From contig NW_027361677.1 in NCBI RefSeq assembly GCF_039654945.1, forward strand, positions 21,762,001 through 21,826,000: DNA of 64,000 nt, given 5' to 3'. Origin of the DNA: Dendrobates tinctorius (Eukaryota). The translations under genes were made by a program, and so were the position numbers. The notes beneath the pieces are model-generated. The model saw nothing but the letters and a program-made list of their open reading frames with translations. It was not told where the DNA came from and did no database searches. Below, piece by piece: positions 1-64,000 of this stretch (position 1 is its first letter; each line of letters begins with the position of its first letter).

Positions 1-1
1 C

Positions 2-7
2 TTTATT
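2..7 (-). promoter_or_regulatory. Candidate polyadenylation signal AATAAA of TERF2
   Basis: tttatt on + at 2-7, ~230 nt downstream of the TERF2 stop codon. Confidence 0.6.
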
Positions 8-239
8 AGAGAGGGGAGCGGGGTATAACAAAACGTGGTATGGACAGAGCAACGCGGCCAACGGTGACCCCTCAGACGGTCAGGGTAGAGAGAAGCATGG
101 GTCCAGGGACTTGTAAGGCTCCTCTATCATCATGGCACGTGACGTGGACGGCGGCTCCGGATGATACAGACGTGTGTCCTGCACACAGTGACCAGTCTCC
201 CAGAGACGATATATGGTGGATATTTAAAGGGGACCGCCT

Positions 240-398
240 TCACAGCAGAGACAGCTTCTTCATCGTCCTCCACCGGTCCTTTATCATGCACGGCGTGCGG
301 TCCTTGAACGGATACTTTTTCAGGATTTGCACCCACTTGCCTTCGCCAAATTTTTTGACGCCCGACCGGATCCATTCAGACTCTTCTACTGACCATTT
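240..398 (-). CDS. TERF2: TERF2 last exon, Myb/telobox DNA-binding domain
   Basis: [52 protein letters not shown]; acceptor ttgttcag at 399. Confidence 0.97.
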
Positions 399-1671
399 CT
401 GAACAAAAAAAGAAAAAAAGTCAGCGCATGCTGGGAGTTGTAGTTCTGCAGGAGGCCGACCCCTATAGTATCCAGCTCGCACCACTAGCTGACCCTGGGC
501 AATACCAAGCTGTAATGTGGGAGTGGTCACATGACCGCCCGATCAATGACGATCCGGACCTCGCACACTGCGTGTTCCGGGACTCTCAGAGAGGGACGAT
601 GGGTGAGAGAGGCATTCTGTTCTTTCAGTTGATTGTCTTTTTGGATACTCACTGTTGATGCCAGGCAGCTATTTAGTGGGAATTCTCTTCCCTTTGTTCG
701 CACTAGATGATTGACTTTCTTAGGTTACATTGAGACATTTGCACTTCAGGCTGCAGTGATTTTGTTTCTCCCACCTCTGTATGTATCTACGGCCCGCTCT
801 ACATGGTTCCTTCACCTGAATCTTGTATTGCATGTTTTCATGAAACTTTCTGTGATGTCTTTTATATCTGAATAAAATGTTGATTTTTTTTTTATTTTAT
901 CTACATTTTTTCTTGTTTTCTTGGGTCTACACTCTGGTATTTTGTTTACTACTAGTCAGTGAGTGTTCCAAATTGGAATTTTCCTTGGTCCCTTTATGAC
1001 TTTATTAGAGGACCGATTACGAGACAGTGATGATGTACTCTGTTCTAAATATATTTTTATATATATATATATATATATGATTCGCCAATCTGCAGTTACA
1101 TGGGGCCACTGCACAACTTTTGCTCCCTTTAACCCCTTCACCTCCGGGACCATTTTTAGTTTTTTCTCCCCTTCTTCCAAGAGCCATAACATTTATATTT
1201 TTCCATCCTCATAGCCGTACGAGGGCTTGTTTTTTGTAGAACAAGTTGTACTCTTGAATGACACCAATCATTTTCTCATTTTTGCACTGCAAAGCTGGAA
1301 AAAAATTTCCAACTGCGTTGAAATTGCAAAAAAAAAAAAAAATTTAAACTTTTTTCCCACTTTTTACTGTAATTAACAAACCCTTTAAGGGACGTGAAGC
1401 TGCGATCATCTGATCGCAGGCAGAAATCACAATCTATGAACGTCTGCTACAGGCTGGCTTTCACAGGAGGCTTGTAATGACAAGTATGGGGGCATCGGCA
1501 GACCTGCGTCATGTCAGTAAGGAGTTAAAAGAAGTCGCTTTATGAGGCCGTTAGATCACGAATCCCTTTAAGTGTTCCATATGCAATCTCCTATCATAAG
1601 TGCACACATCATATTTTACATCCAGCGGCATATCCTAGACACAAGGGAGACCCCCGCGGCAGCCATCTTAC

Positions 1672-1709
1672 CTTCTTTTTAGCAGTGCCGACTCGAGAGT
1701 CTGAAGATC
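1672..1709 (-). CDS. TERF2: TERF2 exon 9 (38 nt)
   Basis: ttttcag|GA TCT...AAG AAG|gtaaga; phase 1 to 0 fits both neighbours; (R)SSDSRVGTAKKK. Confidence 0.88.
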
Positions 1710-2083
1710 CTGAAAAAAAAAAAGAAAAGTTTCTCACTGGTGAAGGAGGAAAAATTTCCTGTAAAGTTTACTGGAGCCGCTGCTTACTTAAAGGGGTTGT
1801 CCACACGATATAAAGTTTACTAAGCAAAGATCGTTTGTGCTATATACAGCATTGCAGCCCGGCCGGACCCATTGCTGCACCACCTATAACCAGTGCTGTG
1901 CTGGTCAGGCATTGGGGCATCATACATTACCTGGGGGGGCGTTTAACCTCACCATGTCCCAAATCTCCTGCCGGACCCTCTAGCAGTAGAAGCCCTCCTT
2001 TATCACACATTTCACCAGGTAGGGAATTTGGTTGGGGGGGGGTGGCAGAGTTTTCCTGTGACTGAGGAGTCGGCGGCACTTAC

Positions 2084-2169
2084 TGCTCCTGTGAAACAGC
2101 TCCTCCTCGTCGCTCCAGGTGTCCAGCTCTTCCCCAGGATTCGGCCTGTCCGAGGCCGGATTATCAGTT
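2084..2169 (-). CDS. TERF2: TERF2 exon 8 (86 nt)
   Basis: cccgcag|...|gtaagt; contains the conserved acidic motif DTWSDEEELF. Confidence 0.92.
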
Positions 2170-2818
2170 CTGCGGGGGAGGGACCAAACACAACACATCA
2201 CTGGAGATCCGGCCTCTAATGCTGCACTCACATATCTGCCGAATCTAAAGGGGATTGTACATTCGGTGGGAGTCCGGGCACAATGGGGCACTGTCATCCC
2301 CTTCACAATGCACACGTATGACCGCCGCTCCATGTAGTGAAAACGAATAAAAAAAATGTTTTTAATTATTTAATTCACAACTTTGTTTAAAGGAACAAGA
2401 CGGCGGCAGCAGCAGCGGCGCGGGCATACAGTAGCGGCTCCATACACGCGGGGGTCCCGACCTACTGTGCATAGTCATCAATGTGTGGGAAGGGCTCATG
2501 CGGTTATGGGGTCCGATCGCTGGGAATTTTGATTCTGGCTACAGAATGGAGCGTCAGGTCTGATCAATCTGTTTTCTAGGGGGCTGCAGGAAAAAGCCCT
2601 ATGGGGGACGGCTGGCGCAGGTCGGTGTTATTTGTACACATTTTTTGCTTTGCAACCAGCGATTTAATGTTCCCTTTGAGCATCTGAAAAATGATAACAT
2701 TACATTTTTGGGTTATAGGTCATCATGTGATTTTACAGGTTTCTTTTAGCCTCCATTCAGACTGGTCAGGTTCTCTGTAAATCGACCTGGTGGGTAATAA
2801 GACACATGACAAGCTTAC

Positions 2819-3226
2819 AAGATTTTTGTTTTCTTCCTTGGGACGGGTGAACCGATCAGTGTCCGGACAGGCTCATTGCTGCGCTTCGGCTCCTCCTTGC
2901 TGACGGTCTCCACTTTATCTTCCTGCTCTTCGCTCTGGTTTTCCTGCTGACTGTCCTGTTCCATTACCAACTGCTGGAGAGACACCGAACATGTCCGCTG
3001 TGCCATCTCCTGTATGATGGCCGCCTCCTCTCTGGGGGAGCAAGCACGGGGGCTCTTACTGGTTTGCCTTTCAGCAGAGACCCTGTGTAGACAGGCGTCC
3101 TCCCTACAGAAGTCTGTCTCACAGAGGAGTCTGAATGTTACATCGGGATTGTCATCTTGACAGAGTAATAAGAACTGAGACCTTATGGCAGACAGGCTGC
3201 ACGAGGGGCCGCAGTCCACGTCTGAC
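2819..3226 (-). CDS. TERF2: TERF2 exon 7, hinge with RAP1-binding-like and TIN2-binding-like motifs
   Basis: ctccag|...|gtaagc; SLSAIRSQFLLLCQDDNPDVTFRLLCETDF (RBM-like) and SLQQLVMEQDSQ (TIN2-binding-like). Confidence 0.92.
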
Positions 3227-3467
3227 CTGGAGGGACGAGAAGGACATACAGCTCATCAATCCCAAGGCAAACCTGGCTGCTTTCATCTGTCTATGCTGCA
3301 ATACCACGCACCACCTGTACACGAGGGTGGCGCCATCTAGTATAGAAAGCAGCCATGTTTCTCAACCCCTTTAACTATATACAGAAGAGCTTATCCATGA
3401 CAAATGGCTGACTGTGTACATTACGGGCCCCCGAAATACTCCAGGGTTCTTCCGTCACTGTACGTAC

Positions 3468-3643
3468 CCCGCTTCCTTTTCTCGGCTCGTGCCTTCATTG
3501 CTCTGTGATGCTGCAGTCAGACCATCGGCTGTGGGGGTCTTGTCCTTGGGAGACGTAATTCTGGGGCTTGGCTCACGTTGCGGCTCTGGGTTTGGAGCTT
3601 CCTCTGACTTTTCGTTCAGTTCTGCAGAATCTTTTTGTGCAAG
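3468..3643 (-). CDS. TERF2: TERF2 exon 6
   Basis: tttttaag|CTT GCA CAA...|gtacgt; phase 0 to 2 fits both neighbours. Confidence 0.85.
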
Positions 3644-3752
3644 CTTAAAAAAGAAAAAAAAAAGAAGCAAAGTGTGAACGCGGCTTTAAGCCAGCGCTTC
3701 CTCCCGGACCACCCATTCATGGATCATCAAGTGACGGACCGCCGACACTTAC

Positions 3753-3899
3753 GGTCAGTAGGAAGGAGGGAATTCTCTGCATTTTGCTCTCGCACATGTC
3801 GTAAATCTTTTCTTTCATTGTAGACAAGGAAAAGTTGGCGATGAGCGGATGCTTCACGTTCTTCTCCTGGATGATGCGCAGCAGATCGCCCCACAGCTG
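3753..3899 (-). CDS. TERF2: TERF2 exon 5 (TRFH C-terminal part)
   Basis: QLWGDLLRIIQEKNVKHPLIANFSLSTMKEKIYDMCESKMQRIPSFLLT; donor gtaagt; NAGNAG acceptor. Confidence 0.94.
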
Positions 3900-4039
3900 C
3901 TGAGAGAAGACAGAGACGATCCGAAAAACTGCGCAACAGAGATGTCGAAAAGTGGCTAATCCCGGGCGTCCATTTATAAAGATGGCTCCTGACAGATCCC
4001 CTCCCCGGGTGACGTGTACGCCGGGCGGCCGATACTCAC

Positions 4040-4126
4040 TTGGGTATTGTTGCTGCTTGGGAGGAACTTCTTCAGGATTTTCTTGGCTTTGCCAAACTGC
4101 TGCTTCTGTATACAGATGACCACGGC
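4040..4126 (-). CDS. TERF2: TERF2 exon 4 (TRFH)
   Basis: AVVICIQKQQFGKAKKILKKFLPSSNNTQ; ttccag| and |gtgagt. Confidence 0.95.
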
Positions 4127-4156
4127 CTGGAAAAGACAGGACGACGCAGCAACACG

Positions 4157-4160
<4 letters not shown>

Positions 4161-4188
<28 letters not shown>

Positions 4189-4197
4189 TATTATTAT
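4161..4197. repeat. (TAT)n microsatellite
   Basis: Direct inspection. Confidence 0.9.
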
Positions 4198-4584
4198 TCC
4201 ATGGCGCTTTACATGTGAGGAGGGGTGTACATAATACATACAAGTATCCGATGTAATGCAGGACGGGCGGCCATACTCTGCGGGGGCCGAGTCCGCAGCT
4301 GCGTCTTTAGGGGACACTTACTTTCCTGCTCCTAAAACCGAGCAGAGGACGGTGCTGGAAGAGGTAGAAGACAGAAGCGGTTTATAAATGCTTCCGGCTT
4401 CTGAGGGCTCGCGTACGCGACCGATCTTCTCAGACAGCACTGGTGCCTATGATATTCTACGGGGCTGTGCGCATGTCCGATTGTTTTCCTCAGACCGAGG
4501 GATCGGCAGAAAAAAAGTGGGAGACGTCTGATTTTGATCTGAGTGTCAATAATGCAAGTCTATGGGTCAGTGAAAAAAAAACCA

Positions 4585-4697
4585 CGGGACAGGGCGCTGC
4601 AGGACAGGGCGATGCGGGACAGGGCGATGCGGGACAGGGCGCTGCAGGACAGGGCGCTGCGGGACAGGGCGCTGCAGGACAGGGCGCTGCGGGACAG
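4585..4697 (+). repeat. 15-bp G-rich minisatellite (ggacagggcgctgcg), ~7.5 copies
   Basis: Direct tandem repetition within a TERF2 intron. Confidence 0.9.
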
Positions 4698-4779
4698 ACA
4701 AAGGGGTTGTCCACAGAAAACAAGTTAACTCACTATAAGACAATTTGTTTTGCACCCCCAAAAAAGAAATCCCCCTTAC

Positions 4780-4901
4780 CGCCTCTTTCAGCATTTGCTG
4801 GTTGGTATCGATGAGATCAGCAGGGAACGACTCCTTCATTGTGTCCATCACTTCGACAGCCGATTCCAGCGGAGTCCGGTTGTCTTCATCAAACGTAGAG
4901 T
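4780..4901 (-). CDS. TERF2: TERF2 exon 3 (TRFH)
   Basis: (D)STFDEDNRTPLESAVEVMDTMKESFPADLIDTNQQMLKEA; ctcag| and |gtaagg. Confidence 0.95.
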
Positions 4902-5052
4902 CTGAGGATACAGAAATAATGGCTGATTTATAGGAGGACGGCGAGCGATTCTCACCAGGGCGCACCGGGTCTGCGCCAAATCAAGGCAGTTACCGCCTGC
5001 GCGGTTTCCCGGGGCGGAGCGGGGGCCTCCTTCATACACCCACCTTACTTAC

Positions 5053-5148
5053 CGAGATCGTCCCCTTCTTCCACACAGGCGAAGAGCCGCATGATGCGCA
5101 GAAGTTTGGAGTTCTCCTTCGCACATTTGAAAGGTCGCTGGATTAAAA
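5053..5148 (-). CDS. TERF2: TERF2 exon 2 (TRFH)
   Basis: (I)LIQRPFKCAKENSKLLRIMRLFACVEEGDDL; ttacag| and |gtaagt; too short to appear in the ORF track. Confidence 0.94.
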
Positions 5149-5306
5149 CTGTAATAAAAAAAAATTAGAGGAGACAAATGAGACAGAAGCGCGGCCGGCG
5201 ACATTTCTGGGATTCGCTATTTTAAAGCTGAATGATTGTTAGCCCCAACTACATGGATTTAAGTGAGAAAAACAAAAAACGGTCCCAAAAGGAACAACCC
5301 CTTTAA

Positions 5307-5778
5307 AGGGAATCTGTCACCAGAAGTTGGCGGCCTGTGTAAATGGCCTGTGTTTCTTCTTTTTTTCTCCACTCTATCCGTGGCCCCAGTCCGCGATCTT
5401 TTCCAGAATTCTAGTAGTTCTACTCCATAGTTTGCGCATGCGCACAGCTATCTTGCCAAGCGCAGTATGCTTTGCCCAACTGCGGGCAAAGCCGAAAATC
5501 ATTACTGCACATGGTCCACTATGTCACGGAACATACTGTACCGGCGCATGCGCAGTAATGATTTTTTGCTTTGCCCGCAGTTGGGCAAAGCATACTGCGC
5601 GTGCACAAGGCAAGATAGCTTTGCGCACGTGCGAACTATGGAGTACAACTACTAGAATTCCGGAAAAGATCGCGGACGGGGGCCACGGATGGAGTGGAGA
5701 AAAAAAGAAGAAACACCGCCCATCGGACCGGACACAGGCCATTTACATAGGCCGCCAACTTCCGGTGACAGATTCCCT
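5307..5778. mobile_element. TTAA-flanked palindromic MITE (T2/Kolobok-like)
   Basis: ttaa|AGGGAATCTGTCACC...GGTGACAGATTCCCT|ttaa; the arms are near-complementary over almost the full length. Confidence 0.85.
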
Positions 5779-6482
5779 TTAATTATGGGTTTGGAAAAAA
5801 GTCAGCAAGGCATTATGGGACATGTAGTTCAGAGCACATAAATCCGTCACTGTGATATATTCTCTGCACTCTACAGCCGACGCCCGAGCCTAACCGCAGC
5901 GATCGGAGCACTTTAACCCCTTAGATGCCACAGTCAAATGACACCGCAGCATTTAAGGGGATGGAAATGGAGGAAAGTGTCCCTTCCGATATGATTGCAG
6001 GGGTGCCAATGGCGATATCATCACTGCCAGTGGTCTAATGAAGACCACCTGAGTCTGCCACGTTCGTACACCTAAGACTGGTCATTTTACAATACAGTGC
6101 AATATTACAGATAACAAAAAATAATATTTTTCAAATATTTAAAAAAAAAAAAATTCCTTTAACACCCCCTCATGATCTGCTCCCAGGACGTAAAAATAAT
6201 TAATAAAAAACAACAGTAAAAGTAAAAAAGTCCAGTAATAATGCGCCACCTGCTGGCAACTTCCAGCAAAAACAACATTGGTAAAACTGCTGTAAGGCTG
6301 TGTGCACACGATGCAGATTTGCAGCGGATTTTACCGCTCAGAAACATTGCATTTCTGCATTGTGATGTACAGTAGCCTTAAAATCAATGTTAAAAAAAAA
6401 CGATGTGCAATCATTTGACCTGCGGATTTCTTCCATTCTGCGCGGAAAAATCCGCAGGGCAAAAAGTACGTCTGTACTCAGC

Positions 6483-9400
6483 CTAATAGTGCGCCACCTG
6501 CTGGCAACTAGCAGTATGTAAATAACATAACCTGTAACAGTGCGCCACCTGCTGGCGCCTTCCAGTAAATAACATATTGGTAGAACAATACGGTAATGCG
6601 CCACCTGCTGGCAACTTGCAGTAAGTAGATAACATCCTGAAATAGTGCGCCACCTGCTGGCGCCTTCCTGTACATGAATAATATATCCGGTAATAGTGCG
6701 CCACTTGCTGGCGCCTTCCTGTACATGAATAATATATCCGGTAATAGTGCGCCACCTGCTGGCGCCTTCCTGTACATGAATAATATATCCGGTAATAGTG
6801 CGCCACCTGCTGGCGCCTTCCTGTACATAAATTACATATCCTGTAACAGTGCACCACCTGCTGGCACCTTCCTGTACATAAATAATATATCCGGTAATAG
6901 TGCGCCACCTGCTGGCACCTTCCTGTACATGAATAATATATCCGGTAATAGTGCACCACCTGCTGGCACCTTCCTGTACATGAATAATATATCCTGTAAC
7001 AGTGCGCCACCTGCTGGCACCTTCCTGTACATGAATAATAAATCCTGTAACAGTGCGCCACCTGCTGGCACCTTCCTGTACATGAATAATATATCCTGTA
7101 ACAGTGCGCCACCTGCTGGCACCTTCCTGTACATGAATAATATATCCTGTAACAGTGCGCCACCTGCTGGCGCCTTCCTGTACATGAATAATATATCCGG
7201 TAATAGTGCGCCACCTGCTGGCACCTTCCTGTACATGAATAATATATCCTGTAATAGTGCGCCACCTGCTGGCGCCTTCTGTACATAAATAATATATCCG
7301 GTAATAGTGCGCCACCTGCTGGCGCCTTCCTATACATAAATACCATATCCTGTAACAGTGTGCCACCTGCTGACGCTTTCCTGTACATAAATAATATATC
7401 CTGTAACAGTGCGCCACCTGCTGGCGCCTTCCTGTACATAAATAATATATCCGATAATAGTGCGCCACCTGCTGGCACCTTCCTGTACATAAATAATATA
7501 TCCTGTAACAGTGCGCCACCTGCTGGCGCCTTCCAGTACATAAATAATATATCCGGTAATAGTGCGCCACCTGCTGGCGCCTTCCTGTACATAAATAATA
7601 TATCCTGTAACAGTGCGCCACCTGCTGGCACCTTCCTGTACATGAATAATATATCCGGTAATAGTGCGCCACCTGCTGGCGCCTTCCTGTACATGAATAA
7701 TATATCCGGTAATAGTGCGCCACCTGCTGGCACCTTCCTGTACATGAATAATATATCCTGTAACAGTGCGCCACCTGCTTGCACCTTCCTGTACATGAAT
7801 AATATATCCTGTAACAGTGCGCCACCTGCTGGCGCCTTCCTGTACATGAATAATATATCCGGTAATAGTGCGCCACCTGCTGGCACCTTCCTGTACATGA
7901 ATAATATATCCGGTAATAGTGCGCCACCTGCTGGCACCTTCCTGTACATGAATAATATATCCGGTAATAGTGCGCCACCTGCTGGCGCCTTCCTGTACAT
8001 GAATAATATATCCGGTAATAGTGCGCCACCTGCTGGCGCCTTCCTGTACATGAATAATATATCCGGTAATAGTGCGCCACCTGCTGGCACCTTCCTGTAC
8101 ATGAATAATATATCCGGTAATAGTGCGCCACCTGCTGGCACCTTCCTGTACATGAATAATATATCCGGTAATAGTGCGCCACCTGCTGGCACCTTCCTGT
8201 ACATAAATAATATATCCTGTAACAGTGCGCCACCTGCTGGCACCTTCCTGTACATGAATAATATATCCTGTAACAGTGCGCCACCTGCTGGCGCCTTCCT
8301 GTACATGAATAATATATCCGGTAACAGTGCGCCACCTGCTGGCGCCTTCCTGTACATGAATAATATATCCGGTAACAGTGTGCCACCTGCTGGCGCCTTC
8401 CTGTACATGAATAATATATCCGGTAACAGTGTGCCACCTGCTGGCGCCTTCCTGTACATAAATAATATATCCGGTAACAGTGTGCCACCTGCTGGCGCCT
8501 TCCTGTACATGAATAATATATCCGGTAACAGTGCGCCACCTGCTGGCGCCTTCCTGTACATGAATAATATATCCGGTAACAGTGCGCCACCTGCTGGCGC
8601 CTTCCTGTACATAAATAATATATCCGGTAATAGTGCGCCACCTGCTGGCGCCTTCCTGTACATAAATAATATATCCGGTAATAGTGCGCCACCTGCTGGC
8701 GCCTTCCTGTACATAAATAATATATCCGGTAACAGTGCGCCACCTGCTGGCGCCTTCCTGTACATGAATAATATATCCGGTAACAGTGCGCCACCTGCTG
8801 GCGCCTTCCTGTACATGAATAATATATCCGGTAACAGTGCGCCACCTGCTGGCGCCTTCCTGTACATGAATAATATATCCGGTAATAGTGCGCCACCTGC
8901 TGGCACCTTCCTGTACATAAATAATATATCCGGTAATAGTGCGCCACCTGCTGGCGCCTTCCTGTACATGAATAATATATCCGGTAATAGTGCGCCACCT
9001 GCTGGCGCCTTCCTGTACATGAATAATATATCCTGTAACAGTGCGCCACCTGCTGGCACCTTCCTGTACATGAATAATATATCCTGTAACAGTGCGCCAC
9101 CTGCTGGCACCTTCCTGTACATGAATAATATATCCTGTAACAGTGCGCCACCTGCTGGCACCTTCCTGTACATGAATAATATATCCTGTAACAGTGCGCC
9201 ACCTGCTGGCGCCTTCCTGTACATGAATAATATATCCGGTAATAGTGCGCCACCTGCTGGCACCTTCCTGTACATGAATAATATATCCTGTAATAGTGCG
9301 CCACCTGCTGGCGCCTTCCTGTACATAAATAATATATCCGGTAATAGTGCGCCACCTGCTGGCGCCTTCCTATACATAAATACCATATCCTGTAACAGTG

Positions 9401-12400
9401 TGCCACCTGCTGACGCTTTCCTGTACATAAATAATATATCCTGTAACAGTGCGCCACCTGCTGGCACCTTCCTGTACATAAATAATATATCCGATAATAG
9501 TGCGCCACCTGCTGGCACCTTCCTGTACATGAATAATATATCCTGTAACAGTGCGCCACCTGCTGGCGCCTTCCTGTACATAAATAATATATCCGGTAAT
9601 AGTGCGCCACCTGCTGGCGCCTTCCTGTACATAAATAATATATCCTGTAACAGTGCGCCACCTGCTGGCACCTTCCTGTACATGAATAATATATCCGGTA
9701 ATAGTGCGCCACCTGCTGGCACCTTCCTGTACATGAATAATATATCCTGTAACAGTGCGCCACCTGCTGGCACCTTCCTGTACATGAATAATATATCCGG
9801 TAACAGTGCGCCACCTGCTGGCGCCTTCCTGTACATGAATAATATATCCGGTAATAGTGCGCCACCTGCTGGCACCTTCCTGTACATGAATAATATATCC
9901 TGTAATAGTGCGCCACCTGCTGGCGCCTTCCTGTACATAAATAATGTATCCGGTAATAGTGCGCCACCTGCTGGCGCCTTCCTATACATAAATACCATAT
10001 CCTGTAACAGTGTGCCACCTGCTGACGCTTTCCTGTACATAAATAATATATCCTGTAACAGTGCGCCACCTGCTGGCACCTTCCTGTACATAAATAATAT
10101 ATCCGATAATAGTGCGCCACCTGCTGGCACCTTCCTGTACATGAATAATATATCCTGTAACAGTGCGCCACCTGCTGGCGCCTTCCTGTACATAAATAAT
10201 ATATCCGGTAATAGTGCGCCACCTGCTGGCGCCTTCCTGTACATAAATAATATATCCTGTAACAGTGCGCCACCTGCTGGCACCTTCCTGTACATGAATA
10301 ATATATCCGGTAATAGTGCGCCACCTGCTGGCACCTTCCTGTACATGAATAATATATCCTGTAACAGTGCGCCACCTGCTGGCACCTTCCTGTACATGAA
10401 TAATATATCCGGTAATAGTGCGCCACCTGCTGGCGCCTTCCTGTACATGAATAATATATCCGGTAATAGTGCGCCACCTGCTGGCACCTTCCTGTACATG
10501 AATAATATATCCTGTAACAGTGCGCCACCTGCTTGCACCTTCCTGTACATGAATAATATATCCTGTAACAGTGCGCCACCTGCTGGCACCTTCCTGTACA
10601 TGAATAATATATCCGGTAATAGTGCGCCACCTGCTGGCACCTTCCTGTACATGAATAATATATCCGGTAATAGTGCGCCACCTGCTGGCGCCTTCCTGTA
10701 CATAATATATCCGGTAATAGTGCGCCACCTGCTGGCACCTTCCTGTACATGAATAATATATCCGGTAATAGTGCGCCACCTGCTGGCACCTTCCTGTACA
10801 TGAATAATATATCCGGTAATAGTGCGCCACCTGCTGGCACCTTCCTGTACATGAATAATATATCCGGTAATAGTGCGCCACCTGCTGGCACCTTCCTGTA
10901 CATAAATAATATATCCTGTAACAGTGCGCCACCTGCTGGCGCCTTCCTGTACATGAATAATATATCCGGTAACAGTGCGCCACCTGCTGGCGCCTTCCTG
11001 TACATGAATAATATATCCGGTAACAGTGCGCCACCTGCTGGCGCCTTCCTGTACATGAATAATATATCCGGTAACAGTGCGCCACCTGCTGGCGCCTTCC
11101 TGTACATGAATAATATATCCGGTAACAGTGTGCCACCTGCTGGCGCCTTCCTGTACATAAATAATATATCCGGTAACAGTGCGCCACCTGCTGGCGCCTT
11201 CCTGTACATGAATAATATATCCGGTAACAGTGCGCCACCTGCTGGCGCCTTCCTGTACATGAATAATATATCCGGTAACAGTGCGCCACCTGCTGGCGCC
11301 TTCCTGTACATAAATAATATATCCGGTAATAGTGCGCCACCTGCTGGCGCCTTCCTGTACATAAATAATATATCCGGTAATAGTGCGCCACCTGCTGGCG
11401 CCTTCCTGTACATAAATAATATATCCGTTAACAGTGCGCCACCTGCTGGCGCCTTCCTGTACATGAATAATATATCCGGTAACAGTGCGCCACCTGCTGG
11501 CGCCTTCCTGTACATGAATAATATATCCGGTAACAGTGCGCCACCTGCTGGCGCCTTCCTGTACATGAATAATATATCCGGTAACAGTGCGCCACCTGCT
11601 GGCGCCTTACTGTACATAAATAATATATACGGTAACAGTGCGCCACCTGCTGGCGCCTTACTGTACATAAATAATATATCCGGTAACAGTGCGCCACCTG
11701 CTGGCGCCTTCCTGTACATGAATAATATATCCGGTAATAGTGCGCCACCTGCTGGCGCCTTCCTGTACATGAATAATATATCCGGTAATAGTGCGCCACC
11801 TGCTGGCGCTTTCCTGTACATGAATAATATATCCGGTAATAGTGCGCCACCTGCTGGCACCTTCCTGTACATGAATAATATATCCGGTAATAGTGCGCCA
11901 CCTGCTGGCGCCTTCCTGTACATAAATAATATATCCGGTAATAGTGCGCCACCTGCTGGCGCCTTCCTGTACATAAATAATATATCCGGTAACAGTGCGC
12001 CACCTGCTGGCGCCTTCCTGTACATGAATAATATATCCGGTAACAGTGCGCCACCTGCTGGCGCCTTACTGTACATAAATAATATATCCGGTAACAGTGC
12101 GCCACCTGCTGGCGCCTTACTGTACATAAATAATATATCCGGTAACAGTGCGCCACCTGCTGGCGCCTTCCTGTACATGAATAATATATCCGGTAATAGT
12201 GCGCCACCTGCTGGCGCCTTCCTGTACATAAATAATATATCCGGTAATAGTGCGCCACCTGCTGGCGCCTTCATGTACATGAATAATATATCCTGTAACA
12301 GTGCGCCACCTGCTGGCACCTTCCTGTACATGAATAATATATCCTGTAACAGTGCGCCACCTGCTGGCGCCTTCCTGTACATGAATAATATATCCGGTAA

Positions 12401-12732
12401 TAGTGCGCCACCTGCTGGCGCCTTCCTGTACATAAATAATATATCCGGTAATAGTGCGCCACCTGCTGGCGCCTTCCTGTACATGAATAATATATCCGGT
12501 AACAGTGCGCCACCTGCTGGCGCCTTCCTGTACATAAATAATATATCCGGTAACAGTGCGCCACCTGCTGGCGCCTTCCTGTACATAAATAATATATCCG
12601 GTAATAGTGCGCCACCTGCTGGCGCCTTCCTGTACATGAATAATATATCCTGTAACAGTGCGCCACCTGCTGGCGCCTTCCTGTACATGAATAATATAGC
12701 CGGTAACAGTGCGCCACCTGCTGGCGCCTTCC
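6483..12732. repeat. 51-bp minisatellite, ~120 copies, nearly all containing a CTCF-consensus core (CCAGCAGGTGGCGC on -)
   Basis: Unit gtaatagtgcgccacctgctggcgccttcctgtacatgaataatatatccg; degenerate copies at 6483-6650; array ends ~25 bp from the donor site of the TERF2 exon at 12758. Confidence 0.97.
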
Positions 12733-12757
12733 AGTGCAGCACTTGCCCGCTCCTTAC

Positions 12758-12905
12758 TGGACACGATGTCCCGGATCTCCGCGAAGTCTTCCTTGCGGCA
12801 GTTCTTGAAGGCGTCCACGTACAGATGGAAAAAGTAATCCAACACCCAGTGGTTGATCAGAGGCTCCAGTCTCAGCAGGCTGCAGCCCTCGGCGCTGAAC
12901 TCCAT
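12758..12905 (-). CDS. TERF2: TERF2 first TRFH-coding exon
   Basis: MEFSAEGCSLLRLEPLINHWVLDYFFHLYVDAFKNCRKEDFAEIRDIVS; donor A|gtaagg; an acceptor-like gtaatag lies 8 nt upstream of the ATG. Confidence 0.93.
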
Positions 12906-12949
12906 CCTGCACCCTATTACAACAAAAATAATAAGTCTGCCGCGAAATG

Positions 12950-13392
12950 GCCCCACTTCCGGTGATGCTGTCATGTGACCTGGATGTTGACGTCGGCCAT
13001 GATGGGAAGGGCGGAAGTATATAGTTGTGATTTTTGTATTATTATTATTATTATTGCCTTTTTTACCTATAAACACTTTTCTCCTAATGAGATGCGTGCA
13101 GCATATATGTTACAGATACAGTTTGACACAGTTTTGCGTGCCCACATCAAACATGGCTGCCGGAGCCATTTTTCTCTCTGTAGATTCTAATTGGTTGATG
13201 GCCGGATTGAACCGGCGGGGCTAGTGATTGGATGATTGGTTTGCATGCATCCCACCTTTTTTGAAGGTGATTGGTTGTCGCCTTGGAGACCTCACCTGTG
13301 TCCGTGAGCCGAGGGTCTGAGGCGGCACTGCTGTTACGGAAGCCGGGAGTAGGCATATCAACGAGTTACGTAACGCGTTTTGCACACCGGCA
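12950..13392. promoter_or_regulatory. Bidirectional TERF2/CYB5B promoter region
   Basis: ETS-type cggaagt/acttccgg (~12955, ~13012), YY1-like aacatggc/gccattt (~13150-13172), several ATTGG boxes (~13190-13275), palindrome GTTACGTAAC at 13365-13374. Confidence 0.7.
13296..13356 (-). CDS. TERF2: Putative extra upstream TERF2 exon (coding or 5'UTR)
   Basis: ATG 13356, MPTPGFRNSSAASDPRLTDT, strong donor CAG|GTGAGG; splicing to the acceptor before 12913 gives G-C-R in frame with Met 12905. Confidence 0.45.
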
Positions 13393-13536
13393 ATGGCGAA
13401 CGGTGAAGGCGGCTCCAGCGAGGAGCCTGAGGTGACTTACTACAGCCTGGAAGATGTGAGGAAGAGAAACAGCGCCGAAGAGCTGTGGCTGGTGATCCAC
13501 GGCCGGGTGTACGATATCACCCGCTTTGTGGAAGAG
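13393..13536 (+). CDS. CYB5B: Cytochrome b5 type B (outer mitochondrial membrane) exon 1
   Basis: MANGEGGSSEEPEVTYYSLEDVRKRNSAEELWLVIHGRVYDITRFVEE|gtgggt. Confidence 0.97.
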
Positions 13537-13673
13537 GTGGGTACCGCACAGCGACCGTCACTGAGGCTGAGGGCACCTGAGCGGCCTCTACAGATGGGAA
13601 GGACGCGACTGTGATGTGTGCGACAATATCTGCACCAGAGGAGTGCGGCCATATAGCGCTGGAAGCAGCAAAT

Positions 13674-16090
13674 AGTATGGGGCGTCCCCGGTGTATGGCC
13701 GGTCTCTGGTATAGCGGGGCGTCCCCGGTGTATGGCCGGTCTCTGGTATAGCGGGGCGTCCCCGGTGTATGGCCGGTCTCTGGTATAGCGGGGCGTCCCC
13801 GGTGTATGGCCGGTCTCTGGTATAGCGGGGCGTCCCCGGTGTATGGCCGGTCTCTGGTATAGCGGGGCGTCCCCGGTGTATGGCCGGTCTCTGGTATAGC
13901 GGGGCGTCCCCGGTGTATGGCCGGTCTCTGGTATAGCGGGGCGTCCCCGGTGTATGGCCGGTCTCTGGTATAGCGGGGCGTCCCCGGTGTGTATGGCCGG
14001 TCTCTGGTATAGCGGGGCGTCCCCGGTGTGTATGGCCGGTCTCTGGTATAGCGGGGCGTCCCCGGTGTGTATGGCCGGTCTCTGGTATAGCGGGGCGTCC
14101 CCGGTGTGTATGGCCGGTCTCTGGTATAGCGGGGCGTCCCCGGTGTGTATGGCCGGTCTCTGGTATAGCGGGGCGTCCCCGGTGTGTATGGCCGGTCTCT
14201 GGTATAGCGGGGCGTCCCCGGTGTGTATGGCCGGTCTCTGGTATAGCGGGGCGTCCCCGGTGTGTATGGCCGGTCTCTGGTATAGCGGGGCGTCCCCGGT
14301 GTGTATGGCCGGTCTCTGGTATAGCGGGGCGTCCCCGGTGTGTATGGCCGGTCTCTGGTATAGCGGGGCGTCCCCGGTGTGTATGGCCGGTCTCTGGTAT
14401 AGCGGGGCGTCCCCGGTGTGTATGGCCGGTCTCTGGTATAGCGGGGCGTCCCCGGTGTGTATGGCCGGTCTCTGGTATAGCGGGGCGTCCCCGGTGTGTA
14501 TGGCCGGTCTCTGGTATAGCGGGGCGTCCCCGGTGTGTATGGCCGGTCTCTGGTATAGCGGGGCGTCCCCGGTGTGTATGGCCGGTCTCTGGTATAGCGG
14601 GGCGTCCCCGGTGTGTATGGCCGGTCTCTGGTATAGCGGGGCGTCCCCGGTGTGTATGGCCGGTCTCTGGTATAGCGGGGCGTCCCCGGTGTGTATGGCC
14701 GGTCTCTGGTATAGCGGGGCGTCCCCGGTGTGTATGGCCGGTCTCTGGTATAGCGGGGCGTCCCCGGTGTGTATGGCCGGTCTCTGGTATAGCGGGGCGT
14801 CCCCGGTGTGTATGGCCGGTCTCTGGTATAGCGGGGCGTCCCCGGTGTGTATGGCCGGTCTCTGGTATAGCGGGGCGTCCCCGGTGTGTATGGCCGGTCT
14901 CTGGTATAGCGGGGCGTCCCCGGTGTGTATGGCCGGTCTCTGGTATAGCGGGGCGTCCCCGGTGTGTATGGCCGGTCTCTGGTATAGCGGGGCGTCCCCG
15001 GTGTGTATGGCCGGTCTCTGGTATAGCGGGGCGTCCCCGGTGTGTATGGCCGGTCTCTGGTATAGCGGGGCGTCCCCGGTGTGTATGGCCGGTCTCTGGT
15101 ATAGCGGGGCGTCCCCGGTGTGTATGGCCGGTCTCTGGTATAGCGGGGCGTCCCCGGTGTGTATGGCCGGTCTCTGGTATAGCGGGGCGTCCCCGGTGTG
15201 TATGGCCGGTCTCTGGTATAGCGGGGCGTCCCCGGTGTGTATGGCCGGTCTCTGGTATAGCGGGGCGTCCCCGGTGTGTATGGCCGGTCTCTGGTATAGC
15301 GGGGCGTCCCCGGTGTGTATGGCCGGTCTCTGGTATAGCGGGGCGTCCCCGGTGTGTATGGCCGGTCTCTGGTATAGCGGGGCGTCCCCGGTGTGTATGG
15401 CCGGTCTCTGGTATAGCGGGGCGTCCCCGGTGTGTATGGCCGGTCTCTGGTATAGCGGGGCGTCCCCGGTGTGTATGGCCGGTCTCTGGTATAGCGGGGC
15501 GTCCCCGGTGTGTATGGCCGGTCTCTGGTATAGCGGGGCGTCCCCGGTGTGTATGGCCGGTCTCTGGTATAGCGGGGCGTCCCCGGTGTGTATGGCCGGT
15601 CTCTGGTATAGCGGGGCGTCCCCGGTGTGTATGGCCGGTCTCTGGTATAGCGGGGCGTCCCCGGTGTGTATGGCCGGTCTCTGGTATAGCGGGGCGTCCC
15701 CGGTGTGTATGGCCGGTCTCTGGTATAGCGGGGCGTCCCCGGTGTGTATGGCTGGTCTCCGGTATAATGAAGCGTCCCCCGATATATGGGGCGTCTTCTG
15801 TATATGGCCGGTCTCTGGTATAATGAAGCATCCCCCCGGTATATGGTCTGTCTCCTGTATAATGGGGCGTCTCTGGTATATGGCTGGTATATGGCTGGTC
15901 TCTGGTATAATGGGGTGTCTCCTGTATAATGGGGCGTCCCCGGTATATGGCCGGTCTCTGGTATAATGGGGTGTCTCCTGTATAATGGGGTGTCCCCGAT
16001 ATATGGCCGGTCTCTGGAATAATGGGGTGTCCCTGGTATATGGCCGGTCTCTGCTATAACGGGGCGTCCCCGGTTTATGGCCCGTCTCTG
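13674..16090. repeat. CpG-rich 37/39-bp minisatellite in CYB5B intron 1
   Basis: ~8 units of 37 bp, then ~45 apparently identical 39-bp units (gtatggccggtctctggtatagcggggcgtccccggtgt), then degenerate units from ~15750. Confidence 0.97.
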
Positions 16091-16289
16091 CGCTGCTCCA
16101 CATGTGCATTGGTCAGTGTCTGACAACGGTTACCCAAGTAAGGACAGTCAGTGCCAGAATCACGGATATTCAAGGCTCATAGTGTCTGATCACAAGAGTT
16201 ACCGCAGAGGAAATTCTGAATAATGTTCCACTTTTATGATAGAAAGGGGTCCGATCCCACCGAGTGTCTCCGCTGTGTAGTCACAGACC

Positions 16290-16790
16290 GCTCAGAGTGC
16301 CTACACTGACCACGTCCATCACCAGAAAGGGGCCCATTAGCATCAGACCTGTACCCTCTGAGAAATCGTTTGGATAGCCGTGTGCGTCACGTATCTAAGG
16401 AAGAAACTGCAGCAGGGCGCACTATGGGAAGACGGCTATCCGGCGGAGTGATGGGCAACGTTCTGTCCTGGCGTCATGTGACACGTACCACCCACCTAAC
16501 ATTGTACAGACCCAGGACCACATCCAAGAAATTCCCAAATGACAGAGCATCTTTCTTCAGGGTAATGGGTGTCCAGAAAAGGAGGAGCAGGAGAATGAAT
16601 GAATGTGCTGACTTGTCTCCCAATTCTGTCATGTGTTGGACATGGTGGAAAACGATTCCAAGCCATGGAGACCGCACCGAGCCACCGTCAGGATTTGTCA
16701 TTACTGTCTGGATGCCAGATAGCACAGGACACCTTCAGAGGTGGAATACATGACACGATGGGGCAGGACAAGACGACCTACACCATATGA
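16290..16790 (+). mobile_element. Possible decayed Tc1-like transposon remnant
   Basis: General resemblance to degenerate frog Tc1-derived sequence; no intact ORF or TIR confirmed. Confidence 0.3.
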
Positions 16791-17727
16791 GACGGGTGGG
16801 ATTATTGTTACGGCTGATCACTGGAGGAAGCTGCCTTCATACTTATCTCCATTGTAGCCTCCTATGCAGGGACAATGTTGCATTAGATGGCCGCACATTT
16901 TCCAGTTTGAAAGAATGGCAATGTACAGCAGCAATTTAGGTATCGGCTGTGGTGGGGGGAACACTGTGGGAAAAGAAGTTTATTTGTGTGAATAGTCCTG
17001 AAAACAAAAGTCCAATTCTTAAGAAACATCAGAAGACGCTTAAAGGGAAAGCACATGATTAGCTGCATGTACAATGTATTATTTCCGCAGTCGATTGATT
17101 ACTGTGGACCACAGCTCGTTATTTGCGTTCTGTTTTTCACACTTTAACCAGGGGTACAACCTCTGGGACCCCACCACTTCTGACAATGGAGCACAGTGTC
17201 CTCCACATCAGGTGGCCAAATGCACCCTGTGCAGAGGAAGAAACTGTTAAATGGTAGCTGCACGGCAACACCTTAATTCTCAGCATCAGTGGAGGGGTGG
17301 GAGTCCCAGTGATCAAGAAGTGATGGAATACCCCATTGAGTCCTGTAGGTTGGGGGCACCAGACATGGTTGTCAGCCTCTCGCCTTCCCTGATTCTGTAG
17401 AAATGGCATGTACTTGGCTGTCCCCCAATGTTCCTGGTGTTGAGTCCTCACTTATTAGCTGAACCTTGGTCCTATGCTCATTAGCTATCTTAAAGTGCAT
17501 CAGTATTGAGTAATAAGAATGGTGCTGAGCTCCTGCTTTGACTTTAATATTAAATGACTCGACAATAAAACTCAGGCAGAATACAAGTCTATGAGATTTA
17601 TATAAGGAACTTAACAAAGGTGTGATCATGTTTTTCACCATACACCTATTGGAAGAAGACTTTGGCTGCACACTGTGTCTGGGATCCAACTGAAAAGAAC
17701 ACATGGGAGGAGCACTGAGCTATGGCG

Positions 17728-18978
17728 GCTTGGTTTGGAAGGACTGAAGGGTCTGTCACCAGGAAGGTACATGGTTTGGCTTGGAAGGTATGAAGGATCT
17801 GTCACCAGGAAGGTACATGGTTTGGAAGATCTGTAGGATCTGACACCAGGAAGGTACATGGTTTGGAAGATCTGTAGGATCTGACACCAGCAAGGTACAT
17901 GGTTTGGAAGGTCTGACACCAGCAAGGTACATGGTTTGGAAGGTCTGAAGGCTCTGTCACCTGGAAGGTCTGAAGGGTCTGTCACCAGGAAGGTACATGG
18001 TTTGGAAGATCTGAAGGGTCTGACACCAGCAAGGTACATGGTTTGGAAGGTCTGAAGGGTCTGTCACCAGGAAGGTACATGGTTTGGAAGATCTGAAGGG
18101 TCTGACACCAGCAAGGTACATGGTTTGGAAGGTCTGAAGGGTCTGTCACCAGGAAGGTACATGGTTTGTTTTGGAAGGTCTGAAGGGTCTTGTCACCAGG
18201 AAGAAACATGATTTGTTTTGGAAGGTCTGAAGGGTCTTGTCACCAGGAAGAAACATGATTTGGTTTGGAAGGTCTGAAGGGTCTGTCACCAGCAAGGTAC
18301 CTGGTTTGTTTTGGAAGGTCTGAAGGGTCTTGTCACCAGGAAGAAACATGGTTTGTTTTGGAAGGTCTGAAGGGTCTTGTCACCAGGAAGAAACATGATT
18401 TGGTTTGGAAGGTCTGAAGGATCTGTCACCAGGAAGGTACATGGTTTGGTTTGGAAGGTCTGTAGGATCTGTCACCAGGAAGGTACATGGTTTGGAAGGT
18501 CTGAAGGGTCTGACACCAGCAAGGTACATGGTTTGGAAGGTCTGAAGGGTCTGACACCAGCAAGGTACATGGTTTGGAATGTCTGAAGGGTCTGTCACCA
18601 GGAAGGTACATGGTTTGGAAGGTCTGAAGGATCTGTCACCAGGAAGGTACATGGTTTGTTTTTGAAAGTCTGAAGGGTCTTGTCACCAGGAATAAACATG
18701 ATTTGTTTTGGAAGGTCTGAAGGGTCTTGTCACCAGGAAGAAACATGATTTTGTTTGGAAGGTCTGAAGGATCTGTCACCAGGAAGGTACATGGTTTGGA
18801 AGGTCTGTAGGATCTGTCACCAGCAAGGTACATGGTTTGGAAGGTTTGAAGGGTCTGTCATCAGGAAGAAACATTGTTTGGTTTTGAAGATGTGGAGAAT
18901 CTGTAACCAGGAAGGTACATGGTTTGGAAGGTCTGTAGGATCTGTCACCAGCAAGGTACCGTGTTTGGTTTGGAAGGT
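17728..18978. repeat. ~41-47-bp imperfect tandem repeat (tggtttggaaggtctgaagggtctgtcaccaggaaggtaca); resumes at 20483-20622 after an insertion
   Basis: Direct tandem repetition; source of the many short PGDRSFRPSKP-type ORFs. Confidence 0.92.
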
Positions 18979-20482
18979 CACAGAAAACCAGAGAGGTTGG
19001 TAACTAAGCAGATGCAGACCCCTGATCCCATCCACACAACTAGCAGTAGCCGTGGAGCGTACCTACGATTATCCTAGATGCCTCGGCACAGCCGGAGAGC
19101 TAACTAAGCCTAAAGCAAGAAAGGGGAAATCTAAACTGCCCCGGAGCAGACCCCCAAAGGAATAGATAGCCCCCAAACATATACTGTCAGTGAGACAAGA
19201 TGAAAACACAAACGCAGGCAGAAAAATAGACTGAGCAAATGATGGGGCCAAAACTGACTAGACAGGACAGGAAAGGAAAGACACTGTCTGCAATCACGCA
19301 AAAAAAGTCCAACACGTCTGATGCACAAAAAACACTGAAGTCGCACGACTTGGCCCCCACTATATCAGCACTCTGGTATGTTCTGAAAGCAAAGCAAAAA
19401 GAGACCAATATAACAGGGGACAAAACAAACTGGCACATGCAGTAACATGGACGGTGATTCAGCACAGCCCCAGCCAGAGCTGGCTGACCCGCACAAAGCA
19501 GAGATAGACAAAACCAGATCAAATGCAAACAGAATAACAAATGAACCACTTGGGCCTGTTTCACACATTCGTCTTTCAGATCAGTTGTTAACCGCCAAAA
19601 TGGCGGACAACGGATCCGTCGGCAGGCTGACAGGAACGTATGGCACCGAACCGTTGTTTAGAAGGATCCGGCGAAGGCTGAATTTTACACGTGCCCGGAA
19701 AGAGAGAGAGAGAGAGAGACTCCAGCCGCCAGAAGTGGATTTAGGGTTAAACTTCCGTCAAATGCAATTCTTCTGGGCATGCGCAGTGTACAAATGCTGA
19801 TCTGACCACCAAAAAAAGTTTCATTGTCCATCCTGTCCTGTCAGCGGACGCCAAAATTTTGGCTGATCTGTAAAAAACGAATCCAACGGATGACCATCCG
19901 TCAAGATCCGCTGATAATGCAAGTCAATGGGGGAAAAAAAGGATCCGCCAAAAAAAATGGCGGATCCGTGTTTTTTTTTTTTTTTTTTGCAAAACGGCGG
20001 ATTTTGACTGATGGAGACAAACGGATGTGTGAAAGAGGCCTTAGCTGAACCATGCAGGGAAAGAGCAGGAGACATCAGACCTCAGAAGGCACAGGAAGAA
20101 AATCACCAGCAGGGATAGAGGGAGTCAGCTGTCTTAAATCCCAATCAGAAACACCAGATCTCCAATCGTCTTCCTCATTATAAGGTGGCAAGCCTCTTTC
20201 AATCAGATCAGCTCCACTACCTCCAGTAACCACCAGAGGGAGTCCAGAAACAGAACTCACAACTCCTCTGTCAATCTGACCAGCTCCACTACCTCCAGTA
20301 AACCACCACAGGGAGTCCAGAAACAGAACTCACAACCCCTCTGTCAATCTGACCAGCTCCACTACCTCCAGTAAACCACCACAGGGAGTCCAGAAACAGA
20401 ACTCACAACCCCTCTGTCAATCTGACCAGCTCCACTACCTTCAGTAATCACCAGAGGGAAGCCAGAGAGAGAATTCACAACA
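18979..20482 (-). mobile_element. LTR-like element, copy 1 (truncated at the left end, interrupted by a MITE)
   Basis: Reverse-complement match to 37714-38586; terminus TGTTGTGAAT at 20482; internal 72-73-bp unit repeated 4 times. Confidence 0.8.
19553..20040. mobile_element. PIF/Harbinger-like MITE inserted in LTR copy 1
   Basis: TIRs GGCCTGTTTCACACA / TGTGTGAAAGAGGCC; flanks ttg and tta; absent from the paralogous copy near 38007. Confidence 0.85.
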
Positions 20483-22023
20483 TACATGGCTTGGTTTGGA
20501 AGATCTGTAGGATCTGTCACCAGCAAGGTACATGGATTGGAAGGTCTGCAGGATCTTTCACCAGGAAGGTACATGGTTTGTTTTGGAAGGTCTGAAGGAT
20601 CTGTCACCAGGAAGGTGCATGGCTGTGGGGGCATCTGTTGGACTTGTCGTGAAAATTCATCCACACAGCAGCCCAACACACTGACTAGTGGTGGTTGACG
20701 TGTACTGCAGTTTATTCAAATGAATAGGATTGAGACACAACCACAACTGAATGTACAGAGTTGTGCCTGGCAATCAAAGGTGACAGCCCCTTCAATCACC
20801 TGATTGCCGCGGTTGTTGAGGTAGGACCCCCACTGATGTCATTGATGATTTTTATGAAGGGACGGAGTTCCTTTTAATATTGTCCTATTGAAGCGATCAC
20901 AACTTCTCCTCTGCTGAGCAATAATGAAAACTTGCATTTTTGGAGATAATAGTGCCGTATGTGAGCCCCAGTATCACGGTGTACAGGTGGTCCCACATGC
21001 TCCATTTTTGTAGTTCGGGGTATATAGATTAATCAGAACACATGGTGGCTACTTGGCTCTGGGTGACTCCTGGCGGGACGTGCCCTCGTGTTTTCTGAGT
21101 ACAAAGTACTATTGCACCTTTTTGGCTGCTTCTTCCCATATGACTGGAGGTAAAACGATTTCCTGTGCCCGGGGGTTTGTATATGATCATATTTGGGCTT
21201 CTCTCTCATGGGTGAAGCTTACTTCATATTTATTTCCTCTGGCTAGAATTCTCCATGCTTTACAGTGCAGCTCCTGTTTCCATCAGAGCTAAGATAGTGG
21301 GCACATTTGGGTCAGATGTCATGTCACCAGTCTCCGATCTGCTGATTGACAGGTAAGGCTGACAGAAGGACATTTTGCTGCGGCATTTTTGGAAGTGCCG
21401 TTGTTACTGTAGCTCTGAACTTTCCTCCCAACTTTTGCTGATATAAAAGGGATGGCTACAGTTATGCGGACTAATTATATAGCTGTCAGCACCTGCCATC
21501 CCTAAATTATTTTTTTTTTTGGTCCCTTCATCTGTTCAGGCCATATTCACATGGAGCTAAATCCTGGACCCACTGCAGATCTGATCCCCAGAGCTAGCCG
21601 AATTGTAGGTCTGGGATGATCAGATCAGAAATGTGCCCGTGTTACGACACTTTGGCCACAACTGCAGATTTTCTGTTACCAAATAGTAACTGGAAGGATC
21701 AAAGGTTGCAGCTCTCATGTATTGTCACTATTGTGTGCTGCTGCCAGTTTTCAACCTCGTGGCTCATGACTAAAGCTGTGTGCCTGATGAGCGGACTGTG
21801 GCAGCTGTGCTCACCGGTGTCCTGACTTCTTGATTAAATGATCAGATATTTCGTTCTTTATTGTTTTTATGGAGGGTGTAAGTTTCACACCAACCAAAAT
21901 TTCCTTAACCCTGCTGTTCTGTACTCATGTACTATACACTTGTATTGCTCCCGGGTCACTATGACCCGGTTTATTAAAGGTCAACTACGTATTTTGCACG
22001 CTAGATGCTTTCTAGGTTGTCGT

Positions 22024-22473
22024 AAAGAAGCACTCCTATCAGTCTGTATCCTCTTAATATATTGCAGCCATCATATTATATAGCTCTGTGTACTTACAAT
22101 TGCTCAATTTGCCTTTCTGCCCAGCTAATTCTTCTTTTCTCTGATCTATGTAGAAACTGGATGTGTCTTGTCCCTGCAGAAATCAATCCCCCTCTTCAAC
22201 TCCTGACCCAATTCTCCCCTCCTCCCCCTGCCTAGGACTTTTTCAGCTACTTATGAGTCATGCAGGGAAAATTGACCTCCTGTTTCTACATAGAACATAG
22301 GATTCAGTTTGTCAGTTTTTAATCATGTATTGCCATAGATCTAATAGAAAAGAGAACAATTAGCTGGGTAGAAAGTCAAAATGAGCAATTGTAAGTTCTC
22401 AGTGCTGTATAATATGATGGTTGCAATATATTATGTGGATACAAATGTTCATGGGAGGAGGAGTGATTCTTAA
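22024..22473. mobile_element. T2/Kolobok-like MITE with long inverted arms
   Basis: aagaagcactcc...ggagtgattcttaa; internal inverted match tattgcagccatcatattata / tataatatgatggttgcaata. Confidence 0.7.
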
Positions 22474-24157
22474 TATTAGTTATTCAAGCCACAATTTTCT
22501 AATTTTTCTTCCCCTGCTCTGCTTCCTTTGCCCTTTTTTTTTTTTTTTGTTTTTTTTTGTTTTCCCTCTTCTTCCTTGTTTTCCTTCCCTTCTTGGCCAC
22601 ATCTAAGCCCCTTTTTTCTACCCCACTTGGGTCTCTAATGGGCCCAATCCACTGCTCCCCGGTTGGCCTACCTGCCCCTCGCAGCCTCTCCTGCCCTTAT
22701 GACTTCTCCTGCCCTGCCTCCATCGTACAGCTCTTGGAAGAACCTAAGATTCTACTTTATGGTGTTCACACACCTCCTAATATAATGGGCAAGGAGCGGG
22801 TGCCTGGCCGTGCCAATGTCCTCCCCAGTCGGTGTGTTGTTGAGGACACGTCACATACCATTCTCAACAGTCACCACATGAGGGCGCCGTGAGCCTGTCA
22901 GCTCTTTGACAACCATGTTCCGCACTTAGCACGCGGCTTACCCATGGAATAATAAACTGCCCTAAGGGAGGGTGGACTGCTGCTTTCGACAGGGTGAAAA
23001 GTTTGCCATGCCCCGTACCTTGCGTTCACACAGCAGTAAATTATGTGCGTGCGCAACAGACCTCCTGTGACATTAATTAAAGAGATGACACTACAGAGCC
23101 GAGCCCCACGCGTCCTGAGTTGCGTTATTCTGCTCAGACCTTCTCATGATGAGCCTATTATTGGGGTGTGGTGTTATTGTGTGCGCAGATTGTTGTTTAT
23201 GCGGCCGTGCTTCTGTTATGTGTTGATAATGGCCTCGGGGTCCGTTCATGATGGTCACTATTTCTGAATGGGACGCCGCTATGAAATCTGTCCGAAACTG
23301 AAATTTAATTAAAACCTTTAATACTGAAGGATTTGTCCAGGACTTGACAACAAGCGAGTTCAGCTTTTATTTTACAACTTGACGTGCTTTTGCCGTTCAT
23401 TTTATCGCCTTCCCCCTTGCCTCAATTCCAGCTCCTATGGCCGTGCTGATCCTTGACGTGTTCTGCAGTTGTGGTGCGTTGTACATGCGCCGGTGACCGC
23501 TGCAGCCAAACACGGCGGAGGAGACGCAGCTCTTCACCAGGTCTCTGGATCGGTGGTGGAGGTGATGGTCTCATAGGTTGGACCCCCATCAGACTTTAAA
23601 ACTAGCAGTGTTTCAGCCTGTCGGAGAGAGAGTGCGGCTGTAGGTGTCCGAATTTTGTAAATGGAGAGAAAAAGGGTCTTCACAGCTTTCCAACCTCTGT
23701 CATTTGCAATGGATGGCGCCTGTATTATGCTGATGAAAGTTGCTGCCAAAAATATGGTTTCCATACCGCTTGTCTCGCCAATTGTCACCATCGCTTCTGC
23801 TATGAAAGCGAGCCATTCAGGTTGTAGAGGACGTTAATTGCGGGGTGGGGAGGTCAGATCACGTCAGATTTACTCGCCCTGGGCTTGGTCATGTGATCTC
23901 CCATCCAGAACGGTTTCCAACTTTCACTGTAATTTTTCTTGCAACATTTCTTCCCTCCTTCAGGCATCGATACTCATCCCTATACTCGTGACCTATACCA
24001 TAGATCTTGCATATACCATGGCAATTTAGTGTCCCTACGAGAAAACATCAGATGGTAGAGCGGGGCGCTTTTATTCTTTTTGCAACAGTACCTTCCCAAA
24101 GTACAGCTTTGCTTTCTCCTTGCAAGCATCAACAATACCAGACATGTGAAACCATAA

Positions 24158-24500
24158 GGGTGTGTGCACACGCTGTTGATCTGCTGCGGATCCGCAGACA
24201 GTGGACAGTACCATGTAAGTCTATGGGATTTACAATCCGCAGTGCACATGCTGCAGTTTTTTCACTGCGGAAAAGCTGCGGTTTTGAATCCGCAGAAAGA
24301 ATTGACATGTCACTTCTTTCTGCGGATTCAGCTGCGGTTTGCCATCTTCTCCATTGTCCAGGTGTCAATCCGCAGGTAAAACCGCTGGCCAATCCGCAGG
24401 TAAAACCGCTGGCCAATCCGCAGGTCAATTTACCTGCGGTTTTACCTGCGGATCCACACGGGAAAATCCGCTGGTGAATCCGCAGCGTGTGCACATAGCC
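24158..24500. mobile_element. PIF/Harbinger-like MITE
   Basis: taa|GGGTGTGTGCACACGCTG...CAGCGTGTGCACATAGCC|taa; related to 48376-48754 and to the fragment at ~6296. Confidence 0.8.
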
Positions 24501-25180
24501 TAAAACATTTTTTTGGAAAAAAGGGCAATTTGATCGAATTATTTTGTTGAAACAGTTATTTTATGTCTGAAAAATAATTACTATTCTGAACAAAAAAACA
24601 TTATGGTTTAAACTTAGAAAAATCACAAACAATAAATGGGTTTCAATCCTTCAGTGAATAAACAGCAATAGTACATGAAAATGTGTTTTGAATTAGTACA
24701 TAGGAATGGCTTTCATGCTTAATGGGTGGGGTGTCCATTAGTTGTGGGGGGTCAGACTTTCACAAAAGGGCGATCTCTTGGGATGGCTTTCCCTGGCATT
24801 ATCAGATGGGTCGCTACGAGCAGAATTGGGGATGTGAGGGGGGCAGGCAGTCATTGTTTTTAGTGTTTACAGCATAGCATCACCATTGTATGTCTGACAC
24901 AATCTGCTGAGAAATACTTCACATTTCCTTTTTTTTATTTTGTTTAATTGTGGGTGATAATGGAAGTGGCGATTGAATTATTTCATATGCAGGTGATTCA
25001 CACCATTGTGTTCAGATGGTATAAGTTCACACTGCAGGTGATTACAGGAAATAACGTATTATCTGTGCTTCATTTACACTAATGATGTGATCAGCTCCGG
25101 GAAAAAAATCTGCCCCATTCCGTTCTTATAGCTGCGGTGTAGTAAATGATCTCCCTCTGTACCCAGTGTTATAACCAAAG

Positions 25181-26056
25181 TTACATCCTGTATTATACCC
25201 CAGAGCTGCACTCACTATTCTGCTGGTGGAGTCACTGTGTACATACATTACATTACTGATCCTGAGTTACCTCCTGTATTATACTCCAGAGCTGCACTCA
25301 CTATTCTGCTGGTGCAGTCACTGTGTACATACATTACATTACTGATCCTGAGTTACATCCTGTATTATACTCCAGAGCTGCACTCACTATTCTGCTGGTG
25401 CAGTCACTGTGTACATACATTACATTACTGATCCTGAGCTACATCCTGTATTATACTCCAGAGCTGCACTCACTATTCTGCTGGTGCAGTCACTGTGTAC
25501 AAACATTACTGATCCTGAGTTACATCCTGTATTATACCCCAGAGCTGCACTCACTATTCTGCTGGTGCAGTCACTGTGTACAAACATTACTGATCCTGAG
25601 TTATACCCTGTATTATACTCCAGAGCTGCACTCACTATTCTGCTGGTGCAGTCACTGTGTACAAACATTACTGATCCTGAGTTATACCCTGTATTATACC
25701 CCAGAGCTGCACTCACTATTCTGCTGGTGCAGTCACTGTGTACAAACATTACTGATCCTGAGTTATACCCTGTATTATACTCCAGAGCTGCACTCACTAT
25801 TCTGCTGGTGCAGTCACTGTGTACATACATTACATTACTGATCCTGAGTTACCTCCTGTATTATACCCCAGAGCTGCACTCACTATTCTGCTGGTGCAGT
25901 CACTGTGTACATACATTACATTACTGATCCTGAGTTACATCCTGTATTATACCCCAGAGCTGCACTCACTACTCTGCTGGTGCAGTCACTGTGTGCATAC
26001 ATTACAGATCCTGAGTTGCCTCCTGTATTATACTCCAGACCTGCACTCAGTATTAC
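25181..26056 (+). repeat. 86-bp (77-bp variant) satellite array, ~10 copies
   Basis: Unit ttacatcctgtattatactccagagctgcactcactattctgctggtgcagtcactgtgtacatacattacattactgatcctgag. Confidence 0.95.
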
Positions 26057-26652
26057 GGTACATTGGGCAGTAGGCTCATCCATATTGTGTCCTTATGCCG
26101 TACATTGGCGCAGCTTGTGACCATTATGATCGAATTGAACAGAATCTGACAAGACGCCTCAGTAAGGTCCACACTTACAGTATCTTTGGGAAAGTTCTGG
26201 GGACTGGTAGAACCTGATGCTGGAGCCTCCGGGAACGTGTAAGGAATGCTTTCTGCTCCTGGCACTGGGAGATGTGTATCCTGTGCGGTGGTGAAATATC
26301 TCGTCAATGAAAGGATTATTATGGATGGGTTTATATTCTGTAAACGTGATTATTAATTACCCCTGTGATTATTAGGTCTACAACCTATAATTAAATAACC
26401 GTAGAGAAGCCATAGTAACAAAGTTATCAAAGATTAGAAAAACAGCGGCGCCCCCCCTCGTACATGGACGGTTACTGGTATTGTAGCTCCAACCTGATTG
26501 GGTCAGATCTGCGATACCAGACAGTCCAGTTATGGCCCCAGCTTAATGGAAATGGTGGGGTCTGAGAGGAGTGATCCTAAATTCTGGTTTGTCGCTCCGC
26601 CCTGTGTACCAGGCTTCTTGGAGAGACCTCATTCTTCTGCTTGTGTTCGCAG

Positions 26653-26781
26653 CATCCAGGAGGAGAGGAAGTCCTGTTCGAACAGGCCGGCGCCGATGCC
26701 ACGGAGAGCTTTGAAGATGTCGGCCATTCTGTTGATGCACGGGAGATGCTGAAGCAGTATTACGTGGGAGATCTGCATCCG
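26653..26781 (+). CDS. CYB5B: CYB5B exon 2 (heme-binding HPGG motif and second axial His)
   Basis: [43 protein letters not shown]; cgcag| and |gtaaga. Confidence 0.98.
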
Positions 26782-27138
26782 GTAAGATTGTTATGGTGTA
26801 TAGTGTGTGTTTATTTTTTTACCAGGTCACGAACGCCATTTATGGATTGGGCACTTCCAAGCTATAAAAAATGATCACTCGGATGATCGACCAAAAAAAA
26901 AAAAGCAGCACGATCACATCGTGAGAACATATCCTGATAGTACAAGACCAAGAAGAAGTCCCTAAAGACACTTTGGAAAAACCGCTCCTGTCCCTTACTG
27001 CCCCCGGTGGTCACGTCACATCAATGCCAGTTGTACACCCAAGTGCGGATCGCAATGTACTGATTGGTGATCGCCACAGCCTCCTATTCTGCCTACGGGG
27101 CTGTTGTGTTCGGGACCATATTTGTGATACCAGCCTAA

Positions 27139-27430
27139 GGCTATGTCCACACTGTGCGTTTGCAAAATGCAGCATGTCCCTTTCTTTTATCGTTTTTGCA
27201 GCGTTTTTCATCCATTGAAAGCAATGTGTAGTCAAAAATGCTGCAAAAAAAAAAGCAGCTATCAGGGTTTACAGTGTTTTTGGTGCTAAAGCTTATGAAC
27301 TTGCATTAAATTATTTTTTATGCACTAAACTTTATCAGCATGCTCAAGAAACAAATGTACCCTGACAAACATGCAGCAATGAAAACGCAGCAAAAATTTT
27401 GCAAACAAAGCACAGCATGTGAACATAGCC
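27139..27430. mobile_element. PIF/Harbinger-like MITE
   Basis: taa|GGCTATGTCCACA...TGTGAACATAGCC|tta. Confidence 0.7.
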
Positions 27431-27907
27431 TTACAGCTGGCAATAAAGGTGTAGCGGGTGCGTATTTGGCATCTATGTATGGGCGTTTGTGAAAGGTTTG
27501 TTTTTCTCGCGATGATCTCATGGCTAATTGCTGCAATATCAGTAGGATATCACATCATTTTAAGTGTTGGGGTTCTGACTTCTGGGATTAATGAGCATTA
27601 CCGGGTCCGCACCCCTACGTCAGCACTGCGACATTTTCGCTCTTTCCATTCCACGGTCACCGATATGCTGAGAGGTTGGAGAAGGACCGCTCACTTGAAT
27701 TGGAGTTCGGACCCTTTCCTTTTTAGGATTCTGGGTGTCCTCAAGGTCAGACCCTCACCAATCATAAAGTGATGGCAGTCTTTCTAGTCTATACCCTGAT
27801 GTACCGTCTTTATTGTACTGAGTGAGACGATGGCTTCAGCATTGTGCATCATGTACTGTGCTATGTCACACAATTCATTTTATTTATTTTTTTTTTCCCC
27901 TGAACAG

Positions 27908-27931
27908 GATGACTGCAAAAACAGTAAAAAG
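27908..27931 (+). CDS. CYB5B: CYB5B exon 3 (24-nt microexon)
   Basis: Long pyrimidine tract, aacag|GAT GAC TGC AAA AAC AGT AAA AAG|gtaaga. Confidence 0.88.
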
Positions 27932-28003
27932 GTAAGAGCATTTTTTTTTTTTTCCTTAATCCGGATCTGGCCTGCACGGACGCTGTTATACATTGATTTA
28001 ATT

Positions 28004-28005
<2 letters not shown>

Positions 28006-28060
<55 letters not shown>

Positions 28061-28127
28061 TTTTTTTTGTTCCACTGGGCCACTAAAGCTGCTTTGGGAC
28101 TGGCCTGGTTCTGATAGCTTCTTGTAT

Positions 28128-28163
<36 letters not shown>
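28006..28163. repeat. (TA)n microsatellite and poly-T tracts
   Basis: Direct inspection. Confidence 0.85.
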
Positions 28164-28170
28164 CCTTTTA

Positions 28171-29037
28171 GGCTACGTTCAAACGTAGCGGAACTCTTGT
28201 GGAAATTACTCCGAGAACTCCGAATTCCATTCCGCGGGAAAATCGCATTTTAAATTCCCACAATTTTCCCGCAGAAAAACTAGCATTTTGCAAGCGTAAT
28301 TAGCTTGCAAAATTGCTAGCGTTTTCCAAGCGATCTGGAGCATCGCTTGGAGAACTGATTGACAGGTTGGTCACACTCGTCAAACATAGTGTTTGATGAG
28401 TGTGACCAACTTTTTACTATTGAGGCTGCCTATGCGGCATCAATATTAAAAGATAGGATGTAAAAAATAATTAAAAAAAAAATATATATATATTGTTACC
28501 TTCCGGCGTCCCGCGCAGCCTTCACGCCTCTCTCTACGCTCCCAGTCCCAGTAATCCTTTACGAGAATTACCGCGAAGACGTCCGTTCTCGCGGTCATTC
28601 GCGATGACCACGAGACTTCGCATTGTCGCGAGAACGGACGTCATCGCTCGCAAAGGATTACTGGGACCAGGAGCGTGGAGAGAGGCGGGAAGGCTGCGCG
28701 GGACACCGGAAAGTGAGAATATCGATATTTTTTTATTCTATTTCTTACAGGGATATGGTACCCAAAGCCCGGAGGACAGTCTACTCTCCTCCGGACCATG
28801 GGTACCATCCGCAAATGTTCTGCTTACTTTTCGCATGGTGGGCACAGCCACATGCGGAAAGTAAGCAGAACAATGCAATCCTATGGGTGCGGGATCGCCG
28901 CGATTCCGCAAAATTAATGAGCGATACCGCAGCATTAGCACAGCATTACGGAATCCCATAGGAATCCATGGGATGCTTATTTTTCGCGTTTTTGCGGCAA
29001 AATCGTGCGGTAAAAAACGCCACGTGTGAACATAGCC
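28171..29037. mobile_element. PIF/Harbinger-like non-autonomous element
   Basis: tta|GGCTACGTTCAAACGT...ACGTGTGAACATAGCC|tta; internal palindrome at ~28500-28715. Confidence 0.8.
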
Positions 29038-30540
29038 TTAATAAGGTGATTTACAAATTTTCTCTTTAGACAACATAAATTTGGACTGGACTGTCTTACA
29101 ATGCACCAAATTTGTCACACTGGTTGATCCTGGATGAAACATTTGGTGCATTTTTGGAACGTCTAAGTCAGCCTCTTTGGCGCACTGTGCCAGATTTCAG
29201 GATACTTCATCTCCACAAGTCCCCCAGGCTCCTTACTGAGCAGTTTAAAAAAAATTGTGGGAAAAAAAAAAAAAAAAAGTTTCTAAAACACAATAAAAGC
29301 GACTCCTTTCAAGTAATAAATCTCCTCTACTGTGTTTTATTAACTGCAACTTTTTTCTGTTGCATTTACCATTTTTCAGTCATGTTCTTGAACGATTCCT
29401 TTTTAGAATCACACGATTGGCGATGTGGAACAACAAAAATGCCACCAAAAAAAATCAAGATTTTCATTTTTTCATAAGTGTCTAGGAAAAATGTACTTTT
29501 TTTTAAATATATTTTCTCACTGCCCGGCTAGCAGCATCAGTGGCCTCAGCTACTTTTTTTTTCTTGCTACAAAAACTTGCTGCAAATCAGTGTTTTTTTT
29601 GTTTTGTTTTTTTTTTCTCTGTCCCCAGAAAATCTGTGTCTTCACTTGGCAGCAGTCCTTGAAAATCCGCGTTGCCTGTATACGCTCCACATCGCTGGCA
29701 GCCTGCCATGCCCAGATTAAATATAATTTCCGATTTTTCTAATGACAACTTCTTGTAATTATTGTTTGTTTTCTTTAATGGTGTCTTGTGCCTCTTCCTC
29801 CTTCCCCCGCACCTTGTATTTCCTCCCTGGCTGTGCACTTGCTTGGGGCTGCACCAGCGATAATTAGCACAATGGAGCTCACTATTCCACATCGCGAAAT
29901 ACTCCGGTGTATAATTTAATCTTCGAATGCGCACGTGACGCTTCCATTTCATCACTTTAACCGCAATTAGTTAGACGATAACAAAAAAGAAGATGGTGGG
30001 GCGTCTCGCTAACCTACAGAGAGACTGTAGCAGAGGCAACAAAGTAATAAATGAACTAAGGATCAGACTACACAAGGATTGTTTGTAGTCTGTAACCATG
30101 GAGACACATAAGAGTGCAAAAGAGCTGTAGCACGAAGCTAATGTTAAAGCAATTTTGCACACAAAAAATAAAGTATTTTTTTTACTTTTGGTATCTGATT
30201 GTAAAATTGTACTTTAGATTAAGGGCTACAAAGCGGCTTTGGCATGATGAGTATGATACAAAAGTGTCAGAAACCAGAGCGTTGCGGTGGAGTCGCTGAC
30301 GGGTCAAGGTGGCCTGGTCTGGTGAATCATGATCCCCCGAAGGACTGAAGACTTAAGGAATCACTCTCAGAAGTGGAGTCCATGCATCGAGTGGTCATTG
30401 CTGGCACATTGGAGATCGACCCAATATATGGCTCTAATATTGTGGCTGATCAGTGTAACCCGACTGCCCAATTCCCAGCAAATCTTCCCTTCCCATGGTA
30501 AATTCTCACCGGATAATGGTTTTCTTTTTTTTTCTTCCAG

Positions 30541-30575
30541 GATGTCTTAATATCAACATCATCCAATTCATCCAG
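30541..30575 (+). CDS. CYB5B: CYB5B exon 4 (35 nt)
   Basis: ttcttccag|GAT GTC TTA...TCC AG|gtaat; DVLISTSSNSS. Confidence 0.88.
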
Positions 30576-31631
30576 GTAATGGCTTCCTTTATATAACTTT
30601 ATTTTATTTTTTTTTACACCTAAAGGTGAATGTTGCATTATAAAGGACTCTGAATTACTATAATGTGTGGCTCGCTGAAGAGACGGAAGGATGTCATTCT
30701 GATCTCTGCCCTCACTTTCACTCCCTTGCAGTAACCCCAATAAATGACACATGCTCTGTATGCTTATTAGCCATTTAGGAGTCCACTGCAAGAATTTAGG
30801 AGTCCGGGGAGGGGTGCATTGCTGGCCTACTGCACGGAAATGATAGTGAGTCCAGAGATAAAATTGACATCCTTGTCTCTTCCGCTGTCAGCACAAAACA
30901 ATAGTTTACGGCAGTTTTTCATGACAATGTATTAATATAACAACCCCTTTTTAAGTATAGCTAATTTACATCCACTTATGAAAATATTGTCCTGAAGCTG
31001 AGACTTTAGGTGTGCCTCTCCGTTCACACGAGGGACAGATGTGGGACCTCTGTTTTTGGGATTGAAGGTGGACCCCTACTGTTCAAACATTGGTCACCTA
31101 TCCTGTGGTTGTTGGTGGGATAACCCCTTTAAGGGGCTATTCACACTTTTTAAGAAATGTATATTGTCTGATAGTGATTGTAAAAACAAGCACTTTTGCA
31201 ATTCACTGCTTATTAAAATTTGCAGCTATTCCGAAAATATTAACACTTTTCTTTTGTTTACGGCTCATTGCCTAGGAGACCGACCGACCACCACTGCTAT
31301 CTAGTTTGTAAGCTGTGCGTTGAAGCTGGCCAGGATTAGGAGAGATCAGTACACCACAGTGATGCTGGTTAGCTTCAATGCGGCACTTACATGCTCTTTT
31401 CTGTGGTGCTTGGAAGCGCTGCACATGTTCTGCAATCTCTAGCAGCAGTGGTCAGTTTCCATGGATACGAGCTGTAAACAAGTGTTAATATGTGAAGAAC
31501 AGCTTAAAATTTTATTAGGCAGGAAATGAAAAAATTTAATTTTCTATCGCTTTCCGACAACACCCATCTGCAAGCATGGGATTAACCTCTTCAGGTGCTT
31601 CGAATATGCGTAACTTCTGTTCTCCACACAG

Positions 31632-31722
31632 TTCATGGAGCAATTGGCTGATCCCTGCCGTGGCTGTGTTGCTTCTGGGCTTGATGTATCGTTTTTACTC
31701 GGTGGACAGCCGCTCGTCGTGA
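31632..31722 (+). CDS. CYB5B: CYB5B exon 5, C-terminal membrane anchor
   Basis: (S)SWSNWLIPAVAVLLLGLMYRFYSVDSRSS*; total CDS 423 nt = 140 aa + stop. Confidence 0.95.
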
Positions 31723-34700
31723 GCGTTGCGATAACCTGAACCTACCATAAGCTGCCGGTGTCTTCACGTACAAGAAAATGAGCAGGATCCGAAGCACGTC
31801 CCACAGCTCTGCCAGATCCATAAAGTCAAAACTTGAGCGGAACCTCCTCATGTTATGTCAGTGACCTTTTCGCCCATACCGTGTGCCTGTGTCGTGATTT
31901 TAGGCCTCTCTAAACTCTGGATATTCTTACACGACCTTTTTTTATCATGGAGCATGCCTCGCACCCAGTTTCCTGTCAAGCTTAATTCTACAAATTTGAA
32001 CGTTTGTATCTATATGAAAAGTTTGGTAACTTTGCCTAAAGTTTTATTCTTTTGTGCTGACTTCAGAATTCTGCTGGCTGCCTTTGGAAACAGACTACGC
32101 AGTCCGCCCTGTTGTCAGACATGTGACTTATCAGCTCCTCGGACTTCTGAGGTCCGATACTGGAATCCGGCAGAATTCTGAATGAAAAAGCACAGTAATA
32201 CAAAGTTCTCCAACTTGTTCTTTGCCGCTTGTTTGGAAGTGGAACTCCTCTTCAATTCTCTACACTTTCGGGTATCGGTGGTCTTCTGGGTTGCTGGGAT
32301 GGTGCTTCGTATGCGTGTCGGGGACCAAATAATTCTGTGTTTCAGACCCAATAATTGCTGTGTGTGACTGAGTCTCTGCTTTTTCATTAATGAAAACGGT
32401 TGTTATCAATGTCATTTGTACACTAAAAGCCATAACTAAAAATCTTCAGACATCACTGATTTTAGTAAACTCCTTCTCCTGGGGCTCATTTGTGGGTCAC
32501 TTGTTGCAAAATACATTTTTTTTTGTTGTTGTCACTGAGTTTTTCTGCACTAAAATCCACTTGAAAAGCCTCTCCAAAGTGTGAAATTGCATTGCCGTTC
32601 ATGTAGCTGTGTTTGTATTCCCGCAAGGTTTCTAAGCCAGAGAATCCACAACAGGTAACCGAATTTCCGTCGCAGGTTACAGTGCAAATTCACGTCAGAT
32701 TGTTTGTTTTTTTTACTCTGTGTGAAAGGTTCTCTTGCAAACTTGCTGGCGCTCAATTAAACGGAGTTTGCCAACTTTTTATGTATAATACATCACATAT
32801 TAGATCTTCCATCTCACTGCCAGTGAGGTAAGTATTGCTTCTTTTATTTTTTTTTATTTTGTAACCTATTCTTGGTCTCTTTAGAACAAAAAAAGTCAAA
32901 ATAATCACCAGATTTCTCAATACAAACTGTACACATTAAATAGGTCTTACCCCTGATGAGGCTGTTATTTTTACTCTTAAAATCTGTTTACAAATGGCTG
33001 CTTAATCCCTTTTTTTTTTCTTTTTTTTTTTTTTTTTTACCTTTTGACTATATTGAGCTTGTAATCTGAAATCTGACCTCGTGTATGTTAGTCTCGCACC
33101 TATATTTGTGATCAAATCAAGAGACATCTAGGATATATGCTCTGCTCTCCCATATTGACATACTAGATCCTATAGGTTTGGAGCATTGCTTCCTTTGGTG
33201 GACAGTCTGGTATGACATGCTGGGACTTGTGGTTGCACGCTGCTTGTTTCTTCAGGTCTTCTCCATGTTGCTAGGTCAGCTTGTATCTGTATGTTGCCCC
33301 CCAAGTCTTCCTCCTACTCATTCATAAAAGGTTTGTTTAGCATTTTCGTGCGTTTTTCTCCCCCTCCCGTTACGTTCTCTCGTGAGACAGAGCTCCTTGT
33401 GTGTGGCCAAGTCTCACACAGTAAATGTTTGTTTGGTCGGTGGCCGCTCACACAATGAGGCTCTGTAAAGTGTGTAAGATTGTCAGTACAATTGTCTCCG
33501 TGCCATCCGGGTGACAATGATGGGGCATGTGCTGAGCGCCATGCCTACATAGAAAGTATTCATCACACTCGCCGTACTGCATTCTCCTTCCTCTTCCAGT
33601 GGCTGCCTCCCAATGCTGGTGGACCACGTCCATCTACTTACACAATGGAGATCTATACGCTTAGTTCTTTGGCGTTATTCTCTTTTGGGACTGGTATTGT
33701 TTGGCAGTATCACACAAACTTTTCTGCCATATTGGCTGTCAGATTATGAGAAAGATACGGTCTATGAATGAAAGCCGGTAGTTGCCAAAATGCGCTGAAA
33801 ACTCACAGCCAATATGGCAGCGGATCTTCCTGACACCTAAACAATGCTAATCACACAGAAATAGGCAACAGGCCAAAATCTTCATGTTGCTCCCAGTCAG
33901 TGGTCACGAAGAGGTGGACTGCACGACACCATCCAATCACTGGCTGCAGCGGTCAAGGGTCCTGACATCGCTGCGGCAGACCGTCGGGGACATCGAAGAT
34001 TCTGTGCTGAAGTGACAAGGTGTAAGTAATAATCTTGATATTTTTAACAATAGTACATATTTGGACTATTAAAGCATAAAAATGGCGCACCCCTTCCCAA
34101 AATAGTTATCCACTGGCAGGAGGACAGCAGATTTTCAGATCAATGGGGGTCCATCTGATGGACCAATGCACAGATATTGTAGTCGTATAGCCGCTTTAAA
34201 TCTTCAATCACGATCTTAACTGTGACAATGTCCTTTACCTAAAATGTTTTGGGTGTCGTCATGTGATAGATTTCACACCTGCACACACACACACTAAATT
34301 CACAACCCCATACAGGGCCTGGTCTGCGGCTATTCGAGGTACTCCACTGCTCCTGTTAGTTCGCCCGATTCTGTGGATGTGATATGGCCACACAGCTCTG
34401 AAACATTAGAGGAACACAAGGAATTAAGGATATATTAAATAAAAGGTGCACTAAATTCCCTGCGGAATTCACGCTCATCAAGGATATAATCCTTTCCTGA
34501 GTTGCAGGATATACAGTCTGTATCCTGGACTTATTAACCTTCTGTATACTTCCACCCACCAATCAAGATAAAAAAAAATCTCTAGTTCATTTAGGGTAAG
34601 TAACTCCTGTGTGGAATGAATATCTGTCCAGGTAACCAGTCGTCCGTAGTACCTGCCTGCCGCTGTACTATCCTCTTCATTCATTCATTTTTATTTTTTT

Positions 34701-37700
34701 TTGCAAAATGTTTGGCGATTATAGGAATACAAAAATTTACAAAGGTTTCTTAATTAAAATTATCAACTTGGGTCTAAGGGGTAATGTCTCTCCTTGTGGA
34801 GTCCTCTTCCTCTCTGACCATTAGAATGGTCAACGTAGTAATAATTGTAGAACTTCTGTACCTCTTTCTTACACTCCATTATTTGGCTACAGATAGACGT
34901 CCCTCCCCAACCATTGCATCCTACTGGATGCCTATCAGTCTTTGGCCAAATTCTTAACACTGGTGTTGTGGTTTCCAGAAGAGAATTTTAACGCGCTGGC
35001 ATGGCTTCATAGCTGAGAACGGTGCAGAACTTCTAAACTGAATTTTTTTTTTTTTTAACACTAAGAGACCTATTTTTTGTTATTAAAGGAGCATTCGTGA
35101 AATTAAAAATGATCACCTATCCCTTAGGTACAGATCAGTTCAACCATTGGAACCTCCAAGAATAGGGCTATGAAAAGATATGTGAGAACTGAACGGTAGA
35201 CACGCCGGTGCTCCATTCATTCTCTTTGGCACTGCTACACAACATCAAAGAAAATAGAGGGGTGGCACATTACCGGGAACTTCATAGCCCCTTCCTTGGG
35301 ATCCACAAGTCATTTCCTATCCTTTGGATAGACGATAACTTTTATTGTTGGGAATAACCCTTTTAACACGTTTTAGAAAAAGTATACCTACAGTAGATGA
35401 GCCCTTTTAGGATTCCATCTACCGTGTCTTATGGAGGTCCCATGCGGTGACACAGTGAGTAAAGTCCTACAGGTGTCCAAAAATGAGACTTGCATCCTCA
35501 GATTGCGGAGCATACACAAGTGGTGATGAGGACAAGTGACACGTTGGACAGAGCAGCTCTTCTGCGCTTACTGATGGCTATGATGGAATATTTCCTGCTG
35601 TTTTCTCTATTCATCCCTGGGCTGATGTAAGACTTTAGGACACAAACCTTCCAGCCGCACCAGCGGAGCTGTTTTCCTTGGAGATGATCCTCTTCCGTTT
35701 TGTGGTGGGTTCTGTGTGTAGTTAACACAGAGATCATCGGTTTGTTTAATGACACAGTTCTTGCTTCTTTCTATTGCTGGTATTGAGCTGTAGAAATTTG
35801 CACTCCTCAGACCTGGTTACAGTTGATCCTTCTTATAGAGACGCCTTCTGCCCTTTCTTATTATTGTATGGTCAGTTTAGCGTTATATTGGCCACACTAC
35901 TATTATGCCTCGTTCTCGCAGCTTCCTGTAAGCTCCTTTTGTTGTGGTGTCTTGTGTTACTTGTGTCTGAGGTTGGAGCTCAGGCAGTATTCGTGTTTTC
36001 CAAAAGACATCTAATCCAAGTGCCCCCTACTAATGTCAGTCATTCGTTGATATTTTCTTTTCCTTCTGAATCCACTATCGCTAAGAAAAAGAAAACTGCA
36101 AGTATCCCTAAAGACAGATTCATGCCACTGTGTTTCACGGTCTGAGTACAAATCGTGATGAATGGACTGAGCGCTGGTCTCCTATCCTGAACTCAACAAC
36201 CTATGCAGGTGTTCAGGTCAGGGGACATGGATTTTGGAAACCAGTCTTGCAGTCGTGGCCCATACCTGGCAGCGTATGGAGAAGTAAGGAAGCGCCACAG
36301 CAAAACACTGGATTCTTCCTACATTGTGGTTTTGGGATTGCAAAGGTTTTGCGCACCCTTGACTCAGTTTCCTTAACTGTTAAGCCAATTCCCCAACTTT
36401 ACTAATGCAGATACTTTGGAGAGGGAATTTTGTTTGGGCTCTTGATCCAGTGAAAAAGAGGATGGGACCAAGGTCTCCCGTTTATAAGAGCCTGCTTGAT
36501 CTGCCTTTATGATATATACACCCCTGCTTGTGCCCCCTGGGTCCTACTAATCTTAGGTTGATAACCCTACAGTTAAATTTGTTCTCGTAAAGGGGTTGTG
36601 CAGTGACTCTCATAGAGAGTCACTGGTAATTTGACAACCCTGCCGGTAACACGCACCCGTCCCGATAATTGGAGTAGGACACGTGAACGATACCTACAGG
36701 GTGTCATAGGTCGCCTCATCTACAGTGGGGAAATTTGCAAGGGATCTCACCTAGGACATGTGCCCATCTGCAGTATTAAGGAGGACTGGGAGGAGAAAGA
36801 TCACTAAGATTTAGGGCTAGGACAGCAAAGGGTAAAAGGAAGCCTGGCAGGTTGGTTCAACAGGACTTAAAGTGAATCTGTCACCTGATTTCACAATAAT
36901 AACTGTGTAAATGGATCTCAGACCTCATGAGGCTGATGTACCTACTTTAAAATCCATCTGAGCATGAAGTATAATTATGATATTAAAATAAGTATTTTTT
37001 CTCTATCCCCCGTGAAAGCACTGCGGAGAGAGGGGATCTGCCCTTCAGGGACAGGGAACCTACAGATAAAAGGGCGGTACCTCTCCCTCGCATCAGTTGG
37101 TTTCCTGTCCCTGATGGGGAACCTTCAGTGTGTGGTACCTGCATGAAGATGCTGTCTGAAGATTACGGAATCCAGGGTCGACCAGTCCCAAGTTCTGGCA
37201 GCGGGGAGACCCCTGTCATGGCTGGTATGGTGCTTGAGGCTGCCACCGCTGGGACCGAGGTGTCTTGCGTGTGAGCGGCCACAGGAAGGTGACCGGAAGT
37301 GACTACGCTCCCTACAGCATGCAGTCCTGCAAAATCATGGAGGACATTGATCAGCAGCACCAGCAACTACAGCAGCAGCTACCAGAGCCGAATGAGAGAC
37401 GTCCTTCTACAGACAAGCGGAGATCCAGCAGTCACTCCACACAACGCAGCAGGGGCGTAAAGGAGAAGTCACCATCCTTGAAAGAGCCCTTACCAGATCC
37501 TATCCGTCCTCCAGAACCGGTACCTGAGGCTGCGTCAGAGGGGTGAGTGATCTTCGTGAAAGTTCACTATGTACAGTAATTGGGGTCCCCCCCTTTCCTC
37601 TTTTGTAGGGAAGGAAGAAATTTGGAAAAAACAAACCTAGGTGTTGCCCCATGTGCAACAGAGCATTGCCGGTGTCCTGGGGCAAGAAGCTTTGTAGTTT

Positions 37701-37713
37701 TTGTATAGGACAA

Positions 37714-38632
37714 TGTTGTGAATTCTCTCTCTGGCTTCCCTCTGGTGATTACTGAAGGTAGTGGAGCTGGTCAGATTGACAGAGGGGTTGTGAGTTCTCT
37801 TTCTGGGCTCCCTGTTGTGGTTACTGGAGGTAGTGGAGCTGATCTGATTGACAGAGGCTTGCCACCTGATAATGAGGAAGACGCTTCGAGAGCTGGGGTT
37901 TCTGATTGGGATTTAAGACAGCTGACTCCCTCTATCCCTGCTGGTGATTTTCTTCCTGTGCCTTCTGAGGTCTGATGTCTCCTGCTCTTTCCCTGCATGA
38001 TTAAGCTAAGTGGTTAATGTGCTATTCTGTTTGCATTTGATCTGGTTTTGTCTATCTCTGCTTTGTGCGGGTCAGCCAGCTCCGGCTGGGGCTGTGCTGA
38101 ATCACCGCTCATATGTTGCTGCTTGTGCCAGTTTGTTTTGTCCCCTGTTATATTGGTCTCTTTTTGCTTTGCTTTCAGAATATACCAGAGTGCTGATATA
38201 GTGGGGGCGAAGTCGTGCGACTTCAGTGTTTTTTGTGCATCAGATGTGTTCGACTTTTTGCAGAGTTTTTTGCGTGATTGCAGACAGTGTCTTAACTTTC
38301 CTGTCTAGTCAGTGTGGGCCCCATCATTTGCTCAGTCTATTTTTCTGCCTGCGTTTGTGTTTTCATCTTGTCTCACCGACAATATATGTTTGGTGGCTAT
38401 CTATTCCTTTGGGGTCTGCTCCGGGGCAGTTTAGATTTCCTCTTTCTTCCTTTAGGCTTAGTTAGCTCTCTGGCTGTGCCGAGGCGTCTAGGATCATCGT
38501 AGGTATGCTCCACGGCTACTGCTAGTTGTGTGGATAGGATCAGGGGTCTGCAATCCGCTTAGTTACCAACCTCTCTGGTTTTCTGTGGCTTAGAATGGGC
38601 CTGCTATCCTCCTCGGTGACCCATTCATAAGA
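37714..38632 (+). mobile_element. Solo LTR-like element, copy 2, inserted in DIRS ORF1
   Basis: TGTTGTGAAT...ATTCATAAGA imperfect inverted termini; 6-bp TSD GGACAA (37708-37713 and 38633-38638). Confidence 0.8.
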
Positions 38633-41438
38633 GGACAAGTAATCTTTGAGGAAACCCCAGACTATGCCTCCGAGCTGAGATCAGCTATCAGATCAGAGGT
38701 TGAAAGTGCCTTTAAGTCCCTTAAACAGGGAGATAAGGTCAAAAGAAAGGAAGCTGCCGTATACTCCCAGTCGGATTCCCCTAGCTCCGGGGAAATAGCC
38801 TCAGATGTACCAGACCCCTCCTCATCCTCAAACGAAGAATCTGGGGGACGTCCCTGCTTCCCCCTAGATGAAGTTGCTACCCTGGTAATAGCAGTAAGAT
38901 CAACCATGGGGGTAATAGACACTTGCCCTGACTATATGGTTCAGGACATAATGTTTGAGAGGATAGGCCAGATGAGGCGTAAAGTTTTCCCCAAGAACGA
39001 AAACATCCAGGGCCTAATTAAGAAAGAGTGGGAGAAGCCTGACAGGAAAAATTCCTCAGTGCCTTCCCTTAAGAGAAAGTACCCCTTTGACGAGGAGGCA
39101 TGCACATCATGAGATAAGGCCCCAAAGCTTGATGTCGCAGTAGCCAAAGCCTCTAAAAGATTTGCCCTCCCCTTCGAGGATATGGGGACATTAAAAGACC
39201 ACTTGGATAAGAAAGCTGACACTTTCCTCAAAGGGGGAAACCTAGGCCCACCATAGCAGCAACATGAACCTCCAGGTTCCTTATGGTATGGGTAGATCAG
39301 TTGGAGAAGCAGCTGCGGGATTGGGTGGCCAGGAATAAAATACTGGAGTCTATTCCCTTGATAAGAGGTGCAGCTGCTTTCTTGGCAGATTCATCAGCCG
39401 ATTCGGTCAGGATAACATCTAAGTCTGCGGCTCTCTCAAACGCAGCCCTTAGGACGCTATGGCTTAAGTGCTGTCCGGGAGACTTGCAGGCAAAACTTAA
39501 GCTGTGCTCAATCCCATGTGAGGGTCTATTTTTGTTTGGGGAAACACTGGACGATATCCTTCAGAAAGCAGGGGATAAGAAGGGGTTCCCTAATCTGAGC
39601 CCCCCTGTTGCTTAAACGGTCCTTTCGGACAAAAAAAAGTTCTTCCGCAGAAGGCCCCCGAGGGAGCAGAATAGATAGGACGAAGGGAAAAGGAAGGACT
39701 GGGGGTTCCTCTTACGGAATTCTTCCCGAGATAAAAAGGCCTCAAAGTGACAGCTTTTCCAGGGTGGCGGTAAGATTATCCCAATTCCTTCTGGCCTGGG
39801 AAAAAAATCTCAAACAGCGCCTGGATACTGAACCTGGTCAGGGCGGGTCTTTGAATAGACTTCCGCTCCCTCCCTCACCAGAGCTTTGCAGTAACTCTCC
39901 TGAAATCTTCTCCACAAGAACAAGAACGCGAGGCCAGGGACCTAGTGAGAAAATCTGTCCTTCAAGAAGTCCCACCTCAGGAAAGGGATTCTACTCCACG
40001 CTGTTTTTAGTGACCAAGCTAGACACGGGTCCTATCGGACAATTATAAACCTGCGGAAATTGAATGGCTATGTGAAAATGCAGAAATTCAAAATGGAATC
40101 AATAAAATCGACCATCAAAGTACTGTTTCCGAACTGTTTTTATGACTGTCCTGGATCTCAGCGATGCCTACTATTCTGTCCCCCAGTCACAAAGAATCCC
40201 AGAGGTTCCTCAGGTTAGCGGTTTACATGGGGGGGGGGGGGGGGGGGAAATAAAGGAATTTCAATACAGATCCCTTCCGACTATCAGTAGCCACCTTGGT
40301 ATTTACCAAATTAGTGGCAGAAATGATGGGTCACCTGAGAGAACAGGACATTTTGATATTCCCCCACTTGGATGATTTTTTCATAGCGAGCAACTCGGTT
40401 CAACACTGCAGAGAGCAGATGGACAGAGTAATGAGTACCCTAACAGACCTGGGCTGGCTTATAAACCTAAAAAATCAATGCTAGAGCCAAACATGGTACA
40501 GGAATTCCTGGGGTTAACGTTGGACTCCCGGAAGCAGGAATACTGTCTCCCAACAAAGAAAATGGGGAAGATTATAGATCTGGTGGCAAGAGCCTCTCAG
40601 AACCCCTCTATGACCTTGAGGAAGGCCATGTCACTACTAGGTTCCTTTTTCGCCTGTTAACCGGCAGTTCAGTGGGCACAGTTACAAACCAGGGATCTAC
40701 AGTGGGACATTCTAAAGAACCAGGCAACATGACCCTAGCCTGAGCCACTATTCATTCCCTAGACTGGTGGAAACGCACCAACAACTTGTCCAAAAGAATT
40801 CCATGGGTAACAGAAGTATCCCAGGTAGTTATCACCAACGCAATCCCCACGGGATGGGGGGGCTCATCTGGGCGACAGGGTCACTTGGGGAGTGTGGAGA
40901 GGCCCGGAGCTCGAGGCCTCTTCGAACCAGAAAGTGCGCGACCTACTGCCCAAAGTTCTATCAGATTTCCTACACATTCTATGGGGTCATCACGTTTGGC
41001 TGTTGTCGGACAATCAGGTGGTAGTGATCTATCTAAACCACCATGGGGGGACCAGATCCTGGGCCCTTATGAACACCACTTCCCAGATCTTCAGTTTAGC
41101 AGAGAACAATCTTCTGTCCCTTTCCGCATTTCACATTCAAGGGGTATAAAACCAGAAAGTACATTTTCTGATCCTTTATCAATTGAGACAGGGCGAATGG
41201 TTCACAACCCAATCTGTTTAAAAGCAGATTGTGAAAATGTGGGGGGCCCTGGTCATAGACCTGTTTTGCCAATGTCATCAGCAAAAAGGTGGAAACATTT
41301 TGTTCCCTAGATCCCAGGTCCAATCCCCAATACCTGGACACCTTCATGATTCCGTGGACTCAGTCTGGCATACTCCTTTCCCCCAACTTATCCTCATCCC
41401 GGTGGTCCTATGGAAAGTCAGGGAGGATGGGTCGAGAC

Positions 41439-41697
41439 TAGAGTTGAGCGACTTTGGTCGGATCGGGTTTCGTGAAACCCGAATGAAACAAAATAAGTTT
41501 CAGATGAAACTCGTCCGACTAGAGCAAAAAAAGTCGGAGTTTCGTCCGACTTTTATTTCCCATTGACTTGCATTGGGGTCGGGTTTCGGACGAAACTCCG
41601 ACTTTGTTTTGCTCTAGTCGGACGAGTTCCATCTGAAACTTATTTTGTTTCATTCGGGTTTCACGAAACCCGATCCGACCAAAGTCGCTCAACTCTA
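41439..41697. mobile_element. hAT-like MITE, near-perfect palindrome
   Basis: TAGAGTTGAGCGA...TCGCTCAACTCTA; 8-bp TSD GTCGAGAC (41431-41438 and 41698-41705). Confidence 0.92.
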
Positions 41698-42516
41698 GTC
41701 GAGACTAATATTAATAGCCCCCTTCTGGCCAAAAGAGAACTTGGTTCTCCTGGCTGAGGATGTTATCGATCACAGATCCTTGGGTTCTGCCGTATCTCCC
41801 GGACCTCCCTTCCCAGGAGCCGGTTTTCCACCCTCGATCAGCGAACCTTCATTTAACAGTATGGAATTTGAGGGGGCGATATTGAGAGAGAGGCTTTTCA
41901 GAGAAATTAGTTTCTACCCTTTTAAACAGTAGAAAAGCTGTCACCACAAGAGCTTACTGTAAGACTTGGAGAAAGTTCCTGTACACCTCAGGTGTAAGAG
42001 TTCAGGATGGTGTCCCAATTACTGCGATCCCTGAGAGTTTTTACAAAAAGGGCTAGAACGGGGCCTGGCAGTCAGTACCTTTTTAAAAGTACAAGTAGCA
42101 GCACTAAGAGCATTATATAATCATGATGTAACGGGTGACCCGTGGGTAGCACGCTTCATCAGAGCCGCCGCTAGATCTAGGCCGATAGTCAGAGGCTACC
42201 ATCTTGGGATTTAAATCTAGCCCTATCAGCACTAACAAGGTCCCCCTTTGAGCCTCTAGATTCACCTCCTCTCAAAATCCTACCCTTCCGGGCTGATGTT
42301 AAAGCCACCAGGAGAGCAGTTTTGAAGGATAGTGATATTCAGGCCTTATCTGCAGGTCCTACCTTCACAAAGATACTGGATGATAGGGTTATTTTAAAAC
42401 CTGACCCGGCGTACTTACCAAAGGTAGCATTTCATTTCCATATGTCCCAGGAGGTAGTCCTTCCTTCCTTTTGTTCTAACCCTAGGAATAGGGAAGAATG
42501 AAGATTCCATGCCTTA

Positions 42517-43106
42517 AGCCCCCGTCACACACAGCGATCTTGCTAGCGAGATCGCTGCTGAGTCACAAGTTTTATGACGCAACAGCAATCTCACCAGAGA
42601 GATAGCTGTGTGTGACACTTACCAGCGACCGGCCCCCCTGCCGGTTATCGCTGATCATCCTGGAATGGCCAGGACATTTTTTTGATCGCTGGTCTCCCGC
42701 TGGCCAGCACGCATCACTGCGTGTGGCAGGCGGGAGATCAGTGAGCTGGCGCTCGTAACTAAGGTACACATCGGGTTTCTAAGCGGCGTGCAGCGATTAG
42801 AAACCCGATGTGTACCTTAGTTACCAGCACACTGGTGCAGGGAGCTGTATCCAAGGTACACATCGGGTTGCTAAGTGCCGCGCGCCGCTTAGAAACCCGA
42901 TGTGTACTTTGGTTACCAACTCCCTGCACCAGCGCGCTGGTATCTAAGGTACACAGTGGGTAACTAAGCGACTTACGTTGCTTGTTACCCGCGTGTCGCT
43001 GGTGCTGATCGTTGGTGAAGCTGCCTGTTTGGCAGCTCACCAGTGATCCTGAAAAGGTCATATCGTTGTCGGGATCGCTGGTGAGTCGCTATGTGTGACG
43101 GGGCCC
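42517..43106. mobile_element. PIF/Harbinger-like MITE inserted in the DIRS recombinase ORF
   Basis: TSD TTA (42514-42516 and 43107-43109); TIRs ccccgtcacacacagcga / tcgctatgtgtgacgggg; removing it restores HALDVRR. Confidence 0.85.
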
Positions 43107-43440
43107 TTAGATGTTAGGAGATATCTGATTCAGTACCTAAAGTCCACCCAGAAGTGTAGGAAGGATGGATCTCTCTTTGTGTGTTTCCAGGGACCTAGAA
43201 AGGGACTCAAAGCCTCCAAGAATACCCTGGCAAGGTGGATAATAGATGCTATAGCCTTGTAGTGTATTTATGTACAGGCACAGTGTTTTTTTCTGATATG
43301 CAATATGATAAAGTATATAAATTTTGCTGTTATTATCCTGGAGGTCCTCTGATGCTCTGTAAACCAACTGATGTGAGGGAGATATATAACAGTTGGTATA
43401 TGGAGTCCGACTGACTGCTCTAGTGACTCAGTCAGAATAA

Positions 43441-43834
43441 AGGCCCTTTTACATTTAGCGATGCACCAGCGATCCGACCCGGTCAGGATCGCTGGTGCAT
43501 CGCTAAATGATGGCTAGTGAGCTTTCATACAGAAAGATCTCACAGCGATGCAGCAGCGACGCAGCGCACGATACTTACCATTCACACACAGCGATCCTGA
43601 CATCCGCCCGCCCGCGTCCAGCGTCGCTCGTCGTCACAGCAGGAAGTCTCAGCAGGAAGCGCCCGACGAGAAATGGAGCCGGACATTCTCGCGCGATCAG
43701 CGATGGACAGCGGGGGAGCCGGTCGGAGGTAAGTATCACACATAGCGATATCGCTAGCAATATCGCTATAACGTCACAAAACCAGTGATGTTTTAGCGAT
43801 ATTGTTAGCGATATCGCTTAGTGTAAAACCCCCT
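43441..43834. mobile_element. PIF/Harbinger-like MITE
   Basis: taa|aggcccttttacatttagcga...tcgcttagtgtaaaaccccct|taa. Confidence 0.7.
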
Positions 43835-43852
43835 TAACTCAGAGAAGACTAT

Positions 43853-44560
43853 TTTAAGATCAGATAAGATAATCCTTTAATCGTCCCACCATGGGGAAAT
43901 TCAGAGCATTACATCAGCAAGGCAGGAACAAGTACAGATGCATAAAGGCATTACATTGACAGTAGGTAGGTACATATACAAAAAAAAAGATATAACCGGA
44001 CTATCACAACTTTGGATCTATCAATTCACTGTTTGGGTCGTTCTCTGTTTTGGACAGTGCTGGTTATACAGCCTAACTGCAGCAGGAAGGAAGGACTTTC
44101 GATAGCGCTCCCTCTCACATTTTAGGATGAAGTAGCCGGTCACTGACAGTACTGCACATCTTTGTCACGGTCTCATGCATGTGATGGGAATCATTCTGCC
44201 CCATGTAGCTCACCTTGGCCAGTATCCTCCTGTCTCTTACGTCCTGAACTGGGTCAAGGGGGGATCCCAGGACAGAGCTGGCCCTTCTAATCAGTTTGTC
44301 CAGCCTATTCCTGTCCCGGGTTGATATGCCACTACCCCAGCACGCCATACCAAAGAAGATGACTGATGCCACAACAGAGTTGAAGAAGGATGCAAGGAGT
44401 TGCTCCCCTAACTCCGAAAGCTCTCAGCCTTCTGAGCAGATAAAGCCTACTGTGGCCCTTCCTGTACACTGCATCCAAGTGATGGGCCCAGTCAAGCTTA
44501 TTGAGGATCACACCAAGGTACTTATAGGTGTCGACTATTTCAATGTCATTTCCCTGAATG
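43853..44560 (-). mobile_element. Rex1/Babar-type non-LTR retrotransposon, 3' fragment
   Basis: VASVIFFGMACWGSGISTRDRNRLDKLIRRASSVLG...YRKSFLPAAVRLYN; short-repeat 3' tail at ~43853-43872. Confidence 0.75.
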
Positions 44561-46159
44561 TAAGGTAACCCCCTACATGCAGAAGAGGGTCCTGCTTCCT
44601 TTTCCTAATAATTCACCATATATTGCTCAAATTGATTTTTACTATAACTTTGGAAGGACATGTAACAACTGCAATACAGACGAAAGTGACCCTACTGTCA
44701 AGCAGACACACATTCATCTGAGAAGTAATTATTAATAAGATGCTACATATATTGGGCAGCAGGAAAAACACAAACAAACAAACAAATCCCTGATCCGGTC
44801 GCCGACGGTCCTTTGTGCCACCAGTCATGGGCGAAAGTCGGAATTCAGCAGGAATGTGGTGGGAGGCCGGAGAACGTGCCCTATGGACAGATCACTACAG
44901 AAAGAATATACCAACCAAGTTAGTAATGAGAAATTGCATTTAATCAGCTTTGCTGATTCAATTTGCTTGTATTGCATAATATTGCAGCCTCCCTATACAC
45001 TTATCCAAGAGGTTTGAACCAACTACTCACACATTAATAGCCTATCCTAAAGGTGATAATACACATGAGAAAAGTCTGCCAAACTTGAAAATTTGAGCAG
45101 AATTAGATTACTGTTTTATATACATGTGCTAACTCCTCTCCAACATCATATCAGGAAAAGGAAGGATTGGAAGTGCTGAATTTTAACATGCACAATCCTA
45201 TGTATTCACTTGAGATGAGCTGCGAAAGTCACCTGAACGTGCTGATTTTGGTGGGACCATCTGATGTGTATGGGGCCATCCGAATTCTCCGCCCAACAAA
45301 TGATATCAAGGAAGAGAATTGGATCGTTGGACTTTCAACTAGCATCTCCCCTCCACTGAAAACACATGCACACTCAGTCGACCTGAGAGTGCATGTGTAT
45401 GGGGGAGTCAGGAAAAATACCGTTCCCCACCAAAGTTTTGTTGAACTGAAAATCGCCAGAGGCGTGAGGTTCAGATGGAGTATGGAGGTCTGGGAGTTAT
45501 GTCTGTAATTCAGACAGTAAAGAATGGCTGTATTTTGGCCAACTAAAACTCACCTTTAGTTGCCAGAAAAAAAGACGACATATCCTCCTAAATTATGGCT
45601 GAAGACAATGACCTTGATGGATTGCAATAATTGAATTCTATACCAAAAAGCCCCATGTAGACCTCCTCGTATTTGGACCTCGGCTACTGGAACGGATCAG
45701 GATATTGTCAATAAGGAAGACTACAGTAGTCGCTAACCAGAAGGGTTCACAAACTTATTTTCATCAATAACCTTGATTGTTTACGCCATTCTTTAAAGAA
45801 AAAAAAAAACCTGGCACTGTAAGAACTAAGCTGTGTGCCGAATAATAGTACCTTTATTCATGATGGTGACTTGGATGAAGATATCATCAATTTTCAGGAG
45901 CTTGTGCTACGGACTCATAAAAATCGTCATGTATGACAGCGGTGCGAACGTCATTAGACGTCAGGCAGTCGATGTGGATTCAGAATCATTTTTCCTCAGC
46001 CCATGGCTTTGTGTAAGACATGGAAAAGAGGATTGTACTCGAGATGCTGGGCTTTATAGAGAGCGACGTCACCGCTTTATCTGTATACTCACCTACTTGT
46101 ATGGGAACGTCTCTCCTTGAAATCTAAATAAAATCTGAAATCCTCAAAACTCAAATTAA

Positions 46160-47155
46160 ACCACTCACACGGTCATATAGAGGACTTAGCACTCTATTAC
46201 ATTTATAATTTCACTAATTTCGCTTTACACTAAAAAAGTTTTATGTTGTATGTAAATAAGGGTCCTCGGTGCACCCCTGGGGTGGCCCAGAGCTCGGTGC
46301 ACCCCTGGGGTGGCCAAGACCTCGGTGCACCCCTGGGGTGGCCCAGTGCTCGGTGCACCCCTGTTGTGGCCCAGAGCTCCGTGCACCCCTGTTGTGGCCA
46401 AGACCTCGGTGCACCCCTGGGGTGGCCCAGAGCTCGGTGCACCGGTTTGCCCCCTCGATTACAATCCTCCAGACTGCCCCTTATGTTGATTGACAGAGAG
46501 CACTGCCTGATTTAAATCTCCAGCCCTGCACACACTGACAATGTAGGAGCAGAGAGCACACACAGTGTCTGTGCAGGCTACTCTCATCTCTCGCTCCTGT
46601 CTGCAGCAGCTACTCGTTGCACGTGGATATGGAGAGCGGGATGACAGCGCACACAATGTGCACGCTCAGCCCCTGCAGTGTCACTGTATTAGCGTTTTCA
46701 TCTCCCTCTCCTGTCAGCGTTGGCCATCTGCTACTGTGTGCAATGAATAGCTGCTGCAGACAGGAGCGAGAGATGAGCAGCCTGCACTGACACTGTGTTC
46801 TTTGCCCTGGCAGTGTCATCTCCCTCTCCTGTTAGCAAAGGACGTCCACTACTGTGTAATAATGTGTGCAAATAGGAGAGGTGGATCAGAAAATTCCTGC
46901 ACTGACACTGTACGTGCTCTCTGCTCCTGCAGTGTCCGTGCGTGCACGATCTGAAGCGATTGCCGTCCATCATTATAAGGAAGTTGTGGGGGATTGTAAA
47001 TGAGGGGGCAGAACGGAGCACTGAGCCCTTGGCCACAGCAAGGATGCCCTGAGGACCCCTTATTTACATATGTAATAAAGCAAAATTAGTGAACTCTGTA
47101 CTATAGGTATAATCTTTATAAGTGATAAGTCCTCGATATTGAGTTTTGGGAGTGA
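46160..47155. mobile_element. Inverted-repeat element containing a 28-bp tandem array (46265-46443, ~6 copies)
   Basis: atgtaaataagggtcctc / gaggaccccttatttacat and gaggactta / taagtcctc inverted arms; unit ctcggtgcacccctggggtggcccagag. Confidence 0.6.
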
Positions 47156-48375
47156 CAAACTATCTTGTCCTAACATGGCAAATTATAACTTGTCCTTGCT
47201 GATAGGTTGGACCCTCGCTGATCTTGAGAACAGGGGTCTGAAATGCCCCATTTGAATGGAGCTGTGTGCTCCCACTCCATTCATTGTCTAGGGGTCAACT
47301 GGAAATGCAGTAGCAAAGTGCAGCACTCAGCTATCTCCAGCAGTCCTATAGACAATTAATGGCGCGCTCGTCACTCCATTCAAACGTGGTGCTTCAGGAT
47401 CGAGATCTATGGACTGGTAGGACACCCAGCGATCTGCAAGTTATCACCTATCCCCAAGTCTTCCAGTGCCACCAGTCTAAGTGGACCACCGGACTGGTGG
47501 AACTGGAGCACTGGGTGACGGACCGAAAACTAGTTGGGTCAATCACATTATCTGTCTACATCTTATTCATTTACTGCAAAACTAAAAATAATGTCTATAT
47601 ATCGAAGTAGCTTTCACATGTTCAATATCAGCCCTGCCCTGTTCATGCACTACAGGACCATGAAGGACCAGGCACTGTGCCGGCGACGTGGTACCACCTA
47701 TCGGCCATCCAGGGCTCGGTACGGCTTGCCAAAAACGATGTTGTGCAAGGGGTTAATTTTTTAGCAATGACAATAGAGAGAAGGATCAACCTGTTAACTT
47801 GGAAGGACACAGCCTGAGAGCTGCCAGACAGGTTTAGGCAGAGAAGCAAGGAGGTATTCTCTTGAATGATCCTAGCTCCGGACTGATAAGCTGCAGTGTG
47901 ACCTGGGGGGACACAAACAACTGACCCTGTCCACATAGAGAGGGCAGCGCGGGTCTAACACAGTGCTACTGTGCCCATGCCAAAATAGCCGAACCGATCA
48001 GGACTCTTCGTGAGAAGTTGAAGGGGCTGCTGTTCTTGGATTTCAAGGAAAACATAAAGAGTCTTATTGATTCCTATAAGCATTGCTCTCACCTAGAGAG
48101 GCTGACAAGCGGCAGGCGGTCCGGCACCCAGCAGCGTTATGCGCTCCCTCTCTGAGGACATCTTTACTGCTCCACGGCTGGCAAGTCGATGGCGATACGG
48201 TGGTTTTGTTCCCGGAGTGAGAAGGAGAGGTAAGAAAAAGTAAAGGAAATGTCAAATTTTGGCAGAAACGTATTGCTTCTAAGGGTATGTGCACGGTTGT
48301 TTTGTTTTTTTTGACAAGCGGGTCTGATTAAAAAAAAAATGCTTAAAAATCTCTTGCTATACATTTCTATTGTAA

Positions 48376-48754
48376 GGCTGTGTGCACACGCTGCGGATTT
48401 TGCTGCGGTTCCGCAGCGGTTTTGGCCGCTGCGGACCCGCAGCAGTTTCTGCTGCGGTGTACAGTACCATGATTCCCTATGGGAATCAAAAACCGCAGTG
48501 CAGACAGTGCGGAATTTTCCGCGCGGATTATCTGCGGTTTTCAATCCGCAGAAAGAATTGACATGTCAATTCTTTCTGCGGATTCTCCTGCGGTTTGCCA
48601 TCTCCTCCATTGAGGAGATGAAAAACCGCAGGGCAAAATCGCAGAGCAATCCGCAGGTAAAACCGCAGGTCTTTTGACCTGCGGTTTCACCTGCGGATTG
48701 TACAAAATCCGCGCGGATGAATCCGCACCTTTTCCGCAGCGTGTGCACACAGCC
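48376..48754. mobile_element. PIF/Harbinger-like MITE
   Basis: GGCTGTGTGCACACGCTGCGG...CCGCAGCGTGTGCACACAGCC perfect TIRs; flanks taa and tca. Confidence 0.85.
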
Positions 48755-49551
48755 TCAAACCACTTTTGCTGCTCATTTGAGCGTTTCCTTTCCGCTCTCT
48801 TTTTTGAAAAACATCAAATAGGAAAAAAAAAGAGAAAGTGAATGTGACATTTTTGAATCGGATCCAAAAGAGACACTGGCTGGTCAAAAAGTTTCAGGGG
48901 AAAAAAAAGTTTTGAAAAGTTTTAAAAACTTGTTTGAAAAAGAAAGCCACCCACCTCCAAAAAATCTTTATCTATACTGCTCATTGACTTAATTTGTCAA
49001 CTAATTACTTCTATGTTGTAAAAAGTTAATAAACCGGCTTCAGACGTCATATGAAAAAATCATGCCTGGCTCCACATGCTCATCGTAGGGCAGACAAGTG
49101 GAAGCGCTGCCTTCTATCGCGTGCGCTATTAAAGTGTGCTGCAATAGTGCACGCTGCAAATTGGCACATTGGTAACGGTCCGCTCCATTGACATGCACAG
49201 CACACGGACTGAAAACACGCTCGTCTGAAGGAGCCCAATAAAAATCCTAAAAATAAACGTATCTGCACATTTTTGTATAAAGTGCTTAAGAAGAAAATTG
49301 GCTAAAAAAAGGCCCAGTAGTTTCTCAGATGCAGGGAGCGGGTCAGAACCAGAGTGCAATGACAGATATAGCGAACATCTGCCATATTAGAGTACATTAT
49401 ATTAAGGGTATTGTATTGATAATGATTCCCTGCTCCATATGCATTTGTCTATATCCATTGATGATTGCCATTTTTCAATTAATATTCAAAATCCAGATAA
49501 AATTTACATAAAAGTTAACTTGCAGATACATTACATTATTTACACTGTACT

Positions 49552-50438
49552 TGAGCTACATCTTGTATTATAGTCCAGAGCTGCACTCACTATTCTGCTG
49601 GTGCAGTCACTGTGTACATACATTACATTACTGATCCTGAGTTACATCTTGTATTATAGTCAAGAGCTGCACTCACTATTCTGCTGGTGGAGTCACTGTG
49701 TACATACATACATTACATTACTGATCCTGAGTTACATCCTGTATTATACTTCAGAGCTGCACTCACTATTCTGCTGGTGCAGTCACTGTGTACATACATT
49801 ACATTACTGATCCTGAGTTACACCTGTATTATACTCCAGAGCTGCACTCACTATTCTGCTGGTGCAGTCACTGTGTACATACATTACATTACTGATCCTG
49901 AGTTACATCTTGTATTATACTCCAGAGCTGCACTCACTATTCTGCTGGTGGAGTCACTGTGTACATACATACATTACATTACTGATCCTGAGTTACATCC
50001 TGTATTATACTCCAGAGCTGCACTCACTATTCTGCTGGTGCAGTCACTGTGTACGTACATTACATTACTGATCCTGAGTTACATCTTGTCTTATAATCAA
50101 GAGCTGCACTCACTATTCTGCTGGTGCAGTCACTGTGTACATACATTACATTACTGATCCTGAGTTACATCCTGTATTATACCCCAGAGCTGCACTCACT
50201 ATTCTGCTGGTGCAGTCACTGGGTACATACATTACATCACTGATCCTGAGTTACATCCTGTATTATACCCCAGAGCTGCACTCACTATTCTGCTGGTGCA
50301 GTCACTGTGTACATACATTACATGACTGATCCTGAGTTACCTCCTGTATTATACCCCAGAGCTGCACTCACTATTCTGCTGGTGGAGTCACTGTGTACAT
50401 ACATTACATTACTGATCCTGAGTTACATCCTGTATTAT
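49552..50438 (+). repeat. 86-bp satellite array (same family as 25181-26056)
   Basis: Direct tandem repetition, ~10 copies. Confidence 0.95.
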
Positions 50439-53400
50439 GTTGAATCTTTTTATTGAAAAAACAAATAGACAAATGTAACATACAAGACAACAAACATTAT
50501 ACACCAAGCCGTACAAAATCGCAGTATAGTCAGTCTCGAATAAAGTTGAAACATCTTCTGAATCGAGGGCTCGTAATGTCTCGGGGAGATAAATATTGGT
50601 GTATATTCATATACACTACCATGTACAAAAAACAAACCAAGTACTTGGCACTATAGGTTGGTAAGCTCAGCTAAATAATAATTCGTTGTACATTATTTAC
50701 TTATGTGCATTGGAACAGTTGGAGAAATGTCATTCCTCCCCAAGTATCCTCTGATACATAAGCAGTGCATATGGTCAAACTCAAGAAAACAATTGCAAAC
50801 AAACGTAGCAACATCTTTACGTGTAGCAGCAGAGGTGTATTTCAGAAGAAGAGAAAAAAAAAAGTGGGGGGGGGGGGGAAGCGGACACCAGAGCTCCAAA
50901 CCGATCTCTAAGAAGCCTCCTCAACCAATTGAGGTAGTTCAGTAGTTTCCTTGAACAAGATCCAAGGTTGTCACACACGGATTAAACGGATGTTGTCCCC
51001 TTCCATTTCAGCCATCAATTCTTCCATATGGAAGATGTCTGCGAATTCCGACACCCATTCCGCCGTAGTTGGCGGTGCCGCCGTGTGCCAGTGGCGAGGA
51101 ATTACGATGCGTGCCGCGGTCATACAAAACCGGAGAAGGCTCCGTTTCTGAGTGAATATGGGACCCGGAAGGATCGAGAGGATGGCAATTTGCGGGGAGG
51201 GGAGAACATACTCTACAGAAATTCTATGATAAGCCAAGAACACCTTCTTCCAGAAGGGCCGTATAGCGGGGCACTGCCACCATATATGGAATAGTGTGCC
51301 TCTCTCGGCTCCACACCGCCAGCAGGTGTCGTCTACCAACGGGATAACAGACTTTAGTCTGGGGACAGGTACCATCTGGTCAGTATCTTAAAATTTTTCT
51401 CATGTGCGCCCCCAGCCGAGGACATCTTGTGTGTGAAAAGGTAGGCTTTGTCAAGGTTTTCAGCAGAAAATTTATATCCCATCTCCTCTTCCCATGCTCG
51501 GATGTAACTCGGTATCGCATCCGAGTCCCCAGCATGGAGTTCCTTGTAAAAAAGGGAAATCAAATGAGAGGGAGGGTCCTGCTGTTGTAGTAAATTTTCT
51601 AGCCTTGTCATGGGGGGACGAGAAGTGCGGTCAACCAAATGTCGCCCTCAATTGATTGTATTCCATCCAGGAGAGTAGCCTAGTGGGAAACTTTCCGTAA
51701 GGTTTCCAAAGATGGAATATCCCCTCCCACCAGAACCTGTCCCAGGCGTAAGTCAGTACTAATATGCCAACCCAAAAATTGGTCTCTGTGACATCCAGGA
51801 GGAAAATCCGGGTTACCAAAGATTGGTGTCAACGGGTTCAGGGTACTGATCAATTTCTTTTTAAATCGGTTCCATAGCTGTAGAGCTTCTCGCGCCAAAA
51901 AGCCTGTGGATCCCTCAGGGTTGTCTGCAGCAAAGTCATAGCGTCGGATCCATGGAAGGTGCCGCAGAGGGATATTAAAGGATGTCTGTTCTAGTTGAAC
52001 CCATTGTTTGGAACGGTGGCCGAATTGCCAGTCGAATAGACGTGCAAGTATGGAGGCTCGATGGTCAAGTTCTAGGTCAGGGAGGCCCGCACCGCCTCTG
52101 GATTTCGGGGTAGTCAGGATAGTGCACTTTAGACGGGGCTTAGAGGTCTGCCAAATAAAACGGGTCAGTGCAGATCTGATGGTCTGGAAGAATGCCTTCG
52201 GTGGTATAATCGGAACCGCCTGGAACAGATATAAAAACCTGGGAAGAACATCCATCTTAAATGAGTTCATCCTGCCAAACCACGAGATATTCTTTCGTCC
52301 GTACTCAAACGTTTCAGGGTCGATTCTAAGAGGGGCAAATAGTTTAGTTTGTAAAGGTCAGTCATGGCGGTAGGATTTGAATACCCAAATATTGAATGGC
52401 TCCGGATTTCCACCGAAAGGGGAAATTCCCCATGGTCCTCTCAAGCTCTGCCTGTCCCAGGGATATGTTAAGGGCTTCGCTTTTCTGAAAATTAATTTTA
52501 AAATTAATGACTGCACTATATTTTTGAAACTCTGCCATCAACGACGGGAGGGTAATGTGCGGCTGGGATACGTACAACAGTAGGTCATCAGCGTAAAGAG
52601 AGACCTTATAATGAGCGCGGTCCACCGATAGACCATGCACACTGGGATTCCTTCTAATTGCCACCGCCAAATGTTCCATTACCACCGTGTATAAAAGGGG
52701 CGACAGAGGGCAACCCTGTCGTGTGCCATTCCCAATGGTTATGGAATCTGATATTGCCCCATTGACTCTAACCCTTGCCGAAGGATCGGGATATAGAGCT
52801 GCAACCCTATGTAGGAAACTGTTCCCTAGGCCCATCTGTCGTAAGGCTGAAAACATGAAGCCCCAGTGTACACGGTCAAAGGCCTTCTCCGCGTCAATCG
52901 ACAGCAAAGCCAGTGGCTTGTGTTTTAATTTAGCATGTGCAGTCAAAATGAGGGTCTTGCCTATGCCGTCTCTCGCTTCTCTCCTCCGTACAAACCCCAC
53001 CTGGTCCGAATGTACAACTAAAGGCAGGAGGGGAGCCAGTCGGTTAGCTAAAATTTTCGCGTAAAGTTTTACATCAACGTTCATGAGGGATATTGGGCGA
53101 TAATTAGTCACCACCTTGGGGTCTTTCCCTGGCTTCGGTATTACTGTAATAAACGCCTCTAAGGATTGTGGGAGAAACGGGGAGTCGCTTGAGATGGAGT
53201 TAAAGACCAACGTCATAATGGGATTAAGTTGTTCTCGAAACATCTTGTAGAAATAAGGGGAGAAGCCGTCCGGTCCCGGACTTGTACCAGCCGGGGTGAT
53301 CCGAATGACCTCGTCAATCTCCTCAGTCGTAAAATCAGTGTCCAATGGTGTCGTTAAGTCTGTGGCCAATGTCGGGAGGGCAGTATCATGTATATAAGAT

Positions 53401-54743
53401 TCTATTTGTGGTTGGGGGTCCAGGGGCGATTGAGGGGAGCCATCTCCGTTAATATTGTACAATGATAATAACGTCGCATTATGTCAAGGATTTCCGTTGG
53501 GTTCGACGTTGTCTGACCGCGGTGTTGCTGGAGAGATGGGATGTATGTGGTCTGACTTCGTGGCTGCAGAAATCTAGCTAACAGACGTCCACATTTATTA
53601 GCATGGCCGTATAATATACTCTTAAAGCGATTTCTATGATGACTGGACTTCTCGTTTAGCAGGGACTTCAGGTCATCTCTACATTTGATCAGGTCAATCT
53701 GCATCCCCGTCCCCAGACCCGTCTTATGTCTTGCCTCCAGGGTTAGTATTTTTTCCGTGAGGTCCATAATTTCCCTATTTTTCGTTTGTTTCAGGCGGGA
53801 GTCGTGTTTAATAAGTACCCCTCTAAGGACGCATTTAAGGGTTTCCCATTTGATAGGCACAGCGGTGGTGTCGTGTGATCTTGTAAGAATGCTGCTATGG
53901 TAGTCTTAACATCAGCCACACAGGTAGGGTCTTTTAAAAGATTATCATTCAATCTCCACGTCCACTGGCGCGTCCCCGAGTCAGGAGGACTGATGTCCAG
54001 AAAGACTGGAGCATGATCCGACCATGGGAAACTTCCAATGGACGGTTTTGGGTCCCAGGCCAATGCGCAATGACTAAGGAGAAAGAAGTCTATTCTGATG
54101 GGCAGATGACATGGTGTAGTTTGCCTGCCCACTCATCGCAGGGTCTGCTTCCCCCTGTACTGTGGCACCATTGGTGGTGATAGGATTGGCGTTAGGGGGG
54201 GGTAAAGATGCCTCCCTGAAAGTATGGTGTGGAGAGCTCCGGAGAAATCTCCTCTGGATCCTCGCATGCTTCGCTGGTGCGAGGCTGTACTGGTTTGTCT
54301 GCGGGGACTCCCTGTGAGAGACGGGCCTCCATGGGCTCGGCGGTTTTATTATGGGGAGAGCACCCTGTCTCCTGCGGGGCCTCTGAGTTCACCCCGTCAG
54401 ATCCCCAAGGGGTCCCCCTGCGGTCCTCCTTCCCTTCAGACTGCTCCCCCCCCCCCCACCTTCTGTACCTTGCCTCCCTTTGACGGCGGAGCCGGTTGCA
54501 CTTTGTGCCGCATCCATCATGGCGCCTGCGGCCTTCTTCCTCCCCGCTCCTGTGAAGTAGCGGGAGATGTTATGGGGAGCCTGTTCGGATGCCACAGGGC
54601 CGGTGGACGTGCTCCCTCTGGTTCTCCTGGTGGACATCGGGGTAGAAGGCATCTGAGTAAGTCTCTGATCAGGTCGGTTACCGGTATAGGAGCGTGAGGT
54701 CTCCAGAACACGTCCTTACTCCTCGCCGGCCATGCCACGCCCC
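50439..54743 (-). mobile_element. L1-clade LINE, degenerate, with internal deletion
   Basis: 5' end GGGGCGTGGC; EN C-terminus (RIDFFL...SDHAPV, WRLN); RT (PGPDGF, NYRPISL, DAEKAFDRV, GTRQGCPLSP, YADD); zinc knuckle CWRC...H.WW.C; AATAAA near the 3' end; ~15-bp TSD-like tacatcctKtattat. Confidence 0.93.
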
Positions 54744-55682
54744 CTACATCCTTTATTATACTCCAGAGTGGCGCTCACTATTCTGCTGGTGCAGTCACTG
54801 TGTACATACATTACTTATCCAGTACTGATCTAATGTACACAGTGACTGCATCAGCAGAATAGTGAGTGCAGCTCTGGAGTATAATACAGGATGTAACTCC
54901 GGATCAGTAATGTAATGTATGTACACAGTGACTGCACCAGCAGAATAGTGATTGCATCTCTGGGGTATAATACAGGATGTAACTCAGGATCAGTAATGTA
55001 ATGTATGTACACAGTGACTGCATCAGCAGAATAGTGAGTGCAGCTCTGGGGTATATATAATACAGGATGTAACTCAGGATCAGTAATGTATGTACACAGT
55101 GACAGCACCAGCAGAGTAGTGAGTGCAGCTCTCGGGTATAATACAGGATGTAACTCAGGATAAGTACAGGAGAAGTAATGTAATGTATGTACACAGTGAC
55201 TGCACCAGCAGAATAGTGAGTGCAGCTCTGGAGTATAATACAGGATGTAACTCAGGATCAGTAATGTAATGCATGTACACAGTGACTGCACCAGCAGAAT
55301 AGTGAGTGCAGCTCTGGAGTATAATACAGGAGGTAACTCAGGATCAGTAATGTATGTACACAGTGACAGCACCAGCAGAGTAGTGAGTGCAGCTCTGGGG
55401 TATAATACAGGATCTAACTCAGGATCAGTAATGTAATGCATGTACACAGTGACTGCACCAGCAGAATAGTGAGTGCAGCTCTGGGGTATAAAAAAGGATG
55501 TAACTCAGGATCAGTAATGTAATGCATGTACACAGTGACTTCACCAGCAGAATAGTGAGTGCTGCTCTGGGGTATAATACAGGATGTAACTCAGGATCAG
55601 TAATGTATGTACACAGTGACTGCACCAGCAGAATAGTGAGTGCAGCTCTAGAGTATAATACAGGATGTAACTCAGGATCATT
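54744..55682. repeat. 86-bp satellite: one forward unit, then a reverse-orientation array from ~54831
   Basis: Orientation switch visible at ~54830. Confidence 0.93.
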
Positions 55683-58371
55683 AGTCTTTTTTCAGGAGTC
55701 TCCCCACTAGAAAAAGTTTTAGTCACTGACCCAAGGTCAAATACAGAACAAACTGTAATCACAAGGGCAATAATATACTCTGATTTCAGGATGTACAGTA
55801 CCAGGAAACTGGACCAGCAGGTTGTTGTTCTTGGAAGAGCTGCAATTAATTACAGTACCTGCTAGTAGCTAAGTATACAACATCCCATAGTATGAGAATG
55901 AGCCTGACCCACTGCTGGAGACTGCACGAGACTGCACCTGTATAATGTCCTGTACCCCCTGACAGAAGTCTGCCTATGAAAGGTTCAGACCAGCAGATGA
56001 GATCTGTACAGGGCTATGGCTTGTGATTAAAGGGGTTATCCACATAAAACATTATTGCTTACGGGGTCGATTAAAAACGTTCCACCCTTTGGCATTCAAA
56101 GGCTCTTTGTTTCCTTGCACTTTCCACTGTGATCTGGTCTGTGGTCATAAATCAGCTGAGAGGAGCTCAGGAATAGACAGATGAAAAAGCTAAAAACTCT
56201 CCAACCAGAAGGAGCTCACTGACAGATTCTCATTTAACTCATTCTGCAGCAAGCAATGGAAGCTAGAAGCTATAAAAGGTGCAACATTTTTAAAGAAGCC
56301 TAATTGCAAAAATGATTTTTACCCTCCAGATATAAGCATTTAAGTAAAGAAAAAAATTGAAAAAATGTCCCCAAAGGTGGACAACCCCTTTAAGTCTGCT
56401 GATGAGATCTAAGCCGAAACTCAACCCTCTGATGAAATGTCGAGAGATAAACCCACTGTCAGGATCTGATCGACGGTTATCACATGGCATCAGTGACTTT
56501 ACGTGACTTGTGCTGCTTTTACACAACTGCATTTTATATTATCTCAGCTGTTTGTTGTTGATGGGTAAACTGGGCGCAGCCGGGTTATATTTACGGTTGG
56601 CACTGCCCTCATACACCCAACAAGAGTTATTGACCTCCTGAGTGTGTACAACCATCTAAATGATATTTCTGACTGCTACGATAAGCTGTGATCTGGGTGG
56701 AGATTCATGAACACATGTTCCGTATACCTGCAGCACCCCCGCAGGATAAAATCGGCATTACACACTTAAAAAAAAAAATCAATGCGTTTTTTTAAATAAT
56801 ACACGGATCTTCCAGACTCACTAAAGTGAGGTAAGCTCTTTATAGTCAATTGTGTAGTTGATTAATAGCTGATGGTCATGACTGCAGCATCCCACTCCGC
56901 CCTTTTATAACAGAATTTCTTAAAAGCGTATTTGAAAATCGGTTTCCTAAAACAGACTTCCCCTTCAATTTGTTCTTCTTTTTTCCTAAGCACGGACTTG
57001 CCCCATGGGCTCTGACTCAGTCAGTTTTTCTAGTACCCATCCTGCATGCTGACGGTTTCCAGGTAGCAAGATAATATTGAATGAAAAAGGCGAGATTTTA
57101 CCAGATACGTAAAGTTGGGGATCCGACCTCTGAGACGGGAACAATTCTTGGAATGATGGAAGTGGCGCACTGGTTGCATTTTTCCCTGCTTTTTGGCTGT
57201 CCAAGAAGTTTGGCCGCCCGCTCTCCAGGGAAATGCAGCAATGGGGATAGCGCCAAAATAATCACTTTTATGACCATTATTGCACCTTGTAACTCTGACT
57301 GAGCTTCTGTGCAGCGAGAAGAAAGTGAGAGGGACACTTATGTTGTATCACTTACCGACTAGTGTCCAGATCACACGATCATTCATTAATTTTGCATCTC
57401 TTGCAAGAAGCAGCTGAATTATGCATGCCGGAGCTGAAAGCACACATCAATCCATATAACCTGTGCCTTCACCAATCTCGCTGGATTCTACCTTTTCATG
57501 CTTTTTCTCATCGTGTAAATGGCCGATCTTGCAATGCGTGGGCACCGTGGCTATCTATTCTGCAGTCTGATCACAGGGGTTGTCTCACCAACAATCCTAT
57601 TCATGGGCCACCTCCAAATCTGCGATCACTTGGTGCATACCCCCTGAGATCGCGCAGAGTCCACAGCTCCGTTATTTGGTCACTGAATGATGCCACCTTG
57701 GATCACTTTCTGCAGGGTCTTAATATTTTTTGCACTTTGAGGAGTATTAGGAAATGGCCTAGCTCTATTATCTGATGGAATATGTGGGCAGTATATGGCG
57801 GTATTATTTTTGCCAATGCATGCTTTCATTATTTTGGCTAAGTATAAAGTATTTTTTGGAAAACTGCCTAATTCTATAACCTGTGCCCTGAATGATGTCA
57901 CACTTGGGCACTCTATGGTTCCACTGTTTGGGAGATGTACGTAGTGTCATTTGGACACAGTATGGGTTTATTATTTGTCGTACTGGTGTGTATAATTTCC
58001 TGCAGGTGTACGACATTCTTGTTTTTCCTGTAACTTTTTTTTTTTAAGTTACTTTGTTTTTAAAGCAAAGTTTGCCCAGGGGCGCCTGCAAATCCTTGAT
58101 CTTTATATTTTCGCCATAATCCACTTCACTACACTTGTCCTTATTCTTCAGTGACAACCTGTGTGCGATGGACCCCCACAGTACGATGAGGGGAGCAGGA
58201 CACAATGTTTGTACTTGAAACATTACTGAGCTGATGTTAGAAACTGTCAGCATGTACACTGACCTGGAGTCATATACCGTGTCCGGTGAGTAACGACTGG
58301 TAGTCTGACCGTTGGGATCTACATCAATCACTAAAATGGAGGTCCAGATTCTGAATGGACAACCCCTTTAA

Positions 58372-58913
58372 CGTGAGCCTGTCAGCAGTTTTGGCCGCTA
58401 TAATATGCAGCCACCGCCTTTCAGAGCCGATCTACAGCATTCTATAATGCTGCAGATAAGAGAAATAAGTTTTATTATACTCACCCAGGGGCGGTCTAGT
58501 CCGATGGGTATCACAGGTTTGGGTCCGGCGCCACCCTCCTCCTTGCTTCATGGCTCCCCGGCATCGCACTCCTGCGCAGGCGTACTTATGTGCCCTGTTG
58601 AGGGCAAAGAAAAGGACAGAGAGGCCCAGCGCCTGCGCACTGCAGGAATCTGCTCTGCACTCAACAGGACAGATCAGTACACCTGCGCAGGAGCGTGATG
58701 CCGGAGAGCCAAGCAGCAAGTAGTAGGGTGGCATCGCAAGATGGGAGGTGCTGAACCCAGACCTGTGACACCCATCAGACCGGACCACCACTGCATAATA
58801 AAACATATTTTGCTTCTTTTGCATGTCGGATCAGGGGCTTAGCTGCAGCTTATATCAGCTCTGAACGGCGGTGGCCGCATCTTATATCTGCCAAACCAGG
58901 TGACAGGTTCCCT
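58372..58913. mobile_element. TTAA-flanked T2/Kolobok-like MITE
   Basis: ttaa|cgtgagcctgtca...tgacaggttccct|ttaa; internal inverted arms (ctcctgcgcagg / cctgcgcaggag). Confidence 0.7.
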
Positions 58914-59721
58914 TTAACCAGTCGTCTCCTAAACGCCACAACTTTCAACCTGGTTTCTCCCACTGCATCTGGTGGCCAATGCGGGGGTCTGCATGGCCAT
59001 TACCTTTATTATTGTGCCTCATTAGCCCCCACCTGTGGTTGTGATTTTGGCCACATGAAGGATGGGTATGGCACGCTGTCATCGGGGCGGGCAGCTATAA
59101 TTGCCAGCTTTCTGATCAGACTATTTTAGTGTGTAATTACAGGTTGTGCTGTTAATAGAGCAATGTAATTAGTGCCATGTCTGGTAAAGTATAGCCAATT
59201 AGGGTTATTTACGGTGATGGATTGGTTGCTACACCTATAACATGCACGAGGAGGCAATATCCCCCTAAAAAGTGACCTTCAAAATGTATCTAGCAACCAA
59301 TCTTACTGAGATCCATGCATCAATAATCTATAGGATACTGTAACAAAGGGAATAATCAGAGAGGTGAGTGCAAAGTGGTGATCTAATGTGCAAAACAAGT
59401 GAGTACACCCTGCCGCAGTTGAATGTGAAGGAGCACTGGGGAGGGGGCCACTACCACCTCCAGAGCAGCACATAAATGAGTGCATTCGCTATTGGACTGT
59501 ACAGGGCTCACATACTGGTCCTCCACAGGAGGCGCTCTTTGGATAGACAGATAAAAAAGCAAAAGCAGCAACAGCAATGGATCCAGGTGCTGTGCCTCTC
59601 AGGCACACACCAAACATTCAATATTACAGAAATCATTGGAGGTAGCACACCAGCTTGTACAGGTGAAAAAAAGCTATTTAGTAGCCCATAATGGCGACGT
59701 TTCAGCTACAAGTGAGTACTT

Positions 59722-61080
59722 TAGAATCATACAATGTTAGAGTTGGAAGGGATCTCCAGGGTCCTCGTGTCCAACCCCCTGCTCAATGCAGGGTTCACTA
59801 AACCATCCCAGACAGATGTCAGTCCAGCCTCTGTGCGAAGACTTCCATGGAAGGAGAACTCACCACCTCTTGTGGCACTCTGGTCCACTCACTGATCACC
59901 CTCACTGTCATATAGTTTTTTTTCTAATATCTCTCGGCCCCCAACAGGTCATGTTTTCAGGATTTCCTTAGTATTTCACAGGTGATTGAAGTATCATCAA
60001 GGCATCAGGAATTCTCTCACATGTGTAACACTATGGAAATCCTGAAAACATGACCTGTTGGGGTCTGTGAGAACTGGAGTTTGGGAACCACTGCTCTACA
60101 CAGTGACATCCCTTCAGATATTTGTAGATGGTTATTATGTCATCTCTTTTTTTTACAAGCTAAACATTCCCAAACCCTGTAACCGTTCCTCGTAGGACAT
60201 ACTTTGCAGTCCGCTCACCATCCTGGTAGCTCTTCTCTGAACTTGCTCCAGTTTTTCAATGTCTTTTAATGTGTTGTCCAGAACTGGACCCAGTATTCCA
60301 GATGAGGCCTGACCAAGGAAGAGTAGAGGGGATAAAGACATGACATGATCTAGTCTGTATGCTTGTCTTATTGCAGCCTATAAAACTGCCTTTTTTGCTG
60401 CTGCATCACACTGTTGACTTATCAGCAGTCTGTGATCTATTAGTATACACAAATCTTTTTCACTCGTGCTGTTGCTTAGATTCCTCCCATTCTGTAGATG
60501 TAATTCTAGTTTTTCTTGCTCAGATGTAGAATCTTGCATCTCTCCTTGTTAAATACTATTCTATTACTTTCTGCCCATTGTTCAAGCTTATCTAGATCTT
60601 TCAGATTCCATTTGCCATCCTTTCTAGTGTTACCTATCCCTCCTAGCTTTGCATCGTCTGCAAATTTGACCAGTTAACCTTCAGTTCCCATATCTAGATC
60701 ACTTATATAAAATGAACACCCCTGGGGCCAGGACAGAGTCTTTTTGTACTCCACTTGAAACACTCTTCCAATTGGATGTGCAACTATGATCACGGGTGCG
60801 ATCACTAAGCCAATTATGAATTCACCTAACCGCAGCCTTGTCAATCCCATACTTTAAGGTTAGTATGTGATACTTTATCAAATGCTTTGCTGAAGTTGAG
60901 ATATACTATATCTACCGCATTTCCCCGATCCACCCAGTCAGTGACTCCATCATAGAAGGAAATTAGAGTCATCTGGCATGACTTGTTTGCTACAAACCCA
61001 GGCTGGCTCTGGTTACAGTATTCTTATCCAGGTACTTGCATACCTGCTGTCTAACAATTTGTTCCGATAGCTTTCCTCGA
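59722..61080 (-). mobile_element. CR1-type LINE 3' fragment, with a small inverted-repeat insert at ~59935-60095
   Basis: [32 protein letters not shown] and DIVYLNFSKAFDKVSH on the - strand. Confidence 0.85.
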
Positions 61081-61239
61081 AAAAGCCTGAGCGAGGTTCC
61101 CACTTGTTGCCATTATGTGCTATTAAACAGCATTTTTTTCACCTTTACAAGCTGCTGTGCTGCCTCCTTTCTATATTAGATACACAGAGACTGATATAGA
61201 TAGTAGTAGCTGACAGATGTGATAGATGAAGGCTATGAC

Positions 61240-61748
61240 ACAGAGAGGTCACTGATGACGTCATGGCAGGCTGTGATACTACGGACAGTCGGTGACGTAA
61301 CCATCACGTGCCTCTTGTCGCTCAGATCAGTCGCCTGACTGGCACTTGTTGCATTCCGCCGTCTCATTGGCTAACAAGCGACAGAACTCGCAGCCAATCA
61401 GCCGCACATGCTGACAGCACGGTCTGCTGCTACGTCACTCTCCAATCCCCGCCCAGGAATCGCGTCATCCTTCGTAAACACATGTCAGCGCATGTCACGG
61501 CTCAGCTCCGCCCTTAGTTACCGTCGCTAACCGTTGCTGGCTCGTCTAATCCGTCCCCTTAGTAACACTGAAACTCCGCCCATCTCCTTGGAACGGTCTC
61601 TCAGCACAAAGGCCCCTCCCCGCGCCTGCGCAGTAGCCTGTCAGTAGGGGGGCGTGCCGTCGGTTCCTGTCAGTGTGTGAGGAGAGCGGAGCAGCGGACC
61701 CTGGGACTTCACGAGTTATCCGCGCAGCTGCTGCTGGCCCGGGCGGCC
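61240..61748 (+). promoter_or_regulatory. NFAT5 CpG-rich promoter / 5'UTR
   Basis: CRE TGACGTCA 61256-61263, E-box CACGTG 61305-61310, ATTGG/CCAAT pair (~61366, ~61394), GC boxes, NRF1-like gcgcctgcgca at ~61622. Confidence 0.75.
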
Positions 61749-61821
61749 ATGCCCTCCGACTTTATATCGCTGCTCAGCGCCGACCTTGACCTTGAGTCCC
61801 CGAAGTCGCTGTACTCTAGAG
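61749..61821 (+). CDS. NFAT5: Nuclear factor of activated T cells 5 (TonEBP) exon 1; gene continues beyond the window
   Basis: [24 protein letters not shown] followed by G|gtgagc, matching the known NFAT5 long-isoform N-terminus; synteny with CYB5B and TERF2. Confidence 0.95.
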
Positions 61822-64000
61822 GTGAGCGGGGCCCGGGGGCGGCTGTGGCGGGGAGAGGGGACCTCCAGCTGCGGCTGTTGCGCCTGACTTTGGTTGCCGC
61901 GGAGGATTCTGGGATAGCAGCGCCCTTTCTTTGGGGCTGGTTGTCATGGTAACGTGCTTCTTGTCCTAGGAGCTTGCACTCTGGCCTAGGTGTCGGGTTG
62001 CGGCCACTTCTGGTCATTGTGTCATGTCCCAGCGACTGTCCCCACATAACGCCTTGAGCTGGTGACAAGCCTGCCGGGTGTTTAGTGACGAGTCACATGT
62101 TACCGCTTTAGTGTGTGCTGCTGACGCCAAAGGTGTCGCGAACCCCCAGTCACACGGCGCCTCCTGACGAACCACAAGGCTCAGCACTGAAGCAATGAGT
62201 GACACCAGGCACTGGTGAAGGACCGGTCCCCTGTCCTTGTCCTTCTGTTATTCCTCTGGGAAATGTAGGGCTTTCCTCACATTCCCAGTTCAAAAATAAA
62301 TGGACATGAAGATTGTCGTTAAAAAATGGTCTGACTCGCATTTCTTGTTCTGTCCTGAACGGAAGCCTTTTTTTGATTTTTTCTGGGCACGTGCGGCGCT
62401 CAATAACCGGTGATATCCCTTATCATCCGTCTGCTATAGACTTTAATAAAGAATGGATCCGTCTGCTTCGCTTTTTTTTTTTTTTTTTTAGACCGACAAA
62501 AAAAAAAAAATTCTGTCCTCCTCTGTTCCAAAACAGACAGTCAACAGAATGAGGGGGACGTCTTGTAAGGAATGGGGACCGTGGCTGAGCGCTTCTATTT
62601 TTATGCTCCCTAAATGGATCCAAAAAACGGAATTAAAAGCTGGCCGTGTGACCGGCGGGGGGGTTACTTGATGGGGGGACACGTGTCTGTGCCCACGCTG
62701 ACAGTGTCCAGTCGGCGCTGCCTGTGTCACGCTATGAAGGGACGCGCCACCTTCAATGCAAGTCATTTTATTCCAAAATTTCCAGGAGGCATAACGGAGG
62801 ACTGTCACAACACAGTTGTCAATCAGTTCTGTTATGGTGAACTCCGATGCAGCAGGGGTGACACGTTTTATAAGAGATTTTTCTGTTCTTTGCAGCAAAG
62901 AAAGTTTTCTGCGTTTCCTAGCATGCTGGTACTACAACTCCCACAGGAATTCAGAGCTGGAGACCAGTGACTGATGATATTTTGTCACCTGTTATTGATT
63001 CCCATCATGACGTGAGACTTTTTTTTTTATTCCTCTGTCCGCAGCATACTTGAGACCCATTGCCTACGTCATAATCGCTCTCTGTTCTGAAGAGCTTACG
63101 CTCTGTGTTTGCTATGCGCTTATCCCAATAGATTTGGCAATCTGAGAGTATGGCAGTATTCTGCAACCCGGTGCACAGAGAGAGCTCCCACATTGCCTGG
63201 CGCCGGCTGTGCTGTTATGCTAGTAGTTGTAGTCTTAATTGTCTTGTATGCAATCTGTATGGGGATTTAAGCCTGGGTCAATGCATAAGTTTTCACCCCC
63301 TAGCCATGGCCTGCTTTCACGTGACAGGAGACTTGCTTGGCTAGTTTCTGGGTAGTACGACATTAACTTGTTAAGTGTAAATAAAATTCCTTGTTTTTTT
63401 TTTTTTTCTCTTTTTCTAACCTGTCACCTATAAGACATCTGACTCGTCCCCGAGGACAAGCAATAAAATATTCTAGGTATGCTTCTTTCTAACTGTTTCT
63501 GGGAAAGCTGTATGATCATCTGTGCTGGATTTAATTTGGAAGTTATCGGATCAAAACGATTTCATTTGTACTTTGATGGGAGTTGTAGTTGCCCAGCAGC
63601 CACAAGTTGCAGAGCACGGAAATATGGAAAAATCCTATAATTTGCTGCTAGTGCCCTGCACAGGATGGCATGTGATCACAGATGCACATGTAGGCGATCT
63701 GCTTGTCATGCCGCCTTATGTATAACTATAAATCCCCTATTTATCCTTTGCTGGAAAATGAGCAGATTTGATCACGACGGTATATGCACCTGTAAGTGTA
63801 TAAAGCGCGATCAATGTAGTCGCGTGAGAAGATTAATTGGGCCATTCCTTCCAATTAAACAAGCGCTGACACTAAGGTCAGGAGCTTATAGGGAAAGCTG
63901 CCGCTGTCAGTCACATGGGTGGGTATACAGCTATATCTGCTTAGGGCCAAGGGGGAGATACAGAGGTGCCCGTGGGGTCATGAATTTTTCTAGCGTTCCT

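Follow-up and report, generated by a model that had tools for sequence, protein, structure and literature searches.

The first intron of TERF2 in the frog Dendrobates tinctorius raises the question of how a sequence resembling the core of the CTCF-binding site came to be repeated some 120 times beside a promoter, always in the same orientation, and what such an array might do there. Engineered arrays have been the main means of studying how the strength of a chromatin boundary depends on how many co-oriented CTCF sites there are and how far apart they lie. The locus was analyzed within a 64-kb window, i.e., the whole stretch of DNA under study (64,000 nucleotides), to which all coordinates refer. 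Our reading, to which we assign a probability of roughly 0.55, is that the array is a young, locus-specific VNTR that grew from a conserved CTCF-type site, and that it is a putative CTCF-bound, one-directional boundary.

Tandem Repeats Finder described the array by a period of 51 bp, 122.6 copies, 94% matches and 0% indels; as a long, head-to-tail series of units in the range of 10-100 bp, most of them free of indels, it is a minisatellite. The core, written as the IUPAC consensus CCASYAGRKGGCRS, was matched exactly at 116 places in the 64-kb window, 115 inside the array and one in a detached copy, and every one of them is on the minus strand; 0.05 matches were expected by chance, and the maximum in 100 shuffles was one. 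When up to three mismatches were allowed, the 16-mer TGCGCCACCTGCTGGC was present in 124 units, and the distance between units was exactly 51 bp in 118 of the 123 intervals. For scoring, a manually entered version of the JASPAR matrix MA0139.1 was used (maximum possible score, 27.2 bits). With this matrix 116 units scored at least 18 bits, and the best score on the plus strand of the array was 7.2 bits, so that the motifs are co-oriented on the minus strand; a shuffled 48-kb sequence had no site at 14 bits or above. The low plus-strand score also led us to reject a second, opposite CTCF site formed by the near-palindrome. Inspection of the unit by eye revealed no upstream (ZF9-11) CTCF motif. 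The original prediction of about 120 co-oriented CTCF consensus sites in a minisatellite of about 6 kb, for which scoring with MA0139 had been suggested, is thus borne out by both measures. Its additional statement, that nearly every unit matches the CTCF core at every position, holds for the 116 exact matches but not for 8 of the 124 units, where changes in the core lower the score to 11.7-15.7 bits.

The original note located the array within TERF2 and next to the promoter shared with CYB5B. Spliced RNA contigs agree with both locations, assigning it to intron 1, of which it makes up 82%. The first motif is encountered 33 nt past the splice donor of exon 1, an exon that agrees with TERF2 of D. 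tinctorius at 100% of positions. The bidirectional promoter carries several ATTGG boxes and the ETS-like CCGGAAGTG, and its ETS-like and E-box motifs are common to Eleutherodactylus. Long open reading frames cross the array because 51 bp equal 17 codons; a coding repeat was nonetheless rejected, since the RNA contigs join exon 1 straight to exon 2. The same contigs document that transcription of an expressed housekeeping gene runs through the array, which may displace CTCF. No known RNA family was found at gathering score in window positions 1-27000.

Table 1. Features of the TERF2/CYB5B locus, in window coordinates.
Feature	Position	Strand	Evidence or remark
51-bp minisatellite, 122.6 units	6484..12732	- (TERF2 sense strand)	Tandem Repeats Finder; CTCF-type core per unit
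Three decayed units, distal (old) array edge	6484..6639	-	Tails ~37% diverged; 16-bp core identical
MITE-like insertion, ~190 bp, separating the outermost unit	6297..6483		Partial matches in the window
Detached decayed unit	6236..6296	-	Exact 14-mer at 6243-6256
Promoter-proximal partial unit, likely ancestral copy	12703..12732	-	14-mer at 12711-12724; aligns to Rhinoderma site
TERF2 intron 1, 7,609 bp	5149..12757	-	Exon 1-exon 2 junction 12758 to 5148, RNA contigs of three runs
Start of TERF2 intron 1 (25 nt, unique), GT donor at 12757-12756	12733..12757	-	RNA contigs end at 12758 and resume in exon 2
TERF2 exon 1, ATG at 12905	12758..12951	-	RNA contig 5' ends at 12917-12951
Bidirectional TERF2/CYB5B promoter, ~370 bp	12952..13319		RNA contig ends; sequence
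CYB5B exon 1, ATG at 13394; exon 2 follows at 26653 after splicing	13320..13536	+	RNA contigs
Unrelated 39-bp x ~62 minisatellite, CYB5B intron 1	13677..16091	+	Tandem Repeats Finder; ~140 nt past exon-1 donor

An assembly artefact was ruled out on two grounds: words of the array were found when sequencing runs of several independent D. tinctorius samples were compared, and sequencing depth fitted the assembled copy number. In a DNA run the depth was 221-533 over the array and 4.15 on the unique flank, a ratio of about 53-128; as the assembly holds 122 copies, this ratio confines the family to the TERF2 locus. The same ratio, together with the lack of any further copy in the window, excluded a fragment of a genome-wide satellite or transposon, and the unit neither recurs at many loci nor lies inside a mobile element, as a transposon-derived dispersed satellite would.

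The presence of a second array across the promoter brings up a different explanation, namely that in this genome sequences just past first exons are hot spots of minisatellite birth, through recombination or replication-transcription conflict at promoters, and that the CTCF site lay in one of them by chance. At most the promoter-nearest copies would then be bound, and the others would be methylated, nucleosomal or cleared by transcription, without architectural effect. Indeed, the two divergent genes carry arrays that are unrelated to each other, and these begin 25 nt past the exon-1 donor in TERF2 and about 140 nt past it in CYB5B, and the one in CYB5B intron 1 had no CTCF matrix match at 10 bits or above. 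It is also in keeping with a neutral origin that tandem arrays account for more than 10% of frog genomes and are thought to grow by unequal crossing-over (PMC10794172). We regard such an origin as possible but rather unlikely, and the variation within the array bears directly on it.

The array displays the signs of unequal exchange that are typical of VNTRs, i.e., a homogenised centre, diverged edges and higher-order blocks. Duplicated blocks were found at shifts of 12 and about 53 units, with no more than two mismatches over 504-718 bp (for example, 9188-9905 versus 9800-10517), and growth of the array is by unequal exchange of single units as well as of blocks of this size range; these duplications are recent, which is equally what a neutral by-product would exhibit. 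Beyond the distal edge, the first ~50 bp of the MITE-like insertion resemble 24155-24501 and 48371-48767 at 77-89% identity.

Four polymorphisms are common among the units, at positions 4 (C/T), 23 (G/A), 37 (G/A) and 50 (G/T), and all four lie outside the 14-mer core (positions 8-21), as had been noted originally; the core variant GGCAC is, again as stated, compatible with the CTCF consensus. In the homogenised part of the array, the 19-bp CTCF footprint contains only 6 of the 35 distinct variants (p = 0.008), and the two common variants in the footprint barely alter the score (19.3 versus 19.2 bits for that at position 23). The 14-mer alone holds 5 of the 35 (p = 0.054), and since this count is borderline it does not serve as main evidence; the comparison of the core with the rest of the unit is based on the decayed edge units and on the ancestral copy across three frog families. 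In the four decayed edge units the tails are 37% diverged from the consensus, while the 16-bp core is intact at 64 of 64 positions (P about 1e-13, or 6e-4 when the units are counted as one lineage). Uniform substitution along the unit, named in advance as an outcome that would speak against CTCF, was therefore not observed, the core being far better kept than the remainder. The locus combines three sequence properties of tandem CTCF-site arrays: a predicted motif per unit, co-orientation, and a motif that is retained as the rest diverges. Under pure neutrality, neither the preservation of the core over the tail in the old edge units nor its depletion of variants in the young part is expected, and the same can be said of the core CpG: of 120 units, 111 retain it, whereas the two other CpGs are retained in 77 and 81.

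A core could also persist for mechanistic reasons, with no protein involved. Single strands may fold at the near-palindrome GCGCCA-N5-TGGCGC and at the palindrome TGTACA inside it, and slippage with short-tract conversion would then repeatedly re-copy the core. The predicted folding of minus-strand single-stranded DNA is consistent with this (-9.4 kcal/mol, z = -3.9, for one unit; -18.4 kcal/mol, z = -4.5, for two). However, folding leaves unexplained why, in the single-copy orthologues of two other families, it is precisely the CTCF positions of high information that are preserved, and the matrix match is one-stranded, with 19 bits on the minus strand and at most 7.2 on the plus; we consider this mechanism very unlikely.

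These orthologues also document the origin of the array. The proximal unit aligned with a site in TERF2 intron 1 of Rhinoderma over 39 nt, ungapped and at 72% identity, a score reached by 0 of 500 shuffles. With the manually entered matrix, the single CTCF-like site scored 15.5 bits in Rhinoderma and 17.8 bits in Engystomops, which have 17 of 17 nt in common. The 14-mer core starts at intron position +34 in Dendrobates, +45 in Rhinoderma and +27 in Engystomops, each time in sense orientation, and in the comparison of the three species the mean matrix information was 1.17 bits at invariant and 0.52 bits at variable positions (p = 0.008). The site thus has the character of a seed, with the same position and orientation across lineages and changes that fall on low-information positions of the motif. 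Judged by alignment and position, the promoter-nearest unit is orthologous to the single, sense-oriented CTCF-like site of the other two frogs. The array is a head-to-tail amplification of a segment of about 51 bp containing a single CTCF-type site, and this seed is kept by the hyloid frogs Rhinoderma and Engystomops, 27-45 nt past the exon-1 donor and in sense orientation.

The same alignment bears on other possible binders. The core contains CAGGTG and CCTGCTGG, which we take to resemble E-box and ZIC consensus sequences, so that the array might be a sink or platform for E-proteins, ZEB or SNAI on the former or ZIC on the latter; competition by such factors at the E-box had been part of the original prediction. 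Although CAGGTG is present, the E-box is not conserved, because the site in Rhinoderma and Engystomops reads AGGGGG instead of AGGTGG. Their site also lacks CCTGCTGG, whereas the CTCF-critical positions are kept, which makes a role of these other factors hardly credible.

Neither the array nor a single CTCF-like site was found at the corresponding TERF2 intron position of Eleutherodactylus and Pristimantis, which implies that the site is dispensable. The annotated TERF2 of Ranitomeya and Phyllobates spans only 7.5 kb, and both genera, judged by gene length, are without the array, a point that would also suit a neutral origin. Together with the lack of an array in Eleutherodactylus and Pristimantis, the short gene indicates that the amplification is young and lineage-specific. 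The amplified state of about 120 copies is not conserved among frogs; the other frogs have a single site here, or no site.

Methylation or heterochromatin is frequent at tandem repeats, which would count against binding. The observed/expected ratio of CpG was 0.80 in the array, 0.93 in its promoter-proximal third and 0.53 in the rest of the window, a retention that favours our reading. A CpG in the flank of the core has decayed from CG to CA in 43 of 118 units, which is compatible with germline methylation. The proposal that methylation of the CpG in GGCG switches the array appears weak, because this sole core CpG is located at CORE position 12 and not at position 2, where methylation of the motif strand dominates inhibition (PMC10325916). 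Position 2 is CpA in the units, so they lack the CpG that distinguishes methylation-switched CTCF sites of the H19-ICR type.

In our reading, the ancestral site would be a working promoter-proximal CTCF site, and many of the 116 strong copies could be occupied by CTCF. The footprint of all 11 CTCF zinc fingers is about 39 bp; the 51-bp spacing exceeds it and would leave room for CTCF at neighbouring units. Every copy would point the N-terminus of CTCF to the TERF2 gene body, i.e., to lower coordinates, and owing to this shared direction the array would act as a stop of high avidity for cohesin coming out of the gene body, and in that direction alone. Loops would be anchored between the array and convergent sites that lie downstream of TERF2, and the 370-bp TERF2/CYB5B promoter would be shielded on the gene-body side. 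The leftward direction originally predicted for the anchor is consistent with an N-terminus at the 3' side of the motif, which ZF1 contacts while ZF8-11 contact the 5' side (PMC10484683). The TAD borders of Xenopus tropicalis carry the vertebrate CTCF motif in convergent orientation, and TADs in this frog need both CTCF and Rad21 (PMC8270788). The array is thus a candidate, provided by nature, for a chromatin boundary that is very strong and acts in one direction. It is conceivable, though we think it improbable, that in this genome CTCF-bound sites trigger tandem amplification of themselves, e.g., when breaks occur or forks stall at occupied sites near promoters, yielding copy-number-tunable, one-directional boundaries. 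The TERF2 array would then be a lineage-specific gain that measurably alters TERF2/CYB5B insulation relative to Ranitomeya and Phyllobates, in which more or less the single-site state would persist.

The frogs offer a natural series of CTCF-type site number at one orthologous TERF2 position: zero in Eleutherodactylus and Pristimantis, one in Rhinoderma and Engystomops, and about 120 near-perfect sites at 51-bp spacing in D. tinctorius, with a TERF2 in Ranitomeya and Phyllobates that is, by gene length, too short for a large array. The array documents the conversion of a conserved regulatory site into a VNTR, and it adjoins the promoter of TERF2, a gene that protects telomeres and is sensitive to dosage. 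Should CTCF bind it, few natural CTCF arrays described so far would be as dense, and it would test whether DNA can be tiled by CTCF in place of nucleosomes; if unbound, it would mean that even perfect motifs at a seemingly permissive location do not suffice for binding. A literature search returned no account of CTCF-motif minisatellites in frogs, and the D. tinctorius genome paper mentions neither tandem repeats nor CTCF; new here are the orthology of the proximal unit to a single-site ancestor, the conservation of the core, and the young, lineage-specific amplification.

Among known systems, the ancestral state resembles the promoter-proximal single CTCF sites of vertebrate genes, against the background of a CTCF/cohesin system that is conserved in frogs (PMC8270788). 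It consists of a lone site in sense orientation, no more than about 50 nt from exon 1. Three families of hyloid frogs retain this site with substitutions that track the information content of the motif, and D. tinctorius differs in having amplified it about 120-fold. Minisatellites from transposon fragments in frog subtelomeres have similar units (52 bp in one example) and likewise grow by unequal exchange (PMC10794172), but the TERF2 unit derives from unique intronic sequence rather than a transposon and, by depth, occupies one locus. Tandem co-oriented CTCF sites, predicted in our case, are shared with DXZ4 and FIRRE; at DXZ4 the direction in which long-range contacts are made depends on how the array is oriented, and the CTCF site persists as the rest of the unit diverges (PMC3491370; bioRxiv 10.1101/165340). 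Those loci have kilobase units with one site per ~3 kb, as opposed to one per 51 bp, and their allele-specific binding on the inactive X, occupancy and architecture have been demonstrated, whereas the TERF2 array is known from sequence. A parallel at minisatellite scale is DXPas34 of mouse Tsix, with 34-bp units and a CTCF site in each (PMC3149622 and references therein). Both are arrays of minisatellite-sized units with a CTCF site (predicted for TERF2) in every unit, both lie just downstream of a promoter in a transcribed region, and in both the number of CTCF sites differs strongly among related species. The DXPas34 units, however, match only loose forms of the CTCF consensus, are CpG-rich and are linked to X-inactivation choice, whereas the TERF2 array has perfect 14/14 core matches, about 120 in number and all co-oriented, in an autosomal frog housekeeping gene, and its single-copy ancestor is visible in other species.

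The 51-bp repeat in intron 1 of TERF2 was resolved by Tandem Repeats Finder as a single array of 122.6 copies, with 94% matches and no indels. The IUPAC core CCASYAGRKGGCRS was found 116 times in the 64-kb window, always on the minus strand, against 0.05 matches expected by chance; 115 of these were inside the array and one was outside it, at 6243-6256. With the 16-mer TGCGCCACCTGCTGGC as anchor, allowing up to 3 mismatches, 124 units were found, spaced by exactly 51 bp in 118 of the 123 intervals. The units were then scored with the JASPAR MA0139.1 count matrix, in a hand-entered copy (maximum possible, 27.2 bits); 116 units scored at least 18 bits, and 8 scored 11.7-15.7 bits. The co-oriented CTCF consensus sites that the original prediction had placed throughout the array were thus indeed found. 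A second, opposite site arising from the near-palindrome GCGCCA-N5-TGGCGC was ruled out, since the plus strand of the array never scored above 7.2 bits. It was also accurately predicted that the common unit variants avoid the core: the four common polymorphisms (unit positions 4, 23, 37 and 50) all fall outside the 14-mer (unit positions 8-21).

The exon adjoining the array, when translated, was 100% identical to the Dendrobates tinctorius TERF2 isoforms (NCBI naming), and a tblastn search with the D. tinctorius protein located every TERF2 exon between 243 and 12974, with the gene running along the minus strand. The limits of exon 1 and intron 1 follow from contigs of three runs behaving as RNA, which break at 12758 and resume in the letters of 5119-5148. 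The array makes up 82% of the intron. Its first unit is just 25 unique nucleotides away from the GT donor, and the 14-mer nearest to exon 1 begins 33 nt past that donor. Array-derived intronic contigs were also present, at low depth, in one run behaving as RNA. As the first exon of CYB5B lies on the plus strand, the two genes form a head-to-head pair, about 370 bp apart, and the predicted location of the array, inside TERF2 and beside a promoter shared with CYB5B, was confirmed by these RNA-like contigs. D. tinctorius and Eleutherodactylus coqui (TERF2 locus L001, 9930-9975) both have, a short distance ahead of the start codon of TERF2, an E-box-like sequence, GGTCACRTGAC, together with an ETS-like motif that reads CCGGAAGTG in the former and CGGGAAGTG in the latter; this stretch is likely the core promoter. 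On the CYB5B side, the unrelated 39-bp minisatellite (core part 99% identical) had no CTCF matrix match of 10 bits or more. It begins close behind the exon-1 donor, and therefore both divergent genes bear an array right behind exon 1.

Features of the TERF2-CYB5B region and of other repeats in the window
Feature	Position	Strand	Remarks
TERF2 exon 1	about 12758-12951	-	RNA-like contigs
TERF2 intron 1, 7,609 bp	5149-12757	-	RNA-like contig junctions
51-bp array	6484-12732		Tandem Repeats Finder
Distal edge of array	6236-6639		four decayed units
MITE-like element, about 190 bp	6297-6483		within old edge of array
Terminal ~50 bp of MITE-like element	24155-24501, 48371-48767		recurs in both orientations
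Tandemly duplicated 12-unit block	9188-9905, 9800-10517		718 bp, at most 2 mismatches
E-box-like and ETS-like motifs	12940-12990	-	upstream of TERF2 start codon
CYB5B exon 1	13320-13536	+	RNA contigs; spliced to 26653
Unrelated 39-bp x ~62 minisatellite	13677-16091		CYB5B side, from ~140 nt past exon-1 donor; 65% G+C
73-bp x 4 array; inverted two-copy relative	20193-20481; 37715-37857		weaker CTCF-matrix matches, 13.7-15.8 bits
86-bp unit, three dispersed arrays	25179-26054, 49552-50438, 54833-55680		about 10 copies each, one inverted
ORFs of 134, 196, 366 and 152 aa	50971-53860	-	resemble fragmented non-LTR retrotransposon reverse transcriptase

Words of the array were present in runs of several independent D. 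tinctorius samples and in none of the runs from a related species. In one DNA run, the unique flank had a word depth of 4.15 and two array units had 221-533, i.e., ~53-128 times the flank, which is a rough figure, as summed contig depth does not equal copy number. Within that roughness, the ratio fits the 122 assembled copies, and together with the absence of further copies of the unit elsewhere in the 64-kb window, it rules out a large dispersed repeat family. The left flank of intron 1 likewise had no repeat partner in the window, except the MITE-like piece. The 73-bp array and its inverted relative are probably parts of a dispersed element.

The main new result concerns the origin of the array, which comparison with the TERF2 loci of four other hyloid frogs (Rhinoderma darwinii, Engystomops pustulosus, Eleutherodactylus coqui and Pristimantis) traces to an old, single CTCF-type site as its apparent seed. 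Intron 1 is free of tandem arrays in all four (for Engystomops, as judged by matrix scan and alignment only). One sense-strand CTCF-type site was found 45 nt into the intron in Rhinoderma (15.5 bits) and 27 nt into it in Engystomops (17.8 bits). The beginning of intron 1 in D. tinctorius aligned with that of Rhinoderma over 39 ungapped nucleotides at 72% identity, a score reached by none of 500 shuffles, and in the 3' half of the site 17 of 17 nucleotides are common to Rhinoderma and Engystomops. When the three species were aligned, 11 matrix positions were invariant, with a mean information of 1.17 bits, and 8 varied, with a mean of 0.52 bits (Mann-Whitney p = 0.008); such invariance at high-information positions is the pattern predicted by CTCF binding-site constraint. 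Since the other two species have AGGGGG in place of the AGGTGG of D. tinctorius, neither the E-box nor a ZIC-like word can be what was conserved. E. coqui and Pristimantis lack a CTCF-type site at this intron position, and each has a strong sense-oriented site deeper in TERF2 (17.4 and 20.7 bits, respectively). In the E. coqui locus, an 804-bp tandem duplication (L001 13454-13540 / 14258-14344 and 13870 / 14674) takes in one exon together with a sense-strand CTCF motif of 17.4 bits. Upstream of TERF2 in Engystomops, an identical plus-strand CTCF motif of 22.8 bits occurs twice (locus L004, positions 39 and 655; 616 bp apart), in the same orientation as the intron-1 site.

Within the array, too, the core is better kept than the rest of the unit. 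The tails of the four edge units are 37% off the consensus tail at aligned positions and 17-38% from one another, whereas their cores are unchanged at all 64 positions (4 x 16), so that substitution in the core does not equal that in the rest of the unit, the equality that had been named as counting against the original prediction. At the tail's rate, unchanged cores have a P of about 1e-13, or 6e-4 with the four units taken as one lineage. Of 35 distinct variants in the young part of the array, just 5 affect the 14-mer (p = 0.054) and 6 the 19-bp matrix footprint (p = 0.008); the common G/A variant at position 23, which lies in the footprint, leaves the score nearly the same (19.3 vs 19.2 bits). 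Of 120 units, 111 retain the core CpG, against 77 and 81 for the two other CpGs, although these counts are not independent because blocks of units were duplicated. Conservation of the core could instead be driven by a hairpin, a reading to which folding gives some support, but which leaves the single-copy orthologous sites unexplained.

When the units were coded by sequence, recurring blocks became visible: besides the tandem 12-unit duplication, 504-bp matches join stretches about 53 units apart. At the distal edge, one decayed unit is severed by the MITE-like insertion, and at the proximal end a partial unit passes into unique intron sequence. Old edges around a homogenised centre are what unequal exchange usually leaves behind. 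As for its age, the annotated TERF2 ranges are 7,559 bp in Phyllobates terribilis and 7,550 bp in Ranitomeya imitator, compared with about 12.7 kb for D. tinctorius TERF2, 6.25 kb of which is array. In both relatives CYB5B is annotated on the other strand a short way upstream, at a distance of about 500 bp in Phyllobates and under 100 bp in Ranitomeya. Judged by these ranges, the two relatives have room for a small array at most; the large amplification is therefore younger than the split from them. Ranitomeya TERF2 proteins (P0030, P0033 and P0005, compared with P0003 and P0009) have an in-frame expansion of a 7-residue, EEPKRGQ-like repeat in the linker that precedes the Myb domain, with about 8-16 copies against one or two in D. 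tinctorius and Phyllobates; it is a coding minisatellite within the array's own gene.

With regard to function, the CTCF core is read by zinc fingers 3-7, its 3' side by ZF1 and its 5' side by ZF8-11, so that the N-terminus, the part that holds cohesin, is placed at the motif's 3' end; the complete footprint covers about 39 bp (PMC10484683). TADs in Xenopus depend on CTCF and Rad21, and their borders bear the same motif in convergent orientation (PMC8270788). The minus-strand motifs would direct their 3' ends towards lower coordinates, i.e., the TERF2 body; cohesin coming from that side would be halted at the array, loops would be anchored between the array and plus-strand sites past the TERF2 3' end, and the promoter and CYB5B would be left beyond this barrier. 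At 51-bp spacing every unit could be sterically filled, only with nucleosomes excluded. We give a CTCF-occupied, directionally acting array a probability of roughly 0.55. A serious rival, of rather low probability, is the neutral amplification of a functional site. It deserves weight because the array is part of an expressed gene and is transcribed through, tandem repeats are often silenced, and the amplified state is not conserved. Tandem arrays that grow through unequal crossing-over are, moreover, generally abundant in frog genomes (PMC10794172).

The methylation switch originally proposed for the core CpG is weak, since inhibition of CTCF binding is dominated by motif-strand methylation at CORE position 2 (PMC10325916), which is CpA in the array units, the sole core CpG being at position 12. 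The CpG observed/expected ratio was 0.80 in the array, 0.93 in its promoter-proximal third and 0.53 elsewhere in the window. These values are consistent with partial shielding from methylation in the germline close to the promoter; block history could also account for them.

Among known systems, DXPas34 comes closest: a 34-bp minisatellite with a CTCF site in each unit that lies downstream of the Tsix promoter and differs among rodents in its number of sites (PMC3149622). DXZ4 and FIRRE are relatives with larger units, in which orientation-dependent architecture has been demonstrated. At the sequence level, the TERF2 array has the features of such arrays: every unit carries a motif, all motifs point the same way, and the motif is preserved where the remainder of the unit has diverged. 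What makes it notable is how perfect and how densely packed its sites are, their position 33 nt from the TERF2 splice donor, and their visible descent from a conserved single site.
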